Source of the DNA: Strigamia acuminata
Taxonomy: Eukaryota
DNA: 64,000 nucleotides
Assembly: GCA_949358305.1 (NCBI GenBank)
Contig: OX442314.1
Span: 4,216,001-4,280,000, forward strand
Direction: 5' to 3'
Part shown: positions 1 to 64,000 of the stretch, piece by piece
Layout: every line of letters begins with the position of its first letter
Numbering within the stretch: the first letter of the stretch is position 1
Position numbers and translations under genes: made by a program
Notes under the pieces: model-generated
Told to the model about the DNA's origin: nothing
Database searches by the model: none
What the model saw: the letters and a program-made list of their open reading frames with translations, nothing else

Positions 1-389
1 CTCAACTTCCGCGTGATTTCTCGCGGACCTTGGTTGCCCACGCCGACAAAACCGTCGTAAATATTGCGCAGAAAGCCGCATAACTCGAACGGCATCTTCA
101 CTTGATCCACGCTCCCGATCGCGCTGATGCACTTGCGCATCAATTTGTTAATGCAAAATGCCTTTCTACAACTTGTTTTCTTTTATTTCTAGTCCTGAAA
201 AACAAAGAAAAAAGTGTGCATCATTCCTTTTGGTATTGTAAGAATTATTCCTTGAATTAAAGTAAGTGATTTGAGAAAACTTGGTTCTATTATTATTGTT
301 ATTAAAATATTGTATAAGTCTTGTTTAAGCATCCGCCATCTTAGAGGATGTATGTAAGGAATTAATAAACTTTTTTGGCCGTAACATGT

Positions 390-1937
390 TGTGACGATTC
401 TACTTTTGGCTGAATAATTAGCCATTGCAAGAGATAAATCGGTTTAAACAAGACATTTCTACAACTAGAAATAACCTAACCGAGATAAGCTACGGAAGTC
501 TGTACAACGTGAGTATGTGATCAAATATAATAACTTACGATTTTCGTGTGATACAATTACATGTTTATTAACATTACAACTGGGTTGGGGTTCTGGATAA
601 GTGTAACGGCGGCTACACTGGTTGAGGATCCGGGCGATGCTGTTCGAGTGGTGCGGCTGACTTTGCGGCATCGTCACAGTTAGCGCTACGGAGACGTATT
701 CGGTCCCGCAGCTCGGATATCTATTGATACGAAGAGTCCTTCGTATTTAGTCGGGAATATTCATTAGAATATTCCGTATTCAAATCATCAAAACATTATT
801 AAGTATAATATAACAAATGAATTGTTATATTGTTATTCTATGGACGGGGACAGTCACGACAGTCGAGGGGACCATCGCGGGAGCTGTTGAGACTCCATCC
901 GCCAGCATGCCTTACGACGACAAGATCTCGTGATCAGGCGCCGAGTATTTGTTTTCTGCGTAAGTCGCTTTCAGTGGTACCAACCACTGGGTAAACAGTT
1001 CCTGGGGGACTACCAGATCGGCATTACCAATACCCGAGTGTTTGTTTAGCGCAAGGTATGAATGCAATTGCTCACGGGCCACCAACCCGGTGCGTCGCCT
1101 GTGAATAAGGCTTTTACCGACCTCGAACAAGTCTTGCCCACTTAACGGAAGGGCCAATGCACTGCATCGGAACCCTGGGAAAATAGTTTGCCCGCATTTG
1201 TTTGACGGGTTTGACTTCCCGTATATGTGCTCTGGCAGAGCATCTGACCTATGATCGGAGAATCTCGCAGATAGATGCGACTATCACCGATCATATATTT
1301 TGATATTTGTTTAACAGTGTTAATCAATCCCGTGCATGGACGATATACTATGTCACCGTACGAAATCCTACTGCTCCTTAGAACAGCTGGCTAGCGCTAC
1401 GGGACCATTTGGTTACCGGAGTTAGTCTTCCCGAAATGACGCTACAACGAAGAATAGCACAATAGTATTGAATACATATTGACTGAGACAACGAGGGGGC
1501 CCGATGTGTCGATAAGAAAGAGAGAAATCAAACGATAACCAACAATACATACAAACATACAGAAAACAAGCCGAAGGTCTGGTGGCAAACCAGAGCTTAT
1601 ATAGTTCGAGAGAACAATCAGATTAGCGACAGCCAATCAGACGTCAGAATCCATGGATTCGTGGATCACTAGTCCGGACCTAATATTGAACTGGGTCCAG
1701 AAGAGTCCGATTGGTTCTCTTCAAAAGGTAAGTACAACAGGATATTGATTCGATAGAATCAATATCTCAAGTAAATAATACTTAGTTGAGTCTAATAAAA
1801 TACTGTATATTTTATTCGCAACGTTTATATTAATTCTTTAATATAACTCGTAACTTTATCGAGTTTAAACTGCGCGCGTTAGATAAACAGCGCCACCTAG
1901 TGTGAACATTGGATAATACGGTTTTATAACCGTCACA
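390..1937 (-). mobile_element. Solo LTR (1548 bp), distant relative of the 28971/36485 LTRs
   Basis: TGTGACG...CGTCACA termini; 4-bp TSD ATGT at 386-389 and 1938-1941; the minus strand shares motifs with the 28971 LTR (ACTAGGTGGCGC; TGTGACGATGCCGCAAAGTCAGCCGCA vs TGTGGCGGTGCAGACAAAGTCAACCGCA). Confidence 0.8.
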
Positions 1938-1941
1938 ATGT

Positions 1942-4848
1942 GGTTCTCGAAAATAGAGCAAACTTGTTTTCATCTAAGACAATAAGATCGGTTCAAACTA
2001 AAGTGTCATAGCCACAATATTTGCAGAAGTGACGGACGCACACAAAAATATTACATCGAGCAAGAAGACGGATCAATCAATTAATCAATAATTTATTAAT
2101 CACAAACAAAGCCTCATGTTCAAGGAGATGCCAGCAAATTTTGTTTTTGTAACAAAGAGCTTGTTTACTTTCAAATGAACCAGCTTGGTCTATACAGAAG
2201 AAAGTATTGGACTTTTGGTTGATGAATGAGGGTCAACCAGAAAACAAACCAAAAGAGAAAAAAAGGTCTTGCTTGACCTCACAACTAAACTGACAAGAAA
2301 TCTCTGGCTATTTGCGCATTTACAAGATAATGTGGAAGATAATGTGCAAGACAGAGATTCCATAGGTTGAAAGGAAGTTGTTATGTTCAGAATAATTGTT
2401 TGGTATAAATTGATTGTGTTTCACGCGGAATTGTTGGTGTGGTTGCCGTTGGCAACCACTCATGAATAAATTACTTGTCATGTCAAGCTTGAACTGAATG
2501 CATGTCGGTTTATTTCTGCCTATTCAAGTAGAATAGGCCTGCAGTTATTAGTGCAGGTTTCAGAGTATGGAAAACACTAAAGAAGTTGTTCCTTAAAATG
2601 TCAAAAACATTTCTTAGAGCTGATGTCACATTTCCACGTGTGAAATATCCACTGGATTCTGTTTATGAAATTTTTTTCAATAAAAAGACACTGCTTTTTG
2701 CTCAGAATTGGAATGCACAACTCCTTATTTGTAACGCCATGGCTGTGCCGGAGTACCATTTAAGAACACCTGCAGAAACCAGTGGACGATTGGTGTTTGA
2801 TCTCAACAGTTTTGACTGGACGGTTGGGGCGCGGCCGCTCTGTTTTGGACAAATGGTTAGGCAGACGTCCTTGGCCTTCCATTGGCGGCCACACACCATG
2901 AGGCCTCTCGTCGCGGATCATCGTGATGGTATAAAACTAAATTAGAATTGTAATTATAATAGCGCTATGCAAGGATTTTATCGCTTTTTAGTCATTCTTT
3001 TAACGATTTTATCGCTTTTTAGTCATTTTTTTTAACGATTTTGTCGCTTTTTAGTCATTTTTTTAACAATTTTATCGCTTTTTGTTCAATTATGTATGTA
3101 AATAATCTTTTTTTTCAGTGGCAATTGCCCATATTATGAAGATCTGTCAAAGTTTTCATCATGCATGCTTATCAAAAGAAATTTTAAGGAAATTTCTAAT
3201 AATGAAGTGCAATCCTTCAGACTTAGAGGGCAAATGTCAAACAGCATTAAAAAAATTAATGATCAAATGGTTTAAAAGAGAAATACCTCAGCAACATGCA
3301 GGCCAACATCTGGTCGCTGCATGTGACGATGACCGTCACCATGACGCGTATAAAAAAATTTGAAATTTGAAAATTAAAAATTAAAAATATAATTTTATTT
3401 TCATTTTGCAAGTCTAACACTATAGGGTGTCAACCCAAAGAAAGACCAGCTGCAACTGACAGTCGCCATGACCTCTGAGATTTAAATTAGACTAAAAATT
3501 GAAATAGGTATAAAATTATTTGTAAATATTTAAATATTTTGGTATATATTCGTTAAATTAATTTTTTTTAGTTAAATAATTACATCATTCCTTTTAGTAT
3601 TGTAAGAATTATTCCTTGAATTAAAGCAAGTGATTTGAGAAAACTTGGTTCTATTATTATTGTTATTAAAATATTGTATAAGTCTTGTTTAAGCATCCGC
3701 CATCTTAGAGGATATATGTAAGGAATTAATAAACTTGCTTCCAGATTCAGTGTCAACATCAGTTTATTTTTGTGCGCAATACCTACAGCCCAACCAGTCA
3801 CAAGTTTGGATCTACTTTATCACGACATTCTGAATAGAATAGAATTAGCGAAAAGCAAGCAAAATTTGAGGCACTGTGAAAACCAACTGACCTTGTTGTT
3901 CATAAATAGCGCTATGCAAGGATTTTATCGCTTTTTAGTCATTTTTTTAAAACAATTTTATAGTTTTTTGTTCAATTATGTATGTAAATAATCTTTTGTT
4001 TTTTTAGTGCCAGTTGCCCACACAATGAAGATTGTTAGAAGTTTTGACCATCTTCTAAATCACGCCTGCTTGACAAAAGAAATCTTTTGGCAATTTTTAA
4101 TTACCAAGTTCAATCCTTCAGAATTACCAAGCAATTGTAGAACAGAGGGAAATACCTCAGAAACATGCAGTAGCAGTGTGTAGAGCAGGAATAATATTAA
4201 TAAATATATACGATTTGTGCCTAGGAAATTGAAATTAAATTTAATTAAGTTTACTGTGTTTTTGTTAGAAATTAAAGGAAAAGTCCAGTTGGATGTTTTT
4301 CACAACAGTCACAAGTCAGAACTGTGCACTAATATCTTTAAAATTTTACCGCAATTCGGCCAATTTATCTTCTTTAATGAGTGAACAATTCCACGCCAAA
4401 CGGCGACCGCTTCGGAATTTACACCAAACCAAAAGAACACATTTACACAATAGAAGACAACGAATTAATCAGGGCCACCAGACGCCGCCGCCACGTAATA
4501 AAACAGCACAGAATTGTTTGTTTGTCGCTTTTCTAATCAATGGGCGTAAAAATTAATTGTTTTTAGTCAGTTTCCTCGCTAATCAATGGGCGCGGTGTTA
4601 GCAGAAGATGTTTCTGGTGATTTTTACCGCTTTATCATTACGTTTTTTGGATTTCTGGCAAAGTTTTGACCCGGGAACGTCAGTGGCGAGGCCTTCCATG
4701 TCTTATTAAATTAGAATTGGCAACTCGCATGACAAATTACTCATTCGAAGCTAAAAATTCAAGAAAAAGTGTGAAGCGCGCCAAATTCAAGAGTTGTGAA
4801 GCAGGGCAAAGCAAATAGTTCCATCTTAATATTTATATATTTGTTATT

Positions 4849-4946
<98 letters not shown>

Positions 4947-7700
4947 TCAACCCAGCCACTTCAAATGGGATTAATTAGGATGAAAGTTATTTTGAAAAAA
5001 GTGAAAGCTTCTCAAATGTTTACAAATATTTTAGTTTAACACTAGAACAGCTAGACTGGTCAAAATGACCCAATGGGTTGCCAATAGTGTTTTTTGATGC
5101 TTTACTTCGTAAATCAGCAACCGTGACATTTTTCTTAAAGGTGACTGAAAAATTGTCCACAGTCCCAGAGAAGTCCAACCAAGAGGATTTGAAACAATTG
5201 CTTCCAATTAATAGAGCAAGAACCTTGACCATCCTCTGAGCCACTGATTACTTTGAAAATCAAAACCAGGTTTCAGAAATCATATCCCAAACTGAACACT
5301 TCACGTCATGAAAAATGGCAAATGCCATTACCAATCACGAAAAATGGCAAATCACAAAAACCCACAAGACAAATTCAATTTCAAATGGAAAATTCAAACC
5401 AAACTTTGAAAAACCACCAAACACAACCAAAAAATGCATCAAATAATATTCTTGCCAAATAAATACAATTCGAACTAGGCCTATAGTAGACCTAAAATGG
5501 CGTCAAATAATATCAAAAGAACATATGTAAGAAAATAAATGGATCATTTAGAAATACGAATTCAAACTTGCTGAGAAATTTGCAGAAATGTAAATCCCAT
5601 GTTTATGAAACCAACCAACCTTTTGGAAATCAAATCCGAATTAAATAACGTTAAAAACGAACACAGCATGTCGAATAGCAAAATCTTGCTGTTCATCTCG
5701 CCTTGTGGTGAGCGAGACGAAATTACGTGACAGATTATTGTTTAGCGCTGCCCATGCGCAGAAAAGAAAACAATCCCACGACTACGGAAATTTGTTGGGG
5801 CCATTGTGTCAATCCTGGCACTCAAAAAAATAAAAGAAATAAAAATAAAAACAAAACGAGGGAGGGAATGAGGGATTCTGGGTTTTGGATTTTTTTGTTG
5901 AGCAATTTCATGAGCAGATATATAATAACGAATAAAACGTGCATTACAAGTGCGAAAAATTCAATTCAATTCTGCTCAAATTCTGTCCAAAACAAATGAA
6001 TCTATCGCGTCGTTACTCGTTTACATATAAAATTTCAAAATACAAAACTTGATGACGTTTAAAGTGCGAGTTTTTAGAGTGAAAAAATCCCTTAATTCTC
6101 TTTTTTCTTTTCTTTCTATCCACAAGTCGTGATTTACAAGGTGAATAACGGATAGACTGGTCAAAATGACCGGCACAGTAATAAACCCAATGGGTTTCCA
6201 ATAGTGTTTTGATGCTTTACTTCATAAATCAGCAAACGTGGACAATACGTTTTGGGTCAAATTGATTTGAACAAAGAACAACCACTCCTGGCTGGCCAAA
6301 GTCCTGTTCCATGGGTCATCCAAAAAAAAGTGACTGAAAAATTTTCCACAGTCCCAGAGCAGTCCAACCAAGAGCTTTTGAAACGATTGATTACAATTAA
6401 GAGAGCAAGAACCGTGAAGAAAATGGCAAGAAAGAAAATAAGACGGTTCGGTTTCAGATTTGGCAAATTTGACAAATAAGGTTCATCAATCTCCTCATTA
6501 CTTAGGAGAGGAGGATGAGACATCAATGGATACATTGATGATAAATAAATAAATATTCATGGCAAATTGGTAAATGCTACACTCTGATGTATAGAGTGCA
6601 GTGTGCAGTCTTACAATACCAACATTATGCCAACCAGAGCTCTCCTTTAGTATTTATCTAGGGATGACCAAATGAATTTTGCTGATTTTCAGCCATGTGC
6701 TTAGAGCAATCAAAGAAGTTATTTTATAATTGCTATTGAGAAGATCGTGATATCTTCGCCATAATGTGACGTGGGATAGATACCTCAAACAACAGTTGGA
6801 TTTTGGGAAATCAAATTAACCAAACCCAGACTGGAACAAGTGATATTAAATTCTGTACGAAAAATATATATTTGGCTCTGCTCCTACACAAGAGTTTCAT
6901 TCCAGTTCGAAATTCAATCAAATATGAAATACACCTACGGTATTCACAAATGTGATTCCAACATCCAAACCGAATGTGTTTTCTAAACCAAAAGAAAAAA
7001 CCAAATAATTCTGCACCCGCAAATGTATTTCTCCATCTGTAAATGCATTTTTTTCATCTGAAAATACTTTTTTTTTGCTTGAAAATGACATTTTTGAAGT
7101 TTATGACCATCTACTGATCACTTTGAAAATAAAAACCATGTTTCAGAAATCATAATCCAAACTAAAACACTCGATGTCACAAAAAATGACAAATGTCATT
7201 ACCAATCGCGAAAAAAAAAACCAAACTTGAAAAACCACCAAAACGCTCCAAAAAGCTCATCAATGTTCTTGCCAAATAAATACTCAGCCGCGACAAATCT
7301 GGAAGACAACACATTCCGAACTAGGCCTATAGTAGGCCTAAAATGGCACCAAAGAATGACAAAAGATCCAAAGAAAATAAAAGGACCATTTTTTCAAAGA
7401 ATTACTTGCTGTGAAAATGGCGGAAATGTTAATCCGTGTTCATGAAACCAATCAATCAACCTTTTGGAAATCAAATCCGAATAAAATAACGCGAAAAACG
7501 AACACAGCATGTCGACCAGCAAAATCTTGCTTTTCACCTCGCCTCCTGCTGATCGAGTCAAAATTACGTGACAGATTATTGTTGGTCGTATCGTATTGTT
7601 TATAGCATCGTCATAAAATCCCAGTTAAACGAGCAAAACATCGTGGAAATGCACAAAACACACTTTGGGTCGCTGCACTCGACTCTATTTTCTGCCGGGT
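1942..7700 (+). repeat. Composite, internally duplicated repeat with decayed spliced coding fragments (family unidentified)
   Basis: Blocks recur at 220-370/3583-3735/49248-49357, 2957-3300/3905-4140/51200-51500, 5050-5230/6150-6415 and 5240-5750/7110-7580; exon-like VAIAHIMKI...KEI peptide follows a tttcag/ttttag acceptor in three copies. Confidence 0.65.
4854..4941. repeat. (GA)n microsatellite
   Basis: About 44 GA units; a shorter copy with the same downstream flank at 52096-52128. Confidence 0.98.
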
Positions 7701-8089
7701 GGAAAGTCAAGTCGTATTTGATAATTTGACACCCATGATCTTAATTTTTAATTTTCATATTATTTTTTGGAATAAAATATTAATTTACATACCGGTAATT
7801 ATAATGTTTTTCTTTTGTCAGTAAACGTTGTGGTCCACAACGTTTACTTTGTGGATATTATAGGATTAAAATTATATTCCAAAAAAATTATATTCCGGAC
7901 GTCACCCGTAAAAGTGTGAAAATAATTCAACTCTCACACTGAAATTTACTCCGCAAGATTCCAAAAGTCCTTATCGGTTTTCCTCGCTTTTCCCTGTCAC
8001 ACTATTAATAATTCAACTCACAATTTTCCAAATAGCTCCAATACAGGCTGACTAATAATCAGCAAATTGAAAACAATAAAGCGTGAACT

Positions 8090-9511
8090 GTGTGAGATAA
8101 AGCGAAATAATACCAAATAGTGTTTTCTTTAATCATCTTTAATCGGGGGGTGAAGTTATACAATACTAAGGCCGACAAATGGCCGATAAAATCGAGATAA
8201 ATTAAGATAAGATATCAGTTGTCGGGCTTAGTTAATAAATCAAAGAAACAAACAAAAAGCTCCGGCCAGGCCAAAAACCAGACCTTATGTACAGTATGTT
8301 CTAATCAGACCTGTGAATCCAGTGACAGCCAATTGGACATCAGAATCGCTGGATTCACTGGTCTTATTAGATTAGAGATTAGCAAGTCCGGACCTTGCAG
8401 AAGCCTAGATCCAATTGAGCCCAATTGGTTACTCTCAACAGGTAAGTATTCCTAGTGTTATGTTGTCAATATTCTCACAAACAGTTGCATTTTTAAACCA
8501 ATAAATAAAAGAAATTTATTTATACATTCCCCGAATTAATTATAACTCCTTTAAACCAAGGACGACTACTCCAATGGACGGGAAACACAATGCTGTGGGG
8601 TTGGCCTATGTCTGACCAACTCCCACAATCCTTAGCGCGATAAATTAGTACGCCACCTTGTGGTGGTAATGGTTAACAGTGTCAGCTGACATTAACAACC
8701 TAGTCAGGACAAAACAATTCATAAACTCGTGCACATTTCCAACAACAACAACAATTAGTTATTTGGTTACTTACACATCCCACAAGGTAATTAAATAGGC
8801 TTATTTATTTAAAATGTGCGCCTGTATTTATTTATTTAATAAAAAACAAAAACTGACACAACTAAAAATGTAAACAAATATTGGATTTTGATAGACTATC
8901 TTAGTCTGGTGTCTCCATTCAAACGAGGTTGAAAATCATACATTTTGAACCAACGTTAAAGAATTTGTGTTAAATTGTACATTAATTTGCAATACACCAG
9001 TACAATATTTAATCTTTCAACTACTAAACAAATTAAAATCAAGTAATCATATGTCATTTTTTATTTAAGTCTTCAATGCAAAACATTTACGATCGAACGC
9101 ACATGTCCGTACCGACAATTACGTGCTGCACGCTTAAAAATATAACAATATCATTAAGATTTCATTTTTAATAATACCAGTACATTAATAATGCCTTACT
9201 TAACAATATTATCACTTACTTTTATTTATTAGAAGGCCTGTTTTCTTAGATTGGATTGCAAAACTTTACAATCACTTGGGAGAACTTAGAGTGGAAATTG
9301 CAAATGGCTGCCAATCTAGTTCGAAAATACACCCCTGAAAATCGCGCTAAGGATTGTGGGAGTTGGTCAGACATAGGCCAACCCCACAGCATTGTGTTTC
9401 CCGTCCATTGGAGTAGTCGTCCTTGTTTAAACGTATTCGAAATGCGCGCTTTTTACTAAATAGCGCCATCTGTTGTTAAATTGCATACTACTCGGTTTTT
9501 TAACCGTGGCA
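8090..9511 (-). mobile_element. Degraded LTR relic of the 390-1937 family, interrupted by a MITE
   Basis: 8325-8450 resembles 1627-1735 (GACAGCCAAT...GTCCGGACCT...GGTAAGTA); 9443-9511 resembles 1871-1937; left boundary uncertain. Confidence 0.6.
8557..9425. mobile_element. MITE with ~85-bp TIRs at a TTTAAA site
   Basis: CAAGGACGACTACTCC...TTAGCGCGAT (8557-8641) is inverted at 9341-9425; TTTAAA lies on both sides. Confidence 0.85.
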
Positions 9512-10048
9512 GTCATTGTTGAATATAAACTTAAATACTGTTATATTAAAATAAATTCATAGGTGGCGCAACACGCATTAACGCGTCACAAATTAACATG
9601 ACATTAAAACATGGAATGCACTGGGCAATGCAGTGAAGCAAACACAGCAAGCTCATGTTGTCATTATCGGTTTTTCCAGGGTTTCCATGCCACCATATCA
9701 ATAATTCAATTCACAATTTTCCAATTAACTTCTGAATAACTTAGCAAGACTAATAAGCAACCGAAGGAAACTTTACCGATCTACACTATAATCAGCCAAC
9801 ATGTTGCTAGGAAACGATGTATGAATACACACGTGTTGTCAGTTCACCTTGAACTTAGCAAGAGACTAACAGCAGAAACTGCAGGTGCCTACTCAACTCA
9901 AAAGCACACAATATATCTTCTGCCTAACGGATTCTAAATTTACAAGTTGCTGTTACTACACATGCAATCAGATTTGTCAACTGGATAACTGTACTTATTA
10001 TACACTCGGTTTTTTTATTCCTAGTTTGTCGTGCGAATAACGAAAATT

Positions 10049-10546
10049 ATGGAGAATAATGAAACCACTAGAAGAAACGGAAAACTACGTCTAAAAATTC
10101 ATCAATTAATGAGAGTTGATGCGAAGAAACCGAGCTGTGGTTTAACCGGTTTGGACAATTTCATTAACATTAAACAACGTTGGAGCGGCCATCGCGCCCT
10201 ATGGCTTCTATTGTTCGTATTTTGCACAAGCGTTCTCACTTATCAAGCATACGATAGAGTAATGCATTACTTAAGTTATCCTACGGCTGTTGACGTGTCG
10301 AGTGGATCGGAAGATGTCATTTTGCCGTACTTGTTGATCTGTAGTGGACATACAAAAGAAATGGCCAGGCTTTGGAATAAAACCCATGCACATAGCAAAA
10401 CTTTTGAAGTGGACGAATCAGGCAACTTTAAGTCATTTGATTGCCTAAACATGCTGAAAACTCTTATGGCAACCCCAACTCAGCATATGGATGAAGTTTG
10501 GAATGCAACTAATTTGACCAAGGAAATACACAGCATAAACATGAAA
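10049..10546 (+). CDS. DEG/ENaC (pickpocket/ASIC-like) tandem-domain gene, coding exon 1 (N-terminus, TM1 of repeat 1)
   Basis: RALWLLLFVFCTSVLTYQ..YLSYPTAVDV..LPYLLIC matches ASC-family TM1/post-TM1; donor AAA|GTAAAA, phase 0. Confidence 0.9.
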
Positions 10547-10609
10547 GTAAAAGCAAAAATTAAAAGCAATTATAAACAATAAAATAACTGATAAGTTAAA
10601 CTTCTTTAG

Positions 10610-10682
10610 GGTTATACAAACAACAGCTTTGTCCTGACGGAAATCGATAGCTATTTCGGAATTTGCTCAGCATTTAAATTTA
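10610..10682 (+). CDS. DEG/ENaC exon 2
   Basis: ctttag acceptor; GYTNNSFVLTEIDSYFGICSAFKF (G-x-C-x-x-F motif); GTAAGA donor, phase 1. Confidence 0.85.
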
Positions 10683-10713
10683 GTAAGACTAGTACACTAC
10701 AGATAATAAATAA

Positions 10714-11385
10714 TGTTAGAGCAAAATTTCCAATTAGAAAGTTGTAGAGCATGGCCTAATTAGTCTAGAACTGTTCTTAAAAAAGTTATCTCTTACTGAA
10801 AAGTTTTGAGAAAAAAAGGTTTGAAATGTTAATCTACTCAGCTTTGTAACCTAAAACTATCATGTGGAATGTATTTCCAAAATAAATTATTTCCTTTCTT
10901 TTGTGTTTCCTCTCTTCTACTTACAAGTATGACCCAATAAAGTGTCCTGATTGAGGATTAGCTTGGTTGCCTTAATAGTTTTAGGTTACAAAGCTGAGTT
11001 ACAAAGCTGAGTTGACTAACATTTCAAACTTTTTTTTGTCAAAACTTTTCAGTACGAGATAACTTTTTTAAGAACAGTTCTAGACTAATTAGGCCATGCT
11101 ATACAACTTTCTAATTGGAAATTTTGCTCTAACCTGATTTAACTTTCGATGACTAAGACAAGTTGGATAGTACTAATTTTATAATGCTCTACAACTTTGT
11201 GATTCAAAATTTTGCTCTAACCTGATTGGTTTAGAAGTTAGTTGAAAATGGCCTTCAAGGTCAAATTTGATGACATCATTGGATTGCTCTCACCAAACTT
11301 CCTATAAGATCGTTTCATCAAAGTTGGCCTAGATGCAATTGCTCATGAAATATTTAGGGTGGTTCATACTTTTGGGACACCCTGT
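10714..11385. mobile_element. Foldback-like Tc1/mariner MITE remnant
   Basis: ~150-bp inverted repeat 10714-10860 vs 10977-11133; ends in TTTTGGGACACCCTG-TA, a Tc1/mariner-type terminus. Confidence 0.7.
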
Positions 11386-11396
11386 ATATGAAAATA

Positions 11397-12020
11397 CAAA
11401 GCAAACTCTTTATAACGAATCGCACGGGTCCGAAAAAATCGATTTGTTATAACGAGAATTCGTTAAAACGAATTAGCTGAAAAAAATCAAATTCCATCAA
11501 ACATCATTAACAACATTATTGATTCATAAATTGGTGTTTATTTTATCCCAATTCTTAAAAATTGTTGAAATTGTAAAACGGGACAAATTAAACTCAACTG
11601 CTACAATTGATGGCTTCTTGCTATTGTCATTGGCATTAAAAATGTTCAATTTGTCCTGAATCAAAATTTCCTGTTGTTTGGCACCCATTTTAAAACAGAA
11701 ATTTTTTTATTTTTTCTAAATGTGTTCTAAATATTGACAAAAGATGTTGTGAGTCATGTGATCAGATTTGAAAATTCTTTATAACAAGGGCTTGAGGATA
11801 TTACAGTGTACATGAAAACTTGTTTGTTATGATGAATAATTCGTTATATTGAAATTCGTTATATCAAAAATAATTAACATGGTGTTCTTTGATGGCCAAC
11901 CAATTCGTTATATCGCGATTTGTTACAAGTATATCGTGATTCGTTATCGCGATTTGTTATATCGCGATTCGTTATATCGCGCTTTGTTATATTGCGATTC
12001 GTTATAAAGAGTTTCGACTG
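11397..12020. mobile_element. TA-flanked MITE (pogo/Tigger-like), copy 1
   Basis: AAACTCTTTATAACGAATC...GATTCGTTATAAAGAGTTTCGACTG TIRs; same family as 22936-23490. Confidence 0.85.
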
Positions 12021-12526
12021 TATTTCCAAAAGAGACGTAACTTTCGATTATAATGACTCAAGGGGGTGTTTCATCTGAGGAACTGTAAATGGGGATGCCT
12101 ACTGTCAAATATTTGATAATTTTCTCATACCAATGGTTAAATATTATTTGCTTACCTGTACCCATGGTCACAGATTTTGTACAAAAACTCACATTACATG
12201 TAAAGAACCATGTGAATACAACATCATGGTCTTAGTATCACAAGATCTGATGATGGGATCATCTCATAATAAACCTGTAAGCATGTCACTAAGTATTCCA
12301 TACTTTTAGGACACTATGCATCCTACAGAAGCGTAATTTTGCTCAATCTAGAGCTAAGTTATGTCTCTTTAGGGAATGTTTTCATTTATATTAGAGAGAG
12401 CTTCCTAGCAATGTAAAAATGTCTTCAAACAATGATGTGCTTATAAAAATTTGGATTATTCCAAACTTGTTGGACTGACTGTACTGTAAACAGAAAGTGG
12501 TGGGCTGCTATTACAGTGCTGCCTCT

Positions 12527-13162
12527 AAATCACATATTTTGTTCACGTATCTAGAGTAAACGGGAGATGAGCAATTCATTAAGCAAAACAAATTTTGGTT
12601 TTCAACAATGCATCATGGTTTTTTAAATTGTAATTGAAAAAGCAACAATGCAATTTGAAAAAGTCAATTGTGAAGTTGCATTTGCTTAAGCATTGTATTG
12701 TTTAGTCAGAAACAATTAAATCAAATTTTTTTTCTACAAAATCATTGATAAAAAATGCATATAACAAACTTAATTTTTCTGAAATTTTAGACTTGTTTTT
12801 ATTGCTAACTAAGAATTTATTTAAAGTATTCTCCATCTGCAGTAATGCATGCTTGCAACCTAGACAAGATGTTGTCAAATACATTTTGAAATATATCACG
12901 AGTTACAGTATTAATTGGTGAGCTGCTGTGATCCTCATTTAGCAATAAGAAATTGAATAGAAAAAACATTTTTGATTTTAATAATTTTGGAATAAACAAC
13001 TGATGCTCTACAACTTTACAATTGACATTTTCAGTTCGCATTGTTACTTTTTAAGAAAAAATGTGAAAAAACCATGATGCATTGTTGAAAACCCAAATTT
13101 GTGTTGCTTAATGAATTGCCCATCTCCAAGTGATTCTAGATTCGTGAAGACAATCTGTGATT
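12527..13162 (-). mobile_element. Internally deleted mariner-like element
   Basis: Long imperfect TIRs 12527-12680 vs 13005-13162; minus-strand remnant FQNVFDNILSRLQACITADGEYF resembles a Tc1/mariner transposase C-terminus. Confidence 0.65.
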
Positions 13163-13483
13163 ACTACTTACCATATTACCTCACATTAAGTCGCATGCCG
13201 GTGTAGTGCGAGTTATCCCAGGTAGCATTATACATGTATATTGGGGGTAAATTAAACGCCCCCCAAAAACACTTGGATTCACCCAAATAAAACTGATTTG
13301 CCCCCTCTTTTTCAACCCCCCCAAAGAAAACTCATTTGTCCCCCTTTTTTTAGGAACCACCCCAAAATTTTTATTAGGCAAAATGGCTTATGAATGTCGG
13401 AAAAACGTTACGCCAGTAATGTTTTTGCTATGTTCATGCTTCTCTGAGTATATAAGCCAGCATATTATTATTGTTTTGTATTC

Positions 13484-13857
13484 GTGTTCAACAATGACAT
13501 CCCAAGTTGTTGTTTTCGCAAACTCAGACTCGAGTCGGATACTGCTAAAAAGACACTGCGGGAAAGTGACATCGACAAGTACATACGACAGGTTGACCTT
13601 AAAAACTGGCGCCACTTCGATACATACATACAGTCGAAGAATAGTTTATGGCTTGTGACCATAGAAAATAGCAAATGGGACGAAGGGACTTGCACATGTC
13701 CCACTTTTTTAAGACCTACATGTGTAAACACATTTTAGGTATAGCGATTGGTGAGAAGCTATACTCTGTTCCACTTGAGGCGAAGAATATCCCTCTAGGT
13801 AAAAAAAGAAAACATGGCAGGCCGTCTAAAGCTAAAAAGGCACTGATGGCCAAATAA
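13484..13857 (+). pseudogene. Frameshifted SWIM zinc-finger C-terminal fragment (MULE-like transposon)
   Basis: GTCTCPTF / FKTYMCKHILG joined across a frameshift gives CxCx8CxH; basic tail KKRKHGRPSK; C-rich and G-rich imperfect inverted flanks (13243-13375, 13870-14050). Confidence 0.7.
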
Positions 13858-14065
13858 TTTTTTCTTCTGAAGTTTGTTTTGGGGGTTAAGAGTTTTTTCT
13901 GTTTTTTTTGGGGAGGGGGGAAAAAAGCTTTCTCGGGGGGCAAAAGAAGTTTTTTTGGTGGGAGGAGCAGTATTTTCGGTTTGGTTTTATTTGGGGGGAA
14001 AACTAGTTTATTTCGGGGGGGGGGAATGGATATTTCTGGAGGGCCATTAAATCATATCCTTATAT

Positions 14066-15185
14066 ATTGGGCCAATATTGAACCAATATCGGGTATCTTG
14101 GGGTTCTGCTGGCCATATAAACAACCTTCAGCCAATATAGGTACAATATTGGGAACATAATATAGGCCAATATTGGGAATACGATATTGGCCTAATGTTG
14201 GCTAAGGATTAGCAAGCCAATATTGGGTTTACACGCCAGACCCAATGTTGGCCCAATATTGGCCGAAATATTGGCCCAATTTTGGCTGGCAATATTAGCC
14301 CAATATTAACTAGCCAATTGTTAGCCAATATTGGCTATCGGTAGGCAGCCATTGATTGGCCAATTTTGGGAATACAATAATGGACCAATCTGGCCACGGT
14401 CACTTAGAAATTGGAATTATCAAAAATTGACCAAATTTTTGAATTCTTCAGTGTTTTTTACACTTGTCTCTAAAAATTAGGCTGAAATATTGAGAACATA
14501 AATTTTTATGTCAAAAAATGCATTTTTGATCATTTTGTAAAAGTCTGGAACAATGTCTGGATTCTAACCAAAATAAGCATGGAGGTTTTATCATTTGTAC
14601 TTCAACACTTAATTAGTTTATCATTGCTAGAATCAGATGAAATAAAAAGTTGTATTTTACAAAATTCTTTAATTTTTTATTTTAATTATTCATCTAATGA
14701 TTGGAACACCATCCCAATTGATGTGAGTTTGTATAACTGCCTTCTGCAGATTTTGCTTTACTTTTATATTGTAGCTGTGGATCAATATTCCAATGTTTGA
14801 CTTTTACAAAGTTTTAACAAAGCCTTTTGTGATGATTTATATAAAATTTCTAAGAAATTTTTCATGGGATTAGTTTTTATTGGATTTTATATAAGGTTTT
14901 CACTGTTTTTTTTCCATTAATAAACACTGAAAATTTTAATATTTTCTGTAAATGATTAGAAATAATGGTCCACGATTGGCCTGTTTAATATTAGACCAAT
15001 ATTGGGCCAATGTCAAGATGTAAGAAAACGCCAGATTGGCCCAATATTGGTTACGAGTATTGGCCCAATATTGTTTCCCAATATTAGGCCAATCTGGCGT
15101 TTTCTTACATCTTGACATTGACCCAATATTGTGTCCCAACATTGGGCCAATATTTTAGCCAATATTGGGCCAATATTTTAGCCAC
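14066..15185. repeat. MITE-like element with arrays of the palindrome CCAATATTGG
   Basis: Dense GCCAATATTGG copies at 14066-14395 and 14975-15185. Confidence 0.6.
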
Positions 15186-15212
15186 TTATAGTCACTTATA
15201 CCAGCATGTTTC

Positions 15213-18200
15213 TGTTGTATTTGGAAATGACTGGATTCTCGTGGATGAAAATATATGAGAGGTTTTATTCGCACACGATACAAAGCGTACGCCGTCTCAT
15301 GAAAAACGAGTGACCGGAAGTACGTTCACGTTACGTCATTGGTCACAAGCGTGGAAAATACACCCAACTCCCCCTAGTGGTAGGAGACCCTCATTCGGGA
15401 TTTCAGGCACATTTGACCTGGTGACACACAATAATAACATACACCTTCTTCACCTGGTCAAAGTCAAAAAACAAAGAGATACAAAATCCATGAATGACAT
15501 TGCTAAAAACTAAAAATGGGCAAGTAAAGACAAAATACACTAGTACAATCGAAGAATAAAAGATTAAAGAGTATAACATTGATGCACAACATATGAAACT
15601 TGAAAAATATTAATCTAGTCCACACATCTTCGAACACCAGCACTGCTTCTGCAAAGTCACCGCCTTCGTCAGCATATCCGCGGCCATCTTGTCGGTTCCC
15701 GCGTGCAGTAGCTCCACTTCTCCGTTCTCGACCTCGTCCTTTATAAAACAATAGCGTAAATTAATGTGTTTCGACCGCTGATGCTGCGCCAGTCCTCGTG
15801 CCAACATCTCGGCCGACTCGCTGTCGGTGTACAGCCTCGCAGCGTCCCCCATCAATTCGCTCAGCCCCAGCTCCTCCAGAAATTTCTTGAGCCAAAGTCC
15901 CTCCTTTACCGCCTCGCTAATGGCGATGAATTCGGATTCGCAGCTCGACATCCCGACACACGTTTGCTTCGATGACTTCCATACTACGCCGGCCCCTGCA
16001 AGTAGAAAAATAAATCCAGTAGTCGATTTAGCGTCCTCGGTGTTGCAGTTCCAGCTCGCGTCCACGTATCCTGTCATCTGATCTTCGTTTCGTACGAATC
16101 GCAATTTCTTTCCTTTCGTCCCTTTCAGGTAGCGTAGAATTCTTTTCCCCATCTTCCAGTGTGACAATCCGTGGCTGTGATTGAAGCGGCACAGGAAGTG
16201 AGTCGCATACGCAATGTCGGGCCTCGTTCCCTGCACGAGGTACATTAGCGACCCCATCAGGCTCTGGTATGGCACCTCGTCTGGGTTTACATCGTCTTCG
16301 GGCTTCGGTTGGTCGTGTTTGACCATTGGCGTCGATACTGGCTTGCATGGTCCCATCTGGAAACTTTCTAGCACCTCCTCGATATAGGCTTCCTGCGACA
16401 CGGTGATCGATCCATTTTCGATGTCGCATTCTACGTCAAGCCCCAAGATTCTTGTCGGTGTGCCCAAATCCTTGATTTCGACCGATTTTCTCAGCAAATC
16501 CGCCGTCCAATTTTCGATCCCGATATTCGACGTCACATTCAGCATGTCGTCGACGAAAATCCCCAGTATTGTTGTCCCGCTTGCGTTGTTAAGCACGTAC
16601 ACGCCTTCGTCCGCGTACAGTCGCCGAAATCCATTCTTTCGGAGTATTTTGTCGAGCGTCAGGTACCACGTGCGCCCGGCTTGCTTGAGTCCGTAGATGG
16701 CTTTTAGAAGCTCGCACACCCACTCTTCTCGGTCTCGCTCTTCGTTCCCGGGTGGCTGTTCCATATACACCTTCTCAAGCAGTTTCCCGTGTAGGTACGC
16801 TGTTTTCACGTCGTATTGTCGTACTCGCCAATTTTGTTGGACAGCGATGGCTAGGAGTAGTCGCAGGCTGGCGAGTCGCATCACGGGCGAGTATGTGTCT
16901 TCGTAGTCCAGTCCCGGCCGTTGCCCGCATCCGACGGCCACCAATCTGGCTTTGTAACGCTCGATCTCGCCCTGCTGGTTCTTCTTGATTTTAAAGACCC
17001 ATCTTGACTTCAGCACATTTGTTGCAACGGCTCTTTTCACCAGTCTCCACGTCTTGAATTCCTCGTGAGATTTTAGTTCCTCCTGGATCGCGCTTTCCCA
17101 CTTCTTGTGTTCCGGGGAGTCCTGCGCTTGGACCACGGTGTTTGGCTCGACGTGCTTCACGCTCTTGCAGTATGTGGCGCCTCTTGGCTGCACCACCAGT
17201 CGGTCTGGCTTCTTCTTGATGCGCTTTGATTTGCGTGTTGTCGTGTTTTCGTTAGCTTCTTCGTCGTCTCTGTCACCGTTTCCAGTGGTGGACTCCTCGT
17301 CTTCGGTGGCACCGTTGTCCGTTTCGTTGGGCTCTGAATTGTCTGTTGTCTGCTCCCCGGTCTCTTGCTCGGCGTCGTACGGCGATACGAAATTCGAACC
17401 TTGAGGCGAAGTCAGCATTTCTCCGCCCCATCTCGCCTCGTTGAATTTCAAGTCGCGTGTCGGCTCTAGCTTCTCAGTTTTCGGGTCGTAGACTCGGTAG
17501 CCCTTTCTGTTGACGCAGTAACCCATAAAAATGACAGGTTTCGACTTCGCGTCCAATTTCTTTCGTTTGGAATTATGGATCCACATCTGCGCAGCACAGC
17601 CAAATATTCGAAAATAGCCAACTTGCTGCTTCCGTCCGCTCCAAAGTTCTTGTGGAATCTTGTCCCCGTTTCCTCTTGTCGAGCATCTGTTGCGCACGTG
17701 TGCGGCCGTCGCGACTGCCTCCGCCCAGAATTTGGAAGGCAAAGCCGCCGCCGTCAGCATCGTGCGTGCTGCCTCCATCAGCGTTCTGTTGCCGCGTTCA
17801 GCGATGCCGTTTTGGGCAGGTGAGAATGGCACCGTAAGCTCGTGGTGGACGCCGTTTGATTTCATGAACTCGTCCATTTCGTGGTTGACGAACTCGCCCC
17901 CGTTGTCGGACCGGATACGTTTAAGTTTCGTGTCGGTTTCGCGTTCCACAGCCGCCACAAACTCCTTAAAGTTCTCGAAAACGTCCGACTTCGACCTAAT
18001 AAAATAGACAAACATCTTGCGACTGAAGTCGTCTATTAGCAAAAACAAATATCGACTGCCGCCAATCGTCTCTGTCAGCGGTCCGCACAGGTCCATGTGC
18101 ACGAGTTCCAATATTTTGGTCGATTGGTCGCTCACGATCGTTTTGAATGGTTTTCTGGCCATTTTCCCGGCTGCACACTCGTCGCATGCCCGCCCGTCCT

Positions 18201-19956
18201 TCTGTATTGGCCCCAAACCGTAAACTGCACCTGTTTCGTGCATTTTCGCCAGTGTTGCCGTGTTCAAATGGCACATTCGGTTGTGCCACACATCGATCTC
18301 GGTCGACTGTTGGCACGTGTTAGCTTGCGCGGTCACCACGGTCTCCACGTTCAGTCTATACACGTCCCCGATCTTCGTAGCAGTCATTATCACTCGGTCC
18401 CCGCTCGATATCGTACACTTCCCGCTTCCGAAAGCAACGAGTAAACCCGCGTCGTCGAGTTTTGGCACCGAAATCAAATTGTCATTTAAATCAGGAATGT
18501 ACAGTACCTCCTTCGCGACCAAGTCAGCGTCGTTCGTAATGAATTTCACGTTCCCGCAGCCCATGATTGGGATTTGGCGCCCATCTGCCAGCGTCACCTT
18601 TCGACTTCCGTCATCTGCCACGAACGATTCGAAAAAGTCCCTGTTCGCCGTCATGTGCCTCGTCGCCCCAGAGTCGAGGTTCCATTGCCGTCCTTCCGTT
18701 TGGTCGATTCTGACCTGAAAAGCAAATTCTGGTCGGGCTTTCACAGCTTTGGCGTTGGCGTCTGGCTGCTGGTCCCTCCTCGCGTTTGTTTTGGTCTGCT
18801 TGGAATTATTTTGGCGTCTCCCGTCGTTCTCCTTCTGGCCGCGACAATCTCTGGCCATGTGCCCGAATTTTTGGCAATTGAAACACTTCACGTGTTTTAG
18901 GTCTCGTTTTCCGTCGTGGTCACCGCTTCGTTCGCCGCCCCGATAGTTGTTCTTCGTGCGGCTGGACAGGTTCACTTTATGCAGTTTCTCGACCACTTCA
19001 TCGTCTCCAGTTTGTCGCGATTCCTCCTGTATGATCATGTGCCGCAGCTTGACCATCGTCACCTCATCTTCGTCGCACATGTCAAACGCTCTCTGGATGC
19101 TGTGGTATGCTTTTGGCAGGTTTTGTATTATTAAAGTTCCCACCTCTTGCTCCGAAATTTCGCCGCCAACAGCTCGTAACTGGTTCACCGTCGACTCCAC
19201 ACGTTGCAGGAACTTCGTGGACGTCTCAGCTTTTTCCCACCTCGTTTTGGTCAGCTCTCGACGCAAAATAGTCTGTCTTTGGCGCGCTCGCCCTCGGTGG
19301 ATTTCCTCCAGTTTCTCCCAGCATTCGCGTGCCGTGTCTTTGTTTATCACGTACACTGTCTGCGCTGGCGACAAGGCCTGGACGATCGCGTTCATGGCCT
19401 TTTCGTCCTTGCCACGCCACGCGTTTCTCGCCGCCGCAGGTCCGTTTACAGGTGCCTCGTCGACGATGACCGTCCACCATTCCGACTTCTTCAGGAATAC
19501 TCGCATTTTGAACGCCCACGTGGCGTAGTTTTCATCCTCCAGTTTTTCGATCCTCATCGCATCTCTGTCCGCCATTTTTGAAGGTTGATGGGCGATCTAC
19601 CACGTGTTGGAAATTAGGCCTAACGTCTCGTGGTCCGGTCAGTGGTCACTCCTTCGTCAAAACGCCCGGAAAAGTCGATACGAGATGCAAAAACTCACGC
19701 AGTGTTAGATGCTGTGGCCCATAACCCTTTGTTGTATTTGGAAATGACTGGATTCTCGTGGATGAAAATATATGAGAGGTTTTATTCGCACACGATACAA
19801 AGCGTACGCCGTCTCATGAAAAACGAGTGACCGGAAGTACGTTCACGTTACGTCATTGGTCACAAGCGTGGAAAATACACCCAACTTCCCCTAGTGGTAG
19901 GAGACCCTCATTCGGGATTTCAGGCACATTTGACCTGGTGACACACAATAATAACA
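15213..19956 (-). mobile_element. Intact Ty1/copia LTR retrotransposon
   Basis: 227-bp TG..CA LTRs at 15213-15439 and 19730-19956, one substitution seen; 5-bp TSD GTTTC; PBS GGGTTATGGGCC (tRNA-iMet half type) at ~19712-19727; PPT GGTGAAGAAGGTGTA at ~15440-15454. Confidence 0.98.
15610..19575 (-). CDS. Copia Gag-Pol polyprotein, 1321 aa
   Basis: Gag, CCHC (CFNCQKFGHMARDC), protease LDSGAT, integrase (WHNRMCH..C..C, HMD, RSDNGGEF, NGIAER), RT (YKARLVA, YGLKQA, FVDD), RNase H (YVDASW) in copia order; uninterrupted. Confidence 0.98.
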   Translation of the reverse strand: MADRDAMRIEKLEDENYATWAFKMRVFLKKSEWWTVIVDEAPVNGPAAARNAWRGKDEKAMNAIVQALSPAQTVYVINKDTARECWEKLEEIHRGRARQRQTILRRELTKTRWEKAETSTKFLQRVESTVNQLRAVGGEISEQEVGTLIIQNLPKAYHSIQRAFDMCDEDEVTMVKLRHMIIQEESRQTGDDEVVEKLHKVNLSSRTKNNYRGGERSGDHDGKRDLKHVKCFNCQKFGHMARDCRGQKENDGRRQNNSKQTKTNARRDQQPDANAKAVKARPEFAFQVRIDQTEGRQWNLDSGATRHMTANRDFFESFVADDGSRKVTLADGRQIPIMGCGNVKFITNDADLVAKEVLYIPDLNDNLISVPKLDDAGLLVAFGSGKCTISSGDRVIMTATKIGDVYRLNVETVVTAQANTCQQSTEIDVWHNRMCHLNTATLAKMHETGAVYGLGPIQKDGRACDECAAGKMARKPFKTIVSDQSTKILELVHMDLCGPLTETIGGSRYLFLLIDDFSRKMFVYFIRSKSDVFENFKEFVAAVERETDTKLKRIRSDNGGEFVNHEMDEFMKSNGVHHELTVPFSPAQNGIAERGNRTLMEAARTMLTAAALPSKFWAEAVATAAHVRNRCSTRGNGDKIPQELWSGRKQQVGYFRIFGCAAQMWIHNSKRKKLDAKSKPVIFMGYCVNRKGYRVYDPKTEKLEPTRDLKFNEARWGGEMLTSPQGSNFVSPYDAEQETGEQTTDNSEPNETDNGATEDEESTTGNGDRDDEEANENTTTRKSKRIKKKPDRLVVQPRGATYCKSVKHVEPNTVVQAQDSPEHKKWESAIQEELKSHEEFKTWRLVKRAVATNVLKSRWVFKIKKNQQGEIERYKARLVAVGCGQRPGLDYEDTYSPVMRLASLRLLLAIAVQQNWRVRQYDVKTAYLHGKLLEKVYMEQPPGNEERDREEWVCELLKAIYGLKQAGRTWYLTLDKILRKNGFRRLYADEGVYVLNNASGTTILGIFVDDMLNVTSNIGIENWTADLLRKSVEIKDLGTPTRILGLDVECDIENGSITVSQEAYIEEVLESFQMGPCKPVSTPMVKHDQPKPEDDVNPDEVPYQSLMGSLMYLVQGTRPDIAYATHFLCRFNHSHGLSHWKMGKRILRYLKGTKGKKLRFVRNEDQMTGYVDASWNCNTEDAKSTTGFIFLLAGAGVVWKSSKQTCVGMSSCESEFIAISEAVKEGLWLKKFLEELGLSELMGDAARLYTDSESAEMLARGLAQHQRSKHINLRYCFIKDEVENGEVELLHAGTDKMAADMLTKAVTLQKQCWCSKMCGLD

Positions 19957-20193
19957 GTTTCGCCTTGTACCGGCATGCCGGTATAAACTTTTTGTACGCA
20001 ATTTTAAAAACCTGGTAAACCCATGCCCAACGGCATGCCGCTTTATGTGAGGTAATATGATAGTTGCAGAAATATTCAACTGTAAACACTTTATTGAATC
20101 ACCCTGAACATTATATAAATGTAAGCTGTAGGCCTGTATACGTATATTTCTGCTTAAAAGTAAAACAAAAATTAATCTTTCCCTTATGGTTAG

Positions 20194-20285
20194 ACGAGGA
20201 TTCTAGTAAATCGTTTGTTGGAAAATCATTAACAGTCAATTTTGAAAATGTTTATGACGATTTCTGCCCGTTTTCTGGATACCGG
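20194..20285 (+). CDS. DEG/ENaC exon 3
   Basis: ggttag acceptor in phase 1; EDSSKSFVGKSLTVNFENVYDDFCPFSGYR; CGG|GTAATA donor, phase 0. Confidence 0.7.
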
Positions 20286-20310
20286 GTAATATTACACAAA
20301 AATACTTGTA

Positions 20311-21290
20311 CAATCGTGGCCATAAAAATTGTCGCATTCTGCTTGCTGCTGGAATTGAAATGATTAATTTCAATTTTTGCCACAAGGGTGATTGGATAAG
20401 TCTATTATCTAGGGTGGGTGATTGTTTCAGCTGTTATATTTGTTGTATTACACTCGTTCATTTGCATTATAAAATTTTGCAAAAAAAATACTAAATATAG
20501 CCTCTCATCTATAAAAATGACTTATTTTCTAAGAAATTGCAATTTTGCAGATAAACAATTATCTTGGTCATATAAATTGAGTATTTTTATAACTAAAAAT
20601 GGCTTTTTTTAATTAAAATTCAGCATTTTTGCACAGAAATTCAGCATTTTTGCACAGAAAATCAGCACTTTTGCACAGAAAATCAGCACTTTTGCACAGA
20701 AATTCAGCATTTTTGCACAGAAATTCAGCATTTTTGCACAGAAAATCACCATTTTTGCACAGAAATTCAGCATTTTTGCACTGAAATTCCCCATTTTTGC
20801 ACAGAAATTCACCATTTTTGCACAGAAATTCACCATTTTTGCACAGAAATTCACCATTTTTGCACAGAAATTCACCATTTTTGCACAGAAATTCACCATT
20901 TTTGCACAGAAATTCACCATTTTTGCACAGAAATTCACCATTTTAGCACAAAAATCCTGCTATATTGTGATAGTTTTACGACCACCTTTATTCAGATTTC
21001 AAATTAAACATTTTTTAAATTTTAAGTTACAAAGCAACGTAATTCGAATTTTTTTTTTTTTTTTTTTCTGTTTTAAACCCAAGGATTCAGAAAATCTTAT
21101 CAAAATGACAGCTATTTATTTGTTACCGTATTAGGAATGAAGTCTGATCAGTTGCAGCTAGTTAGGTGTGATCCCTAAAAAGAGTAGACTTGACCAATCG
21201 CTCTGGTGGCTGCAATTGTAACTAGTCAGTCTCAACTTGAGCAGCAAGCTGAGCATGACTAGCCAGCGACAATTTTAATGGCCAGGATTG
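20311..21290. mobile_element. Tc1-like MITE (TA TSD) carrying a 21-bp minisatellite
   Basis: TA-CAATCGTGGCCATAAAAATTGTCGC...GCGACAATTTTAATGGCCAGGATTG-TA. Confidence 0.8.
20635..20950. repeat. 21-bp minisatellite (AAATTCA[C/G]CATTTTTGCACAG)n
   Basis: About 15 tandem units. Confidence 0.95.
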
Positions 21291-21339
21291 TACATGCCAA
21301 TGACAACACATTTCTGATAATTCTTTCCTTTTTGCTTAG

Positions 21340-21432
21340 ATTATGTTGACAGTGTACAATTTTGGAAAATTCCTCTTCAATATGTATAAACCCGATGGTG
21401 GAACAATGAACATCAATTTGGGTTATGACAAA
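21340..21432 (+). CDS. DEG/ENaC exon 4
   Basis: Polypyrimidine tract + ttag; IMLTVYNFGKFLFNMYKPDGGTMNINLGYDK; phase 0-0; parallels exon 9. Confidence 0.75.
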
Positions 21433-21446
21433 GTAACAAAAACTTT

Positions 21447-21942
21447 CCAACAGCGAATCACTTAAGGGCGAATTTCCAAAATTTGCCATTGGAAAGCTAT
21501 TTTGACGTTTCCAATGGCGAATCTGGGAAAATTCGCCATTGGAAACGTGTATGTTGAAATTCGCCATTGGAAACGTTATTTGCGTTTCCAATGGCGAATC
21601 TGTGGGCGTCATCTACCACGACTTCCAATTCCTAAGTAGGGCTAACAAGGGGGGGCTGCAATCCCCCTTGACCCCCCTCCTCGCAAACCTAACCGTACTG
21701 GTTTTTTGGTGCAAAATTATTTTTTTGGGGCGGCTTGTCAAGGCAGATTCATGTCGCGGTAGATGTGCGCCCCTGTGGCTAATTTCTACCAATTCGCCAT
21801 TAGAAAGGTTCAAATACGTTCCCAATGGCGAATTGGGAGAAATTTGCCAATGGGACTGCTTTTGGACAGAATAAGATAGAAATTCGCCATTCGTCCGAAT
21901 GGCCAGATTCGTCCTTAGGCGGTTCGCTGTTGGAACGGCACC
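21447..21942. mobile_element. MITE with TTCGCCATTGGAA repeats, copy 1
   Basis: TCCAACAGCGAA...TTCGCTGTTGGAA TIRs; CAAAAACTT on both sides; inverted copy at 48286-48789. Confidence 0.85.
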
Positions 21943-21993
21943 CCAAAAACTTGATTAAAACTGGCATCTAATTCAGTCTATTTAAAATTTTAG

Positions 21994-22100
21994 TATGTAT
22001 TTCTCAACTCCTCAAGAGATCCTTGCTCCGATGAAAACGAATTCAGAGATTGCTACCAAAAGTGCTTGTTTAAAGCATTGGAAAACAAACTGACCTGCAG
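21994..22100 (+). CDS. DEG/ENaC exon 5 (Cys-rich thumb)
   Basis: YVFLNSSRDPCSDENEFRDCYQKCLFKALENKLTC; CAG|GTAAAA donor in phase 2, matching exon 6. Confidence 0.88.
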
Positions 22101-22935
22101 GTAAAATCTTTTATTGCATCTGGTTTTTGTCCAAACCACCAAACCCGGTGATAAGCTAAGGTGAGGCTAAAAAAATTACGAACAGATGGGATTTGTTTTT
22201 TTTGAAATCATCTCATCATCTTAGGGTTTTCTAACCGATTCCAATCATTTTTTTTACGTAAAAATAACCAATATACATTGTTTTTTATTTTTTTAATTTT
22301 TGTCGTAATTAACTAAATGAAAAAATACTTAGCTTCAAAAAATTATGACCAGTAGGTTAACAATGACTTACGACAATGTAGGCAATGATTTAGTGCCATG
22401 TAATACCCAATAAAGTTACCCTGCTATAGGATAACTTTGTATACCCTGTCAGACATGGAATTAATTAGTGGTTTTAATGTGGAAATGGAGATTTCATCCC
22501 ATACTGCCAAAATTGCTTTTTTAAGGTCTTAGAGTGATGTGTACTGTTTCCCATCCCTGTGAACAGACCGGACCATAGTTCCTCTATAAAGTTTATGGTG
22601 GTGACATACACGTCGTGCTCCGTGTCACCAGCATTAGGTCTGGGCTGCATGGTGGCCAGTCCATAAGGTCAATTTTCTCGGTTTTAAACCATTCTAAAGT
22701 ACTCCCAGCTTTGTGGACTGGGACATTGACTTTCTGAAAGGTCGCTTTTCTGTCTTTGAGTCTAGTTTTGTAGGGTAGTAAATGTTTCTGCAGCATATCC
22801 TGATGTGTATTTGCATACATCCTTCCAGAAGTTAAAGCTACAGATGTTTTTCCTTAAAACTGTAACTACCCCATATCAAGACAATTCCTCCACCTTTGAA
22901 AAATACTCCTCTTCTTTACCTAAATTATGCCAATA

Positions 22936-23490
22936 CAGTCGAAACTCTTTATAACGAATCGCAAGGGACCGGACGAATCGATTCGTTATAACGAGAACTC
23001 GTTAAAACGAATTAGTTGAAAAAATCAAATTTTAGCACCAAGCACTATTTTTTTTGTAAACCTTGATTACCACTTGCAAGTTTCATGTTAATTTTATCCC
23101 GATTCCTTAAAATTGTTGAAATTGTAGAACGGGGACAAATTAAACTCCTCTGCTACAATTGATGGCTTCTTGGCATTGTCAATGGCATCAATAATGTTCA
23201 GCTTGTCGTGAATCGAAATTGCCTTTCATTTGGCAGACATTTTCATTTTCCATTGTTTTCTAAATATGGGCATCGAATGTTGTGAGTGATGTGATCAGTT
23301 TTGAAAATTCGTTATAACGAGAGCTTATGGGTATTATAGTGTACCTGAAAACTTGTTTGTTATAACGAATAATTCGTTATAATGAAAATATTTAATATGG
23401 TGTTCTATGGCTGGCCAACCAAGTCATTTCCAATAATTCGTTATAGCGATAATTTGTTATATCGCGATTCGTTATAAAGAGTTTCGACTG
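22936..23490. mobile_element. TA-flanked MITE (pogo/Tigger-like), copy 2, nested in the Tc1 relic
   Basis: TA-CAGTCGAAACTCTTTATAACGAATC...GATTCGTTATAAAGAGTTTCGACTG-TA. Confidence 0.92.
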
Positions 23491-23592
23491 TAGTATTTAT
23501 TGCCATCTGGACCATTAAGGTTGAACTTTTTTCATCACTGCAAATTATTTTTTTACATTCTGCATCCTTGGTTTGATATTTTTGAACTCACT

Positions 23593-24018
23593 TGTTAAAT
23601 TTGAAAAAATCAATTGCTGTTCAAACTTATCAATAAATTTCTTAAGTCCTTGGATACCAATGATGGGTTCTAAAATGGTGTCTTGAGCGGAGAGAAGTAG
23701 AAACAACCACACACTTTAAAGGCAAAAGTAACACTGTTTATTCCTAAGCAAGAAAAGAAGGAAAAAAGGTTTTAAAATGAAATAACCCACTAGAGTTCCA
23801 AAAAAGTGAGGGGTCAAATATAAGTGACCTATACCAATTAAAGTGTTGGTATAGGAGGGTGAATGACACACTCAAACATGTAACTAGCATAAATCACTAA
23901 AATAGAAAATTACAAACAATAATATTAAATTTACTCAAATTAAATAAACACTTGAATCAAATATAACAAATTGTAAATAGCAAATACAATTCACTTGTAA
24001 AATCATCCGATTTTCACA
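23593..24018. mobile_element. Solo LTR nested in the Tc1 relic (same family as 51540-52049)
   Basis: TGTTAAA...CCGATTTTCACA; near-TSD TCACT/CCACT. Confidence 0.75.
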
Positions 24019-25096
24019 CCACTTTAATCTGTCTTCTTTGTGCTTCTTTTTCAGAAATACAAAGTAACATCTACTTACAATTGTCATTTTTCTGCAAAAC
24101 TCGAGTAACTGTGGTTTTTGGTACATCACACTCAATTCACTAGCAATTTTTTAAGTAGACTGACATTTGTTTACAACTAAATAGAAAATCCGCCACGGAT
24201 CATGTTGTTTCAGTTTGCTTTTTCTCCTACACTTCTTTCTCCCAGTCAAACTTCTTTTGCCATTGATGTATTGTCATATGGTAGACCTTGCTCTATTCAA
24301 CCGACTTGCATTTACACTAAGAAAGACTTCAAATTACTATGGTATCAATTTTGGCAGCATGGGATGAAATCCCCATTTCCACATTAAAATCACTAGTTAA
24401 TTCCATGTCTGCAGGGTATACAAAGTTATCCAATAACAGGGTAACTTTATTGGGTATTACATGGCACTAAAGCACTGCTTACATTGCCAGAAATCATTGT
24501 TAACCTACTGTTCATAATTTTTTGAACTTATGTATTGTCACGCTGTAGAGCCGTACCGTTTGCCGGCTGGCTCTTACGCGCATTTTGATGTATTTTAGTA
24601 TAATAAATCATCAATAGCTGGCGCTAAGCGCTAATGACAATCACAGACTAATCAACTTGTTTGGATAGGGGGAACAGAATGTTTCTTAATGAATAACAGA
24701 ACTTAGAAAAATAATATCTGCTCGAGCTCTCACTCTGGTTACTATTGACTAGTTTATAGATTGATAGTAGACCAGACTCTTCAGTTTAAACCCATAAACA
24801 CATCATCCTTATTTCTTTACTTATTATGTTTAGTCTTATTTTGATCTTAGTTAAATTTGATTTGATTTGATTTGACAAATGAAAGTTTGGCTGACGACCC
24901 AAATTGACAATATTGGCCATTTCCGGTGAAACGGCCACCAAAGGACTGAATAGAACAATGGCCAAAAATCGGGTTGATCGAAGGGCTTATCCTAATCTTA
25001 ATATTGTGATCCCTTCCCTAAACATAAACAGAAAGTGAATGTCAGATAAAGAGAGAGTAGACCCTGCTAGGATTATGTCGATTATGATCCTAATTC

Positions 25097-26755
25097 GATT
25101 CCACGACACCACCGCCAATGCACAATCGCCAACACTTTAACCGCCAAGTCAAAACCGCCAAAACAATACCGCCAAACCCATTACCGCCAAACCCATTACC
25201 GCCAAACCCATTACCGCCAAACCATTACCGCCAATACAACCGGCGCCAATGGTAACAACAGCCAATGACCGCCAATGACCGCCAAAGACCCGAAATGGTC
25301 GAAATTGACTCAAGTTTGTCAAAATAACAAAAAACAACAGAAAATAAACGAATATACTGGTACATATTTTGTTATTAAAATAAATTGTTGAAACCATAGA
25401 AACTTTCAAAAAAAGATTTTTTATCATAAAAAATAGCAAGAAACTGACCTTTTTTGGTTAAAAACAACATAAAATGGTACATTTTGGTTCAGAATCAAGT
25501 GGCAAAATTCTACAAAGCATTCCAAAACCTAAAAAATAAATCTAAAAACCATTGTTTGCCCGACAAACGACACGCGCAAAGCACCGCCGATACGGCTTTC
25601 CGGCAAAACAAATGAAAGAATTACCTAAACGTTTTCAGGCAGAATTAACTCATTTACACCAAAATAAATTGAATTACCGAACAAATGGGCTCAAAAAGAA
25701 CTTTTTTTACACCAAAAATGACAAGAAAACGAAGATAAAGACCGTTTCTTCTAGGAATGGAGTGGTAAAAACACCACAAACCATTCCAACTTCAGTAAAA
25801 AGAATTTTGAGCATGTTTTCCGCCAGTTTCGACCACATGGTTTATTGCCAAACGAATCGAAAAATTGTCACAAAACAACCGTTTTTAATAATTTTTAATA
25901 ATTTTAATAATTTTTGTATGTTTTCGTTACGTTTTTGGACGTTTTCGTACGTTTCGACCAATTTCTGTCATTTTGACCCATTTTTTGTTATTTTGAGTAG
26001 GCTTGTGCGATTAATTTTTGTCGCGAATGCGATTGCGATATTGGATTGTTGCGACTTTTTTGCGATATATTGCATTCGCGATATATCGCGATATAATCGC
26101 AATAATCGCAATAATCGCAATAATCGCAATAATCGCAATAATCGCAATAATTCGCAATAATTCGCAATAATCGCAATAATTCGCAATAATTCGCAATAAT
26201 CGCAATATCAAGATATCGCAATATCGCAAGATAACGCAATTTATCGCAATTGATTGAATTTATTTGCTAAAAAAAGTTTATTTAAAACCAAATTGAAATA
26301 ACAAATGTGAAAAGAAAAGAAAATTTAGCATTGTTGGTCCACCCACACTCCATCTATATGCGATTTTTGTTAAATCACAATAATCGCAATAATCGCAATA
26401 ATTCGCAATAATTCGCAATAATTCGCAATAATTCGCATGTGCGATATATCGCAAACAACAGCTAGTGAATTAAATAGCTGCGATATTCAATCAAAAAAAA
26501 ATCGCATTGCAATTAATTGCAAATTCGCACATGCTTAATTTTGAGCCATTTTGGGGCATTGGCTGTTGTTACCATTGGCGCCGGTTGTATTGGCGGTAAT
26601 GGTTTGGCGGTAATGGGTTTGGCGGTAATGGTTTGGCGGTAATGGGTTTGGCGGTAATGGTTTGGCGGTAATGGGTTTGGCGGTATTGTTTTGGCGGTTT
26701 TGACTTGGCGGTCAAAGTGTTGGCGGTTGTGCATTGGCGGTAGTGTCGTGCTACG
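25097..26755. mobile_element. Non-autonomous MULE-like element
   Basis: Long TIRs built of ACCGCCAA repeats (25102-25270 vs 26555-26750); 9-bp TSD TCCTAATTC. Confidence 0.85.
25998..26537. mobile_element. hAT-like MITE nested in the MULE-like element, with an (AATCGCAAT)n array
   Basis: TAGGCTTGTGCGA...TCGCACATGCTTA; 8-bp TSD ATTTTGAG. Confidence 0.85.
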
Positions 26756-26784
26756 TCCTAATTCAATTGTCATTTTTTTTTTAG

Positions 26785-27571
26785 ATTGCCTTTTGTGAAG
26801 GTGAATTTACCACTTTGTGAATGTTCGAACGCTATGCACGATCAATACGGCGTCATAAGTAAATTGATTGACATCACAGATCCAACTTCTTCTTGTTCGT
26901 GTCGCCGTCCATGTCAGCAAATAGCTTTTACACCATACACAGATCCAGGTGAAGCAGATAATAAAAAAATAATGACCTTAACTTTTGAACTAACGAATGA
27001 GAATATCAACGTGTATGAAGAACGCTACATCTACGACATTATTGCCTTACTGTCAGATTTAGGAGGCAATCTTGGCCTGTTTCTGGGTCTATCGTTGCTC
27101 TCATTACCTGAAATCACTTGGTATTTGCATTGGATTGTAACAAACCGCAAAAGAAATGGCGATGAGATTCACCATCTTCATGAGATATGCAAAAAAGAAG
27201 TCATTGTGAGTGAAGAGCAAATTAAAACTAAAGGAGTATTAAGAAAGCTTAAGTTTGTGCTAGTTGTAATTAGTACAGGATTGACTTTATACTTGTTGCA
27301 ATATCGCTTAAACTACTATATGGAAGAACCTGTGTCAAAGGTTGTTACCATAGTTCAACGTTGCCACACGGAATTTCCTTCTGTCACACTTTGTGCTGAA
27401 ATTCGTACTGATAAAATGGAACAAGCCAGATTGCAGTTGCTTAACCAGACAAACAAAACCTGCGATGACATGTCACCCTGGAAATTAGTCAGCAATCAAT
27501 TGTCCAAGGAAGATGTTTGGAAGACTCTTAATATCCATCCAACACTTCAATTTAATGACAAGATTACCAAA
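26785..27571 (+). CDS. DEG/ENaC exon 6: TM2 of repeat 1, linker and TM1 of repeat 2
   Basis: CSCRRPC...LLSDLGGNLGLFLGLSLLS, then with no stop FVLVVISTGLTLYLLQ..YYMEEPV..EFPSVTLC; AAA|GTATGT donor. Confidence 0.93.
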
Positions 27572-27633
27572 GTATGTGGGTAAATGAAAACAACTACCAT
27601 ACAAAGTATAATGTATTTAATTAATATATATAG

Positions 27634-27721
27634 TATGTTTTTGGTTATGAAACAACAATACTAAATATAACAACAAGACTAATCCTGCTACCCTTTGGTA
27701 ATTGTTCACAAGTGAAGACAG
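27634..27721 (+). CDS. DEG/ENaC exon 7 (parallels exon 2)
   Basis: YVFGYETTILNITTRLILLPFGNCSQVKT; CAG|GTAATG donor, phase 1. Confidence 0.8.
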
Positions 27722-28114
27722 GTAATGTCCATTATGTGGGAAAGTTGTAACCCCGTACAAAAAATACACCTGTTCTAATCAAGCACAGGTGTTGCACTGA
27801 TTGTTGCACTGATTGTTGCAATTAAATCCATACCACGGTGTGAGAGAACAGGTATTGAAACGACTCCCCTAGCTTTGATCCGAAAAGTGTTCCAGTAAGG
27901 AAACTTATCTCCAAGTGACGCTAAAAACATGTGGGCCAACCCAGTCATCGAGCCCGTAAATTACGTCATTAAATAATAACTCGAAAAAAAAATGAGTTTG
28001 CTGCGCTAATATACTTATTTTAGACCATGTGGTCTGAGCTAAGGTAATTTAAATACGGACATGTGTGTTCGAATGGCCTGCTTGTTCCCATTTGCGCATG
28101 ATGGCAAATTACAG

Positions 28115-28200
28115 AACTGGAACATTTAAAGGAACACATGTTCTTGGCCATTTTGTATAATAGCTTCAACATCTGTTCTTTTACACTGTGGTCCAGTTAC
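28115..28200 (+). CDS. Tentative DEG/ENaC exon 8 (would parallel exon 3)
   Basis: Only open phase-1-to-0 candidate found; LEHLKEHMFLAILYNSFNICSFTLWSSY; weak splice sites (ttacag / GTTAAG). Confidence 0.3.
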
Positions 28201-29912
28201 GTTAAGAATGGAAGATCCGAGCTGACCTAATTGTTTCGACAATCACTCATTGTGCATGGTGTACTCGTATTACTACTGACAATGCACCACTAGCTAAAGG
28301 CTTTTAGCACATGAGAGTCTTAGAACCACAAGCATTTCTGGAGTCTTGCACATTTAAAGAGGTGTTGATATACTCAAAACCACCACAACGTTTACCTATT
28401 TCAGCCGGTTTACGCCTAACTGTGTACTGTGCTCTACTACGTGGAAAAGTAGTTCTGTGCCTTTGACAATGTTGGTAATCGATCACAATGTCTGGAGTTC
28501 TTTACAAATATGGTGTTATGAGCTACTTTTTTGTGCCACTACACCAGTGATATGGCTCGAACAATAGGTCAACATTGTGGTGGTTTTGAGTATAGATATA
28601 TTGATATAGATCTTTCAAATTTCTTTAGAAAAATCAAACTATTTAACAGCAGCACTTATGATTGCGTTGCTAGGACTTTATCCTCCAGAAGTTTGCAATC
28701 AATATATATGGGTATGATTAAAGTGAAATAAGTGGCACAAAAAATTATTTAACTAACTAATCTAACTAACAAGCAAATTCAATAATTTGCCATACTGTCT
28801 CAAATAACCGCCGGAGTGTTTATTACTTTTCCCGACCCGACCACCCGGCGTCTATATGAAGCGCTGTGCTTATTCGGGCCCGACGCCTGTTTGAACCCGG
28901 TATTAAAATGAGGCCGTATGGTAATCACCCCCGTTTTATACTCATTTTCCACTGAAGAATGACTTAAAATTATGACGGTTTACAATGGCTATAAATGCCT
29001 ATTTTCTATCAAGAAAGCGCTGTTGCGCCAATATGATGGTATTTTTACAATATTCTGTGTAAAACTGATAAATGTCTAGAATAAAGTCATTTATGATGTT
29101 TCAAATACAAAGATGTTCGTTTATTAAGAATAAACACTAATTTCCACATGATACTAAAGTATCACGGCATAATTACGAAGATTCGTCTGCTAAAACCCGC
29201 ATTTGTCAATGCTCCATATTGCCACTAGATGGCGCGATCGCAATTAGCGATAAATTCGAATACGAACTTGAAAACCTCATGATTAAATATAAACGTATAT
29301 TTAATCAAGTGAATAAATTGTGTTAAATATTAATATAAATATATATTAAGTATCTGACATTGTTAAATACAATGTAACTTCCATTTCTGCGGGACAGAAT
29401 GTTTAGCGATCAATCGGTCAACCGATCAATCTGATTGGTGGAACCCATTTCCGGTCCTGGGTATCCAGTTCCGGTTGTAACAAGGATTAGCATAATTTGC
29501 ATAAATGCTCCTCCGTATCCACTTCCGGTGATACGGGATTGGAGGGATTCGTGGAACCCATGTTCCAATTGGATGACTGGATTAATCCTTAAATCCAGTC
29601 AGGTTATATAAACCCAAACAATCGGCCATTCCGCAGCTCTGTTTGATTATTTCTGTTTGGTATTGTTACTTAAGAAGTATGATTCGTTGTTCACGTAAAA
29701 AACCTTTTGGTTCTTTGTTGATTTATTCGCAAAGAACCGTTGCATGATTCTACAGAATCATGCCACCGCCGGCAATTGAAGTCGAAGTGCTGGGATTATT
29801 ATGTTGCATAAATGTTACAGTCTACGGTTGCGACGCCGAAGGAGAACCCGCCGTTGTGCAATTCAGTATCCTCCGGACAGGACCAAGTTGTCTTTTTCGG
29901 TATGAACGTATT

Positions 29913-30055
29913 CCGTTACCACGAGTAGCATCGGTATTGTTGAGAATCGGTTCCTTCACCTGATGGTGCCAAAGCAGTCTGTTTTACAGTAACCACGAGT
30001 AGCACCAAGTGTTTGGCAAGCTGATTCTCATGGTATTCGATGCCAAAGCAGTCGG
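29913..30055 (+). other. Two-fold symmetric RNA hairpin with two identical internal loops (second copy 37427-37569)
   Basis: ACCACGAGTA and CAAAGCAGT each occur twice; the arms between them are complementary with many G.U pairs. Confidence 0.7.
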
Positions 30056-30877
30056 TCTATTATTAGTACCGCGAGAGATAAAACTGCTGTGCGGAGCCGC
30101 GAGCTATCGACCCCTGTGTACGTGGTACCGTCAACCACTCGATGGACGACCGTGCTGCGACGCCGGGGACGCTTGATACCGTTCTGCATGGCAAGGCGTA
30201 TATTCTAATCGATGGCAATTGTGTGTTGCGACGGGAAGCTTAATCTTCATTTTATTTATAACAGAAAAACTTAAACTCGACAACCAGTTGGACCAAAATC
30301 AAGTCAGAAGACTTAATCTCATATTGAACTCAATATAACCGATAAGTTGACGACAACTTATTCCCGAAATATCTAAATAAGAATTCACAACGATATGAAT
30401 TAAATATAATTCATAAGTGGAATATTGATAAGTAAATGAATACATTTACTTACACCAATATCCTCCCAAAGTTGTGGCGGTGCAGACAAAGTCAACCGCA
30501 ATGCTCAGATCATTCGATTTATCGACGTGCGATAGTTTACACAGCGAACCAAGGAAACCAGCGAAGCCGTATCGGACTCCAGGACACAGCCATCCGGCTT
30601 AAGATGACATCTATAATCAGGTCGAGCGATGGGGAAACCGCTCCCATATTCCAGACCCGTAGTGATATTATTCTAGGGCCAGTTGGCCAATTCTTTGTAT
30701 AGTTTAATAGCTGATTTAACTTGCCAAATGTCGGCATTAGTCCTATGTATAATTTAGCTCATCCATATTGTTTGCCAACAATAAACTGTCTTGTATTTAT
30801 CTCGTATTGTATTCACTGTTTATTTATTGCGATCTCTTCCCGGTACCATTGTTAAATGGGAGTTGTGGTCGTCACCG

Positions 30878-31500
30878 TCACACGTGGAGGTCCCACCGAG
30901 ATTAGGTTGCAATTAAATTCGATTGAATTGCAACAGTGAATATTGGAGATAAATATTTAACTAAAAGATTTAAGTTAAAAATAGACAGATTAAATTTTCA
31001 GTTTATATTTCCATGTGAAGAAGTTAAACTGATGAAATAGAAATACGTAGTAGATTTTCCTTCATTATTTTCGTTTGAAGATTTTAGGGATTTCAAAGAC
31101 TACCACCTAATCTCACACGTGGAGGTCCCACCGAGATTAGGTTGCAATTAAATTCGATAGAATTGTAAAAGTGAATTTTGAGATAAATATTTAACTAAAA
31201 GATTTAGTTAAAAAACAGACAAGTTTCAAACCATGTTTATTTTCTTGAGAAACACCAAAACAGTCCTTTAACTAGGAATTTCGGAAGTTATAGACCTATC
31301 ACACGATCACTGAAATAGGTTGCAAATTAATTCGATCGAATTGCAAAAGCGAATCTTGAATCCGATATTAACTAAAAAATTTTAGTTAAAACAGACAAAT
31401 AGATTTTCAGTTTATATTTTCATGTGAAAAGTTAAACTGACGAAATGGAAACGTTTAGTGAACTCTCTTTACTATTTTCGTTCGACAATTTAAGGAATAC
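30878..31500 (+). repeat. Three degenerate ~190-235-bp tandem units that include the LTR end and PBS
   Basis: TCACACGTGGAGGTCCCACCGAGATTAGGTTGCAATTAAATTCGAT at 30878 and 31113; degenerate third unit at ~31298. Confidence 0.85.
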
Positions 31501-34066
31501 GAAGTATTTTAAATAAGAAATCAAAAAAGTTTCGAGTGAAATAAGAATACAGATATTTTTTTTCGAAGTTTGTTTTATTTCGAAAAGCTAAAAACATACA
31601 AGTTTAGAAGGCGGACTTCTTACGAATTTATCTTTCCACCTGAAAAGTTAAAACGAAGAAAACACCGCAACTATTTGGAAATATTTACAAGAAATTAAGT
31701 TTCTTGTAACTGTACGTCGACACCGATAGCCAGCGACCACGCGCCATAGCAATACGCGTCGATCTCCGTATCAAACGCAGCAGGGAAGCTACTCAAACCT
31801 TCAATGCAAGGTGCGAACGAATGCTTGGAAATTATGGCGGACAACAGATAAAAGACAGCGGAGAAATGTTACAGAAGGTTCGTAGAGATTTATTTAAGTG
31901 TCGCGAACTAATTTTTCCACTGCCATCGGTACCGAAGATAATTTAGTTGTTGAAGAAAAACAACACACTCCATTTCGCAGAAAAGATTTGCAAATCGAAA
32001 TGAATATTACCTTTATTTGAAGGAATTAACTATTTTCACAAAAAGTACATTTTTTCCTTCGGGACAATGGAAATTAAGAAAATATAAAATGGCGGCGAAT
32101 GAAGTTGCCGACCACGTAGAATAGTATTTTTTACATTGAAAGTTACGAATCACGAAAAACGCTTTCCCTCGGAAAAGTAAAAGGATTTCATTCAATCTTT
32201 CCTTTCGGAAATTTAACAAGTGTTTTAAGTTTCCAACGATATTTGGGTCTCCCAAATTTTGAGAATTTCTAAATGAAATTTAGCTGTTTGAAAAACAACG
32301 AATATTTTTAGTAATCTAATCGGACATTTTCCCACATGATTTCTTAAAACCGGAATAACAAATCCATTTGTGGCTATGAACTTTGCCACATGAAATATTT
32401 ACGGAGCGAATATTTTTTGATTGGATTGAAGCTTTAAAATCAGATAGCTGATTTAAACGAAGAAAATAAGTTTCAAAGTAATTATTTTTCTTTCGGAAAA
32501 ATCAAATAAATCACCGCTGATGAAAAGTTGTATTTTTCCATTCGAAAAAACTAAGAATTGCACAAGATTTATCTTCTATTTTGAACATAGATTTTATTCG
32601 GAAAAGGAAAGATTCTAGATACATTATTTTTCTCTAAAAATTAAGAATTTAGTCAATTTTCCTAAAGGTTAATGGAATGTCATCATATATTTCGTTCGTA
32701 ATTTACGTGTTAAAGTTTAATCAGAAAAACGATTGAATATGTTTTATTTGCGATAAGTAAAAGAAAGGTTCTTTAAAAATGGAATTTCGATGCAAATCCC
32801 ACAGTAAAGGGAATGTTATGTGTGAGCAATTAACGAAAAGTTGGAATAACTTCATTTTATTTCATTCAAAAGTAGTTGTGAAAAATCAATTTCAAATATT
32901 TTTCAAAGAAAAATTATTTTTATCGGAAAAAAGTAATTTACATGTCCTCGCGCGGACCGAGTAGTAAACTGCTTAATTGTGACATCGATACTGTTATTGT
33001 GTCACGTGTTATACGGAATTCCAAACCAGTGAATTACGAATTTTGGCGCGATAGGAATAGAAGTTTGACAGTGAAAGTTCTCCAGATTTGCCTTTTCATT
33101 TGAAAAGTTCAAATTGAGGAAATGCTGCAGCAGATGAAGGTATTTACGACAATTGAGATTTAAATATTCTTTCATTCAAAAGATAAAAGATCTCTGCAAA
33201 AACATCTCGTTATTAGAGATAAGGGGGACGAAAATTATTAAAACGAATAATCAAAGACACGTCCTTCGTAAATATCGCAAAGGAATAACTAATTGTGAAA
33301 ACAATTGTCCGCTCAGGAAAAGTGGAATTTAGCTAGATATTTTCTTTCGAAAAATCAAAGCAATTGTCATCAAAAAAGAAAGATTTGATGAATAATTTTT
33401 ACCCAAAAGTCTAAAGGATTGTCGAATAGTTTTCTCCCGAAAAACAAGTACACATTTGTACCAATAACTTTATCGTTTAAAGTAAAATTTCGAATATTTT
33501 CTTTTGGAAGATTAGAGAATTAGATAATTTTTCTCGCAAAACAAATTTAAAGAATTTTAACGAATTTTTATTTGTTAAAAAAATTTGTTAAAAAAGGGGG
33601 AGATGGATGGTGAAAATTTATTTTTTCACACTCGAAAAATGGAATTTAAACCCGAAAAAGTAAAGACTTGGTCAAATTATTCTTCCTATTGGAAATGAAT
33701 ACACAATGTTGGGAATCGAAAATAGATTTCAATTACAAAGGAATGATTATTTGAACGATAATTGAATAAGAATAAGAAAAATTGAGAGTTTGAGAAAACT
33801 TTATTAAAGTTGTGGTTGTAACGATATCACACACTAACGGAATAATTAAAAGAAAAATATTTTTTGAAGAAAAGTTATTTAATTATTTGGATTGGTAAAA
33901 ATCCCAAAGTTCAAGAAGATTGAAGTAAGTTTATTTTATTTTCATTTGAAAAATACAATATTTTACGAATGTCTTCCCGAAGGAATTTTATTTTATCGGT
34001 AAAATTGAATCTCGAAGGGAACGGACTTAGTAGAGAACTACTAAATAGATGTAACGTCCTTTATAC

Positions 34067-34165
34067 CATTGGCCGACACTAACATCCGCCAATCAGAAGT
34101 TGGGAGATCTAGGGATCCCCAGCCCCCTGCTATTAAAGGAGGACCAGATCAGATACTGATCATTC
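34067..34165 (+). promoter_or_regulatory. Putative internal Pol II promoter (CCAAT boxes, TATA, Inr)
   Basis: ATTGG at ~34068, CCAATCAG at ~34089, TATTAAAG at 34131, TCATTC at 34160 (TATA at -31 from the Inr A). Confidence 0.6.
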
Positions 34166-34407
34166 GCATCCAGACCAGACCAGAAGACGTGTTCCAGAGT
34201 CATCTTGACCACGCCGTCCCGATTTCAGTCACGATTCGAATTTTGTGTGCCGTGTAACCTGCAAAAGCTAACACGTGTCAAACAAACGCGAAGTTTAATT
34301 TTATTTTGTCAAAAGTAAAGTTTAGAAGTGTTTCTTGTTGAAAAGTGTATTATATTCGTCTTCTTTATAAATTAAAGAATTAAAATCGTCAGATTTTGAA
34401 TTTTTTT

Positions 34408-35889
34408 ATGGCTCAAAAACCATTGAATATGATCGATCCAAAAGGAAATAATAAGCAGACAAACTTAAATTTAAGTTCTGTACCACTTGGCGATCAAACA
34501 GAAAAGATTCCCGATCATTTTACTCTGTATTGTAATCGTCATGGACTGGATAAAACCAAGTTTAAAAATATAATCGAAGCTTCAGACTATGTAAAAGCTA
34601 GGAACTGGCGAGATCGTACCCAATCTCAATCTTCACATCAAGATCCAGTACGGAATCCACAAACATACAGCCGAAACTTAGTGAATCAAGATTCTCATAC
34701 TATGTTTCAAACATCCAGTAGGGGATCTAAGTTAGAAAAGTTTAAACCACCTAATTCGGTAGATAAGGGGGAAGAGAATTATAAACCTAATAATTCTCGT
34801 CCAGAGAGTTCGTTAACTAACCAGTCGGTTGTTCAGAACAAATTAAAACTCGTTTACAATCGAGATCAGCTAATTTCAGTTCGATATGCTAATCCAGCTG
34901 AAGCACAACGATATGTGGCTAGCCTTAATCTGTCGATTAACCTACCGCTATCAAAAGAATTGGGAACCGTAAACAAAAGTTTTGGGCCACCAATATCAAC
35001 GCAAAGGAAAGATATTCGGACTCCAAACAAACATTTGCAGTCAAATAACGTACAACAACGTGCCCGATCGCCGATCACAAACTCATGTTTGCGGACGTAT
35101 GATTTGTCTACCAAGAAGAGTCCCCAGCCAAGACAATTCTACCTAACGCCCATTTCAAATCGAAAAAAAGTCAAGCAAACTTTTCCCTTGAAAAAGTATT
35201 ACCAACACGATAATGAGAATGATTTTAAACCTAAAAAAGAAAGTTTTTTGACTAACCCACGGGAGATCCGGTATCAATTCGAACAGTATTGTAAACAATA
35301 CCAGTTAAATTCAGCTGAATTTAAAAATATAAACGAAGCGCAACAATTCGTATTTCGAAATCAATACCGTAACCAACGACTAAAACCCGTCCCAGTCGTC
35401 AATCTGACGGAGATACAACAATTTGCGTCTGGAAAGCAACCCTGCAATATCCAGAATAATTCATCTCAACGAGAGGAATTAAGAACTTCAAAAAAGCGTT
35501 TTCGGTCACCAAGTCCAGCTGGTGATGAAGAAACTTCAAGTACAAACCAACATGTTCAAAAACTGACTGAAAACCCAGGTTTCCAATCATCAGTTCCACG
35601 ACTTAGAGTCAAATATAGATCCCCTCGTTTGTTGCGGGATTTCACAATTCCAAATATGGGTCCTTTCCACGTATGGTTTTCCAATGAGGGTCCCATTCAT
35701 GTATGGTTTTCCAGAGATGACCTAAAACAAAAAGTTGGGTCGTCACGGTCATTTACACTGCCAAGTCAGTACACTGTATGTAACTGCCCAAAGGAAAAAC
35801 GTCGAAAGAAATCAGTACAGCAGGCTGAGAGATCTCGGAAATTCGCAAATATGCGAGCTCAATATTTAGCAAAGAATCATGTTGATTAA
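34408..35889 (+). CDS. Orphan 493-aa protein carried by the non-autonomous LTR element
   Basis: Long intact ORF in otherwise stop-rich AT DNA; internal repeated motif; no gag/PR/RT/RH/IN motifs recognised. Confidence 0.8.
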   Translation: MAQKPLNMIDPKGNNKQTNLNLSSVPLGDQTEKIPDHFTLYCNRHGLDKTKFKNIIEASDYVKARNWRDRTQSQSSHQDPVRNPQTYSRNLVNQDSHTMFQTSSRGSKLEKFKPPNSVDKGEENYKPNNSRPESSLTNQSVVQNKLKLVYNRDQLISVRYANPAEAQRYVASLNLSINLPLSKELGTVNKSFGPPISTQRKDIRTPNKHLQSNNVQQRARSPITNSCLRTYDLSTKKSPQPRQFYLTPISNRKKVKQTFPLKKYYQHDNENDFKPKKESFLTNPREIRYQFEQYCKQYQLNSAEFKNINEAQQFVFRNQYRNQRLKPVPVVNLTEIQQFASGKQPCNIQNNSSQREELRTSKKRFRSPSPAGDEETSSTNQHVQKLTENPGFQSSVPRLRVKYRSPRLLRDFTIPNMGPFHVWFSNEGPIHVWFSRDDLKQKVGSSRSFTLPSQYTVCNCPKEKRRKKSVQQAERSRKFANMRAQYLAKNHVD

Positions 35890-38800
35890 CATGATATGAT
35901 ACACAAAGATTCCCCGATTATAGTGTAAACAGAAAATCCTCTTCTAAAAATCATGACCTCTCTTCTAAAGAAAAGGGGGACAAAATATAAAGTTAAAATT
36001 AACAATTCTCGAAAAGTAATATTACAGTATTAAAAGACAACTAGTTTAAATTAAAATTAGTCAATTGTACAAAGAATACCAAGTGACTCCGGTCATGACA
36101 ATTAAGGGGGACATTTTGATTCTTAAATTGTCAACTCTTATCATCTAAAAGCTATTTATTGTATATTTATAGCGATACATCTGACTAGGCATATGAAATA
36201 AATATTTTGTGATAACACAAATGATGATTTTATGTATGACGAAAGTTTCTTCAAAAAGAAGACTTGGAAATAAATTCTGGACTTGAATTTAGGCTATTAG
36301 AAAAGATTATTTCGGCAGAAAATCAGAACTTAGATAATTCAAGTTAGTTTATGTAAACTCAAATTCGAAATTGGAAGTCACGGTATCTCCAAGATACATC
36401 AAGTCCGAAAATAGCATTTATGCTAATTAGGAGAATAACGAAAACTCTATAAAATATTATATAGTTGTGTTATTAAGGGGGATGTATGACGGTTTACAAT
36501 GGCTATAAATGCCTATTTTCTATCAAGAAAGCGCTGTTGCGCCAATATGATGGTATTTTTACAATATTCTGTGTAAAACTGATAAATGTCTAGAATAAAG
36601 TCATTTATGATGTTTCAAATACAAAGATGTTCGTTTATTAAGAATAAACACTAATTTCCACATGATACTAAAGTATCACGGCATAATTACGAAGATTCGT
36701 CTGCTAAAACCCGCATTTGTCAATGCTCCATATTGCCACTAGATGGCGCGATCGCAATTAGCGATAAATTCGAATACGAACTTGAAAACCTCATGATTAA
36801 ATATAAACGTATATTTAATCAAGTGAATAAATTGTGTTAAATATTAATATAAATATATATTAAGTATCTGACATTGTTAAATACAATGTAACTTCCATTT
36901 CTGCGGGACAGAATGTTTAGCGATCAATCGGTCAACCGATCAATCTGATTGGTGGAACCCATTTCCGGTCCTGGGTATCCAGTTCCGGTTGTAACAAGGA
37001 TTAGCATAATTTGCATAAATGCTCCTCCGTATCCACTTCCGGTGATACGGGATTGGAGGGATTCGTGGAACCCATGTTCCAATTGGATGACTGGATTAAT
37101 CCTTAAATCCAGTCAGGTTATATAAACCCAAACAATCGGCCATTCCGCAGCTCTGTTTGATTATTTCTGTTTGGTATTGTTACTTAAGAAGTATGATTCG
37201 TTGTTCACGTAAAAAACCTTTTGGTTCTTTGTTGATTTATTCGCAAAGAACCGTTGCATGATTCTACAGAATCATGCCACCGCCGGCAATTGAAGTCGAA
37301 GTGCTGGGATTATTATGTTGCATAAATGTTACAGTCTACGGTTGCGACGCCGAAGGAGAACCCGCCGTTGTGCAATTCAGTATCCTCCGGACAGGACCAA
37401 GTTGTCTTTTTCGGTATGAACGTATTCCGTTACCACGAGTAGCATCGGTATTGTTGAGAATCGGTTCCTTCACCTGATGGTGCCAAAGCAGTCTGTTTTA
37501 CAGTAACCACGAGTAGCACCAAGTGTTTGGCAAGCTGATTCTCATGGTATTCGATGCCAAAGCAGTCGGTCTATTATTAGTACCGCGAGAGATAAAACTG
37601 CTGTGCGGAGCCGCGAGCTATCGACCCCTGTGTACGTGGTACCGTCAACCACTCGATGGACGACCGTGCTGCGACGCCGGGGACGCTTGATACCGTTCTG
37701 CATGGCAAGGCGTATATTCTAATCGATGGCAATTGTGTGTTGCGACGGGAAGCTTAATCTTCATTTTATTTATAACAGAAAAACTTAAACTCGACAACCA
37801 GTTGGACCAAAATCAAGTCAGAAGACTTAATCTCATATTGAACTCAATATAACCGATAAGTTGACGACAACTTATTCCCGAAATATCTAAATAAGAATTC
37901 ACAACGATATGAATTAAATATAATTCATAAGTGGAATATTGATAAGTAAATGAATACATTTACTTACACCAATATCCTCCCAAAGTTGTGGCGGTGCAGA
38001 CAAAGTCAACCGCAATGCTCAGATCATTCGATTTATCGACGTGCGATAGTTTACACAGCGAACCAAGGAAACCAGCGAAGCCGTATCGGACTCCAGGACA
38101 CAGCCATCCGGCTTAAGATGACATCTATAATCAGGTCGAGCGATGGGGAAACCGCTCCCATATTCCAGACCCGTAGTGATATTATTCTAGGGCCAGTTGG
38201 CCAATTCTTTGTATAGTTTAATAGCTGATTTAACTTGCCAAATGTCGGCATTAGTCCTATGTATAATTTAGCTCATCCATATTGTTTGCCAACAATAAAC
38301 TGTCTTGTATTTATCTCGTATTGTATTCACTGTTTATTTATTGCGATCTCTTCCCGGTACCATTGTTAAATGGGAGTTGTGGTCGTCACCGTCACAAAAT
38401 CTCCCTTCCTAATAAAGGTTTCATATCCCAACATATTTATCCTAATTGATGCCAACTTCATCCCAATTTTTATTTTTATTTTTATTGTGATCAGAATGCT
38501 CTATTTTGCATAATTACATCAATCGAGGGACACTTTATCTAGTTCTAGGGGGGTCATGCAACCTGTTGGACACCCAAACTCTTATTGCTCATCAGGTCCA
38601 CCCCAACACGTCTCCCCTTTACATTTAGCAAAGTCGCATGTCACGTCATAGCAAACTTTTAATTCTTATAGGTATATAACCTATCATGTTTTAATGAATA
38701 AAGCCAGTCTATCCTGAACTAACATAACATGATCGCTCGAAACTCGTATCTCCCTTGCCAATAAGGTTCCACATCTCAACATATTTATCCTAATTAATGC

Positions 38801-39597
38801 CAATTATACCCCAATTCTTATTTTTATTTTTATAGGAAGATGCACATTCACTAGGTTTGCAAAAATGTACATTTGGCAATAATTAAAGTAAATATGATAG
38901 AATTTAAAACCTTTATTAGGGGGAGAGGGAATAAACATAAGAGAAGTGTGACTGGTATGGTCTCAACCACGACAGTTTAGGGATTTGACTATCGCGGGAG
39001 GGACGCATACTCACGTAATAATTAGACAGGGACTCCAGATTGTTGGGTTTTGGCCTTTAATCATTGTCTTAGGGTTGGAATCCCATGTCTACCCATGTGC
39101 GGCAGTACTGTAATGCACGCAACACCTGTAACCGTCTCGTCACACACAGGGCACAAACCCCATGGGTGACGTGGTCGGTTACCAACGGACATTCTATCGT
39201 ACTTACCCATACGATCCATATGGCCACTCATTGAGACTGCAACAGGCTCCAAGCTATGTCACTGAGCATCACACTGGTGAATGGTGAGAGGAGCAGAGAA
39301 GCAACAGGCACAGCTGCCTTTGCCAACGTCGGGACCGCCACAACACACTTTTATCTTCCAACCGTACGTCCTTCCTCTCTGCTCTCTCGGCTCCGTCTCC
39401 CTCTCACCACACCGCTCCGCTCCCTCCTTCCCCAGCTGGGCCAGTCCACCCTGCAAAGGAATACAGCCTTGGGGCCCCTGGGCAATGTGTGGAGTGATGC
39501 AGGTCACCATGGGTGGCCAAGCAGTCACAGAAGAACAATAGTTTTCTTGGGATTGTTTTTTAGTTGAAGACTTTGTAACTAATCGGGGGGCGCACAT

Positions 39598-40197
39598 CTA
39601 AAATTGTGTAAGAAGGCTAAATATATTGTATAAAAAGGCTGCCCAAATCGTAACCAATCCTCCACCTTGCTGACGTTTTGAAAAAATCTGTTTGTCTTTG
39701 CGTAAGTCGTGCCAGTAATATTGCCATCTGTCTGGGCCATCCAAATTAAACTTTTTTTCATCACTGAACACTACTTTACGCCATTCCTTTTGCCAACACA
39801 CTTTATCCTTTGCAAATTCCACTCTTTTCACCTTGTGTCTTGGTTTCAAAGATGGAGTGGTTTTTCTCTTCTTGTACACTAAGTGTTGACAGTTGCTCGC
39901 AACTCTGGAGAGTGTTGATTTTGAAACATTAATGTCTGGACGCTTCGATAACTCCCCTAGGGTCACATTCGAATTGGAAATTTCACATAAAATTGTTCGT
40001 TTGTGGCGGTCTTGTAGCTTTGATGGTCGACCACTGTGAATTTTGGTGCCATATTTGTCTCTCAATTTTACATAACTGTTGATAAGACCATGACTTCTGT
40101 CCAAAAGTTTTGCTATTTGCCTGTTGGATGTATTCTGTTCACTTAAGATTGATATTTGTCCTTTTTCAAAGTCAGAAAGTCACAATCCATGAGGCAG
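39598..40197 (-). pseudogene. Tc3-like transposase pseudogene (HTH and start of DDE domain)
   Basis: LSDFEKGQI..SGRPSKL..VVFSDEKKFNLDGPD..YYWHDLR; stop near the N-terminus, truncated. Confidence 0.9.
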
Positions 40198-40347
40198 GAT
40201 TACAATGAATGCACAGCAAAAATGAAAGTGAAAGTAACAAATGTGACAGTTAAAAAACATTTAAAAAACGTCATTATAATTAGCTAAAAGCACCCTCTAT
40301 GATCAGTTAAAAAAACAATCGCCCACAACCTTAGAACCAAATGTGGA

Positions 40348-41080
40348 TTTATTTATTTATTTATTTAAATTCAAACACTCCAATGGAGTAAATACATTGT
40401 GGAAAAACGGAAATTATGAATGCGTTGAATATGAATGCGTAGCCGTTTACGCATGTGCTTGCAATGGAAACGGCAACGAGACGCAGAACAGTCAAAGACC
40501 GAGGATCTGACATCAAACGGAAGATTGTTCCAGAGTGACATACACCGATACGGATAGGTCTTCCCAAGATAGGTGGAGATCTCGGCGGTGACTTCAAATT
40601 TGTGGCGTCGAGTAGTGCGGGTGTCCATGTCAGTGTGGTAGTATTCAACTACAGCTCGTGCAGGATGGTCTGGGTTCCGGATGACATCAGCCAGCGATAA
40701 GTCATTCAGGAGCAGTAAGTTGTTCAGCATCAAGATTTTCAGTTTGTTATAAAGGGGAGTTACGTGGGTCTTGTCATGAAACTTGAAGGCGACACGGAGT
40801 ACCCGGTTGTAAGCAGTCGTAAGTTGATGCTTGAAGCGGTCTGGGGAGGAGTTCCAAAATTGGGAGACATACAATATGGTGGGGTGCACTTTTGAGCGGA
40901 TATAGGATATCATCTCTGTGCGAGATAATACACTTCTCAGGTGTTTCACGATGTACGCTGTGCGGGAGAGAAACCTGGTAATGTGGCGGATGTGAGGGGC
41001 GAAAGTCAGGTGAGGATCGAGGATCAAGCCTAAAACTGTGACAGTCTCAACAGGGTAGGGGGTCACCGCCCGGGGGGGTC
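40348..41080 (-). mobile_element. 5'-truncated LINE (CR1/L2-like) 3' end
   Basis: VLGLILDPHLTFAPHI...LWNNLPFDVR, the post-RT region; (TAAA)n tail at 40348-40366. Confidence 0.85.
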
Positions 41081-41283
41081 GACTAAAGGTGATTATGCAA
41101 CACCTAAAAATTACATTTTTGCTATAACAATATAAAAAAAATTTCCTTTCAACGAAAACTTCTTAAAATCTTGTAAAAACACATGTTATAATCAAACAGT
41201 ATAAAGAAATTTATTGTTGGAAAGAATTTTTGGCTGTAACACAGAATTTGTGGGTGGATTTATAATTATGAAACGCACCTTAC

Positions 41284-41409
41284 CTCGGCCCTAGTAGGAG
41301 ACTGTCCGGTGGAAGTTGCGTTGAAAATGTCAAGGATTTGGTCCAATTTGACGAGAATTTCTTTCCGGTTGGGGAGCGACAGTGAGCTGCGACTTGCGGC
41401 GGCGGCCAT
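41284..41409 (-). CDS. Putative orphan first coding exon on the opposite strand (42 codons)
   Basis: aaaATGG start; MAAAASRSSLSLPNRKEILVKLDQILDIFNATSTGQSPTRAE; GAG|GTAAGG donor; CCAAT box upstream at ~41657. Confidence 0.4.
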
Positions 41410-41835
41410 TTTAGACCTCTTTTAGACTCTCTTGTGTTCCTTTCAATATCACTTGCCAATTCGGTTCTAATATCACACTTTATAATATTAATCTTAAAAA
41501 TAATACATTACACATAAATAAATCAAAGAATATTAATTATTAGATTAGATGCGTAGACTCATGCATCACACTGATAGTTAAACTTAAAACAGCTAAACTG
41601 CAAAGTCCTGACAACTTATTCCTATTATTAAAAGAGGGCGCTGGTTAGAGCGCTTGATTGGTTGATATGGTCATCTGATCATTTCCTGGCAAAACAGCTA
41701 CCGGTAGCTAATAAGAATGAATGAAATCTCCGGGCTGAGAAGGGATTAGTATCCACATACAGTGCACTAGTTCATTTTAGTCCCTTGCTTACTAGACACA
41801 TACAGTAAGTATATTGACAATATATTATCTTTCAG

Positions 41836-41931
41836 TTGTTTCTAACTGATCCAAAAGACGAAGTTAATATTTTAGCACCAATGATGACAAACTATGGTGG
41901 AGTTAATGCGATATTTATTCGAACATTTAAG
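41836..41931 (+). CDS. DEG/ENaC exon 9 (parallels exon 4)
   Basis: ctttcag acceptor; LFLTDPKDEVNILAPMMTNYGGVNAIFIRTFK; AAG|GTGACA donor. Confidence 0.75.
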
Positions 41932-42066
41932 GTGACAATGTTAGGTGCATTCAAAGTTTTAGTTTTGCAGTTTACAAACTGTTCTAACTTTGAATACACA
42001 AATGATTATGTCAAAACCTATTTAAAAAAATTTAATAACCATGCTTGTCTTAATTTTATAAAATAG

Positions 42067-42176
42067 ACATTACGTAGAAATACCAGACATAATCCTTGCG
42101 AAAAAAACAAAACTGCTTATTTCATGTGTAAAACTGCTTGCAGACAATACAATTTATTTCGAATGATCAACTGCAG
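42067..42176 (+). CDS. DEG/ENaC exon 10 (parallels exon 5)
   Basis: TLRRNTRHNPCEKNKTAYFMCKTACRQYNLFRMINC; CAG|GTATTT donor, phase 2. Confidence 0.88.
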
Positions 42177-42589
42177 GTATTTTACAAGATGTTAGAAAAC
42201 TATCTGATAATATTTGATTGTAATCCAATTGCTTTTTTTAAACTAAAAGAGAGTTCACACCAGGGCCTGTTCTTAAAGGTCGTAAGAAGAGAAATAAAAA
42301 ATTTCTCTAATCTCATTAAAAAAACCTGAAAAAAAGTTATGTAATATTTTTAACTGTCAAACATACGGGTATTATTTAAAAGCATTGTTAAACTTCTAAC
42401 CGAGCAGTAATGACAATTTTCATAAATTTATAAATACTGCAATAAATCAAAGAATATTAATTATAGGATACTCAAGATTCACAATAACTCTAACTCTCTT
42501 TTTCCTGAAAATTAATTTTTTTGGACTACCGGTAACTTTAACTCCTCCAAAATTTTTTTCTTCTAATTTTAGAATGACTAACAAAGAAA

Positions 42590-44010
42590 CAGCAGGAGTG
42601 TGTGTGATCCATAATTGTTTAAATTTTTTTAAAATAAAGTATTGTTATTATCTAAACAGTCAAAACTTTCTTTATTTAAATGCACCTCTCTCACATGGTT
42701 ACAAACAGTTACAACACATAATTTTTTACTGTGATGTAACACTACTTTTTAATTTTTTGAGTAAAAAGGCCAATTATATCATTACACTTGGTGAATAAGC
42801 TGCTGGACATGTGACATCATAACAACTCATAATTCATAATTCACTATTCATATCACATGTAACATGTTGTTGTGACATCAATTGGCCACTCAATTTGGGT
42901 AAAGATCCTGTAAATATTTTCTATTCTAGTTTTTATAATGTATAACGATTATCATTAGAAATGTGTTTTTTCTTGTGCACCTGTTGCGCTTTTGGGCAAT
43001 TGGCGCAGAAGCTGTAACCGCTGCCCTGGTAGTTTGAGCCCTGGATTGGGGGGTTGCTAGGGCAAACACCAAATTAGCACCGTTGCTAGGGCCAAAGCAT
43101 GCCAGGGCACACGCCACGCCTGCGCATTGGCCGATTTTCTGGCCCGAGTTTGAGCAATAAATCCATTTATTGCTCACTCTTTGCATTTTCCTCACACCGT
43201 TCACACCGACACAGCTTTGTTCCAACCAAAAAACACTGTTTTGTCCGTGACAAGTGAGTTTGCCAAGTTTTAACTTGATTTGTCTGAACCAACGTTAGGG
43301 TTTACCCTAAGATCTAGGGTTTACCCTAAGATTTCCAGTTTGGTCAGGCTTATCAGCCGGACCATTTCGTGAAGTTCTCCGACTTCACGCTTACTTTCCT
43401 ACTTCGCACAGTTTGCGCGGCGTCAAGTTGCCATTCTTGCACTGCTTTTTCCCGCTCTCCGGAATACCGCGCTGTCTCGAACACGTGGACAACATCGTCT
43501 TATTAGAACCAGTACTTTTATCATTTTCTTCCATTTATCCCTGTAATTGAAGTAAATAAATCTATTCTTTGTTTATTTGTAAAGTAAAACATTTAGTCTT
43601 TATTCGCGGAATAATCCCTAGACACGTTACAAGCCGTAATATCCTTTTTTAACTCGATATAAGACCCCGTCGCGGCATTCAACTGCCTTCCATAGATTGA
43701 GCATCGGGACCTCTCTCATTTGAATTATCCCATCAAAAATATAAATTTAGTGTAAAAATCAATTGGATTCACAGGAACGCAACAATGTTCAGCAGCCTAT
43801 TCACCAAGTGTAATGATATAATTGGGCGTTTTACTCAAAAAATAAAAAAAGTCATAAAACACACAGTAAAGAATTCTGTGTTGTAACTGTTTGGAACAAT
43901 GTGAGAGAAAAGTACATTTAAATAAAGAAAGTATTGACTGTTTAGATAATAACAATACTTTATTTTAAAAAATTTAAACAATTGTGGATTACACACTCCT
44001 GCGGTCTCAT
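42590..44010. mobile_element. Non-autonomous element with ~220-bp inverted arms and a GC-richer LTR-like insert
   Basis: 42590-42805 is inverted at 43790-44005; central TGTAAC..GTTACA segment (~42858-43631) has no clear TSD. Confidence 0.65.
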
Positions 44011-44263
44011 AGTAAGTTTTAATATTTTTTCCATCTTTAATAAAATAATATAACATTTACAACAAATAACATCATTATGATAGCGCCGTATACTGTTTTG
44101 CCACCTTGCAAAATCTTAGTTTCCCAGGTAATAAGTTATCACATTTTTCAAAGCATGAGCACATGTTTTAATTTGCTCATAATAAGTGTGGATTACAAGC
44201 AAAATTATTCAAGAGTATTTATACATATGTTTGATTGCAGTACAGTAAGCCAACTTATTTCAG

Positions 44264-44645
44264 ATTACCTTACATGTCAACATCTAATTTACCAACTTGC
44301 AACACAACGGCAGACATTACTGGTGCCCATTTCACGTATTTGAATAACTCTAACATAAATCAAAAACAATGCAAATGTAAACGACCTTGTGAACATATTT
44401 TTTACCAACCTATTATGCATGCAAATAACGTCTTAGAGGTATTTAAGGTTCATACATTTCTGCACTTTCTAATGGCTGATAGTTTTATACAGAACACGGT
44501 AGAAAAAGAGAAATATCCAACATCTCAGTTGTTAAGCGATGTCGGGAGCATTGTAGGATTAACGTTGGGAATGTCATTACTTTCTTTGCACATTGATATT
44601 TTAAAAGGTTATAAATGGGTTCGACACAATCTGGCTGGTCGATAA
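44264..44645 (+). CDS. DEG/ENaC last exon (TM2 of repeat 2)
   Basis: tttcag acceptor in phase 2; LPYM..CKCKRPC..LLSDVGSIVGLTLGMSLLSL; stop TAA. Confidence 0.92.
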
Positions 44646-44950
44646 AAAAATAAGGTCAGGTGATCCGATCTTGTAATCATAACAATAATTGCCCCCCCCC
44701 CCCCCCCGTCTATAAAAAAGCCAATGCAAAATAACATTATAACAAGGTTAAATTATAGTTTTCTTTTTGTGGGCAGAGCCAAACTGCATTATGTCATAAT
44801 TTTCCAATGGTTTATTGTAAGCAATTAAATGTTTTATTAATTCTACATTGGATTGTTCCAAATGTTTGTTTACCGTTACAATTTTGTAAAGACTATTTGT
44901 TAGGACAAAATTAAGGTTTCTTTTTTGTTCATATCTTCTTGCTTTTATTC

Positions 44951-45363
44951 AAATTATTATAAATTTTCCTCAAATAATTCTAAATTCTCCTCAAATAATT
45001 CTAAATTTTCCTCAAATTATTCTAAATTTTCCTCAAATTATTCTAAATTTCCTCAAATAATTCTAAATTTTCCGCAAATTATTCTAAAATTTTCCTCAAA
45101 TTATTCTAAATTTTTCTCAAATTATTCTAAATTTTTCTCAAATTATTCTAAATTTTTCTAAAATTTTTCTCAATTTTCCTAAAATTTTTCTCAATTTTCC
45201 TAAAATTTTTCTCAATTTTCCTAAAATTTTTCTCAATTTTCCTAAAATTTTTCTCAATTTTCCTAAAATTTTTCTCAATTTTCCTAAAATTTTTCTCAAT
45301 TTTCCTAAAATTTTTCTCAATTTTCCTAAAAGTTTTCTCAATTTTCCTAAAATTTTTCACAAT
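44951..45363. repeat. Two adjoining 21-bp AT-rich minisatellites
   Basis: (AAATTATTCTAAATTTTCCTC)n followed by (AATTTTCCTAAAATTTTTCTC)n. Confidence 0.95.
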
Positions 45364-46523
45364 TTTCATCAAATCTTTCTCAACAGTATCTTGCATTCCA
45401 AACCTTACAGTTGCAAAGTGACAACTATCCCATTTGGTTAATAATTATAATTATTTGCAAAAATGTACGTTACTTTGCCTGAAATTTTACACGCTTGTCA
45501 TTTGCAATAGTGTCCAATTAATCACCGGGTTCGTACACTTAACTTAGATATGGCATCCCCAACGTAGCATACACCGTTCAAAAACGTAAAATTTTGGCAT
45601 CAAAAACACTTTTTATTGTATAAAATTTCATTTTTGGGCCGAAAAGCCAATTAAACGCCTGACTCAATGATCGCCTTGGTGGTTCGAGTGTTTAAAAGGA
45701 ATAAACGTTTGGGTGTTTACTGCATTTGAGTTCACAGGTTGACACCATTTACACCTTTTGACATCATTTTATGTGTAACAAATATTGATAATTGTGTAGT
45801 ATGCTATTACTGTACACCGTTTTTTAAACCTCTCAATTCTAGCAATTTATATTGAAATTTTATCATTCAGCACAACATTTAAAAATATAAATTTAGCACC
45901 CTTTTATCAAAAATAAACTTTAAATTTGTCTGCATTCGTGTAATTGGATTATTAAAATTATTTTATTTTGCTCGTATTCTGTCAATCAATTTAGTTAATT
46001 CGTGCAACAATAACAATGTACTCACCGCGAACAGGAAACGTGTGGTAGCAATATAATTTCTTCACGAATAAATAAAAATAAGTTACAATTAACAGCGTGG
46101 CGAAGTGAGCGCCGAAGTGCTTGTCCGGCGCCATTATCCTCTGACCTAGTTTTCGTCATCATCGTCCTGCAGAAATGGAAACTTTTGATGCGCTTTTTCT
46201 TTGCGCTTTTTATCTGAAAATAATAACGAAAATAATGATAAAAATTGTTTTAACCAAAAACAACAAAAATAAAACACATTAATCTTTGCTTTGGAATCGC
46301 TGGTGACTCGAGAAACCCGGAAACCTAGTCGTTGAATTTGTTTACTCGCCACTAGATGGCAGTCGGGAAACCTAAAAAACTTGCAAGACAACAAAAGGTT
46401 TGTAGCCAGTCACTGGCAACACACCCACATGGCCTAGTTCAACCACACCCTCCCAGAAAGAGTTGATAATGATGGTTGTGAAATAACGAAACATCAATAT
46501 TCTGAGTGTCCTTTAAATTTCAG

Positions 46524-46612
46524 TACGTATGACCTTGCTCCAGTGAAAACAAATTCAGAGATTGCTGCCAAAATTGCTTTTTTAAACGATTAGAAAACAA
46601 CCTAACCTGCAA
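46524..46612 (+). pseudogene. Pseudo-exon copy of ENaC exon 5
   Basis: CCTTGCTCCAGTGAAAACAAATTCAGAGATTGC...ACCTGCAA|GTAAAA aligns to 22021-22106; deletion and stop at the 5' end. Confidence 0.8.
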
Positions 46613-46944
46613 GTAAAAGCATTTTCATTCTAATTAGCACAAGAAATTTCTATTTCACATAAAAAAAAACTGTTATGTATTTAGTAAAACAATTACACAT
46701 ATTGTAAAACATTTAAACAAATCATACATTGTAATTACTAATAGTAATTTTTAATGTTTGTGTACAAATTTTTGCTGGACAAAGGTTTAGCACCATATTC
46801 AAAAAAGCACAAAGAAATCGGTTTCTTCAGAAAATCACTGTTTATTTGAACAATACATTCCAATATTATGTTGTATAACGAAAATTTTGTATGTGTGATT
46901 ATGCAGGCCAAGTCAAAACCTAAATTTGGAACACTGAGCAATTC

Positions 46945-47110
46945 ACTTATTAACTTTATGCTTAGAATCATTTTCCTGCTGAAATAGCCATGTCAAATGC
47001 AGTTCATCATCCGCACATGGAAGCATAACAATCCTCCAATAAGTATATTGGTCCATGATACTCTTGATTGAATGTTTTGGACCGATACCCATACAGGAAA
47101 ACCATTCCAA
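46945..47110 (-). pseudogene. Tc1 DDE-domain fragment
   Basis: FSCMGIGPKHSIKSIMDQY..VMLPCADDELHLTWLFQQENDSKH, a variant of the FQQDNDPKH motif. Confidence 0.75.
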
Positions 47111-48285
47111 TGACATAATGGCTTGGGTTAGGTTGGGTTAAGCTTTTTGTGCTTTTGACCGAATTTAAAAAATTACAAAATCCAATTTCCCGTAAAAATT
47201 CCAGATTTCTCCCCGATCCGAGACTTTGCCATTGAATTAGCACACACGACCAACGCGCCAATAGCACTCGAATTAAGTGAAGTTAAAAAATTTCACATAA
47301 AACACCGACATGGGACCGAACTTATACACAAAATATGAGACACGAGTAAATTTTAAGCGAGTATTTTCCCTACCTTCGCGGTTGAGACATCGCCAGCCAG
47401 TTACGATCGTACACTAAAGGTTTCTTCAAATCCTAAATGAGAAAAATCAATCAAATTACAGGTTATAATCATCGCAAATCAGAAACAAAACCCGTAACGT
47501 ACTTTGAAGTGGATCGACAGCCATTTTGGTTAGGTTTTGTGTGAGTGCATTCCAAGTAGAGCGCGCCCTCAACGGTCAAACACTCAAGACACGGCGTTGC
47601 GTTGAACACCGAATGGAAGCAAACATTACACACTTCATAGAAAATGAGTTGGGTCAAATTGGTGCGGTAGTTGTCGCGTGGGAATGTATGGCCTATGTAG
47701 ACCCTAAGAGCTTTAATTTTGCAAGTTTTGATAAAGACTTTAAGAAAAGCAAGCAAGCTGTGTCGTGGTATTTTCCCAGACTTTGCCCACTAAATTCTTT
47801 CAGTGAAATTTGTGTACTACAGTTGGAGTTATTTTGCCAGACATTCAGGGAGGGGTGTTCAAATAAGAAGACTTACTGTCTCAAGTGGACACGAGACAGT
47901 TTAACGTAAATAGTTTTCTTTTAAAATACAGCTTGTCGTAACCTTGGTTCCGGTAATAAACTTACACAATATCTTACAAATAATACTTTTATTTAACACT
48001 GTAATAATACAATAATAATACTTAATGTTGTTGGTCTCGGATCCTTCGGTCGGATACGATTGTTGCTGCACGGCAGTCTTACACGTGGCTTCTGTTGTCT
48101 AGGGTAAAATGGCGTCTTGCGAAAACACGTGTTTGCAAACGCTTCGCTTCGGCGATCTGGATAGATATTTCGATCGTAGTTTTGCTACGATAAATATCTG
48201 TGACTTTAGGTTATAGATGACTTGGGCAACGGGCATCGGTCCTCTATCAATCCGTGGTATTCGGCCTGAAAGGTGAGGTGTGATG

Positions 48286-48789
48286 GGCGTGCCGTTCCAA
48301 CGGCGAATCAGCTAAGGGCGAATCTGGCCATTCGGACAAATGGCGAATTTCTATCTTATTTCGTCCAAAAGCAGTCCCAATGGCAAATTTCTCCCAATTC
48401 GCTATTGGGAACGTATTTGTACCTTTCTAATGGCGAATTGGTAGAAATTAGCCACAGGGGCGCACATCTAGCGCGACATCAATCTGCTGCGACAAGCCGT
48501 CCCAAAAAAATGGGTTTGCACCAAAAAACCAGTAAGGTTAGGTTCGCGGGGGGTCAAGGGGGGGCGCAGCCCCCCCTTGTTAGCCCTTCTTAGGAATTGG
48601 AAGTTGTGGTAGATGACGCCCACAGATTCGCCATTGGAAACGCAAATAACGTTTCCAATGGCGAATTTCAATATACACATTTCCAATGGCGAATTTTCCC
48701 AGATTCGCCATTGGAAACGTCAAAATAGCTTTCTAATGGCGAATTTTGGAAATTCGCCATTAGGTGATTCGCCGTTGGAACGGGTACCC
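48286..48789. mobile_element. MITE with TTCGCCATTGGAA repeats, copy 2 (inverted)
   Basis: CCGTTCCAACGGCGAATC TIRs; GTGTGATG duplicated on both sides. Confidence 0.88.
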
Positions 48790-49199
48790 GTGTGATGCTA
48801 CTGTTGCTATTGAATCTATAAGTGGCGCTTCCGGTCAAAACACGAGTTTAAATACCCCTAGTGACCGGAAATGACGAATTTGCATAAATTCGGGGAGTTA
48901 TGCAAATGGTGACGTCATCATTACATTGATTCCGCAGAAATGGTAAAACTAGTTTAGCTAGTTTTCTTTGTAATAATCATTTTGTGTCACATTTCCGATC
49001 AAAGAATAATATCATTTATTTATTATACACATATATATTTTATAAAACATTTTGTGACCTCAGGATCACCACAAGCTCAATTATTTTAATACATTTAATT
49101 CGGGATTGGGTGTACTTCAACGGCAGGAAAGCTCTGTTGAGCAAAGTTAGGTATGAAAAACCGTATGAAAAAAATTTGAAATTTGAAAATTACTATTTG

Positions 49200-52092
49200 T
49201 ATTAATAATTAATATTTCCCATTGTTCTTTTTGTAATTTATTTTAATACATCATTCCTTTTAGTATTGTAAGAATTATTCCTTGAATTAGAGTGATTTGA
49301 GAAAACTTGGTTCTATTATTATTGTTATTAAAATATTGTATAAGTCTTGTTTAAGCAATTTTATAAATATATACGGTTTGTGCCTAAGAAATTAAAATTT
49401 AATTTAATTAAATTGTAAGTTTACTGTGTTTTGTAATAAATTAAAGGAAGAGGACTTTTCTGCTGGAAATTGAGTTTTCAGTCTAAAAATTTGAATTTTT
49501 ATCTGAAAAATTTCTTGCTGAAAAAATTCAATTTTCAATTTTCTAGTTAAAATAGCAAATTACGGCTACGTCCCAGAAGCGGCTTGGGAAAGTTTCCGCC
49601 GCCGCCACGTAATAAAACAGCACTTTATTAAGAGAATTGTTCGTTTGTCGCTTTTCTAATCAATGGGTGTAGAAATTAATTTTTTTTCGTCAGTTTCCTC
49701 GCTAATCAATGGGCGCGGTGGAAGCAGAAGATATTTCTGGTGATTTTTACAGCTTTATCATTACGTTTTTTGGATTTCTGGCAATGACCCGGGAACGTCA
49801 GTGGCGAAGCCTTCCATGTCGTATTAAATTAGAATTGGCAACTCGCATGACAAATTACTCATTCGAAACTAAAAATTTGTGAAGCACGCCAAATTCAAGG
49901 AGGGCAAAGCAAATTAAAGTTCCATCTTAATATTTATATATTTGTTATTTTTATGTTGCTTTTTAGATTTAGGGTCACTACTAATGCCTCGTTAGACTAC
50001 GTTGTGGTGGATCCTGAAGCGATTGCAGAGATTTTCCACTGCATTAATGATAAAAGCAGTGTGTTTCAATGTGCGCACAAGCTAAATAAAATTGTCGTTG
50101 CCCCTTTTTTGTCTGAGAATAGAATACAAGAAAAAGAGAGTCCAAAATGGCGTTATATGGCCACCAATTTGAGGAGGGACTAAAGCACTGTGCTTCAGAT
50201 TAAGGATGTTGAGGGTATTATTTAAGAAGTTAAAAAATTTGAAATTTGAAAATTAAAAATTAAAAATATAATTCTAATTTTAATTTTGCAGGTCTAAAAC
50301 TACATGGTACCGACCAAAAGAAAGACCAGCTGCAACTGACCATCGCCATAACCCGTACGATACATTTTTTTCATCTGAGCAAAGTTAGCACCCAAAAAAC
50401 GGTCCGTATATTCAAGAAAAGTCAATCACCAAGTGGTCAAGGAGAGGAAAGAAGGGGAAAAAAGGAGCATAATGTGATTAACATTCCTGAGTTTGCCCAG
50501 ACATTAACCAAGTACATTCCAGATAACAGATTGGAGAGCAGAAAGGAGAAATTGCGTTGAAAATAAATTTTTCTAACAAATTTACAAAAAAGAGATTGAT
50601 TTCTTTGATTTAAGTTATTACTTATTAGTCGCTTTTTGCATGGTCGGTATAGATAGCAGCAAAATTACTCAAAAGGAATGTCAAAATTATTATCCTTGAT
50701 GGTGGGGAGATTTATAACAGAAGCGCAAGTAAATTTACATATTTAAACTGTTGGATTTAAAGCAATTTGTTCTCCGTTTATCCTCGTTTTATTTTAGTTT
50801 ACAATTATTGTCTGTATGGTGTACCAAATAGATTACCATACTTGTGCTCACTTTAGTTGTATAGCAATATTGGATTAAAACATGCCATGTTCTTTTTCAT
50901 ATCAAATGGCTCTTTATTTGATCCAAGCATCAACATAAACAACTATTTCATTCCGGCCGTAACGACTGTACCGTTCCTCACAGTTGACCCACATCACCGA
51001 AAACTTTAAAATCAAGTCAAAGGGATATGGAAAGCAGATGCTTCGGTCGTGCATTTAATTTAGACAGTAATTTATTATTATCATTATTATACAGCAACAC
51101 CAACCCAGTAAGGAAATAGAGACAAAAGCAGAGAAAAGAGAGCCTGGAGTAAGGACTGAGAGGAAGGCGGACGTAAACCAACTGACCTTGTTGTTCATAA
51201 ATAGCGCTATGCAAGGATTTTATCGCTTTTTAGTCATTTTCTTAAAACAATTTTATCGCTTTTTGTTCAATTATGTATGTAAATAATCTTTTGTTTTTTT
51301 AGTGGCAGTTGCCCACATAATGAAGATTGTTAGAAGTTACGACCATCTCCTGAATCACGCCTGCTTGACGAAAGAAATCTTTTGGCAATTTTTAATTACC
51401 GAGTGCAATTCTTCAGAATTACCAAGCAATTGTAGATTTAGAGCAGCTCTGAAAAGAGTAACCATCAAATGGTGCAAGGGGAAAATACCTCAGAAACATG
51501 CAGTTACAGTGTGTGGAGCAGGAATAATATTAATAAATATGTTAAACTTGAAGAGAAATAAATGTTCCTACAAATTTACCACACAATTTCCAAAGTCCTT
51601 GGCTACAAATGATGTTTTAGTTGAAGTTTTCAAAATGGCGTCGGAGTAGTAAAGAAGCACAACCACACGTTTTACAAAGCAAAAGTACACTAACTTTATT
51701 CTATTCATAAAGGAAAAAGGAAATGCAAATGACGAGTTCGGAGAACCAATCACAAGCATCCGTAAGATATGGGCATGACGTGTTCGAGCAGAGGAATGCA
51801 AAGGGATTAAGAGGGATTAACAAGTTAAGATTCCAATAAAAGAACAGGTCAACACATCTCAATGGAAATACAAAATACATTATAATATAAAATGTAACAT
51901 CGAAATCAAATACACAAATCAAATAAAATCATAAATTCAATATTAAAAATCACAAGTAAAAAATGGAAATATAAATCAACAATACTAATTTAAACAATAT
52001 AAATGAAACTCAAATAATAATTCACGTGTAAAATCATCCGATTTTCACAAAATATATACGATTTGTGCCTAGGAAATTGAAATTAAATTTAA

Positions 52093-52130
<38 letters not shown>

Positions 52131-52170
52131 CAACTCAGCCACTTCAAATGGGATTAATTAGGATGAGCAA
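49200..52170 (+). repeat. Second, rearranged copy of the composite repeat at 160-7700
   Basis: 49597-49952 ~ 4483-4853; 50232-50350 ~ 3352-3475; 51177-51540 ~ 3881-4207; 52050-52166 ~ 4202-4248 plus 4910-4984. Confidence 0.8.
51540..52049. mobile_element. Solo LTR (510 bp), 5-bp TSD AAATA
   Basis: TG..CA ends; the empty site is visible in the paralogous block at ~4198-4212. Confidence 0.85.
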
Positions 52171-52332
52171 GGTTGGAAAGCATTCATACTTATTACTTAG
52201 AATATATTTATGGAAACCCATCAACACCAAGGGCATTCTTTCAAAGCTGCTCACGCATTATTGCCGAACCCACGTAAAAATATTGTAGAAATATTGATTT
52301 TTATGCAAAAGTGCACTTTTTGTACATGAATA

Positions 52333-52610
52333 GTGAAATGTGCATTTTTACACGTGAAATGTGCATTTTTACACGTGAAATGTGCATTTTTACACGTGAA
52401 ATGTGCATTTTTACACGTGAAATGTGCATTTTTACACGTGAAATGTGCATTTTTACACGTGAAATGTGCATTTTTACACGTGAAATGTGCATTTTTACAC
52501 GTGAAATGTGCATTTTTACACGTGAAATGTGCATTTTTACACGTGAAATGTGCATTTTTACACGTGAAATGTGCATTTTTACACGTGAAATGTGCATTTT
52601 TACACGTGAA
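52333..52610. repeat. 21-bp minisatellite (GTGAAATGTGCATTTTTACAC)n
   Basis: About 13 perfect units. Confidence 0.97.
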
Positions 52611-54575
52611 AATCATTTTTCTGCAGAGTCTGGTCAGCTACAGTACAGAAATGCATCAGGTTTATACAGTTTAATCGAATTGGTGAACGCTACACTCCAA
52701 TGCACTCTTACAACACCAAATAATTTGTGACCATCTTTCACCAAAAACAAAACAAAAAGAAAAGAAACAAACTGCATTTTGTTGCAAGAGAAAACAAAAG
52801 TTTTTTCCATTCAGTTATTAGGCATAAGATTCAGCAAACTGGAACCAAGTCAGCTGCACAAAAGACCCTTTATAGTCCAATACAAAAGCAAATAAAAGAA
52901 ATTCAACTGCACACAAAATCTCTGTATTCTATTCCATTAGGCCTATAGGATTCAGCACTAATATTTGCAAGAAATGGATCATGAATTCAAGGATGAATGA
53001 AACAAACCTGTGTTTTGAATAAATTTCCTTCGGGATAGAGAAATACAAAAAGGAAAAATAAACTCTGCATTCTGTTGCAAGAGAGAACAAATTGGAACAA
53101 AAATCCATTCAGTCATTAGGCCTACGAATATCAGCACTAATACTGAAATATTAAAACGAACGAACGATCGATCGATTTTACTGAGAAATGAAATGTGTGT
53201 TCCTCATATGAATTCTCGGATGAATGGAATACGAGATGCACAATTGAAAACCATCAAAATGGAAATAGAAAAACGATGAGAAAAGAACAAGTAAAGAACG
53301 AGGCGAAGCAAAGTGAACAATGGCCGACAACGAGCGAGACTCGTAACACGAGACACGAGACAGCACACCAGAGAATTGACAATTGCTAACTCAATAAACA
53401 AATGTACAACATACAAAGTGTTAAAACGTACAATTCAACCTGGTGGTAATTCAAGGTGTAATAAAAATTAACTACAGTTATTATGTTGTGACCCGACTGG
53501 ACCGGGGTCAACGAAGAGTTTCTCTCGTGACCTCGTTTCGGGTGTAAGGGGAGCCGCAAGCGCGTCTCCCTTCCCTCAGTGCATTGACATCTAGTCAATG
53601 GACAGGCGTCTGCCCTGAGGGAGTGGGGATGGCTCGTCCACCCCACCATTGGGTGATTCCGGTCACCTGTCAACCCCGCTTTGTGCAACGGAATGTGCCT
53701 TGCACTGAGCGGGCAGAACCAACACAACCATCAAACGAGAAACACACGTAAACCCGTCGTCCTACAAGATCAGGCCCAAGTAAAATATACTGGGATTGAC
53801 CAAGGACAAAGGACAATTTACCGTGAGTACGTTTGGTCAGTGTCAAACTCCGCAGAGTAACCTGCGAGATAAGATTACCACACTATTTTAGCACACCAGC
53901 TAGAAATAGTAAAAACCACTCCAGTTTAGCGAGTTGTGCAGACAAACGGTCGCACAAGCCTAAACTGCAGTAAAACCACGACGAGCGTTCCCGCCGCTGT
54001 GTGACCGCCGGGAGCCAGAAGAGTCCGCCGCTGTGTGATCGCCGGACACCACACAAAAACCTAGACAACAGCCCGAAGTAAGCCTTTTAACTAAGCATTC
54101 ACTCGCGCCCGACCAGCGTGAGCCCGAAGGACCAGCCAGAGACGAGCCGAGGACGCCATATTGCCACGCCGGCCCAAGACGACACCACGTTGCCACAACG
54201 AGGACGCCATCTTGGACACGACCGAGACAACAGACGACCTCGCCGATTCCAGCCAGCTTTCATCATACCTTTACCTTTCCATTTCCCTTCACCCATTCCG
54301 ATTTACCTTTTACCTACCTTTTATATATATATATATATAAGATATATCTGTACATTGTCCCACAGAATAAATCTATATTATATTTTACCTTTTATATCTG
54401 TGTAATCATTTCTTTGGGTAAACCGCTTGAGCAAAGCGGTAGTGAGTTAGTCGAATTAAGTAATCAACCCACGAGTTAGCGACGGTTAGAGTTGAGCGCG
54501 ACACGTGGGGGCCTGTCCGGGATCAAGTCGAATAACTGATTCTAACCTGTGATTACATCATACCCAAAGCAAGAA

Positions 54576-57500
54576 ATGGCAGATAATACCCGAGTAACAG
54601 ATTCCGACTCCGACGCAAACAAGAGAGCCGGCAGTCGTAAAGGCGCCGACTATCACTTGCGATCTGGAGGTCCCTTACCCAAAGCCTCAGCGCACGAAGC
54701 GAGGCAAAAACGGCGTAAGCCTAAACCCGATCGTAGAAGCGCATCCGAGGCATCGCACCCGTCTCGCACCGAGACGAGGCAGCGATTGGACGAGACAGAG
54801 CGGGGTGAAGAGCAATCTCACTCCAAACTGCCGCGTTCTAACCGTGACGGCGAGACGAGCGGAAACGAGGTTTTATCCCGTAACCAATCGCCTCGTCTAA
54901 CGCACGACACCGAGGTGGGCAGTCCGAAAGCAGCGTCTCCGATACAAAAGACGGCCTCAAATACGACCGCTAATTCGGCACTAAACACGCCAGTTACGCA
55001 CAGTCGACCAGCCTCGGTAGTGTCTGAAGGGCACAAGTCCAACTCGTCCTCTGTCAAGCGTGTTTCAAGCCAGCCTTACAGCGTCTCGGGCACCTTGATT
55101 GATGCGATGCAGTTGGCACAAGCGGAGGGAGTGAGATACACCCTTCCGACGGGGAAGATTACAGTGTACGAAACGTTACAAATCGTACGTGCAGCTTTAA
55201 AAGCGCACAGTGTATCCCCACAAATCACCATTGTTGAAGGTGCACACGCTCAACAATTGGTTGATTCCGCTCAATTTGAAGCGGATGCAGAGAACGAGGC
55301 TCGACAAGCCATTCGCGAGAGACGGAGGAAGCTGGCGGAAAGAGAAGCGCAAGCTCTCGAGTACGGCAGAACCCAGCCCAATCCGACGACTCCCGAGGAG
55401 GTAGAAATAGTTGACCGAGCCCTGAGAGCACATCGATATGCTTTCCACTCGCAACAAGAAGCAGAACGAGCATTTATGGCCAGATTGCGACGAGATGACC
55501 CGAAATCCGTTCGCAAACCAGAGGTCAGTTCATCCGAGCTGTCCGACGAGAGCCTAGAGGGAGACCCAAAGCGCACGCCGAAGGCCAAACCCAAACCCCA
55601 GCCGGAGAGGGCGACACCAGCTACTCCGAGCAAGAGAGATGCGTCGGCCAGAGAACAACAAACTCGGCCCCGCATGAAAGCTCTCGATTCAGCCACAAAT
55701 AATGCGATAACACGGTTAATCAACGCTAATAATGCTAGGCGAAATGAAGAGCAAGCTCTCACAAGCCAACAGCAAGATAATCCGCAAGGGACTGAGTGGC
55801 AACAACCAGTACCCATCCTTAAAGACGACGAGTCGTCAAGGAGACAATCGCATGATCGCACCTCTTCGCGAGGAGAAGGCAAACGCGACGAAAGACCGAA
55901 ATATTATCGCTACGGAAATAGTGATTCGTCGTCAGATGGGCTGGAGTCAAATGCACCCAGTCATCACGATTCGGAGAGAGGTTCCGGAGAAAGACGAAGG
56001 GAAAGAGAGCGCGATGAACGCAGGGAAAGGGAACGTGACGACCGTCGTAGGGGCCGGAAAGAGTCAAACTCTTCACGGCGCAACCCGCCACGCCACTCAC
56101 CGTCTCCTGACCCCAGCTCCGACCCCTCATCCAACGACGACAGACGAAAGGAAAAATCAAGTAATCGCCGGAAGAGATCCAACTCTCCGCGCGATAGAGA
56201 GAAACGACGTCGATCGGAAAATAGCGACCACCGACGGGAGGAGTTTCAGGACCTTCCCCGACAAAGCGCGTTTACCGATTCGACGGGTCGGCAGTATACG
56301 ATGGGAGAGCTTGGAAGAGCCCTACTCGGCTCGTTGAAGGCCGAGGGAATCGATCTGAGCAAACGAAACGATCGTAATCGTAGCACTGGCGACCGCGTAA
56401 AGAAAAAATACGCTGTCTCCCGACGTGACACCATGAGTGTTACCGGGAATATTAGGTGGCAATTTTATATTCAGAACCGTTTCGACGGGTCATGGAAAGC
56501 GGGAGATCGCTTCCTTGACGAAGTAATTCGAATTAAGACTGCCACTAAAGCCACCGTAGGAGACATGCTCACCCACGGTATTGTCGAGCTAATGACAGGC
56601 TCGGCACGTGAGTGGTACCAAGGATTGAAAGGCGTCAATTGGGACGACTTTTTAATGAGATTCGACCTGCGCTACGGCGAGACACCCGAAGAGGTGAGCC
56701 GAAAGATGCGAGGTCTTCGCCAGATGCCTGGTGAAACCATAATGGATTACGACATTCGCGCCAGATTGTTGTTCGAAAAGGCCCCGATGGAATTTCACGC
56801 CACGGGATTCAACCTTTTCTTTCTCGGCGGTTTGTCGGAATACTCGCAAAGGGTGCTACTTGAAGAAAGGGCACCGACAGGAGGTAGCTACGAGGAGATG
56901 AGCGCCTTCCTGTTCGAGAACACGATAGATATCGAGAAGAGATATTATTCCGCTTTACCAGAAGCGGAGAAAGCAGCGACCGCAAAACGTCTCAAGTTGA
57001 GTGCGGAAAGATATGGGGCGACAGATAAGATTATGCGCCCTACTGAATATCTTAGCGGTATAATGGAGCTGGCAGAAGCTAGCGTTGGTTTGCAAATAAA
57101 AAATAAACTGACATCCCCGCTGCCTTCCAACCCTTTGGCCGCCCCTAAAAAGGCACCGACAGCGTCAGCCATGCAAGCGACACTGGAGGAGGTCAAGGAG
57201 GGGGAGGAAGCCGAACAAAATGTCGGAAAATCAGACGAAAAAGAAGAAAAAGACGATTATTCGACGGACGAAGAAATACGAAGCTATCGCGATACCTTAT
57301 CAACGGGTTGCGATGAGGAAGGACCGCTAGTACATCTCATCCATCGAGATAGAGCGGTAGAAGAATTTCGCGCCAGGTTAAAACCAAATGCCGGTCGAAT
57401 TCCGAAGTATTTTCGGAAAAATTACACGCCACCGTCGAAAGCAGACCCTGAAAAGAAAAAATCGACTGAAGCCCCAAGAGACAAATCAAATATTCGCTGT

Positions 57501-57659
57501 TTCAAGTGTAACCAACCGGGCCACTACTCCAATGAGTGCCCAAGAACAGCGAAAGAAGACGCTAAGTTTGACGCGATAATGAAGCAGATGGCAGAGATTA
57601 AACTCGCCATGGCAAAAAACGAGTCAAAAAACGAGTCAGCGCAGGCGGCGAAGAAATAA
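54576..57659 (+). CDS. gag: Gag (1027 aa from the first ATG) with a long low-complexity N-terminus
   Basis: Capsid-like LMTGSAREWY..WDDFLMRF..LRQMPGETIMDY; CCHC CFKCNQPGHYSNEC. Confidence 0.92.
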   Translation: MADNTRVTDSDSDANKRAGSRKGADYHLRSGGPLPKASAHEARQKRRKPKPDRRSASEASHPSRTETRQRLDETERGEEQSHSKLPRSNRDGETSGNEVLSRNQSPRLTHDTEVGSPKAASPIQKTASNTTANSALNTPVTHSRPASVVSEGHKSNSSSVKRVSSQPYSVSGTLIDAMQLAQAEGVRYTLPTGKITVYETLQIVRAALKAHSVSPQITIVEGAHAQQLVDSAQFEADAENEARQAIRERRRKLAEREAQALEYGRTQPNPTTPEEVEIVDRALRAHRYAFHSQQEAERAFMARLRRDDPKSVRKPEVSSSELSDESLEGDPKRTPKAKPKPQPERATPATPSKRDASAREQQTRPRMKALDSATNNAITRLINANNARRNEEQALTSQQQDNPQGTEWQQPVPILKDDESSRRQSHDRTSSRGEGKRDERPKYYRYGNSDSSSDGLESNAPSHHDSERGSGERRRERERDERRERERDDRRRGRKESNSSRRNPPRHSPSPDPSSDPSSNDDRRKEKSSNRRKRSNSPRDREKRRRSENSDHRREEFQDLPRQSAFTDSTGRQYTMGELGRALLGSLKAEGIDLSKRNDRNRSTGDRVKKKYAVSRRDTMSVTGNIRWQFYIQNRFDGSWKAGDRFLDEVIRIKTATKATVGDMLTHGIVELMTGSAREWYQGLKGVNWDDFLMRFDLRYGETPEEVSRKMRGLRQMPGETIMDYDIRARLLFEKAPMEFHATGFNLFFLGGLSEYSQRVLLEERAPTGGSYEEMSAFLFENTIDIEKRYYSALPEAEKAATAKRLKLSAERYGATDKIMRPTEYLSGIMELAEASVGLQIKNKLTSPLPSNPLAAPKKAPTASAMQATLEEVKEGEEAEQNVGKSDEKEEKDDYSTDEEIRSYRDTLSTGCDEEGPLVHLIHRDRAVEEFRARLKPNAGRIPKYFRKNYTPPSKADPEKKKSTEAPRDKSNIRCFKCNQPGHYSNECPRTAKEDAKFDAIMKQMAEIKLAMAKNESKNESAQAAKK

Positions 57660-60600
57660 TTTCTCGACCGTCTGCGCCATTCATGAAGAAAAAGGGGTTT
57701 AACAAAGGGTTCGATAAGCCGCCACCAGTCAAAGAAATGGGTAGTGACATAGCTAACGCCCAAATTCAAGACAGGGCCAACAACGCTTTGCAGGTAATTA
57801 CCGCAAACGCTGAGGCTGAGGCGGAAGAACCGAACCTACTGCTTGAAGAATTACCTCAAGTAGTCGAAGACACAGAAGAATTTCGTGTTTTCATGTGCAA
57901 CGTGGCGGTCGAATACACCAACCGCCTATGCATGTTGCCCATGACAATAGAACGTGAAAAAATTATGGGACTGCTAGACTCGGGAGCAGATCGCTCGTTC
58001 GTTTCCGAAGACATAGTAGCATCATTGGGTCTCACCGATAAGATAAAAGGCGTTAATAAAAATATACGTCTAAAAACCGCCAACGGAATGGCGCGTCCAA
58101 AAGGAGTTATATTATTGACCATGGAGTGGCTCGGAGGGGTAGAACAGCACCCTTTCCTGGTCCTGCCCACATGCGACAGAATTTTTCTGTTGGGCTTAGA
58201 CCTCATGGCGTCAATGGAAATACAACCCAATCCAATAACGAAATCTTGGAATTATATCAGAAATGATAAGGAAAGACCCGCAATTGTCGTGCCACCAGCT
58301 CTTGTAAAAGAAGCGGCCGACAAGACACAGTGGGAGAAAGGCCTAAAGAAATTCGTTCAAGATTACGATTTTAAAGCATTCGTAACAGAATTGCAACGGG
58401 ACAATGTAGTGGAAACGCTTGTCGCCGACGCCGCTTTAGAATTAAACGAAGCGGCAGCCCTACGAAGGGTCCTACTTAAATATGAGGGGATCCTGTCGAA
58501 AAAACCGGGCCGAACGAATAGGGCTATTCACGAAATTAAATTGACGGATAATAAACCTATACGAGTTGCGTATAAGGGAATGAACCCGCAAAAACGTGAA
58601 ATAGTGCAAAAAATGTGCCAAGAAATGCTAGACAGTGGCATTGTCTCCGAGGCCCAGGGAGAATACGCGACGCGAGTTGTGCTCGTGATGCGCCCGGGCT
58701 CGGACCCACGCCTATGCATTGATTACCGCCCATTAAACGCGGTGACAGAAATAGATCCCATACAGATGCCGTCTATCGAATCCATTTTGAGAGAGCTTAG
58801 CCCCTTTTCTTGGGTTACGACGATGGATCTGTCGAAGGGATACTGGCAAGTTGAGATGAGGCCAGAGGATAAGTTAAAAACAGCATTTTACTCGCCAATT
58901 GGACGGTTGATGTTCAACGTCATGCCATTTGGTTTAGTGAATGCTCCCAGTACCTTTCAGAGACTAATCGAAAGCGTATTGGGTGATATCCTGCATCAGT
59001 TTGTGTGGGCATACCTAGATGACATAGTTATTGCCTCTAAAACATTCGAAGAGCACATTGAGCACATCGACCAAGTGCTCACCCGGCTGGCAAAAGCTGG
59101 GTTACACGTGCATCCGGGCAAAAGCAAGTTCTGTCGAAAGGAGCTTGCCTTCCTGGGTTATCGCATTGGAGTCAATGGTTTAGCTATTGGCCCCGAAAAA
59201 ATCGATGCGATTAATCGTTTCCCACCACCCGAGGACGTTAAAGGTGTCCAACGGTTTATGGGAATGATAAACTTCTTCGGCAGGTTGCTACCGGGTCTAG
59301 CTGAAGTGGCAGCCCCAGTTACCGACCTCCTGAAGAATGAAAACGAATTTGTATGGTCAAATGAGTGCAACATCGCATTTAATGCAATAAAGAGGATGCT
59401 GACGGAAGTCGGCGTAATGCCTCTACCCGACTTAAACCGGCCGTTCATATTACACACGGACGCCAGCAGAGTTGGGTTAGGAGCGGCGTTGCTCCAAACA
59501 CACGTGCGCGACGGAGTCGAACAAGACCTGCCGTGCATGTTTATAAGTCGCAAACTCCAAGGCGCTGAAAAGAATTACAATGCCACCGAGTTGGAGTGTT
59601 TGGCCGTTGTGTGGGCCATAAGGAAATTCAGAGATTATCTCGAATATACCAAATTTGTGGTCCACACAGATCATCAAGCGTTACAATGGCTGATGAAATT
59701 AAAAGAGCCAGCCGGTCGACTAGCCAGATGGCAGTTAGAACTGATGGCATGCGACTTGACCATTCAATACAAGCCCGGCAAATATAACGTCGTGGCTGAC
59801 GCTCTGTCACGGGCACCAGTGTCAGATCCAATCGACGCTGACGATGATGGCGAGGATGACTCCCGCATCATTTATTGCCCTACGAGTTGTCACCGTTGGG
59901 ATTTAAGGAAGATGAATGAAATTCCCACCGCGTCTCCGGCAGATGTAAAATTCTGTGGATTTTGGACGCGGTTATACCAACCAGCTGCTGACAATTACCC
60001 AAATGCAAGGAAGGAATTTAAGCTAGAGCGGAGAATAAATGACCCGCTTCTAAGCGCCTTCCACGCTCATGTCGGCGAGCAGATGCAAAGCAGTCCCCCG
60101 ACAAGGGAGGAAATAATTGTGCAACAAAAATTAGACAAGAAATGTCAGGACAGAGCTAGATTCGTACTGACAGGAAAATATCCGCCCAATCTAACCAGAA
60201 GGCAGAAGCGTCGTTATGCACACGAATCCATAGATTACCTATTGGATGACGGCCTTTTAGTGAAACATCACCCAAATCACCAAGATGACTTGAGTGAATC
60301 GGACACCGCAGTAAAGGTAGTAATACCTGCTTCCTTAATCGGTCGCGTGCTGTGGTTGTTACACGGGCACCCGCTTGCGAGCCATGCGGGAGTAAGCAGA
60401 ACACTCTATCGTGCTACACAGCTTTTTCACTGGACAGGGATGAAAAAAGATATTGCTCTTTTTGTCCACCAATGTCAGCGATGTCAAGCGTGCAAGCCGA
60501 GGAGTAAATCACCATTCGAAACTATTTTCTTAGGGCCTTACGCGCCTTTTGATTGTTTAAGTGTCGATGTGATGGGCCCAAAACCCGTTACGGGAAATAA

Positions 60601-61753
60601 AAATGCGTACATTATCGTTATAATGGACGTGGCAACTCGTTGGCCCGAGTTGTACGCCGTCGCTAGACCTTCAGCAGAGAAAATCGTTGAATGTATCTAC
60701 GACGTGGCGTTACGTTACGGATTTCCACGTAAAATTATATCCGATAACGGACCCCAATTTATCTCGAAAATTTGGGGTAAGTTTTGTGAGAAATTCGGGA
60801 TTGTGGCGTCACATACTTCGACCTACAATCCCAGAACAAATCCCGTTGAGCGACTCAACAGGGACATTAAATATGCACTAAGCATATTCACTGACATCCA
60901 CAATAGGTGGGATGAATACTTGAGGGAGATCGCGTTCAGCATACGAACAACAGTCTCGAGGACGAGAGATTTTTCTCCGGCCTACCTCAACTTCGCCCGA
61001 GAGCTACGAGTGCCTTGGGACCCACGAGTGGCAGAGTCGGTAAATGTGGTGGACCCAGAGAAACCACATGAGTATGTATATAAATTGGAGCAAACAATTT
61101 CGAGCACATACAAACATATGATGGCGCACATTTTTAACATGCGCGACCGCATTTTACAAGATAAAAGCGGTGGAAAATTTGTGAATTTCGAGAACAATGA
61201 TTTAGTGTGGAAGGACACACACATCCTCTCAAATGCAGCGAGAGGAATCACCGCCAGCTTGGCCGACAAGAGAGATGGTCCGTATGTGATCATCGGCAAG
61301 CATGGCGGTAACGCGTATAAATTACGCAAGCTCGAGGACAACACCGAGCATAAGTCGATACAAGTACGAGAGTTAACTCCGTACATTCCGGAATTCCCGC
61401 AAGAAATGTGGGCCAAAGGCCAAGTCAAGTCTAAAACTGACGGCCAAATCGTCGATATGTTCGCTGGCGAGTCGGAAAAAGCACCGCCAAGTGACAACGA
61501 GGAGTATTTCGACGCCCCTTCACCTCCGGTAAACGAGATAGTTGAATCCGTTCCGGATCCAATTTTGGTCGGGGGGGAAACAGGAGAAACTCCTGAAACA
61601 AACACAAAAAACACGGATAAAAAAGAAAACAATAATGAGGAGGTACAGACACAAAAAACAACAAAAAATATCGTACCTGCCTCGATCCGTAACCTGCGAC
61701 CAAAAAGAGATAATCCGTTCATAAAAGGCGGAAAGGTCGTAGGAAAGAAGTAA
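57602..61753 (+). CDS. pol: Pol (PR-RT-RH-IN) in the -1 frame, overlapping the end of gag
   Basis: LLDSGAD; CIDYRPLN, MPFGLVNAP, YLDD; HTDAS, ELECLAVVWA, TDH; H..H..C..C, SDNGPQF, PVERLN; frame is open from 57602. Confidence 0.97.
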   Translation, partial: TRHGKKRVKKRVSAGGEEIISRPSAPFMKKKGFNKGFDKPPPVKEMGSDIANAQIQDRANNALQVITANAEAEAEEPNLLLEELPQVVEDTEEFRVFMCNVAVEYTNRLCMLPMTIEREKIMGLLDSGADRSFVSEDIVASLGLTDKIKGVNKNIRLKTANGMARPKGVILLTMEWLGGVEQHPFLVLPTCDRIFLLGLDLMASMEIQPNPITKSWNYIRNDKERPAIVVPPALVKEAADKTQWEKGLKKFVQDYDFKAFVTELQRDNVVETLVADAALELNEAAALRRVLLKYEGILSKKPGRTNRAIHEIKLTDNKPIRVAYKGMNPQKREIVQKMCQEMLDSGIVSEAQGEYATRVVLVMRPGSDPRLCIDYRPLNAVTEIDPIQMPSIESILRELSPFSWVTTMDLSKGYWQVEMRPEDKLKTAFYSPIGRLMFNVMPFGLVNAPSTFQRLIESVLGDILHQFVWAYLDDIVIASKTFEEHIEHIDQVLTRLAKAGLHVHPGKSKFCRKELAFLGYRIGVNGLAIGPEKIDAINRFPPPEDVKGVQRFMGMINFFGRLLPGLAEVAAPVTDLLKNENEFVWSNECNIAFNAIKRMLTEVGVMPLPDLNRPFILHTDASRVGLGAALLQTHVRDGVEQDLPCMFISRKLQGAEKNYNATELECLAVVWAIRKFRDYLEYTKFVVHTDHQALQWLMKLKEPAGRLARWQLELMACDLTIQYKPGKYNVVADALSRAPVSDPIDADDDGEDDSRIIYCPTSCHRWDLRKMNEIPTASPADVKFCGFWTRLYQPAADNYPNARKEFKLERRINDPLLSAFHAHVGEQMQSSPPTREEIIVQQKLDKKCQDRARFVLTGKYPPNLTRRQKRRYAHESIDYLLDDGLLVKHHPNHQDDLSESDTAVKVVIPASLIGRVLWLLHGHPLASHAGVSRTLYRATQLFHWTGMKKDIALFVHQCQRCQACKPRSKSPFETIFLGPYAPFDCLSVDVMGPKPVTGNKNAYIIVIMDVATRWPELYAVARPSAEKIVECIYDVALRYGFPRKIISDNGPQFISKIWGKFCEKFGIVASHTSTYNPRTNPVERLNRDIKYALSIFTDIHNRWDEYLREIAFSIRTTVSRTRDFSPAYLNFARELRVPWDPRVAESVNVVDPEKPHEYVYKLEQTISSTYKHMMAHIFNMRDRILQDKSGGKFVNFENNDLVWKDTHILSNAARGITASLADKRDGPYVIIGKHGGNAYKLRKLEDNTEHKSIQVRELTPYIPEFPQEMWAKGQVKSKTDGQIVDMFAGESEKAPPSDNEEYFDAPSPPVNEIVESVPDPILVGGETGETPETNTKNTDKKENNNEEVQTQKTTKNIVPASIRNLRPKRDNPFIKGGKVVGKK
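57614..57677 (+). promoter_or_regulatory. -1 ribosomal frameshift signal
   Basis: A_AAA_AAC in the gag frame at 57614 and 57626; 6-nt spacer; hairpin GCGCAGGCGG..CCGTCTGCGC at 57639-57677. Confidence 0.85.
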
Positions 61754-63166
61754 AATAAATTACGAGTCGATGGCGGCACTAAAAATAAATGTAATCGACC
61801 GATAGTGCAAGCCATCACGTCGCAGAAAATTTCGCTAAGTCCAACAAAGCGGATATCGGTCGAATTCGCGTCACGAGATGGCGTGGAAACGCGGGACCCG
61901 TAGCAAAATTATCGGCACGGGTCGGATACCGCGTGCAAAAGACCCCGTAGCAGCAATCGCGCACGGGAGTGAGAACAAAGGAGACCCGTAGCGTAACATG
62001 CGCACGGGTAGGTGCGCACTAGTCTCAAACACCCGGGTTCTGGAGTATATTACCCAGAATCCATCGCGATTACCTCGTGTTCACACAGACTTCCGCTTTT
62101 CACAGCTGATCGCTGCATTCGTGCGTGATCCTCGTTTTTAACGTTTTACCGAGTTTTTCACCGAGTTTTTGAGATAGTTTTATCATCCTTTTTAAATCGT
62201 GATTGAGATTTTTGTGCGCGCTCCTCGCCATGGACGAGGAAGAGAACGACGTGCTGGCCATCGAGCACGAGGACGAGGAAAACTGGGACCGCGATGTAAA
62301 CCAAGTCCAGCCCGATCAGGTAGAAGTCGGCATCGGCACATGAGAACTAGTTCCGTGCTGCTGAAGAAGAAATTTTGTTGACTAATACCTGACATGAGTG
62401 CTTTGCACTCGAAATAGCGTATAATTAATTATTAACCGCGATCGCTCACACGATCGTATTTTTTTTCCTTGTTAATTTGTTTTCGAGGTGCGAGCGCAGA
62501 CTTCACGTCGCCTCGCGTCTCGAAAATTCCTCATGACTTGAGTCACGAGCGAGACAATGGGCTCGAGCCATAGATAATTTTATGACAAGGGGAGAATATT
62601 CTGTAAAAGAATATTTTTTCTCCACAAGTAATTTGACGCATCAAATTGATGCAACTTAACATTCGTACGATGAATTTTTCGGTGTGTTGGATAAATTTAA
62701 TTTGACTTTAACTTTTTTAAAAATTAGACAAAGTCCGACTTCGGAATAATTCTTTATTAGGTTTATTTATTTAATAACATTTCGACAAGCACATTTATTG
62801 TGCGATTTTAGTAATAATTTACACCCGACGAATTCTTTTTACGAATGACTGATAATTATTAATTTAATTATTAGTAATGTTCTAATTAATGTTAGAATTA
62901 ATTTGAAGTAAAATCTGATGATAAGAATCCAGATTAAAGGCTCGATTCCGTCTCGCTGTGCGTTTTGGACATGAGACAGATTTTTCACGTGATGACTTCT
63001 CTTTTTCTATCCGACGAGGGACAATTCGTCCTACGTTTGCACCGATAGACAGGAATCGGTCTCGACGGACGGCTGCACGTACTGGCAACGTCCCTCGAAA
63101 CCAACCATTTATCTACGTATTTAAATATTAACTTTTTATTAATTGTTTATTTCTCCATCCTTCCAG

Positions 63167-64000
63167 ATGGCACTACGTAAAACATGGGGACCATTAGACC
63201 CCGCTTGCATCACTCGTGGCGGGATATTTCGAGGCGCGCTGCCCGATTTTTACCGACGATGTTTCGGCGAAGACGCCGACCCTTGGCGCCTGCGAATACT
63301 ACATTCCCGATGCATCGCCCGACGTTGGGTACGAGACTGTACGCTCCTGGACACGTTCCCGGAGGGGATGCGCGAAGGCATCGCCACAGAGTTAGCTCGT
63401 GACGAGGACCCGAAATCGCCAATTTTCCACCCCGGATTGTCAAGTCAGTACACTGGCACTCCGGCGGAGGAACACGTGCTGCATGCGTGGCGAGCAGCCG
63501 AGACAGAAGAGGCCCGTGAGGCCATCTATCAGCAGTATAGACAACAGCTGGTGGATACCGCTGCGGCAGTGGCCGAGCGCATCCTCCAAAACGAGGGGAT
63601 GACCGCGGATGATATTCATCTGTGGTTTGAGAGGCTGCGATTGGGAGAGAGTACGCCCCAGTGGAGACCTCGGATGGGAATTTTGACGTCCCAAGCCGAG
63701 ATGTGGCAGCTCCACTACCTGGGGATTTTGGGGCCCAAGAGCAGCTACCCGCGGAAGCGCAAGCGCTCCAAAGGCGCCGGGGACAGCCAGTCGCGTTCCC
63801 CAGCGACAACCAAGAAGCAGCGTGTCGCTCAAAACACGACTGAAGGCAACGAAGCTGGGCCATCCACTAGTACGGTGCGTGACCCTTCGCAGTATTCCCG
63901 ACCGCGAATTTTCATAAACCGTCAGATTAAAGACGGTAAGGAGTGCAAGGAGGTTTGGATGTCTGGTGACGAAGAGCGAGTCTCTCGTCCCAGCACTTCT
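63167..64000 (+). CDS. ORF3 of the gypsy element, unknown function, runs off the window (at least 278 codons)
   Basis: Manual translation MALRKTWGPLDPACITRGG...RVSRPSTS has no stop; preceded directly by tttctccatccttccag. Confidence 0.75.
   Translation, partial: MALRKTWGPLDPACITRGGIFRGALPDFYRRCFGEDADPWRLRILHSRCIARRWVRDCTLLDTFPEGMREGIATELARDEDPKSPIFHPGLSSQYTGTPAEEHVLHAWRAAETEEAREAIYQQYRQQLVDTAAAVAERILQNEGMTADDIHLWFERLRLGESTPQWRPRMGILTSQAEMWQLHYLGILGPKSSYPRKRKRSKGAGDSQSRSPATTKKQRVAQNTTEGNEAGPSTSTVRDPSQYSRPRIFINRQIKDGKECKEVWMSGDEERVSRPSTS

Follow-up and report, generated by a model that had tools for sequence, protein, structure and literature searches.

What is an LTR element that carries no gag or pol, shows no difference between its two LTRs and keeps a single gene of its own? 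The question is raised by a 9,426-bp element at positions 28971-38396 of the window, i.e. the whole 64,000-nucleotide (64-kb) stretch of DNA that was analysed. ASC-like exons (ENaC/ASC channel) at 26762-27583 and approximately 44235-44640 bracket the element on a shared strand, and it likely sits in an intron of an ion-channel gene. The window also carries Tc1, copia and gypsy elements, which together with the channel exons suggest an invertebrate animal as host. Feature coordinates are collected in Table 1.

Table 1. Features of the LTR element, with positions in the window.
Feature	Positions	Strand	Remarks
Left target-site duplication (TSD)	28967..28970	.	AAAT; empty site also seen in public runs
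5' LTR	28971..30882	+	1,912 bp; TA...CA termini
Candidate signals within 5' LTR	CCAAT 29565, TATAAA 29607, AATAAA 30780	+	
Leader	30878..31498	+	three degenerate repeats, 78-92% alike
tRNA-Gln PBS	30885..30902	+	18 nt, 2 nt downstream of 5' LTR
AT-rich non-coding interior	31499..34067	+	about 30% GC; place expected for gag-pol
Predicted internal promoter	34068..34165	+	ATTGG (inverted CCAAT) 34068, CCAAT 34089, TATTAAA 34131, Inr TCATTC, +1 34162
Orphan ORF	34408..35889	+	493 aa; only long ORF of the interior; same strand as PBS and PPT
Helical repeat 1	34504..34605	+	residues 33-66; predicted small helix-loop-helix
Degenerate repeat 2	34804..34923	+	residues 133-172; found by repeat profile
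eIF4E-like motif YNRDQLISVR	34855..34884	+	residues 150-159, inside repeat 2; fits the extended eIF4E-binding consensus
Helical repeat 3	35254..35355	+	residues 283-316; 35% identical to repeat 1
PPT	36475..36482	+	AAGGGGGA; 2 nt upstream of 3' LTR
3' LTR	36485..38396	+	same sequence as 5' LTR
Right TSD	38397..38400	.	AAAT

A preliminary description had reported identical LTRs of about 1.9 kb, a 4-bp TSD, a tRNA-Gln PBS, a PPT and the absence of gag and pol, and all were recovered here. The LTRs aligned with 1,912 of 1,912 bases identical and are flanked by AAAT on either side. The 18-nt PBS equals the tRNA-Gln3 PBS contained in a primer given in PMC1592299 (available part), and a second full copy lies at 31120-31137, inside the three-unit leader repeat. 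Direct LTRs, TSD, PBS and PPT thus make up a complete LTR retrotransposon frame. PBS and PPT are each separated from their LTR edge by 2 nt. Symmetrical 2-nt spacers are the expected trace of end-trimming by integrase. The integrated termini read TA...CA, the canonical TG...CA being absent, and 7 of the 8 terminal bases are inverted-complementary, one base short of a perfect inverted 8-mer. A tblastn search with the gypsy Gag, gypsy Pol and copia polyprotein of the window as queries gave no gag/pol remnant (best E 0.9), and the element lacks the gag plus PR-RT-RH-IN set of an autonomous Ty3/gypsy element. No Rfam match was found in the AT-rich non-coding interior, an ARAGORN search was blank, and the LTR-end/PBS pattern had no match in metagenome and viral contigs. 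With 9,426 bp the element is too long for a TRIM (<1 kb). Size (>4 kb) and non-autonomy agree with a LARD, but LARDs are non-coding whereas the interior contains a 493-codon ORF.

Evidence on mobility came from contigs of three public runs with one species label from two studies (X1 and X2 from one study, X3 from the other). A contig joining 28970 directly to 38406, i.e. the empty site, had a depth of 131 in X1 and 514 in X2, and flank contigs ceased to fit at the element edge in X1, X2 and X3. The site is empty in most or all chromosomes of those runs, and the insertion is real and unfixed, because the depth of the empty-site joint is near the summed flank depths (160 in X1, 560 in X2). These data also speak to the possibility that the repeat is an assembly artefact, as raised from the outset, or an old segmental duplication. 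Collapsed repeats can yield identical LTRs, but TSD, PBS and PPT occupy their expected positions, the site is empty in other runs and the interior is high-copy; the joint and the broken flank contigs refute a duplication made by assembly, and this explanation is extremely improbable.

Depth was further used to estimate abundance. In X1 the leader contig had a depth of 9,496 and the ORF contigs 9,881 and 8,982, each differing at 0-1 positions over 305-560 nt, whereas allele-specific flank contigs reached 68-75. Set against a single diploid locus, the interior was 56-75 times as deep in X1, 40-47 times in X2 and about 2-6 times in X3; contig depth being a rough proxy and not a copy number, these ratios are approximate. 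Equal depth of leader and ORF in nearly invariant contigs implies that the form without gag/pol expanded, and the ratios indicate that it did so in a recent burst. The element is real and young, and the family is apparently expanding now. LTR bins and the TATA-Inr segment exceeded the ORF in depth, above all in X3 (2,250 versus 215-800); sums of this kind are raised by overlapping contigs. The excess may reflect relatives or solo LTRs that carry different interiors, possibly including a helper.

No helper element was found; the one gypsy in the 64-kb window differs in LTR and PBS. This neighbouring autonomous gypsy begins at approximately 53487 and is composed of gag, pol and then an orphan ORF from 63143, a layout which would fit the plan of the parent proposed below. 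It has only the 2-nt LTR-PBS spacer CG and the first LTR bases in common with the element, and is a candidate helper at most.

The only gene of the element is the 493-codon ORF. Remaining stop-free stretches of the interior cover 60-90 codons, and the longest open stretch in 300 shuffles of the ORF was 170 codons versus 493. As stated in the preliminary description, the ORF stands behind a CCAAT-TATA-Inr series. The motifs lie at 34068-34162, and the CCAAT/CCAAT/TATA/Inr arrangement occurs a single time across both strands of the 64 kb. Simulated sequences (2,000 per region) contained the arrangement by chance in 1.7% of cases for the 3.5-kb interior and in 0.05% for the last 500 nt, with motif patterns picked after the site was seen. 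The predicted 5' UTR from 34162 holds no ATG ahead of the ORF, compared with 57 ATGs upstream of the ORF in an RNA started in the LTR. In a diverged relative 18 of 63 promoter bases differ, none of them among the 10 CCAAT bases (p 0.025). In X1 and X3 the promoter segment has a greater depth than the ORF and is therefore a family feature and not a single host locus. With identical LTRs, an empty site, an orphan product without relatives and a rare motif arrangement, the earlier view of a recently mobile, non-autonomous element with one orphan gene and a predicted promoter was supported.

The encoded protein has a net charge of +42, is rich in S, N, K, Q, R and P and is mostly predicted to be disordered, with basic clusters at residues 253, 363 and 464. 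A repeat unit of about 35 residues is present in three copies. Repeats 1 and 3 share 35% identity (E 9e-8), and repeat 2 aligned without gaps to a profile of both at 13.2 bits, whereas the highest score among 1,000 shuffles was 8.0. Repeat 1 was modelled as a small helical unit with a mean pLDDT of 77 and a core pLDDT of 86-91. Its best Z among 48,161 chains was 3.6, and Foldseek gave no match at E<=0.001. The single-sequence model of the whole protein (pLDDT 41) is unreliable and too poor to exclude a fold; it likewise had no Foldseek match at E<=0.001. A relation of the repeat to the N-terminal domain of RNase H1/caulimovirus or to a Sin3-interaction helix was considered and rejected; Pfam had no such match and repeat 3 misfits.

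Searches for relatives of the protein were blank throughout. Pfam and NCBIfam gave nothing (best Pfam E 0.39, an unrelated family), a word search of 5.8 billion proteins with the whole protein gave 0 of 2,758 candidates, the repeat profile matched 0 of 32 longer proteins from the same set, and phmmer found 0 relatives among 1.84 billion representatives. The ESM Atlas was blank for the whole protein and for repeat 1, metagenome and viral contigs searched by protein were blank, and PDB sequences returned no real match (seven chance rows at E ~1). The libraries are without even the ORF itself and may miss the source lineage, so that these blanks carry little weight.

No recognisable gag or env was seen in the ORF. 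Its product has no hydrophobic segment (highest 19-residue hydropathy 0.75), and hence neither the signal peptide nor the transmembrane segment expected of an env or sORF2-FAST product; zinc knuckle (CCHC), protease motif and the profile-detected Gag domain of TR-GAG or Bik-type elements are absent. It is nevertheless conceivable that the ORF encodes a strongly diverged Gag, or just the disordered half of one, which would provide the particles while using borrowed Pol, as in zebrafish Bik or plant TR-GAG: Bik-2 is described as non-autonomous and encoding Gag alone (PMC12067270, available part), the N-terminal half of the neighbouring gypsy Gag is long, basic and of low complexity, and the whole-protein model leaves room for a fold. 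The ORF, however, begins 3.5 kb past the PBS and has its own predicted promoter, gag and zinc-knuckle matches are absent, the predicted helices form short islands between low-complexity linkers without a long folded block, and the 493-aa protein is unlike the neighbouring Gag. We regard a derived Gag as very unlikely.

The claim that the ORF is under selection stood in part. Among 14 ORF substitutions, drawn from 40 of 235 variants, 4 were silent and 10 replacements (chance expectation 22-28% silent). This is what neutral change predicts, and the ORF variants look neutral, without purifying selection. The recent burst by itself accounts for intact copies. Variation within one genome is described as likewise neutral-looking for the ORF3s of rotifers (PMC5408684, available part). 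Over longer distances frame, repeats and CCAAT boxes are kept. Relatives diverged by 14-19% were found at single-locus depth (67 and 168 in X1), and a relative diverged by 19% had no gap across 300 coding nt. Among 12 of 51 indels, 11 were of one or two bases and outside the ORF, and the one inside the ORF was of 3 nt. X3 contigs contain three skips, after which the alignment resumes 0-4 codons ahead of repeats 1, 2 and 3; one, with a known filler, keeps the frame with an in-frame start 27 codons shorter, and the other two are without known filler. Contigs of a more distant relative start or cease to fit at 34545 and 34583, in the core of repeat 1. As judged from these alignments, frame, repeats and promoter seem to have been constrained over long times while the linkers drift.

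The neutral-looking variants would equally suit a lineage-specific host gene captured together with its promoter and carried as passive cargo, intact owing to the recent burst. A full CCAAT-TATA-Inr promoter resembles that of a host gene, the relatives at single-locus depth could be the host gene itself, and its lineage may be absent from libraries that are without the ORF. However, the 1.84 billion representatives held no relative, none of the 5 joints listed is intron-like, and the promoter segment exceeds the ORF in depth in X1 and X3. Host capture appears decidedly unlikely.

We favour, with moderate confidence, a young multi-copy element derived from a Ty3/gypsy-type parent, which lost gag-pol, is copied in trans and kept a 3' accessory gene with a predicted promoter. 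The parent, with gag-pol and this ORF, is hypothetical. The LTR promoter would make a full-length RNA, which the Gag/Pol of a helper would package and prime with tRNA-Gln, and the helper would integrate the product, trimming 2 nt per end. The predicted internal promoter would give a short mRNA for the ORF; this mRNA is proposed because the full-length RNA has 57 ATGs before it. The position of the ORF just before the PPT is the usual place of additional ORFs, according to the available part of PMC7264820.

For the protein we tentatively propose, at somewhat less than even confidence, a basic, disordered and probably nuclear adaptor, whose three small helical repeats may contact a host factor or nucleic acid and thereby act in trans, either to increase expression of the family or to protect it from silencing. 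A role in trans expression or anti-silencing has reportedly been proposed for retroviral accessory proteins and for GENE23 of maize Grande. The nuclear role is suggested only by the charge of the protein, its basic clusters and the analogy with Grande.

Repeat 2 allows a different function for the same element, namely that the protein is a translation regulator in which this repeat became an eIF4E-binding motif (a 4E-BP or eIF4G mimic), favouring family mRNA or damping host silencing genes. Residues 150-159 fit the extended consensus YX(R/K)X2L-hydrophobic-X2(R/K/Q) as given in the available parts of PMC8558276 and PMC6061780. The pattern occurred in 1.2% of 20,000 shuffles of the 493-aa protein and in 0 of 3 other long TE ORFs in the window. 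The protein that contains the motif is basic and disordered, with a hydrophobic stretch 10-30 residues beyond the motif. However, three fixed positions of the motif (R, L and the final R) have aligned counterparts in repeats 1 and 3; for this reason the shuffle rate overstates the surprise, and the repeat scaffold may explain the motif. No PDB chain matched the stretch at E up to 10. Two relative contigs (X3 record 23, X2 record 14) stop fitting just past the motif, while two others align across it at 81%. In the part of the literature covered, no eIF4E binder encoded by an LTR element was encountered. A translation regulator of this kind is unlikely. Its full form, a satellite retrotransposon without replication genes whose separately promoted repeat protein, with an evolved eIF4E-docking motif, steers translation or silencing for the family, is unlikely as well, and slightly more so. 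If true, it would explain why copy number differs approximately tenfold among samples that belong to one species.

The favoured reading can be placed among known systems, compared here with the available parts of the cited sources. TelKA2n of the rotifer Adineta vaga is likewise an invertebrate non-autonomous LTR element which lost most of gag-pol and kept a third ORF, but its ORF3 is env-like and gag is partly present, whereas the present element has no membrane segment and no gag; ORF3s of A. vaga are reportedly expressed through spliced RNA, whereas an internal promoter is predicted here (PMC5408684). GENE23 of maize Grande and other plant additional ORFs are likewise orphan genes between pol and the 3' LTR, which carry a promoter of their own and for which a regulatory role was proposed, the promoter being predicted in our case; some recently active Retand elements are non-autonomous. 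The plant ORFs are antisense and mostly beside gag-pol, whereas this one is sense, animal and the sole gene (PMC7264820, PMC11963269). LARDs (PMC13570524) and Culex cqUNK (PMC3286476) are likewise non-autonomous and >4 kb, with LTRs, PBS, PPT and interior repeats, but are described as non-coding, in contrast to the intact 493-codon gene. Zebrafish Bik-1/Bik-2 (PMC12067270) and plant TR-GAG (PMC13570524) are likewise young, polymorphic and non-autonomous with one intact gene; that gene is gag, of which no sign is seen here. The Osvaldo lineage of Ty3/gypsy shares LTRs of 1-2 kb, mostly 4-bp TSDs and a total of 9-12 kb, but uses tRNA-Lys and has gag-pol, whereas this element uses tRNA-Gln and has no RT by which to place its lineage (PMC3286476).

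As one-gene non-autonomous LTR elements (TelKA2n, Bik-2, Retand) are described and no helper was found, the proposal of an undescribed helper/satellite system was overstated. In general, non-autonomous LTR elements are non-coding or retain gag or env. No animal LTR family without gag/pol and with a sense, self-promoted, non-env orphan gene was encountered in the part of the literature covered.

The element likely borrows the enzymes of another element and keeps a likely helper protein, the repeat domain of which matches nothing searched, in libraries that may miss its source lineage. The function of additional ORFs is left open by a plant review (PMC7264820, available part). Here an orphan accessory gene is separated from gag-pol, and the function of such genes thereby becomes askable. 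Because some samples of the species are rich in copies and others poor, and because the insertion, likely within an ion-channel gene, is not fixed, causes can be weighed against effects.

In the copy present in the window, the LTR of the focal gag/pol-less retrotransposon was found to begin with TA and not TG (28971-28972), and the 2 nt directly upstream of its 3' LTR are TG. The LTR end and PBS are present in a second copy 235 nt downstream (31113-31180); judged from the sequence, this duplication would provide the element with two possible priming sites. MITE-like inverted repeats were located on both sides of the insertion, at 28369-28594 (left) and 38401-38927 (right). The right repeat starts at the first base past the TSD, and the left repeat had very high contig depth, a rough measure of copy number, in all four public sequencing runs.

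Other mobile elements in the window.
Feature	Position	Strand	Description
Young copia element	15213-19956	minus	intact 1,328-aa frame
Tc1/Tc3-like transposase piece and LINE-like piece	39598-41162	minus	
Intact gypsy element	about 53487-64000		1-kb LTR
Gag of gypsy element	within about 53487-64000		1,037 aa
Pol of gypsy element	within about 53487-64000		1,383 aa

The copia LTRs (227 bp) are 99.6% identical. The PBS of the gypsy element is presumably of tRNA-Pro type. Its pol is followed by one or more orphan ORFs (from 63143 up to the end of the window), without a Pfam match and possibly spliced.

A single open frame (26762-27583), with two stretches matched by Pfam, contains the final part of an ENaC/ASC channel unit. 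By its sequence, this frame appears to continue into the first membrane helix of another ENaC/ASC unit, and possibly represents a tandem-fused channel gene. Further ASC-like exons were seen at about 2051, 10025 and 44235.

For the segment comprising TATA box, Inr and 5' UTR of the focal ORF (34087-34230), depth was several times that of the ORF itself in two runs (X1 and X3), and numerous variant contigs were obtained. In related elements, other genes may be situated behind this promoter.

Follow-up and report, generated by a model that had tools for sequence, protein, structure and literature searches.

The type-D CTE, carried by MPMV/SRV-1, is described as a two-fold symmetric motif of ~130 nt whose lobes each bind NXF1:NXT1, which is able to form a symmetric dimer (PMC4330390). 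The loop of each CTE unit is reported to contain the NXF1-binding hexamer AAGACA (PMC4330393, PMC4174252), and bases A13, G14 and A15 are said to flip out for TAP binding (PMC5961109). According to PMC4338338, the CTE is thought to have been duplicated from a one-loop element in intron 10 of NXF1, and the same source states that no homologue was found in Drosophila or C. elegans. Further background on the CTE is given in PMC7551171, and general background in PMC4488659 and PMC3621094. As to how gypsy-type elements bring their long unspliced RNA out of the nucleus, the sole invertebrate mechanism that we met in a targeted literature search is protein-based, the export of Cer1 being reported to need its own CERV protein (PMC10309623); that search returned no report of an invertebrate LTR with an RNA element of two loops.

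The DNA analysed here (the window, a whole stretch of 64 kb) comes from an animal and is AT-rich; it contains part of an ENaC/ASIC-type gene and a Tc1-type transposase, along with one copia and one gypsy element. The retroelement that concerns us is bounded by two plus-strand LTRs of 1912 bp (5′ LTR, 28971-30882, with ends TA...CA; 3′ LTR, 36485-38396), which are 100% identical and are flanked by an unstranded target-site duplication, AAAT (left copy 28967-28970, right copy 38397-38400). The primer-binding site (PBS, 30885-30903), which we take to be of the tRNA-Gln type, begins with TGG two bases past the end of the 5′ LTR, and a polypurine tract (PPT, 36475-36482) precedes the 3′ LTR. Since both lie on the plus strand, the genomic RNA is the plus strand. 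The two LTRs, the target-site duplication, the PBS and the PPT are thus present without pol, and the 5.6-kb interior gave no gag or pol family match; the element is a very young, non-autonomous LTR retrotransposon. It appears to be gypsy-like, judging by its 4-bp duplication and by an LTR-PBS junction resembling that of the gypsy element at 53486-61753. Contigs from three runs of the same organism cover the element and include many variant copies.

Several other features of this neighbourhood were recorded. The LTR start, as set by the target-site duplication, is TA and not TG, and a 2-base spacer is found at both the LTR/PBS and the PPT/LTR junctions. At 30878-31500 the LTR end, the PBS and the downstream leader stand in tandem, with a second complete PBS at 31120-31138 and a decayed third unit near 31291. 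The separate gypsy element (53486-64000) has an unusually long gag ORF (1037 aa) and an intact pol, beyond which it continues for more than 2 kb that contain short ORFs; the twin-loop motif is missing from its LTR. A young copia element (15213-19956) has 227-bp LTRs that are 99.6% identical and, on the minus strand, one ORF of 1328 aa.

The sole long ORF of the twin-loop-bearing element (34408-35889, plus strand) encodes 493 aa with no known family, and protein searches gave no family, relative or atlas match, one of the relative searches having been limited to candidate proteins of 271-863 aa. In the product a helical-looking 34-aa module is repeated (35% identical), perhaps with a third, weaker copy, and a basic patch lies close to the C-terminus. 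Upstream of the ORF are a TATA-like word (TATTAAA, 34131) and an initiator-like word (TCATTC, 34160). They fall in a promoter-like block (34050-34270) that begins with TGTAAC and could be a solo LTR captured from a different element; in run X6 there is a separate match to 34161-34221.

Within the 5′ LTR, the segment 29913-30055 is built of two 74-nt units in register that can pair with each other, and an identical copy stands in the 3′ LTR (37427-37569, also plus strand). On the plus strand, its parts follow one another in exactly the order given by a first-pass annotation: loop strand X copy 1 together with the first three bases of arm 1 (29916-29930, containing AGUA), arm 1 (29928-29969, 42 nt), loop strand Y copy 1 (29967-29979), a small terminal hairpin of a 3-bp stem and a 5-nt loop (29979-29989), loop strand X copy 2 (29990-30004), arm 2 (30002-30043, 42 nt), which pairs with arm 1, and loop strand Y copy 2 (30041-30053). 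Including outer helices, the full rod is predicted to span 29888-30081. The repeated words are real, yet longer than that annotation had stated, at 13 nt each: word X is the same at 29918-29930 and 29992-30004, and word Y at 29967-29979 and 30041-30053, both with a 74-nt period. Elsewhere in the window the exact words occur only in the other LTR. As direct repeats the arms are only 28% identical, yet they cross-pair at -24.5 kcal/mol, and the arrangement of twin words with cross-pairing arms arose in none of 150 dinucleotide shuffles of the LTR. Ten looser matches were found in the window, and the arms cross-pair only in the two LTR copies (-24.5 versus -1.5 to -5.3 kcal/mol). The layout is therefore not due to chance, and the shuffles, along with arms that are unlike but cross-pair, point to a duplicated unit whose ends were kept while its middles became complementary. 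A single-loop form was not found in the window.

The TATA box that had been placed at 29605 is present (29605-29612, plus strand), and the twin-loop element lies ~300 nt downstream of it, inside the LTR. From the spacing, transcription would start near 29635. The only AATAAA of the LTR downstream of the TATA box (30780-30785, plus strand) is 725 nt downstream of the twin-loop element. The element is thus predicted to lie in a long R region and hence at both ends of the genomic RNA, with the poly(A) site predicted near 30800; being upstream of the AATAAA, the copy in the 3′ LTR would be transcribed even if transcription had another upstream start. We rejected an LTR intron from the best-looking donor, at 29677, because most copies are without that G: the position reads A at about 93-100% of depth in runs X1 and X3 and at 87% in X2. 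Splice signals on the plus strand of the element comprise two GTRAG words only, with no strong acceptor by a crude pattern.

Folding energy and variation among copies differ in what they say about the strand. The z-score is -1.69 for the plus strand, a value reached by 10 of 200 shuffles, and -3.62 for the minus strand, reached by none of 200; the minus strand scores better because the loop words pair there through G.U. In a sliding scan with 150-nt windows other parts of the LTR score equally well or better, so that the region is not outstanding by stability. Strongly folding or palindromic LTR parts lie at 30321-30470 and 29346-29645 (z down to -5.9 and -3.9, both strands), and run X6 also matches LTR islands at 30385-30647. 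The plus-strand fold proposed by the first-pass annotation is accordingly upheld by the variation described below and by the orientation of the retroelement, but not by energy. Its pairing scheme fared unevenly as well: in the minimum-energy fold of the plus strand the long arm pairs with a probability of ~0.9, but the inner GGTGC/GCACC helix reaches ~0.1 and the small hairpin ~0.2. The symmetric fold lies 0.6 kcal/mol above that minimum (-59.0 versus -59.6), and for this predicted fold the two like internal loops in two-fold symmetry were borne out, the loops being kept in diverged copies. In each loop ten strand-X bases would stand opposite nine strand-Y bases. The model suggests the order two pairs, a C.A mismatch, two variable pairs and then AGUA opposite (C/A)AA, adjoining the arm, so that each loop looks like an irregular helix of the kind that proteins read.

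To see which positions vary, we turned to run X3, in which 52 contigs lie on 29900-30070 and 17 substitution rows and one deletion are listed, variants below 1% of depth or close to contig ends being excluded. Nine of the substitution rows fall in the long arm and eight of them keep plus-strand pairing, the sole pair-breaking one being at 29934. All five arm transitions that hit a Watson-Crick pair turn it into G.U on the plus strand (A.C on the minus strand), where such an outcome is expected at 18 of 36 positions (p ~0.03, which is indicative, as the copies are related). In the small hairpin, six substitution rows and the deletion all fall within the 5-nt loop (29982-29986) and none in the six stem positions, although several of these rows stem from a single contig. 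Five of the six hairpin-loop substitutions disrupt the competing minimum-energy fold, which favours the symmetric structure originally annotated. The other two rows lie in loop strand Y. Depth over the inner loop is ~10 times that of the flanks in this run, but summed contig depth is no copy number.

More distant copies show the same pattern of kept loops and changing arms. By eye, in a diverged X3 record the end of word X stands in exact register with 10 of 12 letters kept while the adjoining arm keeps 7 of 18, and in a diverged X6 record the corresponding counts are 7 of 9 and 9 of 21. Word Y appears in two loose ends one base off register (8/9 and 7/9 letters). Two X2 contigs depart from the window sequence in arm 2 and rejoin it at word Y, in register or within one base of it, and one X6 record matches the window at 29952-30016 only, that is, at the inner loop, with unlike flanks. 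When the diverged arm 1 of X6 is set by eye against the diverged arm 2 of X2, all 12 outer positions pair and a 7-bp helix follows; two of the 12 pairs are changed on both sides and five on one side relative to the window. This comparison is across runs and unphased, and it assumes that 29963-29969 of the X2 contig are as in the window. At two adjacent loop positions strand X reads AC, GC or GU, while strand Y reads GU, GC or AC, a complementary set that is likewise unphased, and the depth sums at 29975 (232 + 150.4 + 82.1 = 464.5) suggest that one family pairs AC with GU. Overall, the arms of diverged relatives fall to ~40% identity while the loop words stay in register, and the loop conservation on which the original proposal would stand or fall was thus found, partly by eye. 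Taken together, the copies make it very probable that this is a plus-strand RNA structure with conserved twin loops under selection.

The comparison with Rfam that the first-pass annotation had called for matched no family: over 28500-38500 there were five matches, at E 2.3-4, all far below the gathering score. In viral contigs the exact pattern gave six matches, none of the six with a second copy of either word, the single-unit pattern gave two, neither with a second copy, and the degenerate inner-loop pattern gave none. The latter had 17 matches in metagenome contigs, none with a second X word, although two of these loci, with the same sequence, carry a second Y-like word; we judged the viral and metagenome matches to be chance. 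The viral and metagenome contigs thus yielded no homologue outside this species, and as they hold little animal DNA, this is weak evidence of absence. Runs X4 and X5, which come from two other organisms, had no contig on 29900-30070, and neither had X6, for which a wider stretch had given one; a zero of this kind can be false. Some readings of the motif were also dropped. Mimicry of SRP helix 8 was rejected since two positions that must be fixed vary among copies; in a T-box-like reading of tRNA beside the AGUA, the would-be codon varies and looks paired; and the twister, hairpin and pistol cores had no match by eye or in Rfam. Whichever partner binds it, the element is an uncatalogued structured RNA.

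As to that partner, the reading that we prefer, while holding it as tentative, is that the twin loops of the rod dock a host export protein, most likely NXF1:NXT1. A one-loop hairpin would have been duplicated and its halves would later have become paired with each other, a course of events also proposed for the type-D CTE. The plus-strand LTR RNA would fold into a rod with two matching internal loops, each an irregular helix in which a few varying pairs are followed by AGUA opposite (C/A)AA, loop-E-like with one non-standard position. These loops would be bound by a protein of the host, in all likelihood NXF1:NXT1, the receptor for mRNA export, and the genomic RNA, which is long and for the most part non-coding, would thereby leave the nucleus. 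Between LTR families the loops stay fixed even where more than half of the arm sequence differs, which fits a slowly changing host partner, and a modest likeness to the CTE strands, above chance in a post hoc comparison, favours NXF1:NXT1 in that role; the inverted loops and 42-nt arms make the fit to the NXF1:NXT1 dimer platform doubtful. The more specific proposal, an invertebrate LTR retrotransposon with its own CTE-type export element, in which a duplicated NXF1-binding loop, related by descent or by convergence to the motif that type-D retroviruses would have acquired from the NXF1 intron of their host, is set head-to-head and not tail-to-tail, is one that we put forward with considerable doubt.

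The same rod might instead present its loops to a protein of the element family. This could be Gag of an autonomous partner, with the rod as a signal for packaging or dimerisation, or an accessory protein of the Rev/Rec kind, for which the 493-aa product is a candidate. We regard this as the main rival, possible though on the unlikely side. An element without pol has to retain the signals for its packaging, accessory proteins are known to have response elements within LTRs, such as the RcRE reported in the U3 of HERV-K (PMC11379458), and the dependence of Cer1 on CERV (PMC10309623) offers a parallel; the internal repeat (35% over 34 aa) and basic patch of the 493-aa ORF would also suit such a role, but neither an RNA-binding family nor any relative could be recognised for this ORF. 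Moreover, near-fixed loop words in a diverging LTR fit a host partner at least equally well, and the predicted location in R would place the rod also on short transcripts of the LTR, whose packaging would be undesirable. A host factor other than the export receptor, acting in stability, germline localisation, 3′-end formation or translation and using the AGUA loops as loop-E-like docks, is an unlikely partner in our estimation. Loop E is described as AGUA opposite GAA (PMC4695836), here AGUA faces (C/A)AA, and the motif is reported to tolerate isosteric changes (PMC6633198); the position between the TATA box and the AATAAA would agree with such functions. However, the G that caps the standard motif has given way to another base here, where the models of a viroid survey are described as having all kept the A.G cap (PMC6633198), and this explanation points to no specific factor.

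Two further accounts do without a bound RNA partner. The repeats might act as a DNA-level enhancer with a 74-bp period, or be a neutral duplication with an inverted repeat and no RNA role, which we consider improbable. Word X resembles a RUNX site, the copies of both words keep an exact direct register, folding of the plus strand gives a weak z-score and several of the arm changes are at CpG. Yet sites in double-stranded DNA leave the one-sided G.U bias (five of five) unexplained, as they do the sparing of the hairpin stem and the complementary changes on both arms; CpG decay affects both strands alike, one variant of word X loses the RUNX-like pattern, and the element stands downstream of the TATA box. 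Most improbable of all would be a new self-cleaving ribozyme in the form of a symmetric dimer, like the hammerheads in the LTRs of retrozymes. A non-autonomous LTR element, a conserved RNA motif in its LTR and a duplicated design would fit that picture, but the five Rfam matches down to E 5 include no ribozyme family, which leaves the self-cleavage idea of the first-pass annotation without support; no pseudoknot or known catalytic core was seen, and with a cleavage site in R the genomic RNA would be cut at two places.

Were the export reading correct, the direct capture of NXF1 by a symmetric RNA would predate the vertebrate retroviruses and extend beyond them, and NXF1 would read a second loop sequence; its binding here would mean a broader RNA code for the receptor and would bear on the origin of the CTE. 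If a protein of the element binds, a metazoan retrotransposon would have, in the rod, a defined site for packaging or of the Rev-like kind. In either case the element is compact, 143 nt with nearly invariant twin loops, known from one species and with covariation that is unphased.

When set against known systems, the element is CTE-like by design but not a member of the CTE family by the features tested. It has in common with the MPMV/SRV-1 CTE a rod of similar length made of two cross-pairing copies of one unit, two like internal loops in two-fold symmetry (here in a predicted fold), purine-rich loop strands, and carriage on the genomic RNA of an LTR retroelement (here predicted). Using SRV-1 loop strands taken from published primers, we found that strand X agrees at 7 of 14 ungapped positions, with an equal distance between the two flanking helices, and that strand Y shares a 6-nt run; the joint p is 0.003 when random positions of the window serve as the null and 0.019 with shuffles of the same composition, for a post hoc comparison with one chosen target. 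The CTE likeness claimed by the first-pass annotation thus stands for the duplicated design and, modestly, for the loop strands, but not for the rest: AAGACA does not occur anywhere in the LTR, the loops are inverted and the arms, at 42 nt, are long. Where the CTE has the flipped-out triad A, G, A, the ungapped equivalents here are G/A, A, G. As inferred from text and primers, the open side of the CTE loops faces the centre and that of the twin loops faces outward. The CTE lies upstream of the 3′ LTR, whereas the twin-loop element is inside the LTR, in the predicted R, of an invertebrate gypsy-like element.

Other counterparts resemble it in single respects. The RcRE of HERV-K is likewise a structured RNA in an LTR, but is described as 433 nt long with a known binding protein (PMC11379458). 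Cer1 is likewise an invertebrate gypsy element with an accessory ORF, for which the source consulted describes no RNA element (PMC10309623). With loop E, the sarcin-ricin motif or S-turn, the loops share an AGUA in an asymmetric internal loop adjoining a helix, kept in nearly all variants; the opposite strand is GAA in the former and (C/A)AA here, a comparison at the sequence level only. Finally, the single-loop CTE in intron 10 of vertebrate NXF1 offers a model of origin, a one-loop hairpin duplicated in a retroelement, and each 74-nt unit of the twin-loop element has complementary ends and could once have folded alone.
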